DNA of 64,000 bases from Patescibacteria group bacterium (GTDB taxonomy: Bacteria; Patescibacteriota; UBA1384; XYA2-FULL-43-10; 1-14-0-10-43-13): NCBI GenBank assembly GCA_041666325.1, contig JBAYHC010000001.1:329708-393707 (forward strand), in the 5' to 3' direction. Each line of letters begins with the position of its first letter. The first letter of the stretch is position 1. Position numbers and translations under genes: made by a program. Positions 1-64,000 of the stretch are shown here, piece after piece. The notes under the pieces are model-generated. The model saw only the letters and a list, made by a program, of their open reading frames with translations. It ran no database searches and was not told the origin of the DNA.

Positions 1-157
1 TTGTCAGCATTTCAGATAACGAGACTAGCACAAGCAAGAAAACAATCAAGCGAAAGAAAAAATAAAGACAACACTTCCTCTGTCTATAGCTAATCCATTC
101 ACAAAGATATTGTTTTGATTTTTTGTTGAGTATGAAGGCAAACTTTGTCTTTACTGG

Positions 158-186
158 TTGACTTCTGGACTCAAAAAAGGTACAAT
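158..186 (+). promoter_or_regulatory. Sigma70-like promoter TTGACT-17nt-TACAAT about 30 nt upstream of tRNA-Lys
   Basis: TTGACT at 158-163, 17-nt spacer, TACAAT at 181-186; tRNA starts at 219. Confidence 0.4.
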
Positions 187-218
187 TACTTCTGTTATTT
201 ACTGATTTGAATAATCTT

Positions 219-293
219 GGATCGCTAGCTCAATGGTAGAGCAGTGGCCTTTTAAGCCATTGGTTCTGAGTTCGAGTCTCAGGCGATCCACCA
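219..293 (+). tRNA. tRNA-Lys (anticodon UUU)
   Basis: Cloverleaf: acceptor GGATCGC/GCGATCC, D-arm GCTC..GAGC, anticodon loop CTTTTAA, T-arm CTGAG-TTCGAGT-CTCAG, encoded CCA; 75 nt. Confidence 0.85.
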
Positions 294-298
294 AAAAA

Positions 299-326
299 AC
301 GTTGAACGCAAGTTCAGCGTTTTTTT
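299..326. terminator. Bidirectional intrinsic terminator between tRNA-Lys (+) and the lepA 3' end (-)
   Basis: 9-bp stem ACGTTGAAC/GTTCAGCGT (one G-U), loop GCAA, T7 downstream on + and A7 upstream (a T-run on the minus strand). Confidence 0.6.
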
Positions 327-383
327 GATAGCATATTGAATTTAACCGAACAACAAAGGTCGTGTTTGTGCACACCGATAATC

Positions 384-2252
384 CTACTCGCTTCGGAGAA
401 CTTTAACAAAGACATCGCTTGGCACTTCGATGCGACCTATCTGTTTCATCTTCTTCTTGCCCTTCTTCTGCTTTTCCAGGAGCTTATTCTTTCTGGTTAC
501 GTCACCACCGTAAAGCTTGGCAATGACATCTTTCTTGAAAGGAGAAATTCGTTCCGAAGCAATAATCTTTCCACCAATAGCAGCTTGAATCTTAACTTCA
601 AAATTCTGGCGCGGAATTAACTCCTTCAGCTTTTCAACAATTCTTTTGCCCTCTGAATAAGTCTTTGATTTGTGCGTAATAAAACTGAGCGCATCAACTT
701 TCTCCTCGGCAATCAAAATATCCACTTTGTCCAGCTCGGCTGGGCAGTAGTTGGCGAGCTCATAGTTCATGGAAGCGTATCCCCTGGAAACGCTCTTAAT
801 CTGGTCGTAGAGGTCGATGATAACCTCAGCCAAGGGAACAGCGTAGCGCAATATTACTCTGTTTTCATCAAGATACTCCATTGTATCAAATTCAGCCCGT
901 TTCCGCTGAACCAGTTCCATGATATCGCCGACATATTCCTTCGGCGAAAAGACCTCAAGCTTTACTGTAGGCTCAAGAATTTCACGAAAGCTACCAAGAA
1001 TGGGAAAATCAGATGGACGGCAAATCTCTGTAACTTCACCTGAGAAATCGACAACTTCATACCGAACAGTCGGACTCGAAACAACAAGGGAGAGATTGTG
1101 TTCTCGCTCAAGCCGTTCTTTGACAATATCCATGTGCAAAAGTCCCAGGAATCCGCACCTGAAACCGAAACCAAGCGCCTCTGAGCGTTCAGTTTCGTAT
1201 GAGAGCGAAGCGTCATTCAACTTTAACTTCTCAATGGCCTCCTTCAACTCAGGATAATCGGACCCGTCAGCACAGTAAATTGACGAAAACACCAAAGGCA
1301 AAACCTTTTTGTAACCTGGGAGAGGAGAGTCGGCTACTTTTTCCTTGAGAGTTATCGTATCTCCAACTCGAGCCTCAGAGACATCTTTGAATCCAGTAAC
1401 AATGTAGCCGATCTCGCCGCTAGAGAGGGGAGAGGATGGAAAAAACTTCGGCGCAAAATATCCAACCTCGAGAGCGTGACCCTGGCTTTTTGTTTCCATC
1501 AAATGGAAGCTATCTTCTTTTTCGACCTTACCGTCAACGATCCTGACATAGGCCACGACACCCCGATATGGATCGTAAACGGAGTCAAAAATAAGAGCGC
1601 GCGTTGGCGCGTTACTATCCCCTGCCGGGGCAGGAATTCTCTCGACAATCCGATCCAAAATATCAACCACGCCTTCTCCTGTCTTACCAGAAGCGTATAA
1701 GATATCGTCCCTAGAGCAGCCCAGCACTTTAACAATTTCGTCGGCAGCCTCATCTGGTCGGGCGGCCGGAAGATCAATTTTATTTACAACCGGAATAATC
1801 TCCAGGTCATGATCCATGGCCGCATAGAGAACGGAGAGAGTTTGGGCCTCTATCCCCTGCGTCGCATCAACCAGCAAAACAGCTCCCTCCACAGCAGCCA
1901 GAGAACGTGAAACTTCATAGGCAAAATCAACATGACCTGGGGTATCAATCAGATTAAGGATATATTCCTCTGAATCAGGAATCATTAACTTTGAGTCATG
2001 GATGATTGCGCTGGGATTGTCTTTAATTCGTAATTCGTAATTTTTAATTGCCTTGATCGGAGACCAAAGCATCCGCACTGGTGCGAGTTTGATCGTAATC
2101 CCCCGCTCCCTCTCTAGATCAAGCTGATCCAAGAGCTGCTCTTTCATCTCGCGCTTCTGTACAGTATTGGTCAACTCGAGCATGCGGTCAGCCAAAGTTG
2201 ACTTACCGTGATCTATATGCGCAATTATACAAAAATTTCTGATTTTCGTCAT
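384..2252 (-). CDS. lepA: Elongation factor 4 (LepA), translational GTPase
   Basis: G1 motif AHIDHGKST, DTPGHVDF, NKID, and LepA-specific C-terminal domain over the full length. Confidence 0.9.
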   Translation of the reverse strand: MTKIRNFCIIAHIDHGKSTLADRMLELTNTVQKREMKEQLLDQLDLERERGITIKLAPVRMLWSPIKAIKNYELRIKDNPSAIIHDSKLMIPDSEEYILNLIDTPGHVDFAYEVSRSLAAVEGAVLLVDATQGIEAQTLSVLYAAMDHDLEIIPVVNKIDLPAARPDEAADEIVKVLGCSRDDILYASGKTGEGVVDILDRIVERIPAPAGDSNAPTRALIFDSVYDPYRGVVAYVRIVDGKVEKEDSFHLMETKSQGHALEVGYFAPKFFPSSPLSSGEIGYIVTGFKDVSEARVGDTITLKEKVADSPLPGYKKVLPLVFSSIYCADGSDYPELKEAIEKLKLNDASLSYETERSEALGFGFRCGFLGLLHMDIVKERLEREHNLSLVVSSPTVRYEVVDFSGEVTEICRPSDFPILGSFREILEPTVKLEVFSPKEYVGDIMELVQRKRAEFDTMEYLDENRVILRYAVPLAEVIIDLYDQIKSVSRGYASMNYELANYCPAELDKVDILIAEEKVDALSFITHKSKTYSEGKRIVEKLKELIPRQNFEVKIQAAIGGKIIASERISPFKKDVIAKLYGGDVTRKNKLLEKQKKGKKKMKQIGRIEVPSDVFVKVLRSE

Positions 2253-2387
2253 ATCAAATTATACTAGACCATTTTGCCTAATTTGTCGAATTAAAGAGCG
2301 CCCTGAAAATCCTGCTTTAACAGCAACGATTTTGAAACAATTTTAGGCTAACCGGATTTTGTCCCATCCAGGCAGAACAAAATTGGC

Positions 2388-4352
2388 CTACTCATACCTT
2401 AATGCTTCCATTGGAGAAAGACGGGATGCGCGCTTCGCTGGATACCATCCGGCGAGCAATGCAACCAAAACGGTGAGAACAAGCATCTCTGCCCCGAAAT
2501 AGAATGGAGTAACAAATATCTTTAAGCTCGTTTCGATATTACTAGCGGAAGCAAGGTAGGCCAAGATTGAATTGATTAACCAACCAAAGAGTAGCGACCC
2601 AGTGATGCCGACCAGCCCACCCCAAAAACCAAAGAATATAACCTCATACTGGAATATCTGTTTAACATCTTTATTCGTTGCGCCAATAGCCTTCATTATT
2701 CCAACTTCATGCGTGCGCTCCAGAAGCGAGATAGTCATAATATTTATGATGCCTAGAAGCGCCACCAGTAATCCAACCGCTCCAATTACTCCCAAAACAA
2801 TCTGGATTATCAAAAAAACCCTATCTATCTGTTTGACCAGATCAGTAACAGAGGTAGTTGATAGACCTAATTTCTCAACAGAATCACGAATCGCCTCAAC
2901 ATTCTTGCGGTCATTTGCCCTAACCTTGACTGAATTGTATTGGGTCGATCCAGTCAGAGTCTTCAGCCTAGAAAGAGGCACATAGGCAGCGACCACAACA
3001 TCATCAGAGGTAGAACCTTCGATTTTACCTTCTATATCAATATTTTTAGAATCTCTCAGGTCAGCAAGGGATAAGTTGTTGCCTTGCGGCAAAACTGTCA
3101 ATTGGAATCTTGCTGTCTTGCCCAACAAGCCTGACTCATCTTTGATATCTAGCCCCTTTAGCGCTGCCCTAGAGAGCAAGATGCTATCATCCGCGGACAA
3201 GCCATTTTTTTGGTCTGTCTTGATCCCCTCCAGCGCCAGGGCATCACTTCTAATTCCGTAAACCATCGTTTGAGTTGTCGCACCACCAAGTGTTATCTTG
3301 CCAGGCAATGAGAGTGTTGGACTTACCAACGCAACGTTAGGAATTTTGGTCAACCGATCAACTAAGTTGTCATCAAGATTAAGGACAGAATCTTTGCCAA
3401 CTGTCACAGTAATAGTCTTTAGCGCCTCGAAAGAGGCAATCTGACTCGAAGTGATTTGCTGTAACCCAATCCCCAATGAAACCAAAGTTATGATTGACCC
3501 AACACCAAGTGCAATGCCCAATGTAGTCAAAGCGGTCCGTAACCTTTTACCCAAGAAGTGTAGACGTGATAGGCGCAACATGTCAAAAAAGCGCAAACCA
3601 CGGTTCTTGTGAGCAGCGATATAATATGGCAAATCGTGATCTTCAACAAAACATTCTCCAGAAGTCAAAGAATTCTTTTCGTGAGCGACCCGACCATCAC
3701 GCATGTAGATAATTCTGTTGCCATACTCTAAGTATTCAGGATTATGAGTAACTAGTATTATTGTTCTTCCCCACTTATTGACCTGCTTCAAAAGCTTCAT
3801 AATTTCCAAACCGGTCGGTTCGTCAAGATTTCCGGTCGGCTCATCTACCAGTAGTATCCATGGATTAGCAGCCATTGCCCGAGCAACAGCAATTCTCTGC
3901 TGCTCTCCACCAGACAGTTCACCTGGACGGTGTTTTGCTCGATCGGATAGCCCTACAGCCTTTAGCATCTCAACCGCCCTACTATCAGATTCTTTTCTCG
4001 TCGTCCCAGCTAAAGTTAGTGGCAAAGAAATATTATCTCTAGCAGATAACATCGACACTAGATTGAATTGTTGAAAGACCATGCCGATTTTACTGCGTCG
4101 GTAGAGTGCTAGATCTTTCTCCTTCATTTGAGCCAAGTCAGCGCCACGCACAATCACCTGACCGGAGGTCGGTTTATCTAGACCAGCCAACAGACTAAGA
4201 AGCGTTGTTTTACCACAACCCGAAGGACCAAAAACAACAACAAAGTCACCGGAATAAATCTCAAGGTCAACACCGCGCAGAGCATCAACTTTATGTGACC
4301 CTACTCTAAAAGACTTCTTCAGTGCCGAAATTTTGATGATAGAATGTGTCAT
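2388..4352 (-). CDS. MacB-type ABC transporter, ATPase-FtsX permease fusion
   Basis: N-terminal Walker A GPSGCGKTT, LSGGEQQR signature, Walker B LLVDEPTGNLD; C-terminal 4-TM FtsX-like permease with a large extracytoplasmic loop. Confidence 0.8.
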   Translation of the reverse strand: MTHSIIKISALKKSFRVGSHKVDALRGVDLEIYSGDFVVVFGPSGCGKTTLLSLLAGLDKPTSGQVIVRGADLAQMKEKDLALYRRSKIGMVFQQFNLVSMLSARDNISLPLTLAGTTRKESDSRAVEMLKAVGLSDRAKHRPGELSGGEQQRIAVARAMAANPWILLVDEPTGNLDEPTGLEIMKLLKQVNKWGRTIILVTHNPEYLEYGNRIIYMRDGRVAHEKNSLTSGECFVEDHDLPYYIAAHKNRGLRFFDMLRLSRLHFLGKRLRTALTTLGIALGVGSIITLVSLGIGLQQITSSQIASFEALKTITVTVGKDSVLNLDDNLVDRLTKIPNVALVSPTLSLPGKITLGGATTQTMVYGIRSDALALEGIKTDQKNGLSADDSILLSRAALKGLDIKDESGLLGKTARFQLTVLPQGNNLSLADLRDSKNIDIEGKIEGSTSDDVVVAAYVPLSRLKTLTGSTQYNSVKVRANDRKNVEAIRDSVEKLGLSTTSVTDLVKQIDRVFLIIQIVLGVIGAVGLLVALLGIINIMTISLLERTHEVGIMKAIGATNKDVKQIFQYEVIFFGFWGGLVGITGSLLFGWLINSILAYLASASNIETSLKIFVTPFYFGAEMLVLTVLVALLAGWYPAKRASRLSPMEALRYE

Positions 4353-4627
4353 TTCTTTGCTTTCTCCTGAATTCCGTTCATCTTTTCCTCGATATCAGTT
4401 ACCTCTAGCATCAGTTCAAATATGGCAATAGTTATCAGCGCAATGAGTACTGAGACGATCAGCAAACCAACAACTATGCCAATCTTCTTTTGAACCACCG
4501 CCTCAGGATACCGGATAAGAACAATGAGTGCCATGAGCACAATCGCTAAAGCAATTGTTACGCCTATCACCAGACAGAGATAGGCTCCAGTTCTCACCAA
4601 TATGTTTTTAGATTTTATGTTCATCAA
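4349..4627 (-). CDS. Small two-TM membrane protein between the giant gene and the MacB gene
   Basis: 92-aa ORF with two hydrophobic helices, 4-nt overlap with the downstream MacB gene and 5 nt after the giant gene stop. Confidence 0.45.
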   Translation of the reverse strand: MMNIKSKNILVRTGAYLCLVIGVTIALAIVLMALIVLIRYPEAVVQKKIGIVVGLLIVSVLIALITIAIFELMLEVTDIEEKMNGIQEKAKK

Positions 4628-4632
4628 TTGCC

Positions 4633-7600
4633 CTAATTATTTATCCAGTCCTCAAACCCAGAGAAGGCCTGCTGCAAAGCATGCAGGATTACCTCTAGCA
4701 CACTCTCGTCTACCGGTGGTCTCTCAGTGGCAAATACCTGATCGTCGCTCTCGCTCGATGCGTCTTGGCTGCTTGCCGACAAACGGAAGTGGTAGGTGGT
4801 ATTTGGCTTCAACCTCTCAATGAGCAATGTGTGCGACTGATTCAAATCGTCACCGGCCCCAATCTCCTGACCATACGACGCACTCTCGCCATAATTTACC
4901 TTCGCTTTAGATAATGTATCCGTTTTGAAGCTAACGATGACGCTCGATTCGCTCTGGCTGGTCATACCCTGTTCGATTTTTATGTCTTGGATGACTGGCG
5001 TCCCAGAAGTGCCCTCGCTGGCCTCCCTTACTTCATCGCCTAGCCTATAGCTATATCTTCGCCCACTCTTAATCTGAAAATCAATGTAGAAGTTATTCTC
5101 TGTTTCGACAATCGCAACAAAATCTCCATCTTCTTCCTTGCGCTCCAGTTTCTTCGTGCCATCACCCTCCCAATAGATGGCGTTAGCCGGACGGTCAGGT
5201 GTGGAAATGTTGATAACAGACAAGATCGACTCACCATTGCTAGCATTCGCAGTCCCAGCGCTGTAACTCAGGAGGTTTTTGATCGCATTAGCAATACCAG
5301 AAAACGCATCAGTTATATTTTGAAGGATAATCTCCAAAACACCCTTGTCCTTGATTACTTGTTTTGTTGCAAGGGACTGGTCTGGCGAGACAACCTCATT
5401 CCCATGTTTATCCTTTGTGATGATTCTGTAATGGTAAGTGGTATTCGGCACCAAATCAGACAGAATTACCGTATGGGTTGAATTCAATCCGGAATCAAGC
5501 ACCGTCTTGTTAGTGTAGTCACTGCCCTGCCCGTACTCTACCTGCGAGGTTGATGGCACAGTGGTTTTCCAGGTAACTTTGGCCTGGGTCTTCTTGCCTG
5601 AGACCTCAGATGGCATAGCATTAATATCGGTTATCTCAAGCTTGCCCTCACCAATGACGGAAGACGAGAGCTTGATAGTTTTGCTTCCAGCCTGTTGGTT
5701 GGTTGTTTTGAGAACTGTTGTATCTGCTAAAATGCCCTCAAGTCTGCCTGAAACATTTTGAGCACGATCAATTGCAACAACCGAGTAGCTAGCTGATTCT
5801 TCAGCTGTCGTGCCGTCAAAATAATAAGCATAGCCTGATAACTTATCCTCGGTCACCTTTTCAGTTATTAACTTACTGGCAGCAACAATTGATTGGTCAT
5901 CTTTTGCAACTGCATATCCCAATAGGCCCGACCCGTCTTCCTTGGCTAAAGGCCAAACCAAAGCGACAGCATACTTTCCTGAAGCTCGATCGGAAGCATC
6001 GAACATCATCATGGTCTCACTCATCTGTGGCTTCTCCGTATCAACAATCATAGCTAGCTCACTAGAGTATGATGAAGTATTACCCAAGTTATCCTTGGCC
6101 TGAATTCGAGCATAGTAAATGCCGTCAGTTGGCAATTGATATTTAGCAGTCGGCATGTCAGCATTAGTCAAGGTTGAGACAAGAATTTCTTGGCTATCGA
6201 CGACATCCTTCAACCCGGAGGCTCTACCGATCGAAAGATAATAGGCCTTGATGCCTGAGTTGTCGTCGGTAGATAAGTTCCAGGTGAAAGCAATATCTTT
6301 CTTGTTGACAATTTCTTTGGAATCAAGCAATGAAACTCTTTCAGTGATTGTCGGGCTGCCTGGAGTGGTTGGATTGTCGGAGTCAGGCTTGCCTGAAACT
6401 TGGGTTGAAGCAGAAGAGTAGTTGTCAGCGTCATCGAGCGCCTTGATTGCATAGTAGTAAGTGGTGTTATTCTCAGCAGTGGTGTCAACGTAGGTTGCTT
6501 CGCTCGTGGTTGTTGTGCTGGCGATCTTGTTAGCGACCAAATCAGGTGTAAAGTTCTCGGTAGTCGAACGGAAGATAGCGATATTGACAAAGTCTGAGTC
6601 GGTCGGATTAGTCCAGGAAAGGGAGATCGAGGTGTTGCCGGAGACGGCAACCAAGCCGGTTGGTAGAGCGGGCGCAGTCGTGTCGAGAACGATCGTGTCA
6701 GAAATAACCTCGGACTCATTTCCGTATTGATCTTTGAGCTTGAGGTAAACTGTGCGGATGCTGTCGGCACCGGCAGCAAGTACCCAGGATTTGGTGGTAG
6801 CAAAAGTTTCATAGTCAGCCGATCCTAATTCAGATTCACTATTGGCCACTTTCATCTGTGGAGCCTTGTCAGTTGTCACACTTAGTGTGACTGTAGTCGC
6901 ATTAGACTTGGCTGCAGCATCATTGATCGAGATAGTGCCAGTTGGATTGGTGTCATCGTTGGTGATGGTGTAGGTATGAGTTTGATTTGCTCCGATCGTT
7001 GCGTTCGAGGGGTCAGAAAGGGTAGCAACCAAAGTTTCGTCAGCCTCCACCACTCCGTTATCAGTGACTGCCAGAGCAATGCTTTTGCTCGTCTCGCCGG
7101 CAGCAAATGTCAATGTCCCGGAAGCGGCAGTGTAGTCTGAGCCGGCCTCAGCTGTTCCATCCGAGGTAGCGTAAGCAACGGTAATTTCTTTAGCTGAAGC
7201 CAAGGAGAGAGAGACAGTAATAGTTGGAGCTACCACTGTTTCTAAACCGCTCGAACTGGCTGCTAAGAATCCAACCGTTGGCGGATTGTCATTGTCAGCG
7301 ATGGTATAGGTGTATTCGGTGGTCGCCCCGAGGGCGACATTGGTCGGATTGCTGATGTCGATAACGACGGTCTCATCCAGCTCATCGGTCGGATCATCAA
7401 CAACCGCAAAACCAAGTGTTGTAGAAGCTTGGCCAGCAGCAACCGTGGCCGTACCATTGGCCAAGGTGTAATCAGTCCCGGAACCAGCAGCTGTACCAGA
7501 GAGGGCGTATGATACCGTAATATTACGACCGGAAACAGCTGAGAGGGAAAGAGTGATTGATTTAGATGTGACGCTCTCAGCCCCACTCTCGGCATCGGTA

Positions 7601-10600
7601 TCAAATGTGATTGATGGGGTGGCATCATCATCGGTGATGGTGTAGGTGTGGGTTGTATTACTACCAAGAGATGAATTAGCTGGATTAGAAAGAGTCAGGA
7701 TAATCGTTTCATTGTCCTCATCGAGGGCATCATTGACAATCGTGACCGGAATATTGACCGAGGTCTCCCCTGCCGCTATCTCGGCGGTGCCGGCAGCCAA
7801 AGTGTAGTCGGTGCCTGAACCGGTGGCTGTGCCGGAGAGAGTGTATTGGGCTGAGGTCGCCAAGCCGGATGCCACATCCAGAGAGACGGCGATATTGACA
7901 GATGTTGTACTCTCGGCATTACCAGACGTTGTACTACTGAATTGAATCACTGCTGGATTATCATTATCAGTGATGGTGTAAGTGATGGCGGAATTGACAC
8001 CGAGGCCGGCGTTGGCTGGATTGGAGAGGGTAACGATAACTGTCTCATCGTTCTCATCCAAAGTGTCATTGACGATGGTGAGGGGGATGGTGGTAGATGT
8101 TGCTTCAGCAGCAATCGTCGCCACACCATTGGCCAGAGTGTAATCCGTGCCAGAGCCAGAGGCCGTACCGGTGACAGTGTAGCCGGCGGTGATTTCCTGG
8201 CTGGAAGCGTTGGACAGATTAACAGTCAGCGTGACTGATGTCGTCGCTTCACTGCCGCTGGCAGTGGCCGCACTAAAGGCAATAGTAGGCGTGCCATCAT
8301 CATCGGTAATGTAGGCCGTGACCTGTTGCGGTGTTGCCTCCGTGCCGTTGGTGATAGAGTCGATATCGACGATCATAGTCTCGTCCGATTCATCAAGGGA
8401 ATCATCAACCCCGGTTAGACTTGCCGTGCCGGTTAACTCCCCTGCTGCGACAACGATTGAAGCGCTACTTCGAGTGTAATCCGTGATGTTGGTCGCTGTG
8501 CCGGAATAGGCCAGATTGACGGTCACGCTCTTGCCCGACACGGCTGAAAGCGTTGCTGTTGCCACCGCCACTCCACCATTTTCAGCCAAAGGCGAATCAG
8601 CCAGAGACAGTGTAACACTGGGCGCATTATCGTCATCAGTAATGGTGTAAGTATGGGCAGTATTTGCTCCGAGCGTCGCATTTGTCGGAGATGAGATTGT
8701 CATGATCACCGCTTCATCAACCTCATCAGCCAGATCGTTAGCGATAGAGAGCGGCAGGGTCGTCGTAGTGCCTCCGGCCGTAATGGTTGCTGTCCCGCTG
8801 GCCAGGGTATAATCAGTACCGGAACCGGTCGCTGTGCCACCTGTGACAGCATAGCTGACACTGACGTTCTCGGAAGATTGCGAAGGAATTGAGATTTCGA
8901 TAGATGGTGAAAGTGTTGATTCAGCGCCAGAGCTTGAGGCCAAGGTAAATTGAACCGCTGGAACTTGAGAGGTTGTGAAAGAGACATATGAGCCGTAGCT
9001 TGTGCCGATGCTGTTGGTAGCATAAGCCCGAATGTAATATGTCGTATTGAGAGTTAAGCCCGTGATTGTTTTGGTGAAAGCCTCAGCACCAAAATCACCA
9101 CTATCGTAAGAATCCCAAGTATCCGTCTCAGTCAAGCCATATTTGAAGCCGCGAACAGTCGCATTAGCTCCGCCCGTTGCAGTGGTGGTGCCATTGGCCA
9201 CAATCGTTGTTTGTAAAACAGTTGTCGCCGCCTGGGTTGTCACCGTCGGTGTTGTGGTAAACCAGCCGGTGTTACCACCACCATTGGTTGAATTGGTTGG
9301 GAGTATGGCAGTGCCCTGATTGTTGGAGTTCGAAACATTGGCGTATGAAATGTTCACACTTCCCTGAGGCAAGACATTCCACTGGCCGCTTCCCCCGCTT
9401 CGCTGCAAGGCGATCAAGTGGTCGGCCGCGCCGGTCACCGTCCAAGTTCCGGCAATTGTCTGGGTATCGCCGGCATTAAATGAGAGCGTCTGATCTTGCG
9501 TGGTGGTTGAGAAGGCGTTAAAAGTGGTCGAGCCGGATATGGTCTGGCTTGTCCCATCAAAGACAACGGTGCCGGAATTGTGGGTGAAGGCGCCGCTTGA
9601 TTTGGTCCAATCACCAGAGACTTGAAGCTGGCCAGAGGTTGAGGTAAATGTCCCACCAGCCAGAGCGAGATTGCCATTGATGTCAACCGTGCCGGAGCCA
9701 CCGGAGAAGTTACCGTTTGATACATCAAAATTTGCCACACCGACGGTGATCGAATGTGTACTTGACTGAGTCAACGTGCCGTTATCAATATCAACTCCCC
9801 GAGCGGTCAAATTAGTCGGCAGAGTAAATGTCCCGCCAGCACCATTGATCCAAAGTGTAGCGTTGGTATATGTCCAGTTCTTGATGTCTCGTGTTCCAGA
9901 TGTTGCATGGTATTCTATCGTAGCGCCCTCAGTGATAGTATCGAGCGTTGAGACCGCGGCTTCATCCCCTGTCATCTTCAAGACACCGGCAGCACCGATG
10001 GTAAACTGATCATTGACGGTCAAGTCCTGGCCATTTAGATCCAAAGTTCCGGAGGTGATAGCAAGATCTTGAGTAGCATTATTTAAAGTTAAGGCTGCCT
10101 CAGCGCGAATCGTCCCCCCACTGACCGTCCAAGAACCCATATAGCCTGGCGACGCGCCGACAACCAACGTTCCGTTACCATTTTTTGTTAAGGTTCGGGC
10201 ATTGCCCCCGCCGGTCATCGCTCCGCCTACTGTCAAGGTGCCACCATTTACGGTCACGCTCCGATTAGCGTTTAGCGTGGGAACTCCTGTACCAAGATTG
10301 AGGTCATTGGTACCGGTGAAGGCAAAATCACCATTCCACGCCATGACATTATTGTTCGCCAGAGTGATCGACGTGCCGGAGGTGTTGTCAATTGTTCCGC
10401 CGGATATTGTAAAAGTCCCTGATCCAATAGCTTGGGCATGGTTGATGTTGAGTGTACCAGCCGACACAGTCATACCATTGCTAAAGGTGTTGGCACCACC
10501 TAAAGTCAAAGTGCCTACGCCAGCCTTACTAAACGTCTTGGCTCCACTTATAACACCATTGATCGTCAGAGTATGACTGTTGACAGTAAAACCAGATCCG

Positions 10601-13600
10601 CTCGAAGCTGTGATTGTGCCTCCCCCAGTACCGAGATCCAAATCGTTAGAACCAATAAATGTAGGGCTAGTATTACCAAAAACAATTGCATTGTTGTTAG
10701 TAAGGGTCATTGGTGCACCAGACGTATTGTCGAAACTCGTACCTGCATTCACAAAGGTAAAAGTGCCAGTCCCAAGCGCACTTGCGTGACCAAGATTTAG
10801 TGTTCCCCCGTATAAACTAAAACCTCCGTCGAAAGTATTGGCACCATTTAGTGTTAATGTGCCGACACCAGATTTTGATATTTTATATGAATTTACCCCA
10901 TCATCAATAATCCCCCCAACTGTCAGTGTTGACCCGTTCTGATCCAAACTTCGATTCCCACCTGATATTGTGACTGCTCCCGTACCAAGGTTTAAACTAT
11001 TTGAGCCGGTAAATGTTATTGAATTAGCAAGAATAATCGGGTTGTTATTTGACAAAGTGATTGGCGCCCCGGAGGTGTTATCAATCACGCCTCCACCTGC
11101 GTTTAGGTTTAGTGTTCCGCTACTAACAGCAGTGGGATTATTAATGTTTAGTGCCCCCCCGTCTAAGGAGGTAGTCCCAAGGTATGTATTGGCAGCATTA
11201 AGCGTTACCACACCCGCACCTGACTTGGTAAGGCCGGCCGTATTTGAGTTATCAATCGTGCTAGCAAAGGTGACATTATTAGAGTTGGTGTCGATCTTGA
11301 TAGCGCTACCGCTGCTCTTTATTCGACCAGAAATATCTTGGGTGTTGCCGCTGGCATATCGAAGCGTACCATTACTAAATGTGATGTTACCTGTTGTTCC
11401 CAGGGAACCATTCGAAAAGATCAGATAGCCAGCCGAAACCGTCGTCCCGCCGGTATAAGAGTTGCTACCAGTAATTTCTAAAGTCGCTGGACCAGCTTGA
11501 GTTAGTTTGTAGTCACCACTTATTACACCGCCAACTGTCAGTATACGCGAATTGTAGGAGAGAACGGAACAATTTGCACCCAAAGTGACCGCCCCGGAAC
11601 CTAGGTTGAGATTTTGGTCGCCATGATAGAGGTTAAAAGAAAAGCTACTGGCGTTCCAGGTCTGAGCATTATTGTTGGTCAATGTAACAGTGCCACTCGA
11701 GGAATTTTCCAGATCGCCTCCATTAATGACAAGCGTGCCCGTACCAATCGCCGTATTATGATTGATATAGAGTCTTCCAGCATTGAGCGTAACACCACCG
11801 GTAAAATCATTAGCCCCACCCAATATTAAGCCCCCGGTACTCTCCTTAATAATGCCAAAATTGCCGCTAACCACGCCGGAAAAACCAAGAGCATAGCTCG
11901 TTGAGCCATTCAATGTAAATGTGCAGTTAGCGCCTAACGTCACCGCGCCGGTACCAAAGAGTAGTGATCGAGTACCAGTAAAGGCAAAGCTGGCATTTAT
12001 TTGTACAGGATAGTTATTAGACAAAGTGATATTTCCTGCTGTGGAATTATCGATCGTCCCGCCATTTATAACCAATGTATTTGCAGCGTTACCTAGGGCA
12101 GTGGCGTGATTAATGTTAATCGTCCCGGCATTGAGTGTCACATCACCAAGAAAAGTGTTGGCGCCAGAAAGCGTAAGGGTGCCGGCATTGAGTGTCACAT
12201 CACCAGTGAATGCATTGGCCTCTGGAAGCGTAAGGGTACCGGCATCGATGGTTAGCGAACCGACGAAGGAGTTAGCACCCGATAAAGTTAGCGCACCCAC
12301 ACCCGCCTTAATAATATTGTAGCTTCCGGAAATTGCTCCCCCCACCGTAAGAGGATAGTTCGAGCTGCCAGAAGTAACAGTGCAGTTTGTACCCAGAGTT
12401 ACCGAACCGGTACCAAAGACAATCGAACGATTACCGGTATAGGAAAAGCTGGCGTTCCACTGCATAAGGTAATTATTCGCCATTGTCACTGTACTACCAC
12501 TCGTGTTATCAATCGTGCCACCATTAACGATAAATACATTAGCGGCATCACCAAGGGCAGAGGCATTATTTATATACAAGTAGCCAGCATTTAGGGTTAT
12601 ACTCTTTCCTGATCCGCCGAATGTGTTCGCACCTGATAGCTGCAATCTGCTTGGTCCCGATTTTGCAAGGCTGTAATTGCCGCCAATCACGTTGCCCACA
12701 GCCAACACTCTCACTGATGATCCATTCGTGGTAACTGTAACATCGTTGGCTAATGTTATACTTCCTGGGCCAAAAGTAAGATTCGTCGTACCTGCGAAGG
12801 CAAAGCTACTATTCCAAGTCTGAGCGTTCGTTGTTGATAAAGTTATGCTAGTACCTGATGAATTGTCGATCGTTCCACCGTTAATAATCATAGCGGCACT
12901 ACCAAGGGCTTGAGCATGATTGATATTGAATGTAGCAGTGCCTCCTATTGCGATAGAATTGGAAATCGTTGTGGGAGAACTTATTGTGAGTGTGCCAGCA
13001 TCCCACTCGATGGCCCCGCCGATAGTAAAGCTATAGAGTGAACTATTTGTCGTGAGTGTCCCCGCATAGCCACCCAAACTATAAATGTTCCTGACAGATG
13101 CCGAAGCACCGAGTGTGCAACTGGAGGATGAATTACTATCAAAGTAAGCATTATTATTGACACCAGGGGTAGACTCTCCAGTCGCACCCCCCGAGGTTTT
13201 TGACCAGTAGTTAGTGTTGTTCCAGTTTCCCCCAGCCCCAATTCGATACCGATTCTCATAAGTAAAGGTCCAGTTGGTGTTGCCGGTGTTGTTGGTGCCG
13301 TCGGTCGCCGTGATGGCATTGGTGGCGGTGGAGTCTTTGACATCAACCCAGTCGATGTTAGTGGTGCCGTTTTTCACGATGGTATAGGCACTACCGCTAG
13401 AGGAGCTGCGCAGCAAAATCATGTTGCTGTATGTGCCGGTAAGAGTAAGAACACCACCAATGGTCTGAGTTGAGCCGGCGGTGAAGGTGAGTTGTTTGCC
13501 GGCAACAGCACAAGTCAAACTATTGAATGACGTATTTCCAGTAAAGGTGGAGGTGCCCGAACCGCTGATGGTGACAGTGGAGGTGTCGGCGGTGAAAGTG

Positions 13601-16600
13601 CCGGAGTTCGTCCAGTTGCCAGGGATAGTAAAGTTGTTGCCATCGGCGGTAATGGTGCCGCTGCTATTGATGATGAGGTGTGTTGCGCCGACATTGCCCG
13701 AGCTGGCTGAATCAGGACGATAGGTGTTATTAGCCAGGACTAGAAGCGTGTCTTGGGAGGTCTGATCTGTCGCATCGGTCGAAAGATCGTTGTCGGCATT
13801 GACCTCAAAGAAAATATCCTCATTAACAGAAACAGAGTTATCGTATGAATCAAGATCAGAGTTGGCAACGGTTTGATTGTCCTCTGAACCAATTGTAAGA
13901 TGATCTTCATACAATTTCACACCGGTGATACTGCCACTGCCATCATACTTGGTAACAGCGTTAGCCTCGAGCGCGTCATCCACACCCGAGACAAAAACAG
14001 TAATAGTATCGCCAGAGTTTGGTGTTGTGACGCCAGAGATGCTAAAGGTTCCAGTGTCAAAATTAGTGGTGGCTGTTTTGCCGGTTTGAATCTCCCCATT
14101 GACCGCAACGGCAATCGTTTCATCGCTGGCACAATTGGTCGAACGGTTATATTTCTGGCAAGTGCCGGAGATGGTGATACCAAAGCCCCAATTAACGTTG
14201 TTCCCGCCGTCATTGGTATTGGTATAAGTAGGTGTTAATCCGGTCGCATTGGAATCGGTGACATCGGCGTAATCAATGGCAAAGGTACCGTTCGCAGCCA
14301 AGTTCCAGCGAGTGGGTGAGGAGGAAGAAACCAAATTGACACGATCATCGTCATCTAGACCGTCAAGAGTGAGCAAGCCGCCGACTGTCTGTGTCGTACC
14401 GGCAGTAAAGGCCAAAATAGCATCAGTGGCGTCATTGGTGCTATTGGTTTTAGTAAAGTTATTAAAAGTAGTATTACCAGAAATCGTCTGCGACGAACCG
14501 GTAAAGGTAACTGTACCCGTCCCGGCGGTAAAGCTGCCGGCATTTGACCAGTTGCCACCGACGTTGATGGTGCCGGAGGTAACAGTGATTTTACCCTTCT
14601 CGGCATTTTGATAGCTCGTGGAGATATTGCCCGAGGCGGTTAAGGTTTCGGCACCGACAGCCAGGGTAATCTCGCCAAACGGAACAGATTGGGGGGTAAT
14701 GGTTAGATTGCGAATAGTGGTAGTGCCGCTGCTTAGGGATAATGTCCGGTAGGTCATGCCTTGGTTGTAGAGGTAGAGATCATAATAAGTGTCGGTAGGA
14801 ATAGCGTAGTCGCTATTCGGAAGAATATAAAAGCCTGACGAGTTGGTTGTCCAATCCGTTGTGCCGGCGCTTTTTTCGTATGTCCCGGCCACAAGGGTGT
14901 GACTGGCGGCGGTCAGAGCGCTGCCGGCATCAGAGATAGTTAAGCCGCCATTGAAATCCATCGCGATAGTGCCGGTCAGATCGCCACCATTCAAGGTGGT
15001 AGCGCCGCTAACAGTCAGAAGTCTGGTGCTAATATCGAACGTGCCAGCCGAAACTGTCAGGCCCCCTAAGGTTTTATCGCCAGGCAAGGTGAAGGTGCCG
15101 CCGGTGCCGTTGATTTTGACAATGGCATTGGTGTAGGTCCAGTTGCGGATATTCCTGGTGCCGGAGGTGGCGGTGTACTCAACGGTGCAGGTGGCCGAGA
15201 GAGTGGGTGTAGCCGAGATTGTTTCGTCGCCGGTTTGTTTTAGAGTGGCGCCATTGGCCACCGTCATGGTAGTGGTTGTGGAAATGTTTTGACCGTTCAA
15301 GTCAAGGACGCCGACGGTGACAGTAAGCGTGCTATCAACATCGAGGCCGTTAGTTGACAGCTGGGCATAATTAGTAGAGACGCCTTTGTTGACGACGATT
15401 GCATTGAAGTCCTGAGTCGTCCCGGTGCCGCCGGTAACAATAACCGAATTGGAAGAACCGTCAAAGGTAACAGTGCTGGTGCCGGCATCCCAAGAACCGG
15501 AGTTGGTCCAGTTGCCGGCGATATTCCAGGAATTGCCATCGGCGGTAATAGTACCGCTGCTATTGATGATGAGGTGTGTTGCGCCGACATTGCCCGAGCT
15601 GGCTGAATCAGGACGATAGGTGTTATTAGCCAGGACTAGAAGCGTGTCTTGGGATGTCTGATCTGTCGCATCGGTGGAGAGATCATTGTCGGCATTTACC
15701 TCGAAGAAGATATCGTTGTGACTGGCAGCCGAAACTGAATTATCATAGTTGGCCAGATCAGAGTTTGCGATTGTTTGGTTGTCCCCTGAACCAATTGTGA
15801 GATGATCTTCATACAAAGTCATACCAGTGATGTTGCCGCTGCCGTCATACTTGGTGACGGCATTAGCCTCAAGGGCATCATCTACACCGGAGACAAAGAC
15901 GGTAATAACATCACCTGAGTTCGGTGCAGTCAAGCCGGAAATGCTAAACGAACCGGAACTTGTCGTCCCTGTATTAACATTATCAACCGTGCCATTGACC
16001 GCTACCTTGACTGTCTCTCCTTCGGCACAGTTAGTAGAGCGATCATACTTTTGGCAAGTACCAGAGAGAGTAAATGGAAGGGGAATTGTCCAGCCGGTGT
16101 TGCCCCCACCGTCGGTCGAGTTAGTTGCGGTGATTGCCGAACCTAGATTGGTGGAATTAGAAATGGTGGCATAGGAGATATTGGCCGTGGTCGGATTGAC
16201 ATTCCACACCCCAGCACCACCGCTACGCTGCAAGGTGATCGGATGAGAGTCAGCGCCAGTCACTGTCCAAGTGCCCGAGATGGTTTGGGTCGAAGCGGCG
16301 GCAAAAGACAAGGTTTGATCTTGAGTGGTGGTAGCAAAATTATTAAAAGTAGTATTACCGGAGATCGTCTGGCTTGCACCGTCAAACGTCACTGTGCCAC
16401 TGCGACCGTTGAAAGTGGCGCTATTGGCAAAGTTGCCGCCAACGTTAATATTACGATTATCAGCCGAAACATCCAGAGTACCGGCCGTCAAAGTCAAATT
16501 GCCATCGACATTTAAATCATCCTGCAAGGTATATGTGCCGTGGTAGAGTTCACTAACTTCTGACTGAGTGAGAACACGGTTGTAAATCCTAGTGTCATCG

Positions 16601-19600
16601 ATACTACCTACAAAACCATAGTTTGAACCATTGCGCGCGCCTATCTGCGCTGGAGCGGTTGAGGTGGTATCTGCAGCACTGAGCGCATCGATAACGGTTG
16701 TCAGCGTTTGCGATACACCATTGACGTATATTTTCACGCCAGAGACGCTCTCACTACCATCATACGTGGCTACGATGTGGTACCAAGTACTGTTTGATAA
16801 GGCGCTTTGCGTTGTAACACGCAAAAAGTTACCCGGCCAGCTACCTCCACCAATGGCAAAACTTAGCGTCCTGTTTGTCCCGTCTGCGCCCAAACTGTAT
16901 CCCTTTAGTGTCGCTTCTAGGTATTTATCAAAGAGCATTTCGTAATTTGTAGCCCAGTTTGATGAATTTGCCCACATATTGATACTAAAAGAATCGCTCG
17001 CATTGAAGTTTAGAGCACTTGGATTTCCTGCGCTGATATATGCACTACCGTTAAATGCTTGACCACCGCCGATTACTCCGGTGGTTGCGGTTGCTCCTGT
17101 CACCACCCCAATTCCGCCATGCGAATCGGCGCGGGTGACAGCGCCGGCTCCGGCTGAGGATTCGTCCAAGCCCCAATACGATACCAGGCTAGCTTTCTCA
17201 GCTGAAGTCAACGAGCTGTATGCCTTGCCATTACCGGCATTATAAAGAACAGTTTTTTCATCCGCCGTCAGAGTCCGCCGCCAGAAACTTATTTCGTCAA
17301 TTTGACCATTCCAAGGGTAGGTTGTGCCAGAGTACTCATGCGAACCAATCGTAAAAGCGGAGGTGCCGCCAAAAACTCCGCTGGACCAGCTAGTCGTATT
17401 CACCGTCCCATTATTAACTTGAATATTGATAGTGTTGTTGGCAGCATCATGCCAGGCAACAATAAAATACCAGGTACTTAGCGATGGTGATCCCAAGTTA
17501 TCTGCGCTTGCATTAGCAGAAACAGCCGTTCCATTGCTCGAGACATAAAAGCGAAACCGATCACCACTCGTTGGTCCGTCGTACTCCAGGACCCACTCGT
17601 TTTGAGTGCGGTCGCCGCCATGCTGCCATTTACCGACAATTACCCCGGCTTCGGGTTTGCTAGCTAAATTAACCCAACCAGATACGGTAAAATCAATATC
17701 ACCAGTCCTTAGTGACGGATTATCCACTATCCGCAGATATTCATTATTGGCTGAAGCCAGATTCGCTGCATTGCTCACCTTGCCTGCTACAGACGGGGTC
17801 GTATTATTATCAGTCAAATTATTAGCATTGGTCAGGGTCGCATCCCGGACAGTATTACCGCTTGTCTCGTCGAGATTAAAGCGGCCAACCATGCCAGAGC
17901 TGACATCGCCAGGTGCGCTGTTAAGCGTTAAATTATTGAATGTACCGGCGCCGCTCGTAACATTGCCACCGGCGCCAGCTAAAGTAACTGTGCCTGATCG
18001 GGCAGTAAAGCTACCGCCGTTATTGTTCCAATTGCCAGCGACACTTAAGCTATAATTGCTTGCCGTAACGTCAAGTGTACCGGCAGTCAAAGTTAAATTG
18101 CCGCTAACAGTTGTATCGGCCGGCAAGTTAAATGTCCCACCAGAGCCGTTTATGGTTAGGTTTGGATAGGACCAATTCTTGATCGCCCGAGTGCCGGATG
18201 TTGCAACATAGGCAACCGTTGAACCGGAAGCCAGAGTTGTGGTCCCGTTGGTGATTGTCTCGTCTCCGGTCAAGCTGAAAGTTGCGCCGCTGCTAACCGT
18301 GAAAACACCGGCCGTCGTCAAGTTTCTGCCATTGATATTGAAGGTACCGGCAGAGACAGTGGCACTTCCGCTAACGTTGAAAACGCTGCCCAACTCGACG
18401 CCAGCCGTTGCGAATGTCGCCGGTGAGCTTTGGTTGTTGTATTCAGCCGTAATCCACTCGGCGGAAAGTGCCGTATTGGAAACACGCGTTTCATCAATGA
18501 AGCCATCAAAAGTGGTTCCGTAGGTACTGCGGAATTTAGCAGCCAAACCCAAAGTCCCAAACGGGCTGCTTGCCGCGCTCAAGGTATTGCCGGCAGCACC
18601 ATTGATGTAGAGTGTACTATTGCCGCCGCTTGTCACCATCGCCAAATGGTACCAGTTCCCCGCAGAGAGTGCCGTGGACGACCAATCGCTCCATGATCCA
18701 GCAGGAACATTCCAATATTGAATTTTTGAACTAGCAAATTGAGTTGTGAAACCACCGGCAGCGCCATCAGTGTTACTAATAATTCTATCGCCGTTGACAA
18801 TAGTGTCCGGATTTATCCACATCTCAATAGTTGAGGTAGTAATCGAGTAATTTTTGAGTGTCATGATATCATCAGTGCCATCATAGCTCGTTGCAGCACC
18901 AATCTTACCGCTTGCCCCAAAAGTTACACCGCCACCCTGTGTGCCGTCATTAGCGACAGAAGTGGAATCAACAGCATTCGTTGGCCCAGCATCCGCCAAG
19001 TGGTAGATTCCCAGGTAATTGCTAGTCCAGACACTATTTTTGCCATAGGCAGATGTAGCTGTCGGCTCTACCGCCCCTGAGTTACCGTAATACATATAGA
19101 GCGTATCATCAGTCGCATCCCCAGCATCTTTTGTTGGGGTAAATTTAACCCACGCAATCAGGGCACCTGATGCATATGATTCGATTTCCCGGGCCAATGG
19201 CGTACCCGCAGAATCAGTAAACCTAATATCGGTCCCAAGTGCATTGATGTTTGACAAGCTTGAGGCCGAGATCATGACTGGAAAGTTTGCGTATGTAGCC
19301 GACGGACTTGCGACATCTGGAAACTTGGTGTGATCAATCGTAATAACCCTGCGGTATTGCCAACTCGGGGTGCTGGTCTGAAGCTCGCCCGCACCCGAAT
19401 GTGCAAAGTTATTAAACGGCGTATAGCCCATCGCAAGAGTTTGTATGCCGCTAGTTTTTGTGAAATCTACTGTACCGGAGTTGTGAAGAAAAGTTCCATC
19501 TGTCTGGCTCCAGTTCCCTGCTGTTGAGAGAGTTCCGCTTGTCGATGTGAACACTCCACCCGATAAAGTAAAATTGCCACTATTGGTGATAGCCGAGTTT

Positions 19601-20199
19601 CCACCGGTAAATGTTCCGCCCGTCTGACTCCAACCAGAGCTCCCGACCGTTACGGCAATACCAGTATCTTGGATTAACGTACCAGTGCTCTGAATAATCC
19701 CTGCCACATTGGCAGCGGCATCAATATGGACCGTAACGTTTGAATCAATCCGGGCAATTTCAGTATCGTTCGGCACATGCCCAAGCGTCCAGCTAGCAGC
19801 ATTACTCCAATTGTTACCAGCCCCCGTCCAGGAATTATCAGCCGCCATCGCCCTTTGTTGAAATTGGGGGGCGGTACCATAAAATGTCACTGTCACGAAC
19901 AGGACCAACAAAATCGCCGCATGAATCCGAGAGCTCCAAGGGTTCATGTGCCAACGGTAATACCACTGCCAACGCATCCGCAAGTAGCAATGCACCGGAG
20001 CAAGCCAAGGAATGTTGGTTTTAGTTGAGTGCTGAATCCGTAAAATTTTATTGTCAATCGAACGCAGCTCCTTCACGTGGGCCTGTTCAGCCTTAAGTAA
20101 ATTTTTGATATCTCTCTTGTCTTTTGCCAGAACACCAAAATCACCGCTCTTGCTGCGGTTTTTCTTCAAAAATTTCTTTAATCCTCCCAGAACTTTCAA
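4633..20199 (-). CDS. Giant cell-surface, adhesin-like protein (5188 aa): N-terminal signal/TM anchor, 3x LamG-like, long Gly/Thr/Ser/Asn-rich beta-helix repeats, 6x Calx-beta, C-terminal FN3/Ig-like modules
   Basis: Single ORF. LamG motifs FDGFIDETRVSN, WNGQIDEISFW, FVGSIDDTRIYNRVLTQSE. Calx-beta consensus repeats (GSGTDYTLA..G..TI.AG.T...P..I..D..DE.DE) x6. FN3-like TAPALPTGL..SLSWTNP. TM/signal RIHAAILLVLFVTVTFYG..AMA. Start is TTG at 20199 with AGGAGG upstream; alternative ATG starts at 19977 or 19950 precede the hydrophobic segment. Confidence 0.8.
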   Translation of the reverse strand: MKVLGGLKKFLKKNRSKSGDFGVLAKDKRDIKNLLKAEQAHVKELRSIDNKILRIQHSTKTNIPWLAPVHCYLRMRWQWYYRWHMNPWSSRIHAAILLVLFVTVTFYGTAPQFQQRAMAADNSWTGAGNNWSNAASWTLGHVPNDTEIARIDSNVTVHIDAAANVAGIIQSTGTLIQDTGIAVTVGSSGWSQTGGTFTGGNSAITNSGNFTLSGGVFTSTSGTLSTAGNWSQTDGTFLHNSGTVDFTKTSGIQTLAMGYTPFNNFAHSGAGELQTSTPSWQYRRVITIDHTKFPDVASPSATYANFPVMISASSLSNINALGTDIRFTDSAGTPLAREIESYASGALIAWVKFTPTKDAGDATDDTLYMYYGNSGAVEPTATSAYGKNSVWTSNYLGIYHLADAGPTNAVDSTSVANDGTQGGGVTFGASGKIGAATSYDGTDDIMTLKNYSITTSTIEMWINPDTIVNGDRIISNTDGAAGGFTTQFASSKIQYWNVPAGSWSDWSSTALSAGNWYHLAMVTSGGNSTLYINGAAGNTLSAASSPFGTLGLAAKFRSTYGTTFDGFIDETRVSNTALSAEWITAEYNNQSSPATFATAGVELGSVFNVSGSATVSAGTFNINGRNLTTAGVFTVSSGATFSLTGDETITNGTTTLASGSTVAYVATSGTRAIKNWSYPNLTINGSGGTFNLPADTTVSGNLTLTAGTLDVTASNYSLSVAGNWNNNGGSFTARSGTVTLAGAGGNVTSGAGTFNNLTLNSAPGDVSSGMVGRFNLDETSGNTVRDATLTNANNLTDNNTTPSVAGKVSNAANLASANNEYLRIVDNPSLRTGDIDFTVSGWVNLASKPEAGVIVGKWQHGGDRTQNEWVLEYDGPTSGDRFRFYVSSNGTAVSANASADNLGSPSLSTWYFIVAWHDAANNTINIQVNNGTVNTTSWSSGVFGGTSAFTIGSHEYSGTTYPWNGQIDEISFWRRTLTADEKTVLYNAGNGKAYSSLTSAEKASLVSYWGLDESSAGAGAVTRADSHGGIGVVTGATATTGVIGGGQAFNGSAYISAGNPSALNFNASDSFSINMWANSSNWATNYEMLFDKYLEATLKGYSLGADGTNRTLSFAIGGGSWPGNFLRVTTQSALSNSTWYHIVATYDGSESVSGVKIYVNGVSQTLTTVIDALSAADTTSTAPAQIGARNGSNYGFVGSIDDTRIYNRVLTQSEVSELYHGTYTLQDDLNVDGNLTLTAGTLDVSADNRNINVGGNFANSATFNGRSGTVTFDGASQTISGNTTFNNFATTTQDQTLSFAAASTQTISGTWTVTGADSHPITLQRSGGAGVWNVNPTTANISYATISNSTNLGSAITATNSTDGGGNTGWTIPLPFTLSGTCQKYDRSTNCAEGETVKVAVNGTVDNVNTGTTSSGSFSISGLTAPNSGDVITVFVSGVDDALEANAVTKYDGSGNITGMTLYEDHLTIGSGDNQTIANSDLANYDNSVSAASHNDIFFEVNADNDLSTDATDQTSQDTLLVLANNTYRPDSASSGNVGATHLIINSSGTITADGNSWNIAGNWTNSGSWDAGTSTVTFDGSSNSVIVTGGTGTTQDFNAIVVNKGVSTNYAQLSTNGLDVDSTLTVTVGVLDLNGQNISTTTTMTVANGATLKQTGDETISATPTLSATCTVEYTATSGTRNIRNWTYTNAIVKINGTGGTFTLPGDKTLGGLTVSAGTFDISTRLLTVSGATTLNGGDLTGTIAMDFNGGLTISDAGSALTAASHTLVAGTYEKSAGTTDWTTNSSGFYILPNSDYAIPTDTYYDLYLYNQGMTYRTLSLSSGTTTIRNLTITPQSVPFGEITLAVGAETLTASGNISTSYQNAEKGKITVTSGTINVGGNWSNAGSFTAGTGTVTFTGSSQTISGNTTFNNFTKTNSTNDATDAILAFTAGTTQTVGGLLTLDGLDDDDRVNLVSSSSPTRWNLAANGTFAIDYADVTDSNATGLTPTYTNTNDGGNNVNWGFGITISGTCQKYNRSTNCASDETIAVAVNGEIQTGKTATTNFDTGTFSISGVTTPNSGDTITVFVSGVDDALEANAVTKYDGSGSITGVKLYEDHLTIGSEDNQTVANSDLDSYDNSVSVNEDIFFEVNADNDLSTDATDQTSQDTLLVLANNTYRPDSASSGNVGATHLIINSSGTITADGNNFTIPGNWTNSGTFTADTSTVTISGSGTSTFTGNTSFNSLTCAVAGKQLTFTAGSTQTIGGVLTLTGTYSNMILLRSSSSGSAYTIVKNGTTNIDWVDVKDSTATNAITATDGTNNTGNTNWTFTYENRYRIGAGGNWNNTNYWSKTSGGATGESTPGVNNNAYFDSNSSSSCTLGASASVRNIYSLGGYAGTLTTNSSLYSFTIGGAIEWDAGTLTISSPTTISNSIAIGGTATFNINHAQALGSAAMIINGGTIDNSSGTSITLSTTNAQTWNSSFAFAGTTNLTFGPGSITLANDVTVTTNGSSVRVLAVGNVIGGNYSLAKSGPSRLQLSGANTFGGSGKSITLNAGYLYINNASALGDAANVFIVNGGTIDNTSGSTVTMANNYLMQWNASFSYTGNRSIVFGTGSVTLGTNCTVTSGSSNYPLTVGGAISGSYNIIKAGVGALTLSGANSFVGSLTIDAGTLTLPEANAFTGDVTLNAGTLTLSGANTFLGDVTLNAGTININHATALGNAANTLVINGGTIDNSTAGNITLSNNYPVQINASFAFTGTRSLLFGTGAVTLGANCTFTLNGSTSYALGFSGVVSGNFGIIKESTGGLILGGANDFTGGVTLNAGRLYINHNTAIGTGTLVINGGDLENSSSGTVTLTNNNAQTWNASSFSFNLYHGDQNLNLGSGAVTLGANCSVLSYNSRILTVGGVISGDYKLTQAGPATLEITGSNSYTGGTTVSAGYLIFSNGSLGTTGNITFSNGTLRYASGNTQDISGRIKSSGSAIKIDTNSNNVTFASTIDNSNTAGLTKSGAGVVTLNAANTYLGTTSLDGGALNINNPTAVSSGTLNLNAGGGVIDNTSGAPITLSNNNPIILANSITFTGSNSLNLGTGAVTISGGNRSLDQNGSTLTVGGIIDDGVNSYKISKSGVGTLTLNGANTFDGGFSLYGGTLNLGHASALGTGTFTFVNAGTSFDNTSGAPMTLTNNNAIVFGNTSPTFIGSNDLDLGTGGGTITASSGSGFTVNSHTLTINGVISGAKTFSKAGVGTLTLGGANTFSNGMTVSAGTLNINHAQAIGSGTFTISGGTIDNTSGTSITLANNNVMAWNGDFAFTGTNDLNLGTGVPTLNANRSVTVNGGTLTVGGAMTGGGNARTLTKNGNGTLVVGASPGYMGSWTVSGGTIRAEAALTLNNATQDLAITSGTLDLNGQDLTVNDQFTIGAAGVLKMTGDEAAVSTLDTITEGATIEYHATSGTRDIKNWTYTNATLWINGAGGTFTLPTNLTARGVDIDNGTLTQSSTHSITVGVANFDVSNGNFSGGSGTVDINGNLALAGGTFTSTSGQLQVSGDWTKSSGAFTHNSGTVVFDGTSQTISGSTTFNAFSTTTQDQTLSFNAGDTQTIAGTWTVTGAADHLIALQRSGGSGQWNVLPQGSVNISYANVSNSNNQGTAILPTNSTNGGGNTGWFTTTPTVTTQAATTVLQTTIVANGTTTATGGANATVRGFKYGLTETDTWDSYDSGDFGAEAFTKTITGLTLNTTYYIRAYATNSIGTSYGSYVSFTTSQVPAVQFTLASSSGAESTLSPSIEISIPSQSSENVSVSYAVTGGTATGSGTDYTLASGTATITAGGTTTTLPLSIANDLADEVDEAVIMTISSPTNATLGANTAHTYTITDDDNAPSVTLSLADSPLAENGGVAVATATLSAVSGKSVTVNLAYSGTATNITDYTRSSASIVVAAGELTGTASLTGVDDSLDESDETMIVDIDSITNGTEATPQQVTAYITDDDGTPTIAFSAATASGSEATTSVTLTVNLSNASSQEITAGYTVTGTASGSGTDYTLANGVATIAAEATSTTIPLTIVNDTLDENDETVIVTLSNPANAGLGVNSAITYTITDNDNPAVIQFSSTTSGNAESTTSVNIAVSLDVASGLATSAQYTLSGTATGSGTDYTLAAGTAEIAAGETSVNIPVTIVNDALDEDNETIILTLSNPANSSLGSNTTHTYTITDDDATPSITFDTDAESGAESVTSKSITLSLSAVSGRNITVSYALSGTAAGSGTDYTLANGTATVAAGQASTTLGFAVVDDPTDELDETVVIDISNPTNVALGATTEYTYTIADNDNPPTVGFLAASSSGLETVVAPTITVSLSLASAKEITVAYATSDGTAEAGSDYTAASGTLTFAAGETSKSIALAVTDNGVVEADETLVATLSDPSNATIGANQTHTYTITNDDTNPTGTISINDAAAKSNATTVTLSVTTDKAPQMKVANSESELGSADYETFATTKSWVLAAGADSIRTVYLKLKDQYGNESEVISDTIVLDTTAPALPTGLVAVSGNTSISLSWTNPTDSDFVNIAIFRSTTENFTPDLVANKIASTTTTSEATYVDTTAENNTTYYYAIKALDDADNYSSASTQVSGKPDSDNPTTPGSPTITERVSLLDSKEIVNKKDIAFTWNLSTDDNSGIKAYYLSIGRASGLKDVVDSQEILVSTLTNADMPTAKYQLPTDGIYYARIQAKDNLGNTSSYSSELAMIVDTEKPQMSETMMMFDASDRASGKYAVALVWPLAKEDGSGLLGYAVAKDDQSIVAASKLITEKVTEDKLSGYAYYFDGTTAEESASYSVVAIDRAQNVSGRLEGILADTTVLKTTNQQAGSKTIKLSSSVIGEGKLEITDINAMPSEVSGKKTQAKVTWKTTVPSTSQVEYGQGSDYTNKTVLDSGLNSTHTVILSDLVPNTTYHYRIITKDKHGNEVVSPDQSLATKQVIKDKGVLEIILQNITDAFSGIANAIKNLLSYSAGTANASNGESILSVINISTPDRPANAIYWEGDGTKKLERKEEDGDFVAIVETENNFYIDFQIKSGRRYSYRLGDEVREASEGTSGTPVIQDIKIEQGMTSQSESSVIVSFKTDTLSKAKVNYGESASYGQEIGAGDDLNQSHTLLIERLKPNTTYHFRLSASSQDASSESDDQVFATERPPVDESVLEVILHALQQAFSGFEDWINN
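6900..8990 (-). repeat. Tandem array of six Calx-beta-encoding units (period about 335 nt) inside the giant gene
   Basis: Recurrent ..catcatc(g/a)gtgatggtgta(g/a)gt.. nt motif about every 335 nt; protein repeats ending TYTITDDD/TYTITDND. Confidence 0.6.
13620..14230 (-). repeat. Intragenic direct repeat copy A (about 600 bp), paralogous to 15510-16120; contains a roughly 100-nt stretch identical to copy B
   Basis: 13666-13768 matches 15557-15659 exactly; flanks about 85-90% identical; the protein segments ..SGTCQKY.RSTNCA...VFVSGVDDALEANAVTKYDGSG.. are duplicated. Confidence 0.75.
15510..16120 (-). repeat. Intragenic direct repeat copy B (about 600 bp)
   Basis: See copy A; the six-frame track shows the same spurious ORF tail (LPSAV.VPLLLMMRCVAPTLPELAESGR) at both loci. 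Confidence 0.75.
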
Positions 20200-20400
20200 T
20201 TCCCTCCTGTGCTGTCGCGAATTGAATTCAACATTATAATTATACCAACCATGCGCCTAATATGGAAGAGGTTTACTGCAAAAACGGATGATTGAGTTGG
20301 CCAGAAAAAGAATATGGTGCCAAAGTAATAATTATCAACATGTTGCACGTAACACCGGATACAGCCATGGCTCCATCGGCCCCAGATATAGGGAGTGATA

Positions 20401-21231
20401 CTAGAGAGACCGAAGGATTTCTAGGTTGGGGGCATCCCCTTTTCCCTTAAGACTTGGTGTCTCGATGATTCCGAAAAGATCACGGAGTTTAGGATGAGAA
20501 ACAATACGGCCAAACGCCTCAAGTCCCATCTCGCCCATCCCGATGTCGGCATGACGGTCTCTTTTTGAGTTGAAAGGGGTAGCAGAGTCGTTAATATGAA
20601 GTCCGACCAATCTTTCGATTCCGATAAGCTTGTCTATCTTGTCAACAAATTCATCAAGCCCATTCTTCGTGTGTAGTGCGTAACCAGACTCAAAGGCGTG
20701 AGCCGTATCAATTAGAATTTTGAGGCGGGGCGATCTCACGCTCTTTATGATTTCACCTATTTCTTCTATTTCATCGCCAATAACGTTTCCAGAACCTGCT
20801 GAATTTTCGATTATCAAATCCGGACCATCTGGTACAGCATCCAAAATATTCCTAATCGCCCCGGCAACATTTTCCGCTACATCTTCAAACGTTTTATCAT
20901 TTGAAGAGCCGAGATGAGTATTGACCCCAAGCAAGCCAAGACGTTTGCCCTTCTCTAGCTCATCTATGAGCGACTTTTGTGATGCTTCATAATAGAATGG
21001 ATTATTGCCAGACAAGCTAATAAGATAGATGGAGTGAGAAATAATCGGCGAAACTTTCGCCTTCTGGTTCATCTCAACAAACCGCTCCATCTCTTCATCG
21101 GGAATTATGACTGGATTCCAGCGCTGCGGCGCGTTCAAGAAAATCTGCATACACTCGCAACCGATGTCACTCGCTCGTTTGATGGCCTCTGAAAATGGCC
21201 GGGCTGCTGAGACATGAGCTCCGAATTTCAT
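20401..21231 (-). CDS. nfo: Endonuclease IV (AP endonuclease, TIM-barrel Nfo family)
   Basis: Motifs HxxYLINL, GVNTHLGS, IENSAG, LGICLDTAH-like (ILIDTAHAF) and GLHINDS over the full length. Confidence 0.85.
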   Translation of the reverse strand: MKFGAHVSAARPFSEAIKRASDIGCECMQIFLNAPQRWNPVIIPDEEMERFVEMNQKAKVSPIISHSIYLISLSGNNPFYYEASQKSLIDELEKGKRLGLLGVNTHLGSSNDKTFEDVAENVAGAIRNILDAVPDGPDLIIENSAGSGNVIGDEIEEIGEIIKSVRSPRLKILIDTAHAFESGYALHTKNGLDEFVDKIDKLIGIERLVGLHINDSATPFNSKRDRHADIGMGEMGLEAFGRIVSHPKLRDLFGIIETPSLKGKGDAPNLEILRSL

Positions 21232-21644
21232 TTTATATCCCTTAGGCTGTTATTCAAGATTATTGGTTTCATCGTAATTATTTCGGCCTTGTAAAACTCG
21301 ATCTCGGGCACAGGATTAAGTAGGTAAATTTTCTGGTTGAGCACATGCGCAAAACCCATCTCTAAAAACGTGTTGCCACCAATATAGTTATCAATGCCCT
21401 TTTTTTCGTAGTTGGCAACCAGAACAGCATCAGCACCCTGCATCAGATCCCAGAACTCCTTGATAACGCAATCAATGTTTGTTTCTTGATCTAATTTGAT
21501 CCTCTCTTTTTCTTTCTCGTCCTTTCCAACAAATGGATCGATCAGACCGGTGACAAATGCTTCGTGGCCCATTTCGATCAAACGGTTTTTTAGCGCCAAT
21601 ATCTTTTCCGCGTGATTCATGCTACCAACTACACCGATTCTCAT
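21228..21644 (-). CDS. Nucleoside 2-deoxyribosyltransferase-like (NDT/DNPH1 superfamily) protein
   Basis: 138 aa; N-terminal MRIGVVGS.. Rossmann-like start and C-terminal GGNTFLEMGFAHVLNQKIYLL matching the NDT catalytic Glu region; 4-nt overlaps with both neighbours. Confidence 0.55.
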   Translation of the reverse strand: MRIGVVGSMNHAEKILALKNRLIEMGHEAFVTGLIDPFVGKDEKEKERIKLDQETNIDCVIKEFWDLMQGADAVLVANYEKKGIDNYIGGNTFLEMGFAHVLNQKIYLLNPVPEIEFYKAEIITMKPIILNNSLRDIK

Positions 21645-22411
21645 TTAAGTCTCCCGAATTCTATCTTCAAATTTTCAACATTCATTATAGCATAGTGGTC
21701 CAAGACTGCTCCGCCCAACTTCACAATCTTGGTTCCCCCGACATAAGCTATACCGGCTCTGCTATGAAGATGGCCGCAAATATGGGCGAGGGGAGAGTGC
21801 GCCAAGCGCGAAGTGCCCGAAAAACCGAAAGCGCCAAAACCCAAAGCCGATGATTGTTTTTCTGGATCTTTAGGTTTTGGGATTTGGGTTTTGGGTTTTT
21901 CCGCTGAAAGCGGAGCAGGGGAGAGAGAGTCGGCTGAAAAATATTTGAGCCTACCTGGCGGTGGATAATGCCACAAAAGGATTGATCCACCAATTGAATC
22001 CGGTTGAATCTCGCCCAGCGGATCACTCTCACCCTCCCACCTGATAGGCGAGCCGCCAATACCGACAAAACGATGTTTGGCCACTTTTCTCTCTCTCCCA
22101 TCAAGGCATGGATATATCTCATTCAAGATGTCAAAACCATCACCAAAATCATTGTTGCCGGAAACCCAGACAAAATCTTTATCAACCTTCTTCAAAAATT
22201 TTATTAGCTCAAGAACAAAAGAAACCGGACGTCCAGAGTTCAGGAAGTCACCCACAAAGACGAGGAGACCAATGTCTTGCCTCTCCAACAAGAAGAGCTC
22301 GATCTTCTTGAGCATGGTCAGCGACCCATGAAGGTCAGAAAAAAGAAAGGCGTTCATGCCAGGTTCCTCATGATTGTTGCAATTTATGTCCCTGAATTTC
22401 CATGTAACCAT
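21641..22411 (-). CDS. Calcineurin-like metallophosphoesterase with an internal low-complexity insert
   Basis: MPE motifs DLHGS, GDFLNSG, GNND, GHLH; about 40-aa insert (PKTQIPKPKDPEK..GFGAFGFSG) between motifs IV and V. Confidence 0.65.
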   Translation of the reverse strand: MVTWKFRDINCNNHEEPGMNAFLFSDLHGSLTMLKKIELFLLERQDIGLLVFVGDFLNSGRPVSFVLELIKFLKKVDKDFVWVSGNNDFGDGFDILNEIYPCLDGRERKVAKHRFVGIGGSPIRWEGESDPLGEIQPDSIGGSILLWHYPPPGRLKYFSADSLSPAPLSAEKPKTQIPKPKDPEKQSSALGFGAFGFSGTSRLAHSPLAHICGHLHSRAGIAYVGGTKIVKLGGAVLDHYAIMNVENLKIEFGRLK

Positions 22412-23033
22412 CGAAGAGACGGATGCTGTCCACTACAATGTCACTTCCTACGAGTGGTAAATATTCCTTGGTATTCTTCTCTATTGTCGGCCTGAGAGCA
22501 TCAATTATTTTCGGAGGCGCAGCTATATTTCCAGCCTTGATTTCCGCAATCTCAAAATTCATCCTGCCGTCAACCACGGTTGGTCTTATGCCCACATACA
22601 GTTTGAGAGAAAAAATACTCTCACTTGACCTGCCACTGATAACAATCGACTCTTGATTAACTTTGAGACTTGCCCGCTTCAGGGGAAATGATGGTTCATC
22701 AATCTGAAACACTCGTCCCAAAGCGGCCTCATTGACCGTAATCATAATAATATTTGAATCGAGTTGCTTGGTCTCGATATCACTATTCGGCTTTTGTCCG
22801 ATTACAGAAATTGCCCGATCAAACCAGGCGCCGCTCTTCCGACTCGGGGTCGTACTCCTCGACCGAACATAGTTACCCACAAAAAGAAGGCAACCGACAA
22901 GGAGAATGAAAACGAAGCCGAGAATTAGTGCAAGAGAAAACAGAGAACAAGAACTTCTTAACCTCAGCTTGTCAATTTCACCATAAAAATTTTCTTTAGC
23001 GAAAGAAGTGCTTTGATTGTTGCGCTTTGGCAT
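22368..23033 (-). CDS. Membrane-anchored hypothetical protein upstream of murJ
   Basis: One N-terminal TM (LFSLALILGFVFILLVGCLLFV) and about 150-aa extracytoplasmic domain; no motif recognised. Confidence 0.45.
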   Translation of the reverse strand: MPKRNNQSTSFAKENFYGEIDKLRLRSSCSLFSLALILGFVFILLVGCLLFVGNYVRSRSTTPSRKSGAWFDRAISVIGQKPNSDIETKQLDSNIIMITVNEAALGRVFQIDEPSFPLKRASLKVNQESIVISGRSSESIFSLKLYVGIRPTVVDGRMNFEIAEIKAGNIAAPPKIIDALRPTIEKNTKEYLPLVGSDIVVDSIRLFDGYMEIQGHKLQQS

Positions 23034-23042
23034 GAGGCTCCC

Positions 23043-24668
23043 TTAGTCCTCGATACTTCCCGAAACGGTACTTATTTGCTCCCCCGCAATAGATTTTACA
23101 TCAGAGTTATTGATTCTGCGAGCAAAAACCCACTTCAGCTCCTCACTCCCCGCCAAGTAGGAAAGCAAGCAGTAAATGACGAGCCCAGAAACGACTGCTA
23201 CTACTGTTTGGACCAAGACTCCGATAAAATGACTCATATCGACATAATTAACAGCAACGTGCATCGCCGACCAGACACCGACACCCATAATCAAAGAATT
23301 GATTACTATCTTCTCAAGAGAGCTTACCAACGAGACTAAATTAAGATCGGGATAGCGCCGCTGCAAAGCCGCAAAAAGAATGCCGAGGTGAATGAAACTA
23401 CCAACAGAAAACGCTAAGGCCAGGCCGGATACCGAAAAATATTTTGTTAGCGGATAGGCGAGAATCACGCTCGAGATAACCATGGCCAGAGAAGCATACA
23501 TAGGTATCTTGGTATTCTTCAGAGCAAAAAAGGCCCGGGCAAATAACGGAATCAATCCCTGTGCCAAAAGAGAAATTGAGAAAAATCCAAGAGTCAGAGC
23601 CGTCATCTTCGTGTCATCCCAGCCAATTTTATCACTACCAAGAATCAGGCGAACGATCTGAGCCCTCAGCAAAACCAGAATAATCGATGATGGAATAAGC
23701 AGAAAAGCAATCGACTTCATGGCACGTAACAAATAGGTGGCAAACCCCTTGTTATCATTCTCAGATATCTTTATCGCCAAGGTTGGGAATACAGCAGCTG
23801 CAAAGGAATTACCCAAAACCACTACCGGGACGGTCTGAATATTATTTGAATAATTGAAAGCTGAGATGGCACCAACAGCTAACGTGGACGCAACGGCCGT
23901 AAAGACAGTGAGAAGCATTTGGCTGGCACCAAGGCTGATGCTCCTTGGAACCATCAGCCTTAAAATTTTTCTTATATTCTTATCGCGAAAATTAGCAACC
24001 ACGGAGTACTTAAAACCAAGATGAAACAGGGCCGGGATCTGTATTAGCGCATGAAGCGCAGCACCAGCCACGACACAATAAACCACGCCAACAACCCCAA
24101 AGCGCGGAGCCGCCCAGAGTGCCCCGAATATAATCGAAGCGTTGTACAACAATGGCGCTAACGAGTAAGCCAAAAAACGCCTTGACGTATTTAATATTCC
24201 GCCAATAACATATGATGCTGAGAAAAATATCGGGGTCATCATGAGCAGGCGAGAGAGCTTAACGGTTTCCGCAATCTTCTCGAGTGAAAAATTTGGAACG
24301 ATCAAGGGAACAAGAATCGGCATCAAAAAGAAAAAGACTACAGCAACAACAAGCATCGCAGAGGAAGCAATATTGATCATCGAGCTCGCCATCTGATATC
24401 CATCGTCAAGTTTTTTCTTGGCAACAAAATCGGCAAATATTGGTATAAAAGCCGAAGTGATAGCACCTAGAATCAGAAAATTAAAAACTGTATCCGGGAT
24501 GCGAAATGCAGCAAAATAGACATCTGATTCAGCGTAGGAAATATTTCGGGTCAAAAAAAAGTCGCGGAAAAGACCCAAAACATTACTTAAGGCTAACGTG
24601 ACGATTAGCAATAAACTTGCCCCACGAACAGATGTCTCCTGTCCGAAAAGCTTAAACATTCGCTTCAT
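23043..24668 (-). CDS. murJ: Lipid II flippase MurJ (MOP superfamily)
   Basis: 541 aa, about 14 TM, MviN/MurJ-typical N-terminal region (RGASLLLIV..FRD) and overall architecture. Confidence 0.8.
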   Translation of the reverse strand: MKRMFKLFGQETSVRGASLLLIVTLALSNVLGLFRDFFLTRNISYAESDVYFAAFRIPDTVFNFLILGAITSAFIPIFADFVAKKKLDDGYQMASSMINIASSAMLVVAVVFFFLMPILVPLIVPNFSLEKIAETVKLSRLLMMTPIFFSASYVIGGILNTSRRFLAYSLAPLLYNASIIFGALWAAPRFGVVGVVYCVVAGAALHALIQIPALFHLGFKYSVVANFRDKNIRKILRLMVPRSISLGASQMLLTVFTAVASTLAVGAISAFNYSNNIQTVPVVVLGNSFAAAVFPTLAIKISENDNKGFATYLLRAMKSIAFLLIPSSIILVLLRAQIVRLILGSDKIGWDDTKMTALTLGFFSISLLAQGLIPLFARAFFALKNTKIPMYASLAMVISSVILAYPLTKYFSVSGLALAFSVGSFIHLGILFAALQRRYPDLNLVSLVSSLEKIVINSLIMGVGVWSAMHVAVNYVDMSHFIGVLVQTVVAVVSGLVIYCLLSYLAGSEELKWVFARRINNSDVKSIAGEQISTVSGSIED

Positions 24669-24671
24669 AAT

Positions 24672-26543
24672 TTAGGCGGCTTTCGTTTTTTGTTTTTGGC
24701 TTGGCGAAAAGAACTTAGTAAATTCTTCTGCATCAATTACTTCTTGGGCCAGCAAAGTATCAGCGATTTTTTGCATCGCATCCTTGTGAGCTCCGATAAC
24801 TTCATGGGCCTTCTTTTTGGCTTTGATGATAATACTAGAGACTTCTTCGTCGATTATGCTAGCAATCTTGTCGCTATAGTTGCGGTGCTCGGTATAATCT
24901 TTACCCAAAAACGGCATTTCTTCGTGGTGGCCATATGTTTGAGGACCCAAACGCTCACTCATACCATACTCCGTCACCATCTTTCGCGCCATGTCTGTAG
25001 CGCGCTTTAGATCGTTCTGTGCACCAGTTGTAACCTTCTCGCTACCGAAAAATTCTTCCTCCGCTGCTCGCCCACCCATAAGTGAAGCAATCTCATCCTG
25101 AAAACGAGCACGACTCTGGAGACGTCGATCCTCAGATGGCATATTCCAAGTATATCCCAATGCCATACCGCGAGAAATAATCGATATCTTCTGGACAGGA
25201 TCAGAGTTAGGTAAAACATGACTGACAACAGCATGACCGGCTTCGTGGTAAGCAGTGATCTTTCGCTCTTCGTCCGAGAGCATTCTTGATCGTCGCTCTG
25301 GTCCCATCATTACCTTTTCGATTGAACCACTCAATTCCTTCTGGCTGATTGTCTTCTTGCCCTCACGTGCAGCCAAAATTGCGGCTTCATTCATAAGATT
25401 GCGCAGGTCTGCCCCAGAGAAACCAGGAGTAGATGCAGCGATTTTTGTCAGGTCAACCCCAGATTCTATTGGCTTGTTCTTGGCGTGAACTTTTAGGATT
25501 GAAACACGCTCATTTCTGTCTGGAAGATCGATTACAACCTGACGGTCAAATCGACCAGGACGAAGTAGAGCTGGATCGAGAACGTCAGGGCGGTTTGTTG
25601 CAGCAACAACGATAACATTGTCATTAACGTCGAAACCGTCCATTTCAACCAATATTTGATTTAGAGTCTGCTCACGTTCATCGTGAGAACCACCGAGCCC
25701 AGCGCCGCGCTGGCGACCAATTGCGTCAAGCTCATCAATAAAGATGATGGCTGGAGCATTTCGTTTCGCCTTCAGGAAAAGATCGCGAACACGCGATGCA
25801 CCAACCCCGACAAACATCTCCACAAACTCGGAAGCCGAAATGGAAAAGAACGGCACTCCTGCTTCTCCTGCCACTGCCCGTGCCAGCAAGGTCTTGCCTG
25901 TTCCTGGGGGCCCCACAAGCAAAACTCCGCGAGGGATCTCTGCTCCCAAATCACGAAACTTCTTTGGGCTCTTCAGGAAATCAACAACCTCGATTAACTC
26001 TTGCTTTGGTTCGATCAATCCGGCAACCTCCTTAAATGTAACACGATTGTTACCCATAAAAAGTCTGGCTGTCGATTTGCCGAAACCGAATGCACGATTG
26101 TTGGCCCCTTGGGCTGAGCGCATCATGAACCAAATAAAACCACCGATCAAAAGAACTGGTAAAACCAAGGACAATATGGACATCCACGCTTCGGAACCAG
26201 AGGTATCCTGTACGTCTATCTTGGTTTTATCAGGTGTAATACCGTACTGGGTTAGGCTTATGCCAGCTTCTTTTGTCGATTGAACCTTTGTCCCGTCTTT
26301 TTGTATTGCCACAATCTGATTGTCTCGAACTGTTACTTCCTGGATATTACCATCTGCAACACCGCGCGATATCTCCGAAAGCGGCACCTGTTTCACGTCG
26401 CTCTGCCGCATAGAAATAACGCCACTGATAAACGAAATTGCGAGCATTAATATAATAGAATATATTATTGTCTTCGTAAGATTTATCTTCATAAGTCTCC
26501 AATAAAAAAATGCATAGCTACTAATTATACCAGTAGCGAACAA
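24672..26543 (-). CDS. ftsH: ATP-dependent zinc metalloprotease FtsH
   Basis: Two N-terminal TMs, AAA Walker A GPPGTGKT, Walker [18 protein letters not shown] zinc motif; the likely true start is the internal Met at 26492 (GGAGA RBS). Confidence 0.9.
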
Positions 26544-26636
26544 GCGAATCTACCAGTGAAGTACTTCGGTCAATTCGCCATTTCCGACTCCACTTTTGGG
26601 TTCGGAATACCAGCACTCCCGTGATTTTGGTGAGAG

Positions 26637-27629
26637 CTACCTGGACGCTTCTGGTCTGGACACAATAATTGTACCATCTCGGAGCTCAATGCGCAACGAA
26701 TGGGGTAGAAGCTTATATTTGCCGCCCGACCCCTTGTTGATGATCGAAAATACTTCATCAAGATGCGTAATTGTGATATCCTGCAGACTCCCTACCTTAG
26801 AGATTGCTCGCCGCACAGACAACCTTTGCAGCGAGGAGGGGAGTTCAAGTAATTTTTGGCGCGAAATAATCACATTGTTGAGGGATTCGGAAATTAGCAA
26901 TTTTTTGTAGTGGCTCTCTGCCAGTTCCTCCAACAGAGAATAATCTTCATCTATTGTCCTCACTGCGGAGCCAGCAGTCTCGATAAAATTCGGATTGATC
27001 TCCAAGAGAAGCGGCAAAATCCTGTGCCTGATAAAATTTCTAGTATAACGAATGTCCTGATTAGATTCATCTGTCCGCCACGAAAGCCCTTCACTCTTGA
27101 GGAAGCCCTCAATTTCAGAACGTGAAAAGGGGAGTAGGGGACGGATAAAAAAATCTCGGTGCAGGGGAATGGAGCGGAGTCCGGAAAGACCGGCACCACG
27201 AACAAATCGTTGCAAGAAGGTTTCGATTAAATCGTTTGCATTATGTGCAATTGCAACCTTGGCTCCCCTTCTCTCCCCCACAATTTTTTCAAAAAAGACG
27301 TAGCGAGCACTCCTTGCCTCCTCCTCGTTTTTGAAGGAGTTGTCACTGGGGGCCTCCCCTGTCAATAGTTCAATCCCCCACTGTGAAGTTAATTTTTGGA
27401 CAAATAATTTATCTTGCTCGCTCGCCTCCCCTCTCAACCGATGGTCAAAGTGTGCAGCCAAAACGCTAAAACCCATAACATCTTTCAACTGATCTAATAC
27501 ACTGAGCAAGCAAACAGAGTCTGCTCCTCCGCTAACAGCAACAATAATAGAATCTCCTGGCGCAATCAGCCCGTTTTCTTCGATCACCTTCTGTGTGCGA
27601 TATAGTAATGATTTTTGAGATAACTTCAT
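26637..27629 (-). CDS. tilS: tRNA(Ile)-lysidine synthetase TilS
   Basis: PP-loop SGGADS at the N-terminus, N-type ATP pyrophosphatase fold, TilS length and organisation. Confidence 0.85.
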   Translation of the reverse strand: MKLSQKSLLYRTQKVIEENGLIAPGDSIIVAVSGGADSVCLLSVLDQLKDVMGFSVLAAHFDHRLRGEASEQDKLFVQKLTSQWGIELLTGEAPSDNSFKNEEEARSARYVFFEKIVGERRGAKVAIAHNANDLIETFLQRFVRGAGLSGLRSIPLHRDFFIRPLLPFSRSEIEGFLKSEGLSWRTDESNQDIRYTRNFIRHRILPLLLEINPNFIETAGSAVRTIDEDYSLLEELAESHYKKLLISESLNNVIISRQKLLELPSSLQRLSVRRAISKVGSLQDITITHLDEVFSIINKGSGGKYKLLPHSLRIELRDGTIIVSRPEASR

Positions 27630-27807
27630 ATTATTAGTTTAGTCTACTTTACAAAAAAATCGAGCCTCGCTCGACATATCCAAATCAACGTTAAACAAGT
27701 AAATGCACAATCAATATCGCAACGACTTTTCGTACAATGTGTGCCCGCACACCTACAGGCCGAAAATTTTGGTAGGACGCTAAGCGTTCTGATCACCACG
27801 CTTAGCG

Positions 27808-27884
27808 TGGTAGCAGGGGTGGGGATCGAACCCACGACCTTAGGTTTATGAATCCTATGCTCTGACCAACTGAGCTACCCTGCC
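27808..27884 (-). tRNA. tRNA with CAU anticodon, most likely elongator tRNA-Met
   Basis: 77-nt cloverleaf GGCAGGG..CCCTGCT-A-CCA, anticodon loop TTCATAA, elongator-Met-like D-arm TAGCTCAGTTGGTCAGAGCA; lacks the C4-G69/C5-G68 pairs seen in the 33044 tRNA. Confidence 0.8.
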
Positions 27885-28058
27885 ATAAACTAAAAAATTC
27901 CAACTTCCAAGAAACAATAACCAAATAAATTTAAAACCTCAAGAACTAATTACCAAACAGCCTGAGTATTTGAAAATTGGTTATTGAGATTTATTTGGAG
28001 CTTGCAACTTGGTTATCGGAACCTACCAAAGTTTATTCTCTATGATTAAAGAACAAGC

Positions 28059-28082
28059 TTTGGTAGCGGGGGCAGGATTTTC
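28059..28082 (-). repeat. Exact 21-22 nt duplicate of the 3' end (T-arm/acceptor/CCA) of the adjacent tRNA-fMet
   Basis: ttggtagcgggggcaggattt occurs at 28061-28081 and again at 28193-28213, which is the tRNA 3' end. Confidence 0.7.
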
Positions 28083-28194
28083 ACCGCGCTTCGCTTTTAG
28101 AAACCCACGGTTTCTAATCTCTTCCTCACGCGGGAAACCCAGGTTTCCCGACCCCTTCCTCGGCTCAAATCCTACTTCCGCATTTTATATCTTT

Positions 28195-28271
<77 letters not shown>

Positions 28272-28344
28272 ATACTCGTCCACAATAGCACAATCGCCAG
28301 TAATGTTCAAGCGGAAGAGGGCTTCGGCAGAATAAAGCGGAAGA

Positions 28345-28752
28345 TTAATCGAAGAAGTAGGACCACCAAAGACGGTAGTTGGGGATCTTGATCCTAACCT
28401 CGCCCAATGCCTCATCAACCACCTTCTCCTCTGGCCTGTCTAACGGCAAGCTCAAAACATTTTCTCCGGGAGCTTTAAATCCCAACTTCTCTCGCGCCTC
28501 TTTCTCCTTGAAAGATTTGGTCTGAAAATAATTAATCTGATGTCTCATGTAGTCTATTTCGCCTGCAAGGCTCTCTACCTTCCCCTCTTCAATATCAATT
28601 GCCTTGTTCGAGTTATTGTTGCTCCACGTTGTGCGCCCAACAATAAACAAGAAATAGATTATCAACAAAAATAGAATGAAGCTCGTCAAAGTCATTGGCA
28701 ATATATGCTCGATTTTGGCTTTGGCTTTTTCTAGAAAACTGCCAGATCTCAT
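28345..28752 (-). CDS. FtsB/DivIC-like septum formation initiator
   Basis: N-terminal TM then coiled-coil (EGKVESLAGEIDYMRHQINYFQTK..) typical of the FtsB/FtsL/DivIC family. Confidence 0.55.
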   Translation of the reverse strand: MRSGSFLEKAKAKIEHILPMTLTSFILFLLIIYFLFIVGRTTWSNNNSNKAIDIEEGKVESLAGEIDYMRHQINYFQTKSFKEKEAREKLGFKAPGENVLSLPLDRPEEKVVDEALGEVRIKIPNYRLWWSYFFD

Positions 28753-28808
28753 ATGTGTCCAATAGCTTAGAATAATGATAAACAGAAAATATTAATTTCA
28801 ATTATACA

Positions 28809-28838
28809 GAAAATCCCCCGTTTTCACGAGGGATTTTC
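28809..28838 (-). terminator. Hairpin (GAAAATCCC/GGGATTTTC, 9 bp) downstream of the surface-protein gene
   Basis: Perfect 9-bp stem with a 12-nt loop followed by U-rich sequence on the minus strand. Confidence 0.45.
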
Positions 28839-28859
28839 CTTTTCTGTCTGTAACTGATA

Positions 28860-31850
28860 CTACCAACGCTTAGATCGCTTGTTGGTTGGCTTCTTTTTAA
28901 CAGCCGTTTTGACTGATTCTTTTGGTTCTGCTTTTGGTTCCTTGACCGTGGCAGCCGGGGCCACTACCTCTTCCTCATCACCGAACCAGTAGAAATATGC
29001 GCCAGTGGCAGCACCCGTAAGAAGGATGAGAATGAAGAGGATAATCCACGGCGTCCAATTTATCTTGCCTTCATTGCCCTCATCATCACCCTTGATGATT
29101 CCGGCGTCATCGCCTGTCTTCTCATCGCCAGCTTTCTCTTGCGGCTGAGTCTCTTCTGGCTTCTGCTCCACGGAAGGCTGCTGAGCCTTTGATCTTGATG
29201 GTGCAGCCGGAGCCGCAACAACGCTTTCTGCCGTGACAGTTGTAGCAGCTGTTGACTGTGAAACAATCTCAACAAACTCTACCGTCTTGACCGCACTCTT
29301 ACTAACCTCACTTCCCCGCCATGCTTCAACACGTACATCATACTTACCGTTCTCTAAAACTTTAATCTCACTCGCATAAGAAACTCCACTGTCATCACCA
29401 GAAGCAGCAATAGTGCCAGCATTCGCTCCATTAACAACAATAATATACTTCTCGACACCACGATCAACACCCTTCCACTCCACTCTGATGTACTTGTTAC
29501 TATCTCTGGTCAGGGTCGTTGCCGTAACATCTGGTGCTGGAAGCGCAACCAAAGTCTGATTGTAGGTTACGAATCTGGTAAAATGCTTTGTCCAAACAAC
29601 CAAGTCGTTGCCTGAGTTACCCTTACACTCACCGTTTCCGGTAATTGTTGGGGCGGTTAAACTGTCGCAAAAGGCAGAGATAAGAGTGAAAACACTTCCT
29701 CTCTGGAAGCCCAAGCTTTTTCCTGCCTGGCCACCGAATACTATTTTCACTGGAACGCTGAACGTTAAGCTACTGTCACCTGCCCCAATCTCGTATACGT
29801 TAATATTTGCAGCTTGCAGATTCGTATCAACGACTGGGCTAATTCCGTCTGTTGGTTTGACCTGTGCAAGATTGATAATACCATTCCAGTTTCCTGGTCC
29901 AGTAATAACTGTCCCGGCAGGAATTGTAACCTGTATGGTTCCGCTAGCCGTCTCAGTATTAATGGTAAGGCTTGAACCGGACGGAATAGTTACAACTTTA
30001 TTCTCACCAGAGATCTGCAAGAAGGCGGACAAATTAAGTGTGCCATTGTTTACGGAACTCGGAACATTAACTGTTACATTGCCTTCAATATTGGAAGGAA
30101 CAATTACTTCTGGTGTTGTTGAGGTAACATTCGTTGTTGCCCCCGCTACGATCTGGGTGGACTTAGGAGTAACAGTAACTGTTCTTGTAACTGGATCAGC
30201 AACATTTCCTGCAGCATCACTAACATTGTATGAAATGGTCTGCTGCCCAACCATGAAGGTGTTTACGCTTCCGGTCTTCACAACACTCGCGGTTATGTTG
30301 CCACCAACAACATCCAATGCGCTCACACCTGAATCGTTATATGTGCTGCCGAATTCAGCACTGAGTGATACCGGTGAAACCGAGATGACTGGCTTCACAG
30401 TATCAATAATAAGTTCATTAACAGTGGTATCTGTTCCAATGTTACCGAGGGCATCAGTTGCGGTCGCAACAATATTATAAATCCCATCAGCCAAAGCACT
30501 TGTTACTGTGCTACCCCAGGTCACCCCAGAAATAGCGGCAGGGTAATCACTTCCACCGACGCTTACAGATAGTGTGGATGCTGGATCATTGATGGTTCCG
30601 CCCAGATCTGGCGTCACATCATTGGTGTTGAGTGTATTTACTGTGACAAACGGCTCCGCTGTATCAACAGCAATGGTTAATGCGCTTTCGTTGGCAACCA
30701 TAACATTTCCAGCAATATCACTTGCACCAGTAATTGAAACAGCCGCATTAGCATTTTCGTTGTTGTCAGGCAAATCAAAAGTTCCAACCCAAGTAGTGTT
30801 GTCAAAGGCAATTTTACTCACTGAAATCGGAGAACCTACAATCCCGCTGATGACTACCTCCGGATCAACAGATGTGTTCATGGTCTCACTGAAAGACGCA
30901 ACTATCGTAATGCTCTCAGCACTAGATGGATTAGGAGAAGCAACAGCGCTCGTAACAAGGGGTTTGATTCCGTCAGATGAGACAATTGGACCGGCGGCCG
31001 TAATGTCATTACCAGCTAAGTCCTTGATGTCTCCGAAAAACGTAACAAGAGGAGCTTCCCCGCCCATAAGTGAATCGACTGCAAGCTGAACAACGCCCGG
31101 TGCAATCTCGCTAGCAGCAGATACTGTATGGCCAGAGACAAGAAATTCATTTCCGCTTGAATTAACAGTCGAGCCGTTCAAATCTTCTGAAAAAGCTACT
31201 TCCATGGTTGTTGTTGTTTTTGTCTGAGCCGAAACTAACAACGGTGCATGAGCGTCAACAGCTGGTGTGGAGCTAGCACTAGGAGCTGTTACGAAGGCAG
31301 TGTTAACAGGATTAACCCCGTCAGACATAACAACACTCACTGGAATGGTTGCTGTGTCGGCAACATCATTATTTCCTGATTCTATGATGTAGGCAACTGT
31401 ATAAGTATTGTCTCCGTTGTCAACAAGAGTGCTAGTAACATCAATTCCATTCACAGAAATCGCGCCACCAGTATACCCTGTCGCGTCTGCATTGATCGTC
31501 ATTGTGATAGTGTCACCAATACCTTGAACACCTGATGTTGGTGCAAAAGCCACAGATGAAATCGTTGGCGTTGCGGCGTAAGCATGGCCGGGATCAGATA
31601 ATCCGCCGACTGACCAAACTGGCACAAGCAATGACCATACAGCCAGATAGACCATGCACCGCTTAAAAAATAACTTCATATTCTTAACTCCGTAATTTAT
31701 AGTATTAAAATTATCTTGTAGAGGATCGACCTTCGAATTAATATTTAGATCGAACAGCCAACTTTTAGTCTTATTCTCATTCCCTCCCAAAGAGCCGCAA
31801 GAACAAGCGGGTCCACTAAAATGCTGCCCTATGGCAAGAAACTGATGCAA
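28860..31850 (-). CDS. Large surface protein with a signal peptide, several Ig-like/Big domains and a C-terminal TM anchor with basic tail
   Basis: Likely true start is the Met at 31679 (GGAG RBS; MKLFFKRCMVYLAVWSLLVPVWS signal peptide); C-terminus WTPWIILFILILLTGAATGAYFYWF + KKKPTNKRSKRW; Thr/Val/Ser-rich beta-sandwich repeats. Confidence 0.7.
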   Translation of the reverse strand: MHQFLAIGQHFSGPACSCGSLGGNENKTKSWLFDLNINSKVDPLQDNFNTINYGVKNMKLFFKRCMVYLAVWSLLVPVWSVGGLSDPGHAYAATPTISSVAFAPTSGVQGIGDTITMTINADATGYTGGAISVNGIDVTSTLVDNGDNTYTVAYIIESGNNDVADTATIPVSVVMSDGVNPVNTAFVTAPSASSTPAVDAHAPLLVSAQTKTTTTMEVAFSEDLNGSTVNSSGNEFLVSGHTVSAASEIAPGVVQLAVDSLMGGEAPLVTFFGDIKDLAGNDITAAGPIVSSDGIKPLVTSAVASPNPSSAESITIVASFSETMNTSVDPEVVISGIVGSPISVSKIAFDNTTWVGTFDLPDNNENANAAVSITGASDIAGNVMVANESALTIAVDTAEPFVTVNTLNTNDVTPDLGGTINDPASTLSVSVGGSDYPAAISGVTWGSTVTSALADGIYNIVATATDALGNIGTDTTVNELIIDTVKPVISVSPVSLSAEFGSTYNDSGVSALDVVGGNITASVVKTGSVNTFMVGQQTISYNVSDAAGNVADPVTRTVTVTPKSTQIVAGATTNVTSTTPEVIVPSNIEGNVTVNVPSSVNNGTLNLSAFLQISGENKVVTIPSGSSLTINTETASGTIQVTIPAGTVITGPGNWNGIINLAQVKPTDGISPVVDTNLQAANINVYEIGAGDSSLTFSVPVKIVFGGQAGKSLGFQRGSVFTLISAFCDSLTAPTITGNGECKGNSGNDLVVWTKHFTRFVTYNQTLVALPAPDVTATTLTRDSNKYIRVEWKGVDRGVEKYIIVVNGANAGTIAASGDDSGVSYASEIKVLENGKYDVRVEAWRGSEVSKSAVKTVEFVEIVSQSTAATTVTAESVVAAPAAPSRSKAQQPSVEQKPEETQPQEKAGDEKTGDDAGIIKGDDEGNEGKINWTPWIILFILILLTGAATGAYFYWFGDEEEVVAPAATVKEPKAEPKESVKTAVKKKPTNKRSKRW

Positions 31851-32156
31851 CTAAAGATTGGCACACCAAAGTGAGTACAATTCCCCCAAACGGAAAAAAC
31901 ATAGTCTCGAGCCCAACAATGTGGGCTTAAGTGGTTGCCATCCATAACCAGCATGATAGTATTTCATACTTTATCATACTTTTTGGTCATAAACGGCTGT
32001 GTTACGAGTCCAAGCTTAACACCCGAGCGAAAGGGCTGTCAACAACTTATTTTATGTAGTATTGGAAACAATTAATTTAGTTATCCACAGCCAGAAATAT
32101 TATTTTGTGCGCAGTGTGTGTCACAAACTTTCACACTCGAGAACGATTTAGAACAC

Positions 32157-32747
32157 TTAAAAGATAAACGACCTCTTGATCTTGCTGATAATTCGATTTG
32201 TTATAGTTTTTTTGCGGCCGAACATATTCGTAACAACCGTAGTCTCCCGCACTTGTTCGCCTTCTTTAAATTCACCTTTCACAATACCAACACCAATATC
32301 ATCGAATTCGGGGCTAAGAATATTATCGCGATGCGCCGGAGAGTCCATCCAGGCATTCACAACTCCCTCAGAGGTCCTGAAATCCATGGCAAGATTCTCA
32401 CCCGCATAAGCATAGTCGTAACCAAGATTTTGCATAAAATCCCAGGGCGAGACGCCGAATGCATAGTGCTCAAAGTAATCTCGATTAATCATATCACGGG
32501 ATTTGAGTGATGCGGCGCTTCCAAGATCAGAGTCAGTTTTCAGCGGCTTTAGCCCATGCTGCCCACGCTCGATATTGATGAGACTAACTATTTTTCCCTC
32601 CGTGATTGGCGAAGCCTTCACACTGCCAGCAACTGCGAACAGAGCAACGGCCACTCCTGCGATAACAATTCTCGTCGTTGTATATAGAGAAAAAGAAAAT
32701 AGGACAGAGTGTTCAAGCGGGTCATTATTTTTGTAATATTTTTTCAT
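32157..32747 (-). CDS. CAP/SCP/PR-1 superfamily secreted protein
   Basis: CAP motifs HYTQVVW-like (HYAFGVSPWDFMQ), GENLAMDF, AWMDSPAHRDNIL; N-terminal signal/TM. Confidence 0.7.
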   Translation of the reverse strand: MKKYYKNNDPLEHSVLFSFSLYTTTRIVIAGVAVALFAVAGSVKASPITEGKIVSLINIERGQHGLKPLKTDSDLGSAASLKSRDMINRDYFEHYAFGVSPWDFMQNLGYDYAYAGENLAMDFRTSEGVVNAWMDSPAHRDNILSPEFDDIGVGIVKGEFKEGEQVRETTVVTNMFGRKKTITNRIISKIKRSFIF

Positions 32748-33043
32748 AAGTTTTTGAAATTAGATTAGTTTATCACTAATACCATCTTTTGTCAATAGTA
32801 TAACCGCTAATAGTGGCCGCAAACTGTCTTGCAATGAAACAAAAGATCAACACCCTGTCCTACTTGACAGTGATACCGATAAATCATTTATTACGGTTGC
32901 GAATTAACCTTAATCTTGATATACTTTTAGTTGTTAAACTTGAAAAATGATTGACTCTGTTTTTTGCACGATGCAAGTAGCGCCGTGTTGCACAGCGCCA
33001 ACAAAACCACTTGGGTCGCAAAATGTTTATCGCCCGTCATCTC

Positions 33044-33119
33044 GGGCCCGTAGCTCAGCGGTTAGAGCAGCCGGCTCATAACCGGTAGGTCGCTGGTTCG
33101 ATCCCAGCCGGGCCCACCA
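33044..33119 (+). tRNA. tRNA with CAU anticodon, probable tRNA-Ile2 (lysidine, TilS substrate)
   Basis: 76-nt cloverleaf GGGCCCG..CGGGCCC-A-CCA, loop CTCATAA; C4-G69 and C5-G68 pairs and a D-arm TAGCTCAGCGGTTAGAGCAG resembling E. coli tRNA-Ile2. Confidence 0.8.
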
Positions 33120-33284
33120 AGTTTAGCGTTATGAAGTGGGTGCCCTGTGTCCTACCACGGTTAGACTCTCGATTATCTATTTTAGATGCTAGAATTGATG
33201 TGCTTCACCTATTCAATGTTCCATGCTCTAATCTCGATCGAAAATCTAACTTCAAAATCAAAATTCTATTGATATGAGGGGAAG

Positions 33285-34727
33285 GTGGAAGCACAAGACG
33301 AGATCAGAAAAATTGAAAAGAAACCTCGCTCGCTCTTTTTAGGACTGTTTTTCGTTGTACTGCTTATCAGTGCTGCTGCAAGCAGTCTTTTTTGTTACCA
33401 GTATGTCTATGCCGAAAAGATTTATCCCAACGTCTACCTGGGTGACAATCGTCTCTCTGGTTTAACAAAAAAACAGGCCTATTTCCTGCTTCAGAAGCAC
33501 TATGGCCAAATTCTTAATCGAGAGATCACCTTAATCGCAGGCAACAAAAAATCCACCATCAACTTGTCTAAAACAGGAATATCCTTTGATGTTAACCAGG
33601 TTATTAATGACGCTTATCAGGTTGGAAGAGCTGATGCTTGGGAAGATCAGCTTGTTGCTTCCAGCCAAACCTTATGGAAAAAGGAGGCTGTAGCGCCAAA
33701 ACCGAAGATCAATAAATCTGAGTTCGAAAGCTTCAAAGACCTAATAGTTGCTCAATTAAACCAAGAGTCCCGTGATGCAAGCCTTGAGATAAAAGATGGT
33801 GAGGTTGTCATCTCGCCAGAAATTGACGGGCAAGAAGTGGATATATCATCACTCGCGGATAGACTAGTTGCGGCTTTGGCAGATCCGTCCTTGGAATCGA
33901 TCTCCATTGAAGTAACGGCCAAAAAGGCAAAAGCAAGTTCGAAGGACTTCGGCCAGAGCGAAAAGTTCGCCAAAAATATTCTCGCTAAAAAAATTGATTT
34001 AACATACGAAAATTTCTCCTTCACCCCGAACAAAGAAGAGCTTTCGAGCTGGATACGGTTTGACAACAACGAAGGCAAGATTACGGCCGCGCTTGATGAC
34101 GACCAGATCAAAACATATCTAAACCAGATCTCTTCACGGTTTGAGATTCAAAAGGTCACCAAAAAAGTAAATGCTCTGGATGATAGTGTCATCGTAGAGG
34201 GCAAGGCGGGAAAATACCTAAACAAGGACGATGCCCTCAACAAGATAAAAGAAAGTATTAATAAAGATGGGGCTTCCTCCATTGCTCTCGTCACATACAC
34301 GCAGGAGCCATCGGTCGAAAAAGTAATACCTTCGGAAGGTCTCGTTCCCGGAAGATTCTCCGGAAAGTATATCGACGTCGACATAACACAGCAAAGACTT
34401 TGCCTTGTCGATGGCAGCAATATCGGTAATTGCTATGTCGTCTCGACAGGCAAGTGGTCAACCCCAACACCTACTGGCACCAGATTAACAGAAAACAAGA
34501 GCCCGAAAGCATGGTCTGCCAGATACGGGCTTTGGATGCCATGGTGGCAAGGTCTCGGTGGCGGCTACGGCATCCACGAGCTCCCCGAGTGGCCAAGCGG
34601 ATACAAAGAGGGCGAAAATCATCTCGGTACGCCAGTATCTCATGGCTGCATTCGACTCGGTGTTGGCTCAGCTGAAGAGGTTTACAACTGGGCTCCGGTT
34701 GGGACTCCGGTCTATATACACAAGTAG
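33285..34727 (+). CDS. L,D-transpeptidase (YkuD domain) with an N-terminal TM and putative peptidoglycan-binding repeats
   Basis: C-terminal catalytic HGCIRLG motif and YkuD fold signature; N-terminal TM; GTG start at 33285. Confidence 0.75.
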   Translation: MEAQDEIRKIEKKPRSLFLGLFFVVLLISAAASSLFCYQYVYAEKIYPNVYLGDNRLSGLTKKQAYFLLQKHYGQILNREITLIAGNKKSTINLSKTGISFDVNQVINDAYQVGRADAWEDQLVASSQTLWKKEAVAPKPKINKSEFESFKDLIVAQLNQESRDASLEIKDGEVVISPEIDGQEVDISSLADRLVAALADPSLESISIEVTAKKAKASSKDFGQSEKFAKNILAKKIDLTYENFSFTPNKEELSSWIRFDNNEGKITAALDDDQIKTYLNQISSRFEIQKVTKKVNALDDSVIVEGKAGKYLNKDDALNKIKESINKDGASSIALVTYTQEPSVEKVIPSEGLVPGRFSGKYIDVDITQQRLCLVDGSNIGNCYVVSTGKWSTPTPTGTRLTENKSPKAWSARYGLWMPWWQGLGGGYGIHELPEWPSGYKEGENHLGTPVSHGCIRLGVGSAEEVYNWAPVGTPVYIHK

Positions 34728-34763
34728 AGCCACTAAACTATTAACTCTTTGCGATCATTAGCA

Positions 34764-35273
34764 CTAACTGGCATTGACAAAGCAGCGCTTCTTATTTGTT
34801 GGATTGAGGTAACATAAATTGCCAGTATTGAAGAGATCAGTTGAATTTGTGAACTGTTCGCCATTTCCCACATCCGACTCAAGAGAGCTTGATAACTCGT
34901 AGTATGTGTATCCAGCATTGCCGCACCTCGCGATACCGGGACAATAACGCATTGCTTTGTCACTGGGATCAACCGGGAAGGATGAGAGCCAAGGCCGAAG
35001 GGATGTTCCCATTGACGTCCACCGAGCTCGTTCAGTGGCATCACCATTAGTTTGAGCCATGCCGTCTATTCCCTCAGCAGTCGCAGGGAAGTGATCGTTC
35101 TCAATTCTATACAGCCCAAGAGCAGAACCGACCTGCCTGACATTGGTCATGCGCTGAGAGTCACGTGCTCTGCCACGAGAGCTGTTGAGTGTGACAGTAA
35201 CAACAGTGGCCAAAATGCCAATAATAGCCACAACGACCAAGAGTTCAATTAGTGTAAATGCTCTCGCCTTCAT
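34764..35273 (-). CDS. Type IV pilin-like protein (class III signal peptide)
   Basis: MKARA|FTLIELLVVVAIIGILA prepilin leader with Glu+5; Ala at -1. Confidence 0.7.
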   Translation of the reverse strand: MKARAFTLIELLVVVAIIGILATVVTVTLNSSRGRARDSQRMTNVRQVGSALGLYRIENDHFPATAEGIDGMAQTNGDATERARWTSMGTSLRPWLSSFPVDPSDKAMRYCPGIARCGNAGYTYYELSSSLESDVGNGEQFTNSTDLFNTGNLCYLNPTNKKRCFVNAS

Positions 35274-35325
35274 TTTTCCGCCTATTATTAATTTCTAAAA
35301 TTTACGATCGATTGAAGGTCAAAAG

Positions 35326-37878
35326 CTAAACGATATCCCTGATCCCAATCATAATTTTGTCGCCTTTTTTGGCCTTGCCTGAAAGAATTTGATTAGCAAG
35401 ATAATCCTCAACCTTCTCCTGAATAACTCGCTGCATTGGACGCGCCCCCATCTTCGGGTCAAAGCCCATTTTGGCTAACTCCGCCACAGTCTCGGGAGCA
35501 ATCTCAACCTCTATCCCCTTATTCTCTCTAACTGTGTTTTGGAGATTGGAGATCATCAGCCCGGCGATTGAGTTAATTTCTGCAGGAGAGAGTGGTGAGA
35601 ACGCAACTATTTGAGTAAAGCGGTTCAAAAACTCCGGTCGATAAATGTTCTCTTGCTGCAGGTACTCAATCAGAGTTTCCTTGACCTTGCCATAGTCTGT
35701 GCCACTGTTTATAGATTGTCGTATGAGGTTAGAGCCGGCGTTAGAAGTGCAAATAATTATCGTGTTGGTAAAGGCAACCTTTCGACCGAAGCCATCTGTA
35801 AGGTGTCCCTCATCTAAAACCTGCAAAAATAAATCTAGAATATCACGATGCGCCTTCTCTATTTCATCGAAAAGAAGCAAAGAAAATGGATGTTCTCGAA
35901 CAGCTACCGTCAATGTTCCCTGAACATCTTCTCCCGAGATATTTGATCCGATAAATCTGTATATATCCTCCTTGTTCTGGTATTCAGACATATCAAATCT
36001 TATCATGCGACCCTCATCACCGAAGTAAGAAGCAGCCAGCGCCTTCGCAGTTTCAGTTTTTCCAACACCAGTTGGACCCAGAAAGAGAAAAGATCCGATC
36101 GGCTTTTTGCTATTTACCACCCCTGCACGAACCCTCTTAAGAGCGTTCGCAATTGCCTTCACTGCTTCGGCTTGACCGACAACTCGCTTGTGCATCTCCT
36201 CCTCAAGGTGAAGCAGCTTGTCTTTTTCATCCTGGCCAGCCTCGCTTGCTGGAACATCATATTTATCAGTCACATACTCCTTGATATCCTTGGGCAACAC
36301 AATAGTTCTCCCCCGCTCCGAGGCTGCACGTGTAGCCGAGCCGTCCAAAAGGTTTATTGACTTCTCAGGGTTAGGGACGCTCAGAATATATTTATCTGCA
36401 GCTACAACAGTCTCCTTGATTGCCTCATATGAGATTACTACCTTGGCCCTTGCCTCTATTGCTGGCACCACATCCTCGAGAATGCGAATCGTTTCAGCTC
36501 GGCCCGACTCATCAACAGTCACCCTAGTGAAGCGCTCGGCTAGAGCAGTATTGGAGGCAACCAGTCCGTTAAATGTTGCCACATCCGAGGTGGCAACAAT
36601 GTTCATGTCGGGATAATCAAGAAAGGGCAGAAGCAGCTCGATTGCGTTTATGCTCCCAGCACTCTCGTTTGAAAGAAGATTCTGAATATTTTCAATAAAA
36701 ACAATAATATTGCCGGCTGAGATAATCTCAGCGAAGAGTGAGTTGATTGCATTCGCAGCGGCTTCGCCCTGGTAGGTTGCTATCAATGATTCCAGGTTGA
36801 CCTCAATCAAATGTTTATACGCCAGATGATCACCGATGTTTCCATCGGCTATCTGCTTTGCCAAGCCCAAAACAGTTGTCCTCTTGCCCACGCCCGCTTC
36901 TCCAACCAAAATCGCATTGCCACTATTCTGACGCATGAGAGCTTCAGCAATTTCCTTTATTTCCTTCTCTCGCCCAATTATCTCAATGCCAAGCCCTCTG
37001 GTCTGTATGGAGGCTGTTAGATCGTGGCCGAACTGATCAAGCATTGGGGTATATCCATATGCCCAATCCCGCCCGATACCCCCAGTGAAACGAAAACGTT
37101 TCGGGTCAAGAAACCTGTGCCCCTCCAAACTTTTCCGTATAAGACTTGTCTGCCAATACACTACGTGCGCAAGATCTGCCACCGTCAATTTAAGATCTTC
37201 AATTAACTTCGCGAACAATGGATCCACCTTTGCCAGGGCAACCAAAACATCGCCAACCTCAATCTGGTGGTGTTCCTCAGCCACGGCAACCTCCAGCGCC
37301 TGTCGCAAAACCTCCGGGACGGTCTCGACACCAGCGTAATCATTGAGCAATGATTCAATTGCATCATGACCCACGCCCAACCTGAACAGAAGGAAGTCAA
37401 TGCTTTTTGAGCCGAGTAGAGCATGCGCCAGGTCCTTGGTAGTGTTGGTTTTTTTTGAATTAGAGAAAATCCCCCTGGTTGACTTAGCTAAATCAAACGA
37501 GAAAAGAGAAAAATAGTTAACTGTCTCCCCCTTCGTCAATTTGCCCTTGGCTTCCAAGAGCGGCACGACCTTGGGATATTTCAGCTTCTCGAGATAGAAA
37601 GCACGAAGTGGCAAATAGTAGATGAAGAGACCAGCAACAAGTGATGAAAGGCCAAGATATCGCTCTCTCATATCCTCCTCGTCCAGTGATGACTCCGCTA
37701 GTTGAGACAGCGAGGCTGGGCCAAAAATTGAGACTACTATATATAGGATAGACAAAAATCCTGCAATCCAAAAAATGACCAGCAATAACCTGATTAACGG
37801 GTTTGAGGCATAGCGGTCGAAAACCAAGCTCTGCCCAATCAGAGTGCCGCCTGAATTTGTTGTTGATTTTTCAGCCAT
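35326..37878 (-). CDS. Membrane-anchored Clp/Hsp100-type AAA+ ATPase (ClpB/ClpC-like, two NBDs)
   Basis: Two N-terminal TM helices, Clp_N-like segment, NBD1 GEAGVGKRT (deviant), NBD2 GPTGVGKTETAKALA, D2-small domain. Confidence 0.75.
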   Translation of the reverse strand: MAEKSTTNSGGTLIGQSLVFDRYASNPLIRLLLVIFWIAGFLSILYIVVSIFGPASLSQLAESSLDEEDMRERYLGLSSLVAGLFIYYLPLRAFYLEKLKYPKVVPLLEAKGKLTKGETVNYFSLFSFDLAKSTRGIFSNSKKTNTTKDLAHALLGSKSIDFLLFRLGVGHDAIESLLNDYAGVETVPEVLRQALEVAVAEEHHQIEVGDVLVALAKVDPLFAKLIEDLKLTVADLAHVVYWQTSLIRKSLEGHRFLDPKRFRFTGGIGRDWAYGYTPMLDQFGHDLTASIQTRGLGIEIIGREKEIKEIAEALMRQNSGNAILVGEAGVGKRTTVLGLAKQIADGNIGDHLAYKHLIEVNLESLIATYQGEAAANAINSLFAEIISAGNIIVFIENIQNLLSNESAGSINAIELLLPFLDYPDMNIVATSDVATFNGLVASNTALAERFTRVTVDESGRAETIRILEDVVPAIEARAKVVISYEAIKETVVAADKYILSVPNPEKSINLLDGSATRAASERGRTIVLPKDIKEYVTDKYDVPASEAGQDEKDKLLHLEEEMHKRVVGQAEAVKAIANALKRVRAGVVNSKKPIGSFLFLGPTGVGKTETAKALAASYFGDEGRMIRFDMSEYQNKEDIYRFIGSNISGEDVQGTLTVAVREHPFSLLLFDEIEKAHRDILDLFLQVLDEGHLTDGFGRKVAFTNTIIICTSNAGSNLIRQSINSGTDYGKVKETLIEYLQQENIYRPEFLNRFTQIVAFSPLSPAEINSIAGLMISNLQNTVRENKGIEVEIAPETVAELAKMGFDPKMGARPMQRVIQEKVEDYLANQILSGKAKKGDKIMIGIRDIV

Positions 37879-37879
37879 C

Positions 37880-38272
37880 TTACCAGCCTATCAATATTCT
37901 TAATCCGTTCAGCGCAAAAGCTATGCCTATTATCGGCCAAGCAATCCAGACCACAATCGCTATGATCGAACAAACTATTCCTGTAACAAAAATTAGAAGG
38001 AAGGCAATAATAGTAAAAGCTTTAACCATGAAACCAATGAGTCTTGAGGCAGCATTCAGGCCCCAAACATGGAACATCTCTTGCAAGCTTAAACCCTGCG
38101 TTCCGGTCTGGTCTCTGCGCCAAGGGGCAAACAGCGTTTTAAGGCAAATCCTGAGTGAAAACATATCGGCCAAATATGCCAGAAAGCGTTTTTGGAATAC
38201 AAAAAGCTTGGTGAGCGCCTCGCCGTACCACCAACCAAAAAAAATTAGGACTAATGTGTTTTTCCTCTCCAT
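37880..38272 (-). CDS. Hypothetical membrane protein immediately upstream of the Clp ATPase gene (1-nt gap)
   Basis: 130-aa ORF with 3 hydrophobic helices; tight coupling to 35326..37878. Confidence 0.4.
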   Translation of the reverse strand: MERKNTLVLIFFGWWYGEALTKLFVFQKRFLAYLADMFSLRICLKTLFAPWRRDQTGTQGLSLQEMFHVWGLNAASRLIGFMVKAFTIIAFLLIFVTGIVCSIIAIVVWIAWPIIGIAFALNGLRILIGW

Positions 38273-38441
38273 ATTTTTCCTAGCTCATTATACAGCAAAT
38301 ATACCGATAAGGGAAAAGTGCATTCAGAAGGATACTCCAGAACCACCTCATACTTGAGACTACTACCATAAATTAGTTGTTTCTGATTGACAAATTATAT
38401 CATAATACTATCGAAAATCAATCTATATTGCCTCTTAGGCC

Positions 38442-38478
38442 TTGACAAAGTATCGCTTAATTGATACAATGTTATAAT
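38442..38478 (+). promoter_or_regulatory. Near-consensus sigma70 promoter: TTGACA-17-TACAAT, plus an overlapping extended -10 TGtTATAAT
   Basis: TTGACA 38442-38447, TACAAT 38465-38470, TGTTATAAT 38470-38478. Confidence 0.5.
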
Positions 38479-38524
38479 TTCCAAATATGGAAAGGAATAT
38501 AAGAAAGCATTAACAGGAGGAACA

Positions 38525-38674
38525 ATGAAAGAAAAATTACACACTGACATAGTCCGAGTTGGCACCAAGAGTGTAGATCATAATGATCTTAGCGCCATTG
38601 AGGCCACCGCAATGAGTATCGTCGCCATTCTGTCCATCACACTCGGCACGATCTACGGCAGTCTAATGTTCTAA
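38525..38674 (+). CDS. Unannotated 49-aa small membrane protein (MKEKLHTDIVRVGTKSVDHNDLSAIEATAMSIVAILSITLGTIYGSLMF)
   Basis: ATG at 38525 preceded by AGGAGG (38515-38520); consensus promoter upstream and a hairpin terminator downstream; below the 60-aa cutoff of the ORF track. Confidence 0.45.
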   Translation: MKEKLHTDIVRVGTKSVDHNDLSAIEATAMSIVAILSITLGTIYGSLMF

Positions 38675-38694
38675 CCAGAACAAACATTACCAAC

Positions 38695-38729
38695 AAAAAT
38701 CCGCACTAAACTTGCGGATTTTTGTTTTA
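38695..38729. terminator. Bidirectional intrinsic terminator (ATCCGCA/TGCGGAT stem, A-run/T-run flanks)
   Basis: 7-bp perfect stem, loop CTAAACT, TTTTGTTTT downstream, AAAAA upstream; lies between convergent genes. Confidence 0.5.
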
Positions 38730-38742
38730 TCCACGAGCAGAG

Positions 38743-38988
38743 TTACCCGGCTCGTTTAATCAATCGCAGAAGTGTCTGCAGCTCGGAGGATAAGGATGGG
38801 TTATCTTTGGATTTCTCATCGATCATCTCCTCAACGAGAGCACCGATAGTAGATCCGACCGAAGATCTCACAGCCTCAAGCTGAATCAAGATTTCCGTTG
38901 CAGGCTTTTCCTTGCCAAGCATGTCGCCAATGCCGCGAACTTGGCCCTCGATACGGCGCAAGCGGTTATAGATCGGCTGATGTTTCAT
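38743..38988 (-). CDS. CsoR/RcnR/FrmR-family (DUF156) transcriptional repressor paralog lacking the metal-ligand Cys/His residues
   Basis: 81 aa; RLRRIEGQVRGIGDML N-terminal helix typical of the family; no Cys or His at the W-X-Y-Z ligand positions. Confidence 0.55.
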   Translation of the reverse strand: MKHQPIYNRLRRIEGQVRGIGDMLGKEKPATEILIQLEAVRSSVGSTIGALVEEMIDEKSKDNPSLSSELQTLLRLIKRAG

Positions 38989-39091
38989 GGGCCTCCTAAT
39001 AACAAGTAAGCAACGAACACCGGAAAGGATATCACACTCAATCGAAGATCTGCCGACTGTTAGTATCCAACTTTTTGCCTTTCGGTTGGCC

Positions 39092-39172
39092 TGTGGATAA
39101 GCCTATCTTATCCACTACTATACCCCTCCCTTTCCACAGTATACCCCAGGGGGGTATGTATCAAGTGTGGAT
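39092..39172. promoter_or_regulatory. Cluster of DnaA-box-like 9-mers, including a perfect inverted repeat GTGGATAAG-N5-CTTATCCAC
   Basis: TGTGGATAA at 39092-39100, TTATCCACt at 39108-39116, TGTGGATAA at 39164-39172; also ATACCCCAGGGGGGTAT palindrome at about 39140-39157. Confidence 0.4.
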
Positions 39173-39195
39173 AAAACCGCTTTTCTGGGGAAAAC

Positions 39196-39221
39196 AAAAT
39201 GCCCCCAGTGGGGGGCATTTT
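39196..39221. terminator. Intrinsic terminator downstream of the RRM gene (AAAATGCCCCC/GGGGGCATTTT)
   Basis: 11-bp stem, loop AGT(G), U-run on the minus strand. Confidence 0.6.
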
Positions 39222-39239
39222 GCCATTTAGGTTCGCCGC

Positions 39240-39608
39240 TTATTCAGCGTCGTGTTCTTCTCGCTCTTTGCGAGCACGTGCGAAGCTAACTTTGATTGGA
39301 CGTCCGGCAATTTCCTTGCCATCCATCTCGGCCAGGGCCTTAGCGGCATCGTCGACATTTGTGTATCGAACAAAACCATATCCCTTTGATCGGCCTGTAT
39401 CTGGATAACGAATGACGACTGCTTCAACAATCTCTCCGAAAGGAGCGAATGCTTCTTGCAGGTCTTCGTTGGTAGCAGCCCAAGCTAAGCTTCCGATAAA
39501 CAGATTCTCACTTGGTTCGGCTTCAACGTCCTCGTCTCTTGTATCTTGATCCATTGTAACCTTCTTTGATCTCACTCTTGACGCTTGCCTCGAGCAATTG
39601 CTTGCCAC
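39240..39608 (-). CDS. RRM-type RNA-binding protein
   Basis: RNP2 LFIGSL and RNP1 KGYGFVRY; probable true start is the Met at 39554 (MDQDTRDE..., AAGAAGG RBS). Confidence 0.75.
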   Translation of the reverse strand: MASNCSRQASRVRSKKVTMDQDTRDEDVEAEPSENLFIGSLAWAATNEDLQEAFAPFGEIVEAVVIRYPDTGRSKGYGFVRYTNVDDAAKALAEMDGKEIAGRPIKVSFARARKEREEHDAE

Positions 39609-39687
39609 AAGACTTCATCGTACATGAGTTCCTTTTACTATTACCCACAAACACGCATCGACCAAGGCGTATTTATGTATAATAATA

Positions 39688-40434
39688 CTAATCAAGGAAA
39701 AGAAGCAAACCCATTACCCCAATACCCAAAATCATCGAAATGAACTGCCACAGAGACAACTGCCAACGCTCTTCTTTGTGCAACTCGGGAACAAGTCCCG
39801 ACAGCGCGATATAAATAAAACCACCAATCGTCAGCGGTACCACAAATGCAACAAAAGCCTCCGCATCCTGGCCAATGAAGTAAGCGATTACACCGCCTGC
39901 GATCGCGATGCTGCCAGAGATAAGATTATAAAAGATTGCTCGCCCTCGATTGAAACCTGAGTGAAGCAGAATGCCAAAATCGCCCAGTTCCTGCGGAATC
40001 TCATGCAAAGCAACTGCAACAGTAGTGGTAATTCCCAGTGGCATTGAAACAAGAAAACTTGCTCCAATAAGGATTCCATCAATAAAATTGTGAAATCCGT
40101 CTCCAACAAGATTTAGAACACCAAGATATCGGGGATGCTCTTCACATTCAATATCGTGGCAATGACGCCAGTGAAGAAATTTTTCGAGTGCGAAGAAGAA
40201 TAGGATTCCGGAGAGTATCGAAATTGAGTTTAGTAACGTCAGGGAACCTGTCCGCTCAACTGTTTCAGGCAAAAGGTGGAGAAAAGCATCACCGATCAGG
40301 GCACCGGTCGAAAAAGCGACAAAAAAGAGGAGGAGTTTTTTGAGTGCTTCCTCTTTGATAAATAATGTTATCGCTCCAACAAAGGATATGAGCGAAACGA
40401 TAACAACACTAACGATTGTATAAGCTAAAACCAT
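39688..40434 (-). CDS. ZIP-family metal (Zn/Fe) transporter, ZupT-like
   Basis: HNFIDGILIG and HEIPQELGDFGIL signature helices, 8 TM. Confidence 0.8.
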   Translation of the reverse strand: MVLAYTIVSVVIVSLISFVGAITLFIKEEALKKLLLFFVAFSTGALIGDAFLHLLPETVERTGSLTLLNSISILSGILFFFALEKFLHWRHCHDIECEEHPRYLGVLNLVGDGFHNFIDGILIGASFLVSMPLGITTTVAVALHEIPQELGDFGILLHSGFNRGRAIFYNLISGSIAIAGGVIAYFIGQDAEAFVAFVVPLTIGGFIYIALSGLVPELHKEERWQLSLWQFISMILGIGVMGLLLFLD

Positions 40435-40553
40435 GCGAACTCGTATACAAACCTTCTATAACAAGACACAAAGTAATGTGACAACGATACACGGCGTTAT
40501 AAGAAACGAAGTGCACTTATTGCTAACAATGATATATATAACTGCGCAAAAAA

Positions 40554-41336
40554 TCAATGTTTATGCGACATTTCAAGATCTATCCCGAGCGGACAATGGT
40601 CTGACCCCAAAACATCAGACAAAATAGATGCACCGGAAACACTCACAGATAAGGTTTTGCTCACAAAGATATAGTCAATGCGCCAGCCCAAATTTCTCGT
40701 CCTAGCATCGGCCATGTATGGCCACCACGTGTAATAGCCAGCTCCATCGGGACGAAAATGGCGAAAACTGTCAATAAAGCCGATACTGATTAGTTCGTCT
40801 AACTGCGCCCTCTCTTCTGGGGTAAACATTATGTTGTCTTTGTTCTGCTTTGGCCGCGCAAGATCAATCTCCCCGTGAGCAATGTTAAAATCGCCCGCAA
40901 GCACCACGTTCCGGTTCTGTTCTTCGGACAAATATCGCTGCAAGTGTCGATAGCAATCAAGTTTATATTCTAAATTTTCCTTTTGCCTGCCGCCATGAGG
41001 AAGATACAGATTGATGAGATTAAAGTCATCAAACTCAAGTTCTAGTATTCTCCCCTCCTGATCAAACCGATCAGAAAAAGATGGCCTAGAAACATTCTTT
41101 GGTTTCTTTTTTGTATAAACCGCGACTCCGGCATAGCCGGGCTTTGCGGCACAATTAAAAAATGCGTGGTAGCGATCAATGTTCTTGAGCCCTGCCGGAA
41201 TAACATCTTCACCCACTTTAATCTCTTGGAGGCAAACGACATCGGCATCCTCTTTGCTGAGCCATTCCAAGAATCCTTTTTTGTATACCGAGCGCAAGCC
41301 GTTTACATTCCAAGTAACTATTTTCATATTAATCAT
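40554..41336 (-). CDS. xthA: Exodeoxyribonuclease III (AP endonuclease, EEP fold)
   Basis: MKIVTWNVNGLRS, CLQEIK, NxGxRIDY and C-terminal SDHCPLGIDL motifs. Confidence 0.85.
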   Translation of the reverse strand: MINMKIVTWNVNGLRSVYKKGFLEWLSKEDADVVCLQEIKVGEDVIPAGLKNIDRYHAFFNCAAKPGYAGVAVYTKKKPKNVSRPSFSDRFDQEGRILELEFDDFNLINLYLPHGGRQKENLEYKLDCYRHLQRYLSEEQNRNVVLAGDFNIAHGEIDLARPKQNKDNIMFTPEERAQLDELISIGFIDSFRHFRPDGAGYYTWWPYMADARTRNLGWRIDYIFVSKTLSVSVSGASILSDVLGSDHCPLGIDLEMSHKH

Positions 41337-41890
41337 CTCAGGCCTGAGTATATCGAAAGGAACTCAGTCCAAATCCTATAAAATGGTTCAGCTATTTGCT
41401 TGACCTCTGGAATCAGTGCCACATCACGATAATCTCGGCCCAACTTAGCTATTGCCTCATCAACTCTGCCACTCTGAGCCATGTCGATGTACGGAGTGTC
41501 AGTCATGTGGCTTGCGGCATCGATGGCAGCAACAATTTTGGCTTCGATTGACTCAGGCATCACATCTTTGCATCGATGGGCCCTGACACAATGGGCAACC
41601 TTCTCAATCTTTTCCTGCGGATATTTTTTGTCAGCCAAGAAAACCTTGGCCCTCTTCTCGGACTCGACCGCATGATCGTATGTGCCATATTCCCCATCAT
41701 AGTGAGAGATGTCATGTAACCAAATCGAGAGAAAAACTATCTCGCGATCAGCTTTGGGATAGCTTTTCAACACTCTCTCTGCCCAACGAGTCATCTCTCC
41801 TGTGTGGCGAATGAGGCCGAATTTATCGAGAGGAGCAGCCTGAATAGTCTCGATAAAGTATAACTTTGTGTCATCTATTATTGTGCTCAT
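41333..41890 (-). CDS. HD-domain phosphohydrolase (small YfbR/5'-deoxynucleotidase-like)
   Basis: H..HDISHY HD motif and downstream His/Asp residues; 185 aa; 4-nt overlaps with both neighbours. Confidence 0.65.
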   Translation of the reverse strand: MSTIIDDTKLYFIETIQAAPLDKFGLIRHTGEMTRWAERVLKSYPKADREIVFLSIWLHDISHYDGEYGTYDHAVESEKRAKVFLADKKYPQEKIEKVAHCVRAHRCKDVMPESIEAKIVAAIDAASHMTDTPYIDMAQSGRVDEAIAKLGRDYRDVALIPEVKQIAEPFYRIWTEFLSIYSGLR

Positions 41891-42210
41891 ACCTTCTTCC
41901 TTTCATATCGATCGTTATCTCTGCCCCAGCACTTATTCATCACACCAGTCATGCTCTCGTCTAGATCGATTTTGAGTGAATTGGCAAGACAGATCAAGGT
42001 AAATATCATGTCCCCAATCTCGTCGCTCACCTCACCGATATCCTCAGAGGGCTTTTTCTTCTTGGGTCCAAAGCGATGATTAATCTCGCGAGCTAGCTCG
42101 CCATTTTCCTCGCTCAGCCTTGCCAGTATCTCGAGCGGCTGCCAATAAGGGGTTTTGAACTGCCCAGCCCACTTATCGACCTCCTCTTGCCAATAAACCA
42201 GCTTATTCAT
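41887..42210 (-). CDS. MazG-like nucleoside triphosphate pyrophosphohydrolase (small single-domain type)
   Basis: EExGEL-type helix (EENGELAREI) and EIGDMIFTLICLAN second helix of the all-alpha NTP-PPase fold. Confidence 0.6.
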   Translation of the reverse strand: MNKLVYWQEEVDKWAGQFKTPYWQPLEILARLSEENGELAREINHRFGPKKKKPSEDIGEVSDEIGDMIFTLICLANSLKIDLDESMTGVMNKCWGRDNDRYERKKV

Positions 42211-42526
42211 TTTTGCCTCCTTGGTTGGCTAAATCTGCCCGGTTTGCATTATCTTGTTCAATTAAAGCAATCTTTTTTTCTCTGGTCCAGCCCTTAACTT
42301 TCTTCTCAGCGGCAATCGCCTCCGCCGGCGAATTGAATTCCTGAAACCAAACAAGCTTATAGAGTTTATAGCGTTTCGAGAAAGAGTTCTTGATTAGGCC
42401 ATTCTTGTGCTCAAATACTCTTCGGTCCAGATCATTTGTGATTCCCGTATAGAGAACGGCGTCTGTGTGATTGGTAATTATATAAACCCACCATCTTTTC
42501 TGCATCCCCTTCTCCTTAGAAGTCAT
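42203..42526 (-). CDS. GIY-YIG nuclease-domain protein (about 100 aa, YhbQ/Slx1-like)
   Basis: WWVYIITN...LYTGIT...R..EH GIY-YIG core; probable start is the Met at 42505 (AAGGAG RBS 6 nt upstream). Confidence 0.7.
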   Translation of the reverse strand: MTSKEKGMQKRWWVYIITNHTDAVLYTGITNDLDRRVFEHKNGLIKNSFSKRYKLYKLVWFQEFNSPAEAIAAEKKVKGWTREKKIALIEQDNANRADLANQGGKNE

Positions 42527-42600
42527 CCTGACCCTGACTGGTCAGGGGAAGGATCTAGGCGTAGCCGCATGCGGTCGCCGCGGCGACCTAGATTCTTCGT
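42527..42600. promoter_or_regulatory. GC-rich nested palindromes in the leader of the GIY-YIG/MazG/HD/ExoIII operon
   Basis: ATCCTGACCCTGACTGGTCAGGGGAAGGAT hairpin, then ATCTAGG..CCGCATGCGG..GTCGCCGCGGCGAC..CCTAGAT (perfect 10-bp and 14-bp palindromes inside a 7-bp outer inverted repeat). Confidence 0.4.
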
Positions 42601-42669
42601 TAGCACTCAGAATGACTCTGCTAGAGTAAACTTTTGTTAAATTAATACTAATTGTTCACGCAACCAATC

Positions 42670-43221
42670 TTAAGCCCTTCCTGAAACAGGTTTAGTCTTG
42701 GCCATCTTTACCGTTCCGGCTGATTGCCATTTGCCATCGATAAAAACGGTTCGTGCGCCTTGATCGATTGACTGAACAACAAAACCAGCTCGCTGATAAG
42801 CTTTTATGCCGCCAATATTCAAATCACATGTGGTTAGAACAACCTGCTTCATATTCATATTATTTAGAGCGTAATCCGATAATATTTTTGTCACCTCCGT
42901 GCCTATCCCCTTGCCCCAATATTTCTTCTCGCAGATAAATATCCCAAACTCACATGCATCACCAGTAAAGTGAGATAAGCTTGTCCAACCAATTGGGATA
43001 TCACTGTCAATCAGGTAAATGCCCCAGAATATACTGTCTTCAAGTTTCTTAAAAAATTGTTTTACCTCAAGCCCAGTTTTGAAATCGCAAGTTTTCTTAT
43101 AGAAACCAACAAATTTCATCACTTCTGGATCGATTATCCATCCCAGAATTCGTCCAAAATCAAAATCGGTTTCTTTCTGCCATTGCCTTAGTTCGACTTT
43201 TTCACCAATCAACATACCCAT
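42670..43221 (-). CDS. GNAT-family N-acetyltransferase
   Basis: Acetyl-CoA-binding motif WGKGIGTE, typical GNAT beta-strand pattern (VVLTTCDLNIGGIKAYQRAGF). Confidence 0.7.
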   Translation of the reverse strand: MGMLIGEKVELRQWQKETDFDFGRILGWIIDPEVMKFVGFYKKTCDFKTGLEVKQFFKKLEDSIFWGIYLIDSDIPIGWTSLSHFTGDACEFGIFICEKKYWGKGIGTEVTKILSDYALNNMNMKQVVLTTCDLNIGGIKAYQRAGFVVQSIDQGARTVFIDGKWQSAGTVKMAKTKPVSGRA

Positions 43222-43325
43222 TGTTTTTAAGTATAGAACTAAGTTTTTGTCTCATCAAGACTTGATAAAGTAGCCGAAATGCTGTAAAACAAACATGGCT
43301 CAACTAGAGCTCAAGGAGGAGACTC

Positions 43326-43913
43326 ATGCCGGAGCACGACGAGGCGACAATCGCCAAACGCGGCTTGATCGAAATTGTTTTGCCAAAAGATACCGAAATT
43401 AGCGATCATACTGCTGACGTTGTTCGTAGAATACTTAGGCAGTGTCAGCGTCAAGTTAGTACCATTGTCCTCGGAGTATCAAGTCGTCGTGGCCCGATCT
43501 CGTCGCTTGTTATCAGTGGCACCTTGGTCGGCGGCGATAGCCGCGGGCTTTATCTTGGAGCAATTGGAGTACCAACTGAAGTTGAGGGCAGAAGATTAAG
43601 TTTTGTTGCCCTTGATGACCTCTACCAAGGCGAGCCTGGCGCTCCAGTCAGATATCCAATTTCAACTCAGGTGATCGGTTGCGAGATTCGCAGAGATGAT
43701 CACGTGACACTTCGGCTAGAGCCGGTCAGGATCACCAGCAAAACAACTATCACCCACCTTAGCCACCCTTGCCCCGAACGCGACGGTCGCGAGATCAAGC
43801 ATCGCGGCATGGCTGATTGGATTGCTGGCATTACCACGAATGAACCAGAAGCGGACCAGGAAGACTTCCAGACCTATTTCTCGGTTCAAACTGGCAGCAT
43901 TGAGTTCGTTTGA
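43326..43913 (+). CDS. Hypothetical protein (195 aa), sole + strand ORF in a minus-strand block, GC-richer than its neighbours
   Basis: AAGGAGG RBS 6 nt upstream; ATCAAGACTTGAT palindrome in the promoter region; intrinsic terminator immediately downstream; Arg/Gly-rich, no recognised motif. Confidence 0.5.
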   Translation: MPEHDEATIAKRGLIEIVLPKDTEISDHTADVVRRILRQCQRQVSTIVLGVSSRRGPISSLVISGTLVGGDSRGLYLGAIGVPTEVEGRRLSFVALDDLYQGEPGAPVRYPISTQVIGCEIRRDDHVTLRLEPVRITSKTTITHLSHPCPERDGREIKHRGMADWIAGITTNEPEADQEDFQTYFSVQTGSIEFV

Positions 43914-43929
43914 CCGATTGAGTTACCGC

Positions 43930-43958
43930 ACCCCGACTTCCCTCGGGGTCGTTTTTTT
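43930..43958. terminator. Intrinsic terminator (ACCCCGA/TCGGGGT stem + T7) between convergent genes
   Basis: 7-bp perfect stem, loop CTTCCC, TTTTTTT. Confidence 0.65.
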
Positions 43959-43969
43959 GTTCCAAAGGA

Positions 43970-44662
43970 TTAGCGTATGCCAACTTCCTTGACATATCGT
44001 TGCATAATTAGCTTCGCTTGCTCGAGCTCTTCGCCGGAAAAAGGTTGCATCTTCATGGCCTCATCGTTATGTTTAGATTGGACAAAGTTTTGAATAAAGT
44101 AGAGGCGCGCACCAGTGATCATCTCCCCCATGCCGTCAAAATCACCCATTGAGTGGAGTGGCTTAGCGATTGTAGTTCTAAACTCATAATCGATGCCTGA
44201 ATTCATGATCAGATCTATGCTTCTTGTCACCTTCTCCTCGAGATTCTGGATAAGCGACCTGCTCACCTCCCGATAACGCTTTAGCGGTGCCTTAATATCG
44301 GTAGCGATATAATCAACAGCTCCCTCCTTTATCACCGCCTCCAATCTGTCCGGAAATGAACCGTTGGTGTCCAATTTAACCAAATAACCCAGATCCTTCA
44401 TCCTCACAATAAATTCGCCAATATCAGCAAACATCATCGGCTCGCCACCGGTGATACAAACTGCTTCGAGTCTGCCACGACGGCTCTTTAGAAAATCGAA
44501 AAACTCCTCCAAGTCCATCTCGGGCAGAAACTTCTCAGGCAAAACCAGCTCTGGGTTATGGCAAAACGGACAACGAAAAGTGCAGCCACGGGTGAAAACC
44601 GTGGCTGCAACTTTGCCGGGATAGTCTACAAGGGTTGTTTTTTGAAGTCCTGCAATAATCAT
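43970..44662 (-). CDS. nrdG: Anaerobic ribonucleotide reductase activating protein (radical SAM)
   Basis: CxxxCxxC radical-SAM cluster motif (CTFRCPFCHNPE), length and pairing with nrdD. Confidence 0.8.
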   Translation of the reverse strand: MIIAGLQKTTLVDYPGKVAATVFTRGCTFRCPFCHNPELVLPEKFLPEMDLEEFFDFLKSRRGRLEAVCITGGEPMMFADIGEFIVRMKDLGYLVKLDTNGSFPDRLEAVIKEGAVDYIATDIKAPLKRYREVSRSLIQNLEEKVTRSIDLIMNSGIDYEFRTTIAKPLHSMGDFDGMGEMITGARLYFIQNFVQSKHNDEAMKMQPFSGEELEQAKLIMQRYVKEVGIR

Positions 44663-44733
44663 ATTTATTACGTATTAGATATTAAGTATCATGCGGCGAA
44701 CCATAATACATACTACCTGACACTTGGTGCCGG

Positions 44734-46941
44734 CTATGCGACAAGGGTTGGCTGTTTTGTGTCAGATTGCTCTTGCGCCTTTTCGCTGCTCTTTAGCTTA
44801 TCGTGCTCCAAGCTCTTCTCCATACTATAGGTCTCGCGATCATCAAATTCGGCACGTTTACCGGGGTTCCATTGCTTAACTGGTCTGATATAACCAACGA
44901 TGCGCGAATATATTTCATTCTCTGAACCGCACTTCTTGCACTTCACAACCTTGCCTGGCATGTAGCCATGGTTGGGGCAAACCGAAAATGTCGGGGTGAT
45001 GGTGAAGTACGGCAGCTTGTAATTGTAGCAAACGCTTCTGACCAATGATTTCATTGCCTCGATATCCTTGATCTCTTCACCGATGAAGAGATGGACAACG
45101 GTACCACCGGTATATTTGGTTTGCAAGTCATCCTGCAGGTCCATAAGCTCAAAAACATCTTCGGTAAAATCAACAGGCAAATGAGAGGAGTTGGTGTAGT
45201 ATGGCGCTGCGCCGTACTCCTGGTACTCATACTCATTGGCAACCATGATATCGGGATAGCGTTTTTTGTCCAATGTTGCAAAACGATATGTTGTGCCCTC
45301 GCCTGGTGTGGCCTCAAGGTTATAGTAGTTGCCCGTTTCATCCTGATATTTGATCATTCTCTCGCGCATAAAATCCAGGACATCGCGAGCAAATTTCTGT
45401 CCTTCGGCTGTTGTAATATCTCGCCCAAACAAGTTGAGCGCTGCCTCATTCAAACCAAGAAGGCCGATAGTAGAGAAGTGATTTGACCAGTATCTATTGT
45501 CTCGTTTGAAGATATTGCGAAGGTAGAACTTGGCATAAGGGTACAATCCGCTCTCAGTGAATTTCTCCAAAATCTTCCGCTTCATCTCAAGGCTCTCTTT
45601 GGCTAAGTCCATGAGATAGCCAAGATTGTAATAGAATTCGTCCTTGCTGTGAGAACGATAGCCAAGTCTCGGCATGTTGATGGTGACAACTCCGATTGAT
45701 CCGGTTAGAGGATTGGCGCCGAAGAGTCCGCCGCCGCGCTTACGCAGCTCCCTGTTGTCAAGGCGCAATCGGCAGCACATGCTTCGCGCATCTTCTGGCT
45801 TCATATCAGAGTTAATGAAGTTGGAGAAATATGGAATGCCATACTTGGCTGTCATCTTCCAAAGGCCATCGAGATTTGGATTATCCCAATCAAAATCGTG
45901 TGTAATATTGTAAGTAGGGATAGGAAAGGTAAAAACTCTTCCCTTGGCATCGCCCTCTGTCACAACCTCACAGAAAGCCTTGTTAAACATGTCCATTTCC
46001 TTCTGGAATTCCTTGTAGGTCTCTTTCATGATCTTGCCACCGATGACAACCGGTTCATCCACAAGAGTTCCTGGGCAGGCTAGATCAAGCGTTACGTTCG
46101 TAAATGGAGTTTGGAAGCCGACACGGGTTGGCACATTCATGTTGTACATAAACTCCTGAATTGCCTGCTTCACTTCCTTGTACTCCAGCTTGTCGTAGCG
46201 AATATATGGAGCCATCAAAGTGTCAAAATTTGAAACCGCCTCTGCCCCGGCAGCCTCGCCCTGAAGAGTATAGAGCATGTTGACTAACTGGCCGAGAGCA
46301 CTCTTTAAGTGTTTTGGTGGACGGCACTCAATCTTGCCCTCTGCACCCTTGAAACCTTCTCGGAGCAGGTCTTGCAGATCCCAACCAACGCAATACACAG
46401 AAAGCTTGTCGAGATCATGAACATGAATATCACCCTCAGCCGCAACACGACGAATTTCAGGAGTGTAGATTTTGTTAAGCCAATAGCTCTTCGAGATCTC
46501 GGAGGAAACGTAATTATTCAAGCCCTGCAACGAGTAGGCCATATTGGAGTTCTCTTTGACCTGCCAATCTATATTGTTGATGTACTGGTCCATCAAATCA
46601 ACCCGCTGGGCCTCCGCCATCTCGCGCATTTCTGCGTGCTTCTGGCGATAGATGATATAGGCTTTGGCCGTGGTACGATATTTGGATGCCAACAGTACTT
46701 CTTCGACAACATCCTGCATCTCTTCAACAGTTGGAATTTTGCGCCTGATGACCTCAGGCAATCGATCAGTTATCTTTTTGGCCAATTTTTTTGCCTCGGC
46801 TTCTCCGAACTCTCCCGACGCCATACCTGCCTTTAGCACTGCGGTAACGATTTTATTTTCGTCAAAAGAAACGATTCTTCCATCTCGTTTGCGGATCTTG
46901 CTAAACATTCCTCCTCCTAAACTAATTTCTCCAAAGGTCAC
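44734..46941 (-). CDS. nrdD: Anaerobic ribonucleoside-triphosphate reductase (class III)
   Basis: ATP-cone N-terminus, C-terminal glycyl-radical motif region and CxxC...CxxC zinc ribbon (CKKCGSEN); about 735 aa. Confidence 0.85.
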   Translation of the reverse strand: MTFGEISLGGGMFSKIRKRDGRIVSFDENKIVTAVLKAGMASGEFGEAEAKKLAKKITDRLPEVIRRKIPTVEEMQDVVEEVLLASKYRTTAKAYIIYRQKHAEMREMAEAQRVDLMDQYINNIDWQVKENSNMAYSLQGLNNYVSSEISKSYWLNKIYTPEIRRVAAEGDIHVHDLDKLSVYCVGWDLQDLLREGFKGAEGKIECRPPKHLKSALGQLVNMLYTLQGEAAGAEAVSNFDTLMAPYIRYDKLEYKEVKQAIQEFMYNMNVPTRVGFQTPFTNVTLDLACPGTLVDEPVVIGGKIMKETYKEFQKEMDMFNKAFCEVVTEGDAKGRVFTFPIPTYNITHDFDWDNPNLDGLWKMTAKYGIPYFSNFINSDMKPEDARSMCCRLRLDNRELRKRGGGLFGANPLTGSIGVVTINMPRLGYRSHSKDEFYYNLGYLMDLAKESLEMKRKILEKFTESGLYPYAKFYLRNIFKRDNRYWSNHFSTIGLLGLNEAALNLFGRDITTAEGQKFARDVLDFMRERMIKYQDETGNYYNLEATPGEGTTYRFATLDKKRYPDIMVANEYEYQEYGAAPYYTNSSHLPVDFTEDVFELMDLQDDLQTKYTGGTVVHLFIGEEIKDIEAMKSLVRSVCYNYKLPYFTITPTFSVCPNHGYMPGKVVKCKKCGSENEIYSRIVGYIRPVKQWNPGKRAEFDDRETYSMEKSLEHDKLKSSEKAQEQSDTKQPTLVA

Positions 46942-46999
46942 TTAAAGGGGTGACGATTTTTAATTTACCCCATATCTAGTACCAAGGACAACCTAACAG

Positions 47000-47015
47000 A
47001 TACTATATGTAGTGT
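47000..47015. promoter_or_regulatory. NrdR-box-like palindrome ATACTATATGTAGTGT upstream of nrdD
   Basis: 14/16 match to the NrdR box consensus acaCwAtATaTwGtgt, about 60 bp upstream of the nrdD start; weaker second site about 32 bp away (46967-46983). Confidence 0.35.
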
Positions 47016-47160
47016 ATTTATCGTCAAAGTTATCAACATGACAGAATTTACTCTGGGAGCCTTAAAAAATGAAAAAGGTCGCCACTGGCGCCTAATATTT
47101 ATACCTTGGGGGCAAGTATAGCAATGGCTGAATACTTGCGGATGGCTTGCCGCCAGCCAC

Positions 47161-48921
47161 CTACTGCTTCTCAACTGTGAGCAATGCTTCCCCCACGTTG
47201 CCTGCCGCATCATACGCCTTTGCTTTTAGCGTATAACTACCGGGGCCGACATTCGAATAGTCCCAACGACGAAGAATAGCGTCTGCACTCTCCTCTGCGA
47301 CAAGTGAGTCATTGATATAAATTTCCACCTTAACAACAGCAACATTGTCGCTACCCTCAGCCTTGATGAGCAAATTACCGCTCGCCCAGTTATATGGATT
47401 CTCACTCGGCTTAGAAAAAGAAACGGAGGGCGATGTTGTGTCCGCAACACTAGTACTGGTCCCACCCGAGCTATCTGCTATCTGGGATACTCCCCCGGAC
47501 GAAGCGCTACTGTTGCTCGGTTGACCAGTCTGAACGATGTTTAGGCTGAATGATTTCTCTGACGAAACACCATCTGTGTCTATCGCCTTCGCCTTGAAGA
47601 CATATGTGCCGGAGACTAGGCCGCTAAGATCGACTGCAACCTCGTATGGATCAGCGATGTCCTCAAGCAAGACCGTATCGTCACGATAAAAGACAACTTT
47701 ACTGACCCCCCTGTCATCACTTGCGGCAACAACAAAATCGAACTGTTCCCCGAGAGTGCCTCCGTTTGTCGGTGATGTGATCTTAACACTTGGAGGAGAG
47801 TTTGATGGCTGGACTGGGGCAGAAGGCTCCGTATCCGACTGAAGACTGTCGACGATATTGTCCAGCCAGCTCTTCGTACCGGGACTCGAAGGCAGACCGA
47901 CGGTCGATTGCATCGCATGGTAATCATAGCCTGAATAAAAATAAGCGTAGTCTTCGGCAATAATCTCCGGCTCGCACGTCTCCCAGCCGGTCGAGCAATC
48001 AACTGTGGTCGCATCTTTGGAGAGGGGCCTCACGTTGTAATAGCTATCAGGAAATCGTGTCCCTGCCGCAAGGTCAGCGTCAACCCACTTGTGATAGAGA
48101 GTGTAATGATGTCCATACTCGTGAGCCAAGACTGCCTTCATATAGTCATCGAAGTAGGTGGAATCTTTGTAGTACGAAGAATTCAAGGTGATCCAACCGA
48201 AGGCAGAGGTGATATCGCCAGTAGAGGTCATCGTATACGATCCGTTGTACAGACCACTCCAACCCGTGTCGCCAGCATCGCGAACCGTAATTTCCTTAAG
48301 AGCACTGATCTCTCCGCTCCACTTGAGTGTATTGTTTAGATAGTCCTTTAGCAATTGCTCCAGGTCAGGATAGCGGCCTGTTTCATCGCTGAATTTAACA
48401 CCGTAGGGGTCGGTCTGACTACTGGTGATATCTGCAACGCGGTTGTACTCGCCCTGGCTAACATTACCCTCAGAAACAACCGTAGTCACAGTACCGTTCT
48501 CGTTCCTGACTACCTCTCCTGCAATCTTATTGGAAGACGTTTCTTGCTTGGGGGGGCTTTTGGCAATCTGTTTCTTGGCTTCGGGTTTAGGCTTGTCCTG
48601 AGATGGTGGTGGCGTTTCCTCTCCGGCAACAGAACCTGTCGTCGCGGCGGGTAGCACCGCATCCGCCTCTGACCCAGTTGCAACAATCGGAGCAAGATTG
48701 ACGCTCTGCAACCCTGAACCAGGATTGCCCCGGATCCAATCAACCGGATCAATACCGTGCTCAATAAAATAAGCTCCGACCAAGAGCCCGCCCGAAGAAG
48801 CGACTATCGCCAAAGACAAAATCGCCCTCTTGGTAAGAGGGCCTAACATCTGGCGAACTTTGCCAACAACCTTGGCCGGCAAAGACGCGAACCAAAAACG
48901 GTAATGCATATCGCCTTTCAT
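47161..48921 (-). CDS. Membrane-anchored putative zinc metallopeptidase (HEXXH) with C-terminal Ig-like domains
   Basis: N-terminal TM, AHEYGHHYTLYH HEXXH motif, C-terminal beta-sandwich repeats (..GTYVFKAKAIDTDGVSS..). Confidence 0.5.
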   Translation of the reverse strand: MKGDMHYRFWFASLPAKVVGKVRQMLGPLTKRAILSLAIVASSGGLLVGAYFIEHGIDPVDWIRGNPGSGLQSVNLAPIVATGSEADAVLPAATTGSVAGEETPPPSQDKPKPEAKKQIAKSPPKQETSSNKIAGEVVRNENGTVTTVVSEGNVSQGEYNRVADITSSQTDPYGVKFSDETGRYPDLEQLLKDYLNNTLKWSGEISALKEITVRDAGDTGWSGLYNGSYTMTSTGDITSAFGWITLNSSYYKDSTYFDDYMKAVLAHEYGHHYTLYHKWVDADLAAGTRFPDSYYNVRPLSKDATTVDCSTGWETCEPEIIAEDYAYFYSGYDYHAMQSTVGLPSSPGTKSWLDNIVDSLQSDTEPSAPVQPSNSPPSVKITSPTNGGTLGEQFDFVVAASDDRGVSKVVFYRDDTVLLEDIADPYEVAVDLSGLVSGTYVFKAKAIDTDGVSSEKSFSLNIVQTGQPSNSSASSGGVSQIADSSGGTSTSVADTTSPSVSFSKPSENPYNWASGNLLIKAEGSDNVAVVKVEIYINDSLVAEESADAILRRWDYSNVGPGSYTLKAKAYDAAGNVGEALLTVEKQ

Positions 48922-48977
48922 CGCTTGTGCCTATGAAACCATTGCAGCAGATAAGATATCGGCCGATGTTGAAATTG

Positions 48978-49547
48978 TTAGTAGTGAATAATTTGATTGG
49001 TGGTTAATCGTTGACCCGGATCCCATGACTCGGAACCATTGCCCCGTGTTGCAACCAAGCCTGTGAGTAGAAGCTCAAAGTTCGCTATCGTCCGACCACT
49101 GCTAGTGTACCATTCACCGCTGCAATAGCGCATGCCCCGACCATATTCCCATGGTTTAGGCATCGAGGGCAGATAGGCGCTTAGGGCAACACCGAGATTG
49201 CGCGGACCGCTAGTCCACTCGAAGTGCTCATCGTTTGGCGAAACAGTCGGAGTCCAGCTACTGTGCGCACATAGGCCAGATCCAGCGTGCGTGTATGTCG
49301 TAAAGTCATTATAAGGAGCATGAGCCAATGTCCCTGTGTAACCTTGCCCGACCGGATAACGTTTGTTGTCGGCCTTAAACATAACCAATCCGCCCGCAAC
49401 AGCCTCTAGGTCGGCAATTCCGCGCGCATCCTTTGATTTCTCCTGAGCACCGTTGAAGTTGACAACGGCAACAGTTGCCAAGATACTAATGATCACCGCA
49501 ACAACCATAAGCTCAATTATCGTGAAACCCTTTTTCATAATTGGCAT
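48978..49547 (-). CDS. Type IV pilin-like protein
   Basis: MPIMKKG|FTIIELMVVAVIISILA prepilin leader. Confidence 0.7.
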   Translation of the reverse strand: MPIMKKGFTIIELMVVAVIISILATVAVVNFNGAQEKSKDARGIADLEAVAGGLVMFKADNKRYPVGQGYTGTLAHAPYNDFTTYTHAGSGLCAHSSWTPTVSPNDEHFEWTSGPRNLGVALSAYLPSMPKPWEYGRGMRYCSGEWYTSSGRTIANFELLLTGLVATRGNGSESWDPGQRLTTNQIIHY

Positions 49548-49561
49548 CCATTTTTAGTTTG

Positions 49562-50113
49562 CTATAAACCAGTGCCTACGCGGTAATTCTTTTGCCATCC
49601 GGTCCTTGCCAGCTGATCGCAAACAGCACTATCGCTGGGATAGGTCTGCAAATCAGTATCGCTCGGTCTCTCCAATGTGGCGTAGAGAGAGTACTTGGCT
49701 GAATCAGTCTTGTATATGTAGCCACAAGCATCGCTGTCGCAGAGCGGATCCCTTTGAGCCGATGAAAGCACACCGGCCTCAATCAGGCCTTGGATAATCG
49801 ACTTATGATATGGATAGGTTGCGGCTCCTGGACCGCTATAGTTGAGCCAGCTAATATCTATCCCGCCCGAATCTTTTCCGCCCGTAGTTCCGATTTTGTA
49901 GCTGCCATTGTTGATCTTGTACATCTCAATAGCGGTCGAGATCTGCTTCAGGTCAGCCCTTCGCCTGGCGTCTCTGTTCCTTGCCTTGGCTTCACCGTAT
50001 TGAGCTACGGCCACCGTTGCCAAAACCCCAATAATGACAATTATGATCAGGAGCTCGATCAGAGTGAAGGCCTTCTTGTATCTCATATGTTTCATATGTT
50101 TATATCCCAGCAC
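49562..50113 (-). CDS. Type IV pilin-like protein
   Basis: ..RYKKA|FTLIELLIIIVIIGVLA leader (Ala at -1). Confidence 0.65.
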   Translation of the reverse strand: MLGYKHMKHMRYKKAFTLIELLIIIVIIGVLATVAVAQYGEAKARNRDARRRADLKQISTAIEMYKINNGSYKIGTTGGKDSGGIDISWLNYSGPGAATYPYHKSIIQGLIEAGVLSSAQRDPLCDSDACGYIYKTDSAKYSLYATLERPSDTDLQTYPSDSAVCDQLARTGWQKNYRVGTGL

Positions 50114-50594
50114 AAGAAATTGACTTGTCTGTTGTGGTTAAGATATTAATTCCCGGCTCTTGCGTTGGGTTGATATGACTGAAATTAGAAGTGAGTGGAT
50201 AGTAGTAGTAGAAGGTGGAGGCAGCGTCACTTTTGCGCATGGTTATACCTGATCCTGTCCAATAGGTAGACGCCAGAACACTTGATCCGCTGACATATCT
50301 GTCCGATTCATAGTCGTAGTGGCCACACGGCGGCTGTGGCATCGCGCTTGAACTCATATAAGCGCTCATCTCAGCAGGCAAAACACCACCAGCAACATCG
50401 TAAGGATATCTATCGCTAGTTGACTCATACATCCTGGCAGCCTTGGCAAGCACCTCCATATCACTCACAATCCTCGAGTAATTGGCCTTATCCTTGCTGC
50501 TATACATCGTGACCATAACAATAGTCGCTAAAACCATGATAATGAGAACCACTACCAACATTTCAATGAGAGTAAACGCCCTTCTCTCCCTCAC
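50100..50594 (-). CDS. Type IV pilin-like protein (GTG start)
   Basis: (M)RERRA|FTLIEMLVVVLIIMVLA leader; AAAGGAGG RBS. Confidence 0.65.
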   Translation of the reverse strand: MRERRAFTLIEMLVVVLIIMVLATIVMVTMYSSKDKANYSRIVSDMEVLAKAARMYESTSDRYPYDVAGGVLPAEMSAYMSSSAMPQPPCGHYDYESDRYVSGSSVLASTYWTGSGITMRKSDAASTFYYYYPLTSNFSHINPTQEPGINILTTTDKSISCAGI

Positions 50595-50759
50595 TTGCCT
50601 CCTTTATAGGACTAAAATCTTACTATAATTTTAAACAATACTGCAGGCCTTGTCAACGACGCGCTACACAGACAAGGCACCACTAGCACCTTATCAGCGA
50701 CAGAAAAATCATGTTTCCGCCGAAGTCCAGGGGCAGTCAGGATATCAACAAGCACCAAA

Positions 50760-52856
50760 CTACAACCTGGTCTCAATCCGCTTGAGAAGAACCGCGTTGG
50801 TCGCAACAATGATCGATGAAGCCGACATGAGCAGAGCCGAGATCTCGGGCCGAAGGATTATTCCGTATGAAGTATAGAAAACTCCAGCAGCGACGGGAAT
50901 CGCGAGAATGTTGTAGATCGAAGCCCAAAACAGGTTTTGTTTCATCTTACCAACAGTCGCCCGGCTTAGCTTCAGGGCCCGAACAATATCATATGGATCT
51001 GATTTCATGAGCACGATATTGCCCGTCTCGATCGCCACATCGGTACCGGCACCGATAGCAATACCAATATCAGCTTGCGCCAAAGCAGGAGCGTCATTAA
51101 TACCATCGCCAACCATAGCCACAAACTCTCCCTCTTGTTGAAGTTTCTTTACATAATTTGCCTTATCTTGAGGCAAAACCTCAGCAAACACTCGATCGAT
51201 TGCCAGCTCTTCTCCGATTGCTTCGGCAGTTTGCTTATTGTCGCCCGTAATCATTGTCACGAAAATACCCAGCTTTTTTAATTCAGAAATTGTCTTTTTG
51301 GCGTTTGATCTGACGATATCGGCAGCCCCGAGCACACCGGTAACATGTCCATTGATGGCCAAGAGCATCAATGTTTTGCCTTCACCAAGCAACTTCTCGA
51401 TCTCATCTTGCAAGGGAGTAATATCAATTTTTCTATCGTTCATCAATTTGATTGTTCCGACAAGAACCTGGTCTCCTTCGACGGTCGCTTCAATACCTAG
51501 TCCGGACAGAGAAACAAAGTTCTCAATTTTCTTAGAGTAAGAAATAGACCTCTTCTCCGCTTCGTCGATGACTGCTTGGCTTAAAGGGTGGCCGGACCTT
51601 GATTCCGCTGCTGCCGCCAAACGAACTACGTCATCCGGCTTGAACCCCTTGGCGGTCACGACATCGGTGACCTTCGGCTTTCCCTCAGTTAAGGTGCCAG
51701 TTTTATCCAGGACAATGGCAGTAATTTTGGAGGTATTTTCGAGTGTCGCTGCATCCTTGATTAAAACGTTGTGCTTGGCACCAATGCCCGTACCAACGGC
51801 AATCGCCGTTGGTGTTGCCAGTCCCAAAGCATCCGGACAGGCAATCACAATCGCGGAAACGGCAAAAGTTAAAGCAGAGATCAGCGTTGCACCGGCAATG
51901 ACGTACCAGCTAAAGAAGGTCGCCACGCCAGCAACAATTGCGAGCACCACTAGCCAGGCAGCAGCACGATCAGCAATCCTCTGTCCTGGCGCCTTTGAAT
52001 TCTGCGCAATCTCGACCAACTTAATAATTTGGGCCAAGACAGTATTAGAACCAACTTGCGTCGCCTTAAATTCGACTGAGCCAGTCTGGTTGACTGAACC
52101 ACCGATAACTTTATCACCAGCAATCTTTTCCACCGGAATCGACTCACCTGTGACTAAAGATTCATCAACCGAACTTTTGCCCCCAACGATTTCTCCGTCC
52201 ACTGGCACTTTGTCACCCGGCCTTAGGACAACTATGTCGCCCTCGACGATCTCGGCACTTGGAATTGAAACTTCTTTACCGCTCCGAAGAACAGTTGCCT
52301 GAGGCGGGACCAGATCAAAAAGAGTGCGCAAAGCATCTGACGTGCCGCGACGGGAGCGCACCTCCATCCAGTGACCAAACAGGACAAAGGTTACCAAGAG
52401 AGCGGCAGCCTCGTAAAAAGTCTCACCTCCAACAGTTAGGGTTATGAGAACGCTAAACAGAAAAGCGGCGAGGACCCCAGTGGCTATCAGAACAGACATG
52501 TCTAGCTTTTTGCTCTTTAGAGAATGATAGGCACCGACCACAAAGATAGATCCGGCCCAAAAGACAACCGGCGTTGTCAAAATTAGCAAAATCCAATTGA
52601 CAGGAATTGGTGCTGGCAGGTCAATTCTGAAAATATTTGCCCCTACTGGCGAATAGAGAAAAATCGGAATTGAAAGTATAAGGGAAAGCCAAAAACGGCG
52701 GCGCATATCCGCCTCCATCTCTTTAGCCATCTGCGGATTAGTCATGGCTGCTTCGTGGTCCGCGTGAGACATTTTCGACATGTCGTGGTTCATGTGGTCG
52801 CTCTGCTCCATAGTACCCATCTCGTGCCGGGAGCGATCATTCAAATCGTGATTCAT
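50760..52856 (-). CDS. P1B-type heavy-metal (copper) ATPase with a His/Met-rich N-terminus and a CPD TM6 motif
   Basis: [21 protein letters not shown]7 N..YN..P and TM8 MSASS (Cu-type), TM6 IACPD (not CPC), N-terminal [25 protein letters not shown]. Confidence 0.85.
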
Positions 52857-52920
52857 GATAAATCTCCTCCAGCAAACAGGTGTATACCCTTGTTGTCAAA
52901 ACGTAATAATACCCATATCG

Positions 52921-53748
52921 TCAATTGGCAGGACGATGCTTCATTGTACACGCTTCTTCGTGCCGTCCTTTTTCTTCGCGAACTAGTTTGCCGTCCTCAA
53001 TGTAAAGCACCCGATGGGCAACGTCTTTGATCCGCTCATCGTGGCTGACGATGATGACAGTTTTTTGCTGCTCGCAGCCGATCGAACAAAAAAGATTCAT
53101 CACCTCATGACCGATTTTTGAATCGAGATTAGCCGTCGGCTCATCGGCCAGAATTATTTTAGGATCATTCACAAGCGCTCGAGCGATTGAAACCCGCTGT
53201 TTTTCACCACCAGAGAGATCGCGCGGCAAATTGTCCAAACGTCTACCAAGGCCTAGCTTCTCCAGGGCAGCTTTTGCCTTCTTGAATGCCTCCCGTTTGT
53301 TAGTTCCGGCAGCAATCAATGGCACGGCGACGTTCTCGAGCGCAGTGAGCGAAGAAAGTAAGTTGAATGACTGAAAAACGAAACCAAGATTCTTAAGCCT
53401 GAACGCCGGCAAATCCCGCTCCGACATCTGAGTCAAATTGATTGCTTTCTCAATTGTCATTCCAGGCTTGACCTGGAATCCAGGATTTTTATTGATGGAT
53501 CCCTGAATCGAGTTCAGGACAGGCTCTGAATCAAGTTCAGGATGACAATTGAATGTAATCTCGCCAACCGATGGCTTGAGTAGTGCTCCGATCATCGTCA
53601 AAAATGTTGTCTTCCCACTGCCACTCGGCCCCATCACCAAAACAATCTCGCTCTCGTTGATTTCTAGCGAAATATCATCCACTGCCTTCACTTGCGTGTG
53701 GCCGGAACCGTAAACTTTTGATAAATTTTTGATTTCTAATATGCTCAT
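52921..53748 (-). CDS. ABC transporter ATP-binding protein
   Basis: Walker [18 protein letters not shown], Walker [12 protein letters not shown]. Confidence 0.8.
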
Positions 53749-54860
53749 GATTTAAACACCTCTGCCGGATCGATCGAGAAGATCCGTTTCATCGGGATAT
53801 AAGCAGCAATTAATGACATCAAAATAGTGGCGGCAAAGATCCAAACCAGATCAACTGGACGGATGACGGTCACAAAGGAGGAGACGATGTTTTCAGAGAC
53901 ATAGGCGACGCCGTATGACAAAATCATACCGATAATGTAGCCGATGACGCCGGCAATAAGTGATTGGATGATAACTGTTTTAAAGAGTTGGCCGTTCGAG
54001 AGACCGATCGCTTTCATCACCCCATACTCGCGTGACTTTTCGATCGTGGCCGAATAAGTTGTGAGGCCAATTACGGCGATTCCGATAATCAGACCAATGA
54101 CAACCAGAACAGAGATGATCGGCAAGAAACTCTCCGTCACCACCTTGCGCGAGTTCTCGACGAATTCATCCTTCGTGAGAACTTTAACGCCCGTGACCTG
54201 CTTTTCGATATCGGACTTAACTTCTGATGCATCAGCGCCTGACTCCAAGCCGAGCAGGTAAAAGTTGACCTTCTCACCCAGACCAAATGACTTTTTCGCC
54301 TGATCATAGGTCACATAGGCATATTGGAAGGAAATGACGTTGCCACCACTTGAAATCCCACCGACCGTAACACTTTCCCCATTGATATCAAAAACATCGC
54401 CAACCTTCAGATTTTCCTCTTTGGCCATTACTCTATCGATGATAATTTCGCCATCTTTCAGATCCTGCCAGCTACCCTCTTCCATCTCATAAGGCTTGGT
54501 TGCCCCGCTCTCGGGATCAACACCGACGATAAATAATGTCTGGTCCTTGCCATTGAGGTCGAACATGACCTGCCGGCCGAGATATTTATCCACCCTACCC
54601 ACACCATCAACTGATAAGAATTTTGAATCCAAATTATTCGGCAAAAACGAGAGCGTGTGGTACATATCACCCACACCCTCTTGCTCAACCCAAAGATCAG
54701 CCGGAATGCTCTTGGGGTACGCCCCCATCTTTTCATTAAAACCCTGGTAGAGACCGTTGATTATAATGATTAAGAGCACAGCAAAAGCAACGCCGCCGAC
54801 GCTGATCGCCAACTTCACTCTTTCCTGAAACAGGTTTTTGAGAGCTATAAAAAACAACAA
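53745..54860 (-). CDS. FtsX-like ABC transporter permease (MacB/YtrF type)
   Basis: N-terminal TM, large extracytoplasmic domain, 3 C-terminal TMs; 4-nt overlap with the ATPase gene. Confidence 0.75.
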   Translation of the reverse strand: MLFFIALKNLFQERVKLAISVGGVAFAVLLIIIINGLYQGFNEKMGAYPKSIPADLWVEQEGVGDMYHTLSFLPNNLDSKFLSVDGVGRVDKYLGRQVMFDLNGKDQTLFIVGVDPESGATKPYEMEEGSWQDLKDGEIIIDRVMAKEENLKVGDVFDINGESVTVGGISSGGNVISFQYAYVTYDQAKKSFGLGEKVNFYLLGLESGADASEVKSDIEKQVTGVKVLTKDEFVENSRKVVTESFLPIISVLVVIGLIIGIAVIGLTTYSATIEKSREYGVMKAIGLSNGQLFKTVIIQSLIAGVIGYIIGMILSYGVAYVSENIVSSFVTVIRPVDLVWIFAATILMSLIAAYIPMKRIFSIDPAEVFKS

Positions 54861-54877
54861 CCCTCCTCGACCATGCT

Positions 54878-55009
54878 ACTATTTGTTGATGTATTTCCAG
54901 AGCGCAACAATACCCAAAACGAGCAAAGCAACGAATAAAATATAGGTAATCCAAGCAAAAAACATCATGCTCGATCCCCCTGCCCCGCCCATCATATTGT
55001 AATCCATCA
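54878..55009 (-). CDS. Unannotated 43-aa Met-rich single-TM peptide (MMDYNMMGGAGGSSMMFFAWITYILFVALLVLGIVALWKYINK)
   Basis: ATG at 55009 with GGAGG 4 nt upstream; Met-rich N-terminus then one TM helix; lies in the gap between the Cu ATPase and FtsX genes. Confidence 0.4.
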
Positions 55010-55119
55010 TTCTACCTCCCCTGCTTAGTATTTATACTATAATATCACGACAATACTCATTATGATAACAAAAATAACAGTGATTCAACCAAAGAGACTA
55101 CTGGAGCGCTAGAATCAGC

Positions 55120-58100
55120 TCATTGTTTAAGAGTAAAATTCATGCCCACAAAGTGCATTATGTCGAGAGTGGTTTTTGTTTCTGGGAGAATCCCGGCCAC
55201 AATCACTCTGTTGCCAAAGAAATCATCCAAGGTGTCGCCCTCCTCCAAAAACAGATTCTCGTCTATCATCATCTTGGCCTCGCGACTGCCAATAAATACA
55301 GGCAGATAGCTCTTGTTTCCGATTATCACTGGCCCATTGTAATTGGAAATTTCGCCCTGCAGCTTTTGTGGCACACCACCAGAAAGATCATAGAAGACCT
55401 TAACACTGCCCTCGGCCAAGGCCATGTTTAGGTCGACACCCCTCTGGAGACTGCGATATGTGCTCTTGTTCGCAAAATGATAGTTGTCAAGAATTGTTCC
55501 GGTCGGCTCCAGCACGCCAGCAACCCTCATCGCAGGCACGCCAAAGAAGTTCTGGATAGTGTCGCCGGGTTTTGCAAAAAGATTTTCATCTCTCATCATT
55601 TGGGCTTCTTCGGCACCAATAATCATCTCATTATCGGCCAAAGCGAGTTTTCCCTCCTTGACCTTAACACCTTTGGCGATATTGAGATTATCAACACCAG
55701 CGAAGAGCTTCGGGCTGCCCTCATTAAACAATATTTTGTTCTCCTGATCTGCAATAAAGGCATTCGCCTCTTTTTGAGCAGAACGAGAGAGCGTGGTCTT
55801 GACCGCTCCGCTCTCGCCGGACATGTCGGAACTTATTTGGGCAAATTCAAAGAATATACCAGTAAACAGAATGACCATGACGAGTGGCGCGAACAAAGAT
55901 ATCAAATTTCTCTTGTTGGGCCGGAAGTACTTGAGGAGAAGAGAGTTTGACACAACCGAAATTGAACTTAGGGCCATAGCCAGACCGGCTAGTTCGGGCT
56001 TCAAGATTAAGCCAGCCCCAACAAAAATTCGGGCAGCAATAGGAATACCAATAACATTATAGAATAGGGCAAAGAACATGTTCTGCTTAATCTTGCTCAT
56101 TGTCTCCTTGGACAGAGCAATTGCACTAACTACATCATTAAGATCGTTCCGGATGATAACAATGCCGCCAGTCTCCATGGCCACATCAGTGCCGGAACCC
56201 ATGGCAATACCGAGATCCGCCTGTGCTAAAGCAGGGGCATCATTAATACCGTCCCCAACCATAGCGACCACTTTGCCGGAACTTTGTAGATTCTTGACTT
56301 CGGCCGCCTTGTTTTCGGGCAAGACCTCGGCCAAAACATTTGTGATTCCAACTTGCGAAGCAATTGCGTTGGCTGTTCGCTGGTTGTCGCCGGTAATCAT
56401 AAAGACGGTAATACCCATGGCTTGCAGCTTGGCGACAGCATCCTTTGATGTTTCCTTAACCGTATCGGCAACAGCAATGACACCGACAATTTTCTCTTTT
56501 GTCGCCAAGATCATAGCCGTCTTGCCCTGCTCTTCCAGACGCTCAAGCTTCCTGTTAATTTTGTCGACAGGCAAATTCAATATATCAACCATCAAGCGGC
56601 GGTTACCAAAGTAATATTTTGTATGATTTAGCTCACCTTCAACCCCGTGGCCGGGGATTGCTTTGAATTTTTCAACCTCCTCGAGTTCAAGCGCCTCTTC
56701 GTCGGCATAAGTGTAAATTGCTTCGGCCAAGGGATGCTCTGATGATTTCTCGAGGCTGGCGGCAATTGCCAAAACCTCGTCTTCGTCGGCATCGCTCAGA
56801 GTCAAAATATCAGTCACGACCGGTTTGCCGTGTGTCAATGTTCCTGTTTTGTCAAAGACAACCGTGTTGACCTTGCAAGCTTTTTCGAGCGGCTCGCCGC
56901 CCTTAACCAAAATACCATGCTCAGCGCCTTTCCCAGTACCGACCATAATGGCGGTTGGTGTTGCTAACCCTAAGGCACATGGGCAAGCGATCACAATCAC
57001 GGCAGTAAAGGCCATGAGCGCAAAAGATAATGATGAACCCAATACAAAGTACCAGACAATAAATGTAAGGATCGCCAAACCAATAACGATAGGCACAAAA
57101 TAGGCCGAGATCCGGTCAGCAAAAGCCTGAATTGGCGCCTTGGAACCCTGGGCTTCCTCGATCAAGCGGATAATTTGGGCCAATGTTGTTTCCGCACCAA
57201 CACGCGTCGCTTCGAACTCGAATGAACCGGTTTTATTGATTGTTGCGCCAACAACACCATCACCAACGTTCTTCTCGACAGGCAAACTCTCACCTGTAAC
57301 CATAGATTCATCAACTGCCGATGAACCCTTGATGATCTTGCCATCAACCGGAATTTTCTCGCCCGGCCGAACCAGAATGATGTCGCCAGTTACCACCTCG
57401 TCAATCGGAATATCAGTAGTAACACCATTACGAATAACTCTGGCAGTTTTAGCCTGTAAGCCCATTAATTTTTTGATTGCTTCAGAAGTCTGGCCTTTAG
57501 CTCTCATCTCAAGCCATTTACCCAGAATAACAAAGGTGATCAGAAAAGCAGCCGTTTCAAAGTAGAGTTCTGGAATCTTTTCTCCGCCCACCCCAAGCAG
57601 CGTCCCGCTCTTAGTTACAAAACTAAAGAAATTGGCCAAACTGTAGAGATATGCCGTTGAAGTACCGATCGCGATCAGGCTGTCCATGTTAAAAGTCTTC
57701 ATTCGGAGACTTGACATCATCCCTTTATAAAATCCGGCTCCGGCAATAAACTGAACGGGGGTCGAGAGAATAAGTGAAACGATGCCAAAATATGGCGGCA
57801 AACTCTCCGCTCCTGGCAGCCACTTGAAGAAATCAAGCAACATAAAGTAGAGCATTGGAAAGCTTAAGATAAAACTAAACCGAAAGCGCTTCCAAAGCGA
57901 GCCGATCTCTTTCTTTCTCTTTTCGGCCTCATGCTCCGTACTGCCGGCGTCTATCTCCTCTGCTTTGTAACCGGCTTTTTTAACCGCCTTGATCAGACTT
58001 GCTCCCGTTGCAGCTCCGCTATCATATGAGATGATAGCTTTTTCAGCAGCAAAGTTGACATTGGCCGATTTAACACCAGGAACTTTCTTGATCGAGCGTT

Positions 58101-58749
58101 CGATAATGGCGGCGCAAGAAGAACAGTGCATGCCATAGAGGGACAGGGAGATGATCTTGCTAGACGCACCTCTATTGTCAGCACCGGTGGCAGGCACCGA
58201 AACGCTTTGCTGCGCTAAATCATTATCCAGCGCAGAAGCTGAAGCGCCCTCGTTCGTGTTGCCCTCAATCTTTTGACTCCCAAAGGAGTTCAGGAGTCTA
58301 GCAAGGTCAGACGGCTTGGCCATTCCCGCAGCCTCAATCTTAGCCGAAAACTTGACCTTGAGCGGCTGATCAGGAAGAACAAGTTCATCTCTGACTGTGA
58401 TGGTATCGTTATTGACTGAAACAGTGCGAGCAGTATTGGTTTTAGACAGCTCAAAATTATCGCTGTTTGTAATTTTGGCTTCATACCCACTATTTTTAAC
58501 TGCAGCAACAATTTGCTCAGGCAAGGCCTTACGTAGATCAATCTCCAATTCACCAGTGCCTTTTTCGCTTGATATTTTGATGTTTTTAGCCCCGGGCAAC
58601 TTTTCTAGCCCTGCGGCAATTATTTTTTCGCATGATCCACAGTGCATTCCGTCGATCTTGAGTTCAACTTTGGTCATAATATGCGTCCTTGCTTGTTCTG
58701 AATGTTTAATTGTCTTGTTCCCATCTGGAATATTCAGTGCAGCGATCAC
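55120..58749 (-). CDS. copA: Copper-translocating P1B-1 ATPase CopA with two N-terminal HMA domains and a roughly 300-aa C-terminal extension (extra TM plus a tandemly duplicated domain)
   Basis: GMHCGSC and GMHCSSC HMA motifs, CPC in TM6, [15 protein letters not shown]; after TM8 an extra hydrophobic helix ([21 protein letters not shown]) and two homologous ~110-aa units (..[22 protein letters not shown].. / ..[22 protein letters not shown]..). Confidence 0.85.
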
Positions 58750-58955
58750 TCTTCGGCAAGCGGGTGATCTGTTCCCCTCAGTGCATCAGCAATTTCATAA
58801 AGATCGATTTCCCTCTCTGCCTCAACACTTACAGACCCATTGAGGTTAACCACGGCGTCAGTTACGCCGTCAATCTCACGTAATTTCATGCTGACCAATT
58901 TGGTGCAGGCCGCACACTCAAAGCTGCCCACAAGAGAGAAGTTTAACGTCGACAT
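58746..58955 (-). CDS. copZ: CopZ-like heavy-metal-associated copper chaperone
   Basis: 69 aa, ferredoxin-like HMA fold with ECAAC (CxxC) metal-binding loop; 4-nt overlap with copA. Confidence 0.6.
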
Positions 58956-58975
58956 CGGTTCCTTTCGTTATTTTC

Positions 58976-59000
58976 TACCTACACCTAGGGTATAGGTAGA
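58976..59000. promoter_or_regulatory. Pseudo-palindromic operator candidate (CTACCTACACCTAGGGTATAGGTAG) overlapping a TTGACA-N15-TATACC promoter upstream of copZ
   Basis: Inverted repeat CTACCTA..TAGGTAG around ACCTAGGGTAT; resembles CsoR operator pseudo-palindromes; -35 TTGACA at about 59016-59021 on the minus strand. Confidence 0.4.
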
Positions 59001-59043
59001 CATGGAGTTTGTCAATACCTTTGAGGGTAAGAAAATGTTGTTG

Positions 59044-61005
59044 CTAGACCACTGTTAGTGTCCCACGCGGGACGCCCATTGCACAGGTGATATCGTAATT
59101 GCCCTTCTTGGTCGGAGTAAAATTAAATGTAATTGTTTTGCCCTGCTCCAAAAGTTCGGGTTCGTCCACTAAACCCGGGATCATGATAGTACTCATACAT
59201 CCCACCCCGTCAACCTCGGCCGCAACCTCGAATCGAACCGGCTGATTGGCCTTGACAGTAAATTCATTCGGATAAATATCACTGTATTGAGACAAAGTTG
59301 ACTCAGAGAAAGAGGTTTTCACGACCTGTATCTTGTCAGTGCTTGGAGCGGAATCAGACTCAGCCAAAGGTTTGGGCTGTGTACTAGAAGCAGGTTCTGT
59401 CTTGTTCTGTTGAGTCGAATTAGGCTTCGCAGCACCTGTCTCTGACTTGGATTGATCTTGCCCCGAGTCAGTTTGAACAGGCGTTTGACTTTGGGTGATA
59501 GAGGGTAGGTCTGATTTTTGTCGGGACGAATCGGTATCAGCGGGCAGAGAAGCACTCTTGTCGTCAACCACCTTGAAGCTTCCGCGGTACATGCCCATGG
59601 AACAAGAAAACTTAAAAGTGCCGGCTTCTCTTGGTGTAAACTCGATAATGTTTTCGCCGGGTTTCAGGGTCTTTCTGATCGCGAACTTAGAAAACGATAT
59701 GCTAGCGGCACAGGTTTGACTGTCCACGGAATTGATAACCCACTTAACCGGCACACCTTTATTCACAGTGAAGCTATTTGGCGAGTAACCGTCCGCATCC
59801 TGGGTCATGTTGACAACCTGGACACCATTCTCGTTCTTCGCCGTCGAATCACTACTACTACCGCCTGAACCAGCAGAACTGCCAAGAGAGGGCAACTTCC
59901 ACCCCGTTAAATTCCACCCGTTGGCGAGGTTAAAAAACGCCAGGGCAACGACCAAGAGGCCGGCGAACTTAAAGAATCTTTTAGCAAAGGCTCCCTGGAT
60001 TACAGATGTTAGACCGCCAATACCCAAGAGGCCCGGGGCCGTTCCAAGGGCAAAAACTCCCATTATCGCCGCCCCTGACCAAAAACTACCCGTGCTCATA
60101 GCATACAACTGCATGGCCTGAGTAAAACCGCACGGCAGGAAAAATGTTAAGGCTCCGGTAATCAATGAGTTGGTGTGGCTATATTCCTTTTGATGGCGCC
60201 CGCTCAGCCCGAAAAATCGACTGATGCTTGAGGGCAAGGTTAAGCCGCTGCTAGACAAGCGCGGAAATATCTCTGTCAACTGAGCACCGAGCGCAAGCAT
60301 CACCAGACCAACGGCAATGGTAAGAAAACCAAGTGTTGGGCTGGAAAGCTGAAAAGCCTTGCCGGCCAAACCGATCACCCCGCCCAAAACGAAATATGAG
60401 ATGGTGCGGCCCAAAACGAAGAAAATATGGGGGCGAAATTTTTGAGCAGGAGTCGCCTCGGGGTGCTTTTCTGAAAACCTGGCAGATATACCCAGGACCA
60501 AGCCGCCCACCAACGCCATACAAGTAGAAATTCCAGCTGTTAGACCGACCACAAGCACAACTGCCAGACTTGACGGCTTATCACCGCCGCCAACATTGAT
60601 ATTACTAAGTCCGAGCTGCCTGGCGACAAAGTAAAGCAGCAACAAAACAACAAAAGCATATGCTAAATCGCGATACTTGGCTGGATCGCGGCTTATCCAA
60701 TCCTTCGAGTCATCAACTCCAACTTCATAGCCAGCCTCTCTGACTGCTGCCCTGACCTCACTCATATCGAGCGATCCGCGAGTATATATCTCAGCCTGAC
60801 TCTTCTTGTAGCTAACGTGGACATTTTTGACGGCAGCAATCTCTTCAAGTTTCTCAGTGATCAAAATTTCGCATGACCGGCAATGCATTCCCCTGATCGG
60901 AACAGTGACCTTGCCAGCCTGACTTGAAGCATCTCTGTTGCCCAAAAAATCATCAACCATCCCTGATTTACTTGAACTGAATTTGTTTTTCTTTTTTGAT
61001 GACAT
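59044..61005 (-). CDS. Three-module fusion: N-terminal HMA domain, polytopic membrane domain with conserved Cys, and two C-terminal cupredoxin-like beta-sandwich domains bearing Cys/Met pairs
   Basis: GMHCRSCE (MxCxxC) HMA; about 8 TM with Cys in ISTCMALV and FLPCGFTQ; C-terminal repeats ..TCAAS..FSCSMGMYRG.. and ..GCMS..ITCAMGVPRG.. Confidence 0.6.
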   Translation of the reverse strand: MSSKKKNKFSSSKSGMVDDFLGNRDASSQAGKVTVPIRGMHCRSCEILITEKLEEIAAVKNVHVSYKKSQAEIYTRGSLDMSEVRAAVREAGYEVGVDDSKDWISRDPAKYRDLAYAFVVLLLLYFVARQLGLSNINVGGGDKPSSLAVVLVVGLTAGISTCMALVGGLVLGISARFSEKHPEATPAQKFRPHIFFVLGRTISYFVLGGVIGLAGKAFQLSSPTLGFLTIAVGLVMLALGAQLTEIFPRLSSSGLTLPSSISRFFGLSGRHQKEYSHTNSLITGALTFFLPCGFTQAMQLYAMSTGSFWSGAAIMGVFALGTAPGLLGIGGLTSVIQGAFAKRFFKFAGLLVVALAFFNLANGWNLTGWKLPSLGSSAGSGGSSSDSTAKNENGVQVVNMTQDADGYSPNSFTVNKGVPVKWVINSVDSQTCAASISFSKFAIRKTLKPGENIIEFTPREAGTFKFSCSMGMYRGSFKVVDDKSASLPADTDSSRQKSDLPSITQSQTPVQTDSGQDQSKSETGAAKPNSTQQNKTEPASSTQPKPLAESDSAPSTDKIQVVKTSFSESTLSQYSDIYPNEFTVKANQPVRFEVAAEVDGVGCMSTIMIPGLVDEPELLEQGKTITFNFTPTKKGNYDITCAMGVPRGTLTVV

Positions 61006-61023
61006 GATCTCCCCAATGACTAC

Positions 61024-61380
61024 TTACTTGTTTGAAAGTCTTCCGACTCTTAGTATCTCTGTGATCATTTTCTGTTTTCGCTCCTCGTTATTGGTTTTCA
61101 TGGCATTTTTGAAACAGGTATCGAGGTGCCCTTCCAATAATTGTTGGTTGGCGGATTTCAGGAGGCCCATGACCGCCATGTTCTGCTGCATAATATCGAT
61201 ACAATACTCGCCGTCTTCCAACATCTTTAATATTTTATCGATATGGCTTCTTGCCTTCTTGAGGTTGATAACAGTCTTCTCGTGTTTTTTGTCCATCTTC
61301 TTCCTTGTAATATTTGTACACCTACCTATGGTAGAGGTGTTTATAGATCCAATGATAACATGCGAAGAAAATTCGGTCAA
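61024..61380 (-). CDS. csoR: CsoR-family copper-sensing transcriptional repressor
   Basis: C-x(24)-H-x(3)-C pattern (GEYCIDI..EGHLDTC) of the CsoR Cu(I) site; probable true start is the Met at 61296 (91 aa), which puts the operator at 61316-61340 in the promoter. Confidence 0.7.
   Translation of the reverse strand: MTEFSSHVIIGSINTSTIGRCTNITRKKMDKKHEKTVINLKKARSHIDKILKMLEDGEYCIDIMQQNMAVMGLLKSANQQLLEGHLDTCFKNAMKTNNEERKQKMITEILRVGRLSNK
61316..61340. promoter_or_regulatory. Pseudo-palindrome TACACCTACCTATGGTAGAGGTGT downstream of a TTGACC-17-TATCAT promoter; likely csoR autoregulatory operator
   Basis: Shares CACCTA/TAGGTG-type half-sites with the site at 58976-59000; the promoter (minus strand) is TTGACC 61377-61372, TATCAT 61354-61349. 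Confidence 0.4.
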
Positions 61381-61460
61381 ATCCGTGCCTGTTTATACTA
61401 TTCGGAAAACGCCCCCCTTCTGTTACAATAGGATCCAGTGAGATTGGAAGGAATATTCAT

Positions 61461-62084
61461 ATGAAATTCGACCCGGTACCATACATCATCGGAGTTGTGG
61501 CCATAGTTATAGCTGCAATTATTATTGTATTTGCCGGAAAGAGTGACAACACCGGGTCAGCAAATACTCAGCAGATCGCCGAAAAAGAAAAGGGCGGCGA
61601 ACCAATAATTGCCACAGACGAGACAACTTTTCTTCTAACTCCGAAAGAAAAAATTAAGCAAAAGACAATCAAAGTAGCCAATAACGGCAGTGGCGCACTC
61701 GTTTTGTCAGCATTTGAGACTTCGTGTAAATGTGTTACGGGCCAGTTTAGCAAAGCATCCGAAGACGGGCCGGATTTCTTTGGGCGCAACAAAATCAACT
61801 GGTCGATTGCCCTGCCCCCAGATGAAGAGGGCCTGCTTTCGATCAGGTTTGACGAAAAAACATTCAACTGGACTCGGCCCAGCGACCAATTCGTAACATT
61901 CAAAACGAATGACCCCAACAACCCCGAAATAAAAGTTAGCTTTTTGACTGATCCAGAAAAAGTAAGGCAACAAACAGAAACGAGTGAAAGCGGAGACACG
62001 GCTGTTACCCCAAACATGCTTGAGCAGCTTAAAGAAAGCGGGGCCCTTGATCAAGAAAACGGTACTACTTGGCCCGAAGAGTAA
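61461..62084 (+). CDS. DUF1573-like membrane-anchored protein
   Basis: N-terminal TM; NNGSGALVLSAFETSCKCV matches the DUF1573 N.G...L.I.....SC.C signature. Confidence 0.5.
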   Translation: MKFDPVPYIIGVVAIVIAAIIIVFAGKSDNTGSANTQQIAEKEKGGEPIIATDETTFLLTPKEKIKQKTIKVANNGSGALVLSAFETSCKCVTGQFSKASEDGPDFFGRNKINWSIALPPDEEGLLSIRFDEKTFNWTRPSDQFVTFKTNDPNNPEIKVSFLTDPEKVRQQTETSESGDTAVTPNMLEQLKESGALDQENGTTWPEE

Positions 62085-62093
62085 ACTTAAACT

Positions 62094-62125
62094 AAAAAAG
62101 TCGGCAGTTTCTTGCCGGCTTTTTT
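62094..62125. terminator. Bidirectional intrinsic terminator between convergent genes (A6-GTCGGCA..TGCCGGC-T6)
   Basis: 7-bp stem (one G-U), loop GTTTCT, flanking A-run and T-run. Confidence 0.6.
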
Positions 62126-62136
62126 AGTTTGGAGAA

Positions 62137-62868
62137 CTACAAGGTAACCAGAACCCCCTCGACACGCACCTTTTCCTTCCCCTGCGCAACCAGCTTCGCC
62201 TCCGCCATCAGCTCTGAGACTTCATCGGCACTACTCGTCAAGACAATAATCACGAAGGGATTATTGGCAGAGAATAAATTGTTGAACCCGTGATCACCGA
62301 GGGCAATTGAGACAGAAATTTCAAGCTCTTTTTGAGCATAGTCGGCAGATAGGTACTTGCGGCTAACGGTGAACCCTGCCGGGAGCTCGGGCAAGGCCGA
62401 GTAGTCGAATAGACCCGTACCATCGTAGTACGCAACCCGAGCAGTGTGAAGACCGCTTGGCCGGTGCATTTCGCCAATTGAAATATGCCCCTTGTACGGA
62501 ACCTTGATATTGGAGGACAAGGAGTTAACCCACTCTCGGCAATATTCATCGGCATATTCAGGATCGAGTCCTTCTTGTTTGGCGTACAGTTTCGCCGCTC
62601 CGCACTCCTCGTGAGTATAGACTCCGGTAGCACCGGCTGCCTTGAAAACCTTCTCTGCATCCTCAAGATTGAGCAAGATGCCGGAACCAGCCAGGTGAAT
62701 TCCACCGGGTGTTCCCTCATCGATACAACGGATGCTCCTGTCACTGGATTCAAAAGCCCGGACGATACCAGATACTGAATCAAAATATTTTTGCGCCCCA
62801 TTCTCGATAATCTTCTTGATCTTAGATTCCTCTACCTGCCAAAGTTCGCCGACGGCAGTGTGACTCAT
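62137..62868 (-). CDS. Hypothetical protein (243 aa), no recognised motif
   Basis: Long ORF with good coding appearance; conserved-looking segments CIDEGTPGGIHLAGSG and HEECGAAK. Confidence 0.4.
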   Translation of the reverse strand: MSHTAVGELWQVEESKIKKIIENGAQKYFDSVSGIVRAFESSDRSIRCIDEGTPGGIHLAGSGILLNLEDAEKVFKAAGATGVYTHEECGAAKLYAKQEGLDPEYADEYCREWVNSLSSNIKVPYKGHISIGEMHRPSGLHTARVAYYDGTGLFDYSALPELPAGFTVSRKYLSADYAQKELEISVSIALGDHGFNNLFSANNPFVIIVLTSSADEVSELMAEAKLVAQGKEKVRVEGVLVTL

Positions 62869-63085
62869 CGCTGCTCCTTCTATTAACTTGTACTGGAAGT
62901 ATTATAGCCAATTAAGGACCTCAAAGCCAGTAAAAAGAAAAGCCCGGGCAAAAGCCACGGACTAGACGGATAACCAATCCCATACCATATTTATGCGTTT
63001 ATATCAAACCGCTTACCTGACGAACTATGACCGCTAAGCAAATCGTTGCCAGATGTGATAGAATTATCAGCTTTTAATCAAAGGA

Positions 63086-63757
63086 GTGAAGATGATAAAA
63101 CTTTTTGATTTGTTCACAGATAACAGGGCTGGGGCAAATAAGGACATCGAAGCAATAAAGATAACAATACGAGCCTATGATCAGAATGAAGCAGAATATA
63201 GCGATTACCATCTCGACAGAATCCTTGGAATCAAGAGTAACACGATAGAATCAAAAATTCGCCAAAGGTCTTTGAGTCAAAAATACGGATTCGAACAATT
63301 TACATATCAGGGCACTCCGTATGGCTACATCCGTGAGCTCCTCCAGGTTACAAAGCCTGGAAGCGATGACATTTTTTACGATCTTGGATCTGGATATGGC
63401 CGGCTTCCCTTATATGGCGCAATCACCACGGAGGCAAAATATATTGGGGTTGAAATTGTCGCCGAACGAATAAGGATGTGCCAGCAAATCAAAAGCAGGT
63501 TCAAACTCAGTAACGTTGAATTTATCCAGGACAACGTGCTGAATGTCGATTATGCTGACGGAACCATCTTCTTCCTCTTCAATCCATTCGCCGAGCCAAC
63601 ACTAGAGCGAGTTGGCAGAGAGTTAGAACAGATTGCCAAAAGAAAAAAGATCACCATTGCCACATGGGGAGGCAACTCAGACGACTATTTCTGGCAACAA
63701 TCATGGCTTGAGTCAGCTTACAAAGGAAAGAGAATTATCATCTTTAAATCACTCTAG
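63086..63757 (+). CDS. Class I SAM-dependent methyltransferase-like protein (DOT1-like motif arrangement)
   Basis: Motif I FYDLGSGYGRL, acidic residue at the end of beta2 (IGVEI), FLFNPF motif. Confidence 0.5.
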   Translation: MKMIKLFDLFTDNRAGANKDIEAIKITIRAYDQNEAEYSDYHLDRILGIKSNTIESKIRQRSLSQKYGFEQFTYQGTPYGYIRELLQVTKPGSDDIFYDLGSGYGRLPLYGAITTEAKYIGVEIVAERIRMCQQIKSRFKLSNVEFIQDNVLNVDYADGTIFFLFNPFAEPTLERVGRELEQIAKRKKITIATWGGNSDDYFWQQSWLESAYKGKRIIIFKSL

Positions 63758-64000
63758 ATATTAGTGGCCTGCGATAGACAGTACCCGCCACTATTTATCT
63801 AACGGCCTTGTAACGCTTTGTATCATAATCACATTTCCTTAAATCTTGTTATAATAGAGATGGTGGAAAAAGATGAAGTCAAATCCTGCAACAAACACGA
63901 TGAAGCATAAGATAGCCTGGCTATTACTTGGCCACTTCATGTTAACCCACTCGGTCGCACTAAGGTGCGACTTTTTGTTTAATAATTTCCGTTAAAACTA

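Follow-up and report, generated by a model that had tools for sequence, protein, structure and literature searches.

How cells export copper through the cytoplasmic membrane is well established; to our knowledge, the fate of Cu(I) beyond the pump is understood only in Gram-negative bacteria, via CusF and CusCBA. CPR bacteria, and probably DPANN-like archaea too, have very small cells that live attached to surfaces and lack an outer membrane, and a copper locus in a metagenome-assembled genome of the Patescibacteria raises the question of how copper might be handled at the outer face of such a cell. The locus lies in a 64-kb stretch of DNA (the window, whose numbering is used throughout) and consists of eight co-directional minus-strand genes, between positions 50760 and 61380, that encode CsoR, a membrane protein combining HMA, DsbD_2 and two cupredoxin domains (the fusion), CopZ, CopA, a 43-aa Met-rich peptide, an FtsX permease, an ABC ATPase and a P1B ATPase with a CPD motif (Table 1). 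The intergenic gaps are all 109 nt or shorter, and no terminator-like site was found in them. The island is likely to be a genuine CsoR-controlled Cu(I) efflux system, made up of two linked modules, to which outer-face copper-handling parts have been added.

An eight-gene copper island on one strand had been proposed in an earlier, sequence-only reading of this DNA, and all eight genes were found where it had placed them, with strong family matches in Pfam/NCBIfam; its description of a coherent system unlike the standard csoR-copZ-copA operon, in a host with a reduced genome, also holds. Of the four items that it regarded as non-canonical, the C-terminal extension of CopA and the embedded ABC exporter are atypical yet conserved, and in domain searches they matched no well-characterised cop component. 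The other two proved to be widespread: at least 120 full-length homologues place the fusion in a large family, and CPD, taken to be a variant, is present in all 120 best homologues of the second ATPase. The fusion and the CPD ATPase are therefore parts already common in databases, whereas the outer domain of CopA and the peptide-FtsX-ABC set appear to be two parts without a description so far. No paper describing the layout of the island was found in a literature search. The order csoR-fusion-copZ-CopA, with the extension, is kept in most of 41 related loci, which are from GTDB species representatives, nearly all of them CPR.

Table 1. Features of the copper island and its immediate surroundings (window positions)
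Feature	Position	Strand	Basis
DUF1573 protein	61461..62084	+	Pfam DUF1573, below cutoff; homologues in cop loci
csoR promoter, sigma-70-like TTGACC-17-TATCAT	61352..61380	-	Consensus match only
Operator candidate 1	61318..61340	-	Palindrome between promoter and csoR ATG
csoR, 90 aa	61024..61296	-	PF02583; alignment to 2HH7
Membrane fusion HMA-DsbD_2-2x cupredoxin	59044..61005	-	Pfam; phmmer to CupA
Operator candidate 2	58975..58999	-	Palindrome upstream of copZ
copZ-like HMA chaperone, 69 aa	58746..58955	-	PF00403, CAAC motif
CopA, P1B-1 Cu(I) ATPase (assigned)	55120..58677	-	TIGR01511, motifs
CopA ninth transmembrane helix, aa 947-974	55828..55911	-	Hydropathy 2.55
CopA C-terminal domain, aa 975-1209, predicted extracytoplasmic	55123..55827	-	Internal duplication, partial MacB-PCD-like fold (modelled)
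43-aa membrane peptide	54879..55010	-	Ribosome-binding site, homologues
FtsX/MacB-type (type VII) ABC permease (assigned)	53745..54860	-	PF02687 + PF12704
ABC ATPase, DevA/LolD/MacB type	52921..53748	-	ABC_tran
Second P1B ATPase, CopB-like, CPD	50760..52856	-	TIGR01511, motifs

The regulator is matched by PF02583 (E 9e-18; 64.8 bits, cutoff 22.8), aligns with Mycobacterium tuberculosis CsoR 2HH7 (E 2e-13) and keeps the Cys-His-Cys Cu(I) ligand triad (C36/H61/C65 in M. tuberculosis), with YCIDIM...GHLDTC corresponding to YCVDVM...NHLETC of 2HH7. Translation most likely starts at the ATG at 61296 and not at 61380. Both of the operator candidates that had been noted earlier are present. The first, ACACCTCTACC-ATA-GGTAGGTGT, is located between the promoter and the ATG of csoR, and the second, CTACCTATACC-CTA-GGTGTAGGTAG, overlaps a promoter-like TTGACA-17-TACCCT upstream of copZ. 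The palindrome TACCTATACC-ATA-GGTATAGGTA is found ahead of csoR and copZ here and ahead of cop genes in eight other loci, where its extended form occurs at nine sites upstream of csoR, copZ or copA, compared with 2.6 +/- 1.8 in shuffles, and the core TACCNTAGGTR has just two exact occurrences in the 64 kb, both in cop promoters. These palindromes are candidate CsoR operators. Divergent from csoR, and outside the range considered previously, is a gene for a protein with a membrane anchor and an Ig-like domain containing an S-C-x-C motif, which scores with DUF1573 just below the Pfam cutoff (E 2e-5; 24.9 bits, cutoff 26.1). Homologues are encoded in eight cop loci, directly 3′ of copA in three of them (L048, L050, L054), and the gene is probably a further member of the island.

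The copZ product is a marginal match to the HMA family (26.5 bits, cutoff 24.8) in which CxxC reads CAAC and FECAAC stands in place of the usual M/G-M-x-CxxC context; homologues occupy the same position in many of the related loci. CopA is matched by E1-E2_ATPase (E 2e-63) and by TIGR01511 (637 bits, cutoff 397), and two N-terminal HMA domains, CPC (aa 589), DKTGT (aa 633), YN(x)4P (YNVIGIP) and MALSS identify it by motif as a P1B-1 Cu(I) ATPase. The open reading frame reaches back to a GTG at 58749; however, homologues align only from residue 21-30 onward and the start is for this reason most likely the ATG at 58677.

Between csoR and copZ, the fusion joins an HMA domain (nt 60724-60906; E 2e-11), a DsbD_2 core (nt 59908-60669; PF13386, E 8e-32, 111 bits against a cutoff of 24.9) and two stretches matching Cupredoxin_1 (nt 59578-59841 and 59047-59328; E 4e-23). 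The same three domains are present in its full-length homologues, and it is encoded upstream of copZ-copA in most of the 41 related loci. The membrane cysteines C162 and C292 are invariant across 120 homologues. With phmmer, the cupredoxins align with pneumococcal CupA (4F2E/2MRY; E 8e-13) and the metal-binding domain of pneumococcal CopA (4F2F; E 4e-12), and the CupA-type ligands, Cys plus C-x-M-x-M, are invariant in one domain (C432, C468, M470 and M472) and in the other (C603, M604 and C641, with M643 at 99%) in these 120 proteins; on this ligand pattern, the domains are CupA-type Cu(I) domains. The positive-inside rule, the only basis of the topology, gives seven TM helices with the HMA domain cytoplasmic and the cupredoxins predicted to face outward, and free-standing relatives have signal-anchor-like N-termini.

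The unusual C-terminal extension of CopA to which the sequence-only reading had drawn attention is real, and comprises a ninth hydrophobic helix and a further ∼235 residues, after which the protein ends. CopA thereby departs from the eight-helix P1B-1 layout with a cytoplasmic C-terminus, and the variant is kept in 41 loci. The helix is preceded by a basic segment (KYFRPNKRN) and followed by an acidic one, and since a ninth helix places the C-terminus outside the cell, the domain behind it is predicted to face outward. It is internally duplicated (repeat 1, nt 55468-55641; repeat 2, nt 55144-55314) and reaches the threshold of no Pfam or NCBIfam family. Its score with MacB_PCD (PF12704) is 23.5 bits, below the cutoff of 27, only one of 22 family members reaches E 0.01 with that model, and Foldseek comparison with the MacB periplasmic core domain (PCD) gives E ∼0.02 with TM-scores of 0.2-0.3, so that the modelled fold may be said to resemble the MacB periplasmic domain in part.

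Downstream of copA, the predicted Met-rich peptide was confirmed as a 43-aa ORF with a strong ribosome-binding site (GGGGAGG); its product is rich in Met and Gly at the N-terminus, contains a single TM helix and has a C-terminus that is basic (KYINK). It matches nothing in Pfam or NCBIfam, and has homologues in L002, L049, L050, L051, L052 and L053, with 48-67% identity in four other loci. The FtsX permease is matched above cutoff by PF02687 (E 4e-17; 62.8 bits) and MacB_PCD (E 1e-14; 55.4 bits), and the ATPase, which has an insert of ∼40 aa after the Walker A motif, by ABC_tran (E 4e-31; 108.9 bits) and, under its cutoff, TIGR02982 (E 2e-65). The two genes overlap by 4 nt and, as judged from these matches, encode a type VII (MacB-type) ABC transporter. 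A gene for an HlyD-type membrane-fusion adaptor, as in MacAB-TolC, was found neither within the island nor beside it, which is what would be expected of organisms that lack an outer membrane. The second P1B ATPase is matched by E1-E2_ATPase (E 2e-56) and carries a His/Met-rich N-terminus (nt 52701-52856), CPD (aa 340), YN(x)4P (YNILAIP, from aa 648) and MSASS (aa 677), and so differs from CopB-type ATPases in having CPD instead of CPH and MSASS instead of the last-helix motif MSxST. The invariance of CPD among its 120 closest homologues indicates that the motif marks a large ATPase subfamily. This subtype has been noted before, bioinformatically only, in three Rhizobiales ATPases (PMC5552934).

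A frameshift or misassembly that fused copA with the 5′ portion of a decayed ftsX-like gene could in principle account for the extension, which resembles the first TM helix and periplasmic domain of FtsX and has a complete ftsX gene just downstream. The same in-frame junction, however, recurs in 41 independent genomes of mostly CPR species with 35-59% identity (the extremes of this range coming from one divergent and two partial matches), the ATPase C-terminus runs unbroken into the extension in 21 further metagenomic fragments, similarity between the domain and the neighbouring FtsX is no more than remote, and free-standing versions lack the FtsX membrane domain; an artefact is thus extremely improbable, and is effectively refuted by the comparative data. 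It is a rather more serious, if still somewhat unlikely, alternative that the domain is not a copper part and is instead an envelope, surface or regulatory module, such as a gate that acts mechanically or a site of contact with other envelope proteins, derived from a type VII ABC permease. Its sole detectable relatives are periplasmic domains of the MacB/LolC type, which serve in mechanotransmission and do not bind metals, many of its conserved residues are Gly, Ala and Thr and probably structural, and the closest relatives (L048-L050 and L052) keep the ninth helix and do without the domain, which is hence dispensable. Nevertheless, in every context seen the domain is either fused to a Cu-ATPase, as in the 41 genomes, or encoded beside one. 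Free-standing homologues, consisting of a TM anchor and the same duplicated domain, are separate genes beside copA in four other contigs that are probably archaeal, no more than 40 bp away from copA or copZ-copA in 4/4 contexts examined, and the occurrence of split and fused forms is Rosetta-stone evidence for a partnership between CopA and the domain. Each repeat moreover has a conserved Met and Asp-x2-His, at least 80% conserved in both repeats and in fused and free forms alike, residues that are typical extracytoplasmic copper ligands, and one homologue (P0052) carries an extra His-rich outer domain. These features favour copper binding by the CopA C-terminal domain, which we infer from the conserved residues.

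For the second module, it can similarly be asked whether the locus is an ordinary cop operon in which a peptide-FtsX-ABC set for unrelated peptide or bacteriocin export or immunity, or for antimicrobial-peptide resistance, lies by chance between two copper pumps. A MacB-type ABC pair with a small adjoining peptide gene, as found here, is typical of bacteriocin and immunity systems, and the ATPase has a score below cutoff (E 2e-50) with TIGR03608, a model of the lactococcin-972 type. The module that the set forms with the CPD ATPase gene has promoter-like hexamers of its own, no CsoR-type operator was found ahead of it, and neither the 41 loci with the extension nor the more distant CPD-ATPase loci L001, L012 and L026 contain FtsX/ABC. 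What makes a chance arrangement improbable is the persistence of the linkage while gene order changes. In seven related contigs the set is again adjacent to P1B ATPases, with an FtsX that is 70-78% identical; in all three loci retrieved by the CPD ATPase (L048, L049, L050), FtsX-ABC immediately precedes that pump, and the loci retrieved by FtsX similarity alone, an unbiased test of linkage, again have it directly 3′ of CopA (L052, L053) or within a group of cop genes (L054). The peptide has a Met-rich N-terminus, FtsX-ABC is accompanied in the related loci by Met-rich peptides or SHOCT proteins, and the same clusters contain additional anchored Met-rich proteins. The ABC exporter, rightly regarded as atypical in the earlier reading, is accordingly a conserved and not an accidental neighbour of P1B ATPases, and a copper role for it can be inferred from this neighbourhood, within one clade. 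The island could also be multi-metal, with the CPD ATPase carrying another divalent metal by means of an Asp ligand harder than the His of CPH. The invariant CPD, as against CPC or CPH, alters a transmembrane metal ligand, and no characterised CPD-type pump was found in the literature searched; but the protein exceeds the cutoff of the copper-ATPase model TIGR01511 (576 bits against 397), has YN(x)4P and MSxSS motifs as in Cu pumps as well as its His/Met-rich N-terminus, and was always in or near cop clusters among the loci examined, and transport of a different metal is judged unlikely.

In the favoured interpretation, a copper efflux system with added outer-face parts, the first module (csoR, the HMA-DsbD_2-CupA-like fusion, copZ and CopA) would be the standard cop operon of the lineage. 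A rise in cytoplasmic Cu(I) would release CsoR from the two palindromic operators before csoR and copZ, after which CopZ and the HMA domains would supply Cu(I) to CopA for export, and the tethered, duplicated outer module of CopA may accept or release the exported Cu(I). The fusion would connect an HMA site in the cytoplasm, by way of a membrane core with two cysteines, to a pair of outward CupA-type Cys2Met sites; it might relay Cu(I) or, alternatively, conduct reductant in the manner of CcdA and so keep the CupA-type thiols reduced. The second module (Met-rich peptide, FtsX, ABC and CPD ATPase) would add another, CopB-like pump, while the MacB-type transporter and the outward Met-rich peptide may clear copper from the outer face of the membrane. 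A broader proposal is tentative, and a possibility to which only limited confidence is attached: that the CopA domain, along with the free-standing homologues encoded next to copA in other, probably archaeal, ultra-small lineages, is a new class of extracytoplasmic Cu(I) P-type ATPase partner that arose from a periplasmic domain of type VII ABC transporters, and that together with the outward CupA-type domains and the MacB-type ABC/Met-rich-peptide module it makes up a system of ‘outer-face copper clearance’ in cells that possess neither a periplasm nor an outer-membrane efflux route.

With the csoR-copZ-copA operons of Bacillus subtilis, M. tuberculosis and other Firmicutes and Actinobacteria, the island has in common a Cys-His-Cys CsoR, TACC/GGTA-type palindromes, a chaperone of the HMA family and a P1B-1 ATPase that has CPC and carries HMA domains at its N-terminus. 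It differs from operons of the B. subtilis and M. tuberculosis type in its longer, nested operator palindrome, the ninth helix and outward domain of CopA, the presence of the HMA-DsbD_2-CupA-like fusion within the operon, and the peptide/MacB-type ABC/CPD-pump module that comes after the operon; HMA-DsbD_2 membrane proteins (COG2836) have previously been inferred to belong to the CsoR regulon in Firmicutes (PMC4938975). The fusion cupredoxins are homologous to Streptococcus pneumoniae CupA and the CopA N-terminal domain (4F2E, 2MRY, 4F2F), with the same Cu(I) ligand pattern, but they come after an HMA-DsbD_2 protein of seven TM helices and their predicted orientation is outward, whereas pneumococcal CupA, reported from few streptococci only, is a membrane-anchored chaperone facing the cytoplasm (PMC7558416).

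Compared with the periplasmic core domains of type VII ABC transporters (MacB, LolC/E, YknZ, YbbP, HrtB), the CopA domain falls below the Pfam threshold, is attached to a P-type ATPase with neither an FtsX membrane domain after it nor an ABC partner of its own, and has an internal duplication not seen in PCDs. The second pump shares with CopB/P1B-3 ATPases (CPH, His-rich N-terminus) a His-rich N-terminus without HMA, YN(x)4P and MSxS(S/T), its departures being those of CPD and MSASS given above; CopB/P1B-3 ATPases are now merged into the Cu(I)-exporting P1B-1 group (PMC7558416). A hand-off of Cu(I) from CopA to its outer domain may be envisaged by functional analogy only with that from Escherichia coli CopA to CusF, in which an extracytoplasmic Met/His protein takes Cu(I) at the pump exit (for the CusF ligands see PMC7558416). 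There is no sequence or fold relationship to CusF, and the acceptor proposed here has a different fold and is covalently tethered to the pump or encoded next door.

The island suggests another solution to the exit of Cu(I) in CPR bacteria, and probably in DPANN-like archaea, in which an ABC-transporter outer domain has been repurposed and tethered to the pump, CupA-type Cu(I) sites are displayed outside and, possibly, a MacB-type mechanotransmission transporter with Met-rich peptides is coupled to a second pump. If true, this would represent a new family of accessory domains of P1B ATPases, existing in fused and split forms, a first physiological setting for the CPD pump subtype, which is widespread, and a first metal-related role of a type VII ABC transporter outside heme export, and would provide a defined CsoR operator for a lineage without genetics.

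On the minus strand of the window, between 50760 and 61380, lie eight ORFs that run in one direction with gaps of at most 109 nt, and Pfam and NCBIfam scans assign them to the families listed in the table below. These results bear out the copper island of eight co-directional genes proposed in a sequence-only reading of the window, with two start sites corrected: the probable start of csoR is ATG 61296 (90 aa), and that of CopA is ATG 58677. The scans gave no match above threshold for the Met-rich peptide, the His/Met-rich N-terminus of the CopB-like ATPase in which CPD replaces CPH, or the C-terminal extension of CopA (aa 975–1209), which the same reading was right to regard as unusual.

Features of the copper island (families by Pfam and NCBIfam), of the rest of the window, and of related cop loci compared with it (L numbers)
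Feature	Locus	Position	Strand	Remarks
CsoR-family repressor	window		minus	
HMA–DsbD_2–cupredoxin fusion	window		minus	653 aa; HMA, DsbD_2, two Cupredoxin_1 stretches
copZ-like HMA protein	window		minus	69 aa; CAAC
CopA	window		minus	1209 aa; two HMA domains, CPC, DKTGT, GDGIND
Met-rich peptide	window		minus	43 aa; no family
FtsX permease	window		minus	carries its own MacB_PCD
ABC ATPase	window	52921–53748	minus	4-nt overlap with FtsX gene; ~40-aa insert (aa ~58–100) between Walker A motif and Q-loop
P1B ATPase (CPD pump)	window		minus	698 aa; CPD, YN(x)4P, MSASS, His/Met-rich N-terminus
csoR promoter TTGACC-17-TATCAT	window	61380–61352	minus	
Palindrome ACACCTCTACC-ATA-GGTAGGTGT	window	61340–61318	minus	between promoter and csoR ATG
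Second palindrome CTACCTATACC-CTA-GGTGTAGGTAG	window	58999–58975	minus	88-nt gap upstream of copZ, overlapping a promoter-like element
AT-rich palindrome AGTATAAATACT	window	55030–55050	minus	flanked by promoter-like hexamers and the ribosome-binding site of the peptide
DUF1573 protein	window	61461–62084	plus	TM anchor, Ig-like domain, S-C-x-C motif; divergent from csoR
Three genes in a row, each with an N-terminal methylation (type IV pilin-like) motif	window	48978–50594	minus	directly downstream of CPD ATPase
Big_7 Ig-domain protein	window	47161–48921		586 aa; after the pilin-like genes
Single giant ORF	window	4633–20199	minus	5188 aa
tRNA-Met (CAT), three copies	window	27808–27884, 28195–28271, 33044–33119		within 5.3 kb
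tRNA-Lys	window	219–293		
Anchored MMxxG/K-repeat proteins	L048; L050	6000–6317; 7602–7931		~105 aa, mostly repeats; inside FtsX–ABC–CPD clusters
Three ORFs including a GIY-YIG nuclease	L048	7641–9024		between ftsX and abc
DUF2933 proteins, CPLMHxxMMKGMH motif	L048; L050; L002; L049; L052	4631–4888; 4539–4754; 8415–8702; 11276–11470; 1626–1760		
Small secreted Cys-rich protein (LPCC motif)	L003	4766–5200		between csoR and fusion; likewise in five similar loci

Beyond the usual last helix of CopA come, in order, a basic loop (KYFRPNKRN), a ninth helix, also hydrophobic (aa 947–974), an acidic segment and ∼235 further residues. The extension is an internal duplication whose repeats share 52% identity across 52 residues (E 7e-16). 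A search of 5.8 billion proteins yielded 21 homologues, every one on a short contig, in which the ATPase C-terminus is continuous into the extension wherever enough upstream sequence is available. When one genome per GTDB species was scanned with a profile of the extension, 41 loci were recovered, nearly all labelled CPR (Berkelbacteria, Falkowbacteria, Peregrinibacteria, Microgenomates, Parcubacteria, and others), and the CopA-extension junction is in frame in all 41. This continuity in genomes and metagenomic homologues alike led us to reject a frameshift or misassembly as the origin of the extension. Only 288 members were detected when 1.84 billion representatives were searched exhaustively with a profile, and no description of the extension was found in the literature searched.

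A relationship to type VII ABC transporters was indicated by several comparisons. The extension scores 23.5 bits against MacB_PCD, below the cutoff of 27, and in a Pfam scan of the 22 extension sequences the window's own was the only one to reach E 0.01, a weak hit. From an alignment of these 22, AF2 gave a confident model (pLDDT 87), and Foldseek ranks the type VII ABC periplasmic-domain class at the top, again weakly. By hhalign, the extension reaches a probability of 1% against the single sequence of the neighbouring FtsX and 10% (E 0.003) against a four-sequence profile, and its residues 60–159 are collinear with the periplasmic domain of the FtsX permease (FtsX family, E 0.003). Since the hhalign relationship is only remote, derivation of the extension as a recent copy of the adjacent FtsX gene was rejected; from the sub-threshold MacB_PCD score, the Foldseek ranking and the hhalign alignment, it is concluded that the extension derives, remotely and in part, from the periplasmic domain of a type VII ABC transporter and lies outside PF12704 membership. 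The closest relatives (L048–L050 and L052) retain the ninth helix and lack the domain, which is thus not essential. Two homologous proteins show further peculiarities. P0035, a 1125-aa CopA with extension, has W at conserved G positions (WDWIND for GDGIND); the wrong translation table was probably applied to a UGA=Gly (code 25) organism, in which case Gracilibacteria/Absconditabacteria would also carry the fusion of CopA and extension. In P0052, a partial CopA with extension, a further C-terminal domain of ∼260 aa with the His-rich motifs HEHPEW and HTHPM follows, a second putative metal-binding domain stacked outside.

The same duplicated domain occurs in free-standing proteins of ∼260 aa with a TM anchor, which make up ∼46 of the best 150 representatives. 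All four that were looked up are encoded directly beside a Cu-ATPase gene, lying 23 or 10 bp after copA, 38 bp before it, or directly upstream of copZ-copA, in clusters that also carry HMA, HMA-DsbD_2, Cupredoxin_1, and FtrD-like genes. Other neighbouring Pfam families, namely class I LysRS, DUF7343, and HTH_45, suggest that these homologues may be archaeal. Fusion to CopA in one lineage and location beside copA in another provide strong evidence that the domain works with the Cu(I) pump. Among residues conserved at ≥80%, each repeat, in both fused and free forms, contains the motifs G-x2-E-A-x2-M and D-x2-H, corresponding in CopA to M1052, D1088, and H1091 in repeat 1 and M1161, D1196, and H1199 in repeat 2. 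Because Met, His, and Asp typically serve as ligands for copper outside the cytoplasm, a role for the extension as a tethered module that would accept or release exported Cu(I), functionally analogous to CusF, is favoured.

A tblastn comparison with the island's proteins showed (csoR)-fusion-copZ-CopA to be the usual layout among the 41 loci. The HMA-DsbD_2-cupredoxin fusion, initially taken as a non-canonical component, is no rarity: all three Pfam domains are found together in at least 120 full-length homologues, under the NCBI name ‘sulfite exporter TauE/SafE family protein’. [quoted passage not shown] The cupredoxin domains are homologous to pneumococcal CupA (E 8e-13) and the metal-binding domain of pneumococcal CopA (E 4e-12); their Cu(I) ligands (Cys and C-x-M-x-M) are invariant in the 120 homologues compared, as are the HMA CxxC and the membrane cysteines C162 and C292. 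By the positive-inside rule, the fusion fits a topology of seven helices that keeps HMA on the inner side and puts the CupA-like domains on the outer side, and free-standing relatives in related loci have basic, signal-anchor type N-termini. The predicted outward orientation of these domains is opposite to that of pneumococcal CupA (PMC7558416). No description of the fusion's function was found in the literature searched.

The CPD motif of the second ATPase likewise loses its non-canonical status. The pump exceeds the NCBIfam copper-ATPase cutoff (576 vs. 397 bits), and CPD is present in all 120 closest homologues (≥69% identity, mostly Patescibacteria) and kept in the orthologues of L001, L012, and L026; it is a subfamily trait and not a peculiarity of this genome. 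All but one of the 120 have a recognisable MSxSS, and many have an added N-terminal PF19335 metal-binding domain. CopB-type pumps are currently viewed as Cu(I) exporters (PMC7558416) and bioinformatic analysis has pointed out a CPD variant of CopB in three proteins of Rhizobiales (PMC5552934); no functional study was found in the literature on CPD P1B pumps.

The FtsX/ABC pair was not found accompanying the extension in any of the 41 loci; within the clade of the window's genome, the pair is consistently linked with P1B pumps. In loci retrieved via the CPD ATPase (73–84% identity), FtsX-ABC lies directly upstream of the CPD pump in L048, L049, and L050, each with a cop operon within 10 kb. Retrieval via FtsX alone (70–76% identity), an unbiased test of the linkage, placed the pair within a cop cluster in L054 and immediately behind CopA in both L052 and L053. 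The embedded ABC exporter is atypical for a cop operon, as had been proposed. The ABC ATPase's insert is also present in the L048 protein (270 aa) and absent from those of L049 and L050 (235 and 239 aa), and the three ORFs in L048 are probably a mobile element splitting the transporter operon. Homologues of the 43-aa peptide (48–67% identity) occur in L002, L049, L050, L051, L052, and L053, and their place within the module shifts between loci; in L048 and L054 the peptide is replaced by a SHOCT protein whose N-terminal membrane segment is similar. The MMxxG-repeat membrane-anchored proteins of L048 and L050 have no counterpart in the window. Given its basic C-terminus (KYINK), the peptide is predicted to expose its Met-rich N-terminus outward. 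Type VII ABC transporters handle substrates on the membrane's outer face, as established for MacB, LolCDE, and HrtBA, and on neighbourhood grounds only it is thus plausible that FtsX/ABC would clear copper, or copper-loaded peptide, from this face. No description of a copper-linked FtsX transporter was found in the literature searched.

Alignment with M. tuberculosis CsoR (2HH7) showed that the Cys-His-Cys Cu(I) ligands of the window's CsoR are conserved. The generic CsoR box TACCCNNNNGGGTA shows no enrichment in the window (with ≤2 mismatches, 13 matches vs. 14 expected), and one match pointed to the copZ site. A specific motif was derived from the palindromes at csoR and copZ, then validated on independent loci. 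Its core, TACCNTAGGTR, occurs exactly at only these two sites in the 64-kb window and at nine sites across the 766 kb of 52 independent related loci, compared with 2.6 ± 1.8 in shuffles. All nine fall within an extended palindrome, TACCTATACC-ATA-GGTATAGGTA; eight precede csoR, copZ, or copA by ∼150 bp or less, the ninth (L013) precedes a cupredoxin gene by ∼300 bp, and L049 has the window's two-site arrangement. The palindromes are read as putative CsoR operators of this lineage. The motif search of the window found no CsoR operator upstream of the second module (peptide, FtsX, ABC, and CPD pump), where the AT-rich palindrome could be the site of a different regulator.

The DUF1573 gene and csoR have a common operator-containing intergenic region. 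Homologues of the former occur in eight cop loci; in L048, L050, and L054 they lie directly after copA, and a CcdA-like membrane protein often comes next. Proteins recorded from a Patescibacteria MAG with a 687-kb contig match the CPD ATPase and the fusion at 100% identity. An anaerobic ribonucleotide reductase gene is also among the island's neighbours; together with the pilin-like genes and the 5188-aa ORF, of a type common in CPR genomes, it fits the Patescibacteria assignment.

The island works in the manner of a csoR-copZ-copA efflux operon and is the same kind of system, but differs from it in its pump, where a ninth helix is joined by an uncatalogued outer domain, in the CupA-type Cu(I) domains of its HMA-DsbD_2 membrane protein, which are predicted to lie on the outer side, in a conserved module of MacB-type ABC transporter, Met-rich peptide, and CPD pump, and probably in the inclusion of the divergent DUF1573 protein. 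No description of this layout was found in the literature searched, which covered CPD P1B pumps, Patescibacteria copper systems, DsbD_2/Cupredoxin_1 fusions, C-terminal or extracellular domains of P1B ATPases, and CsoR with FtsX, in keeping with the proposal that it is not a standard cop operon; of relevance were only the CPD variant in Rhizobiales and the place of COG2836 in the CsoR regulon. Copper detoxification as the overall function of the island is unsurprising; unexpected, and readily testable, are an accessory domain of the pump that is both fused and split and the tie to a type VII ABC transporter.
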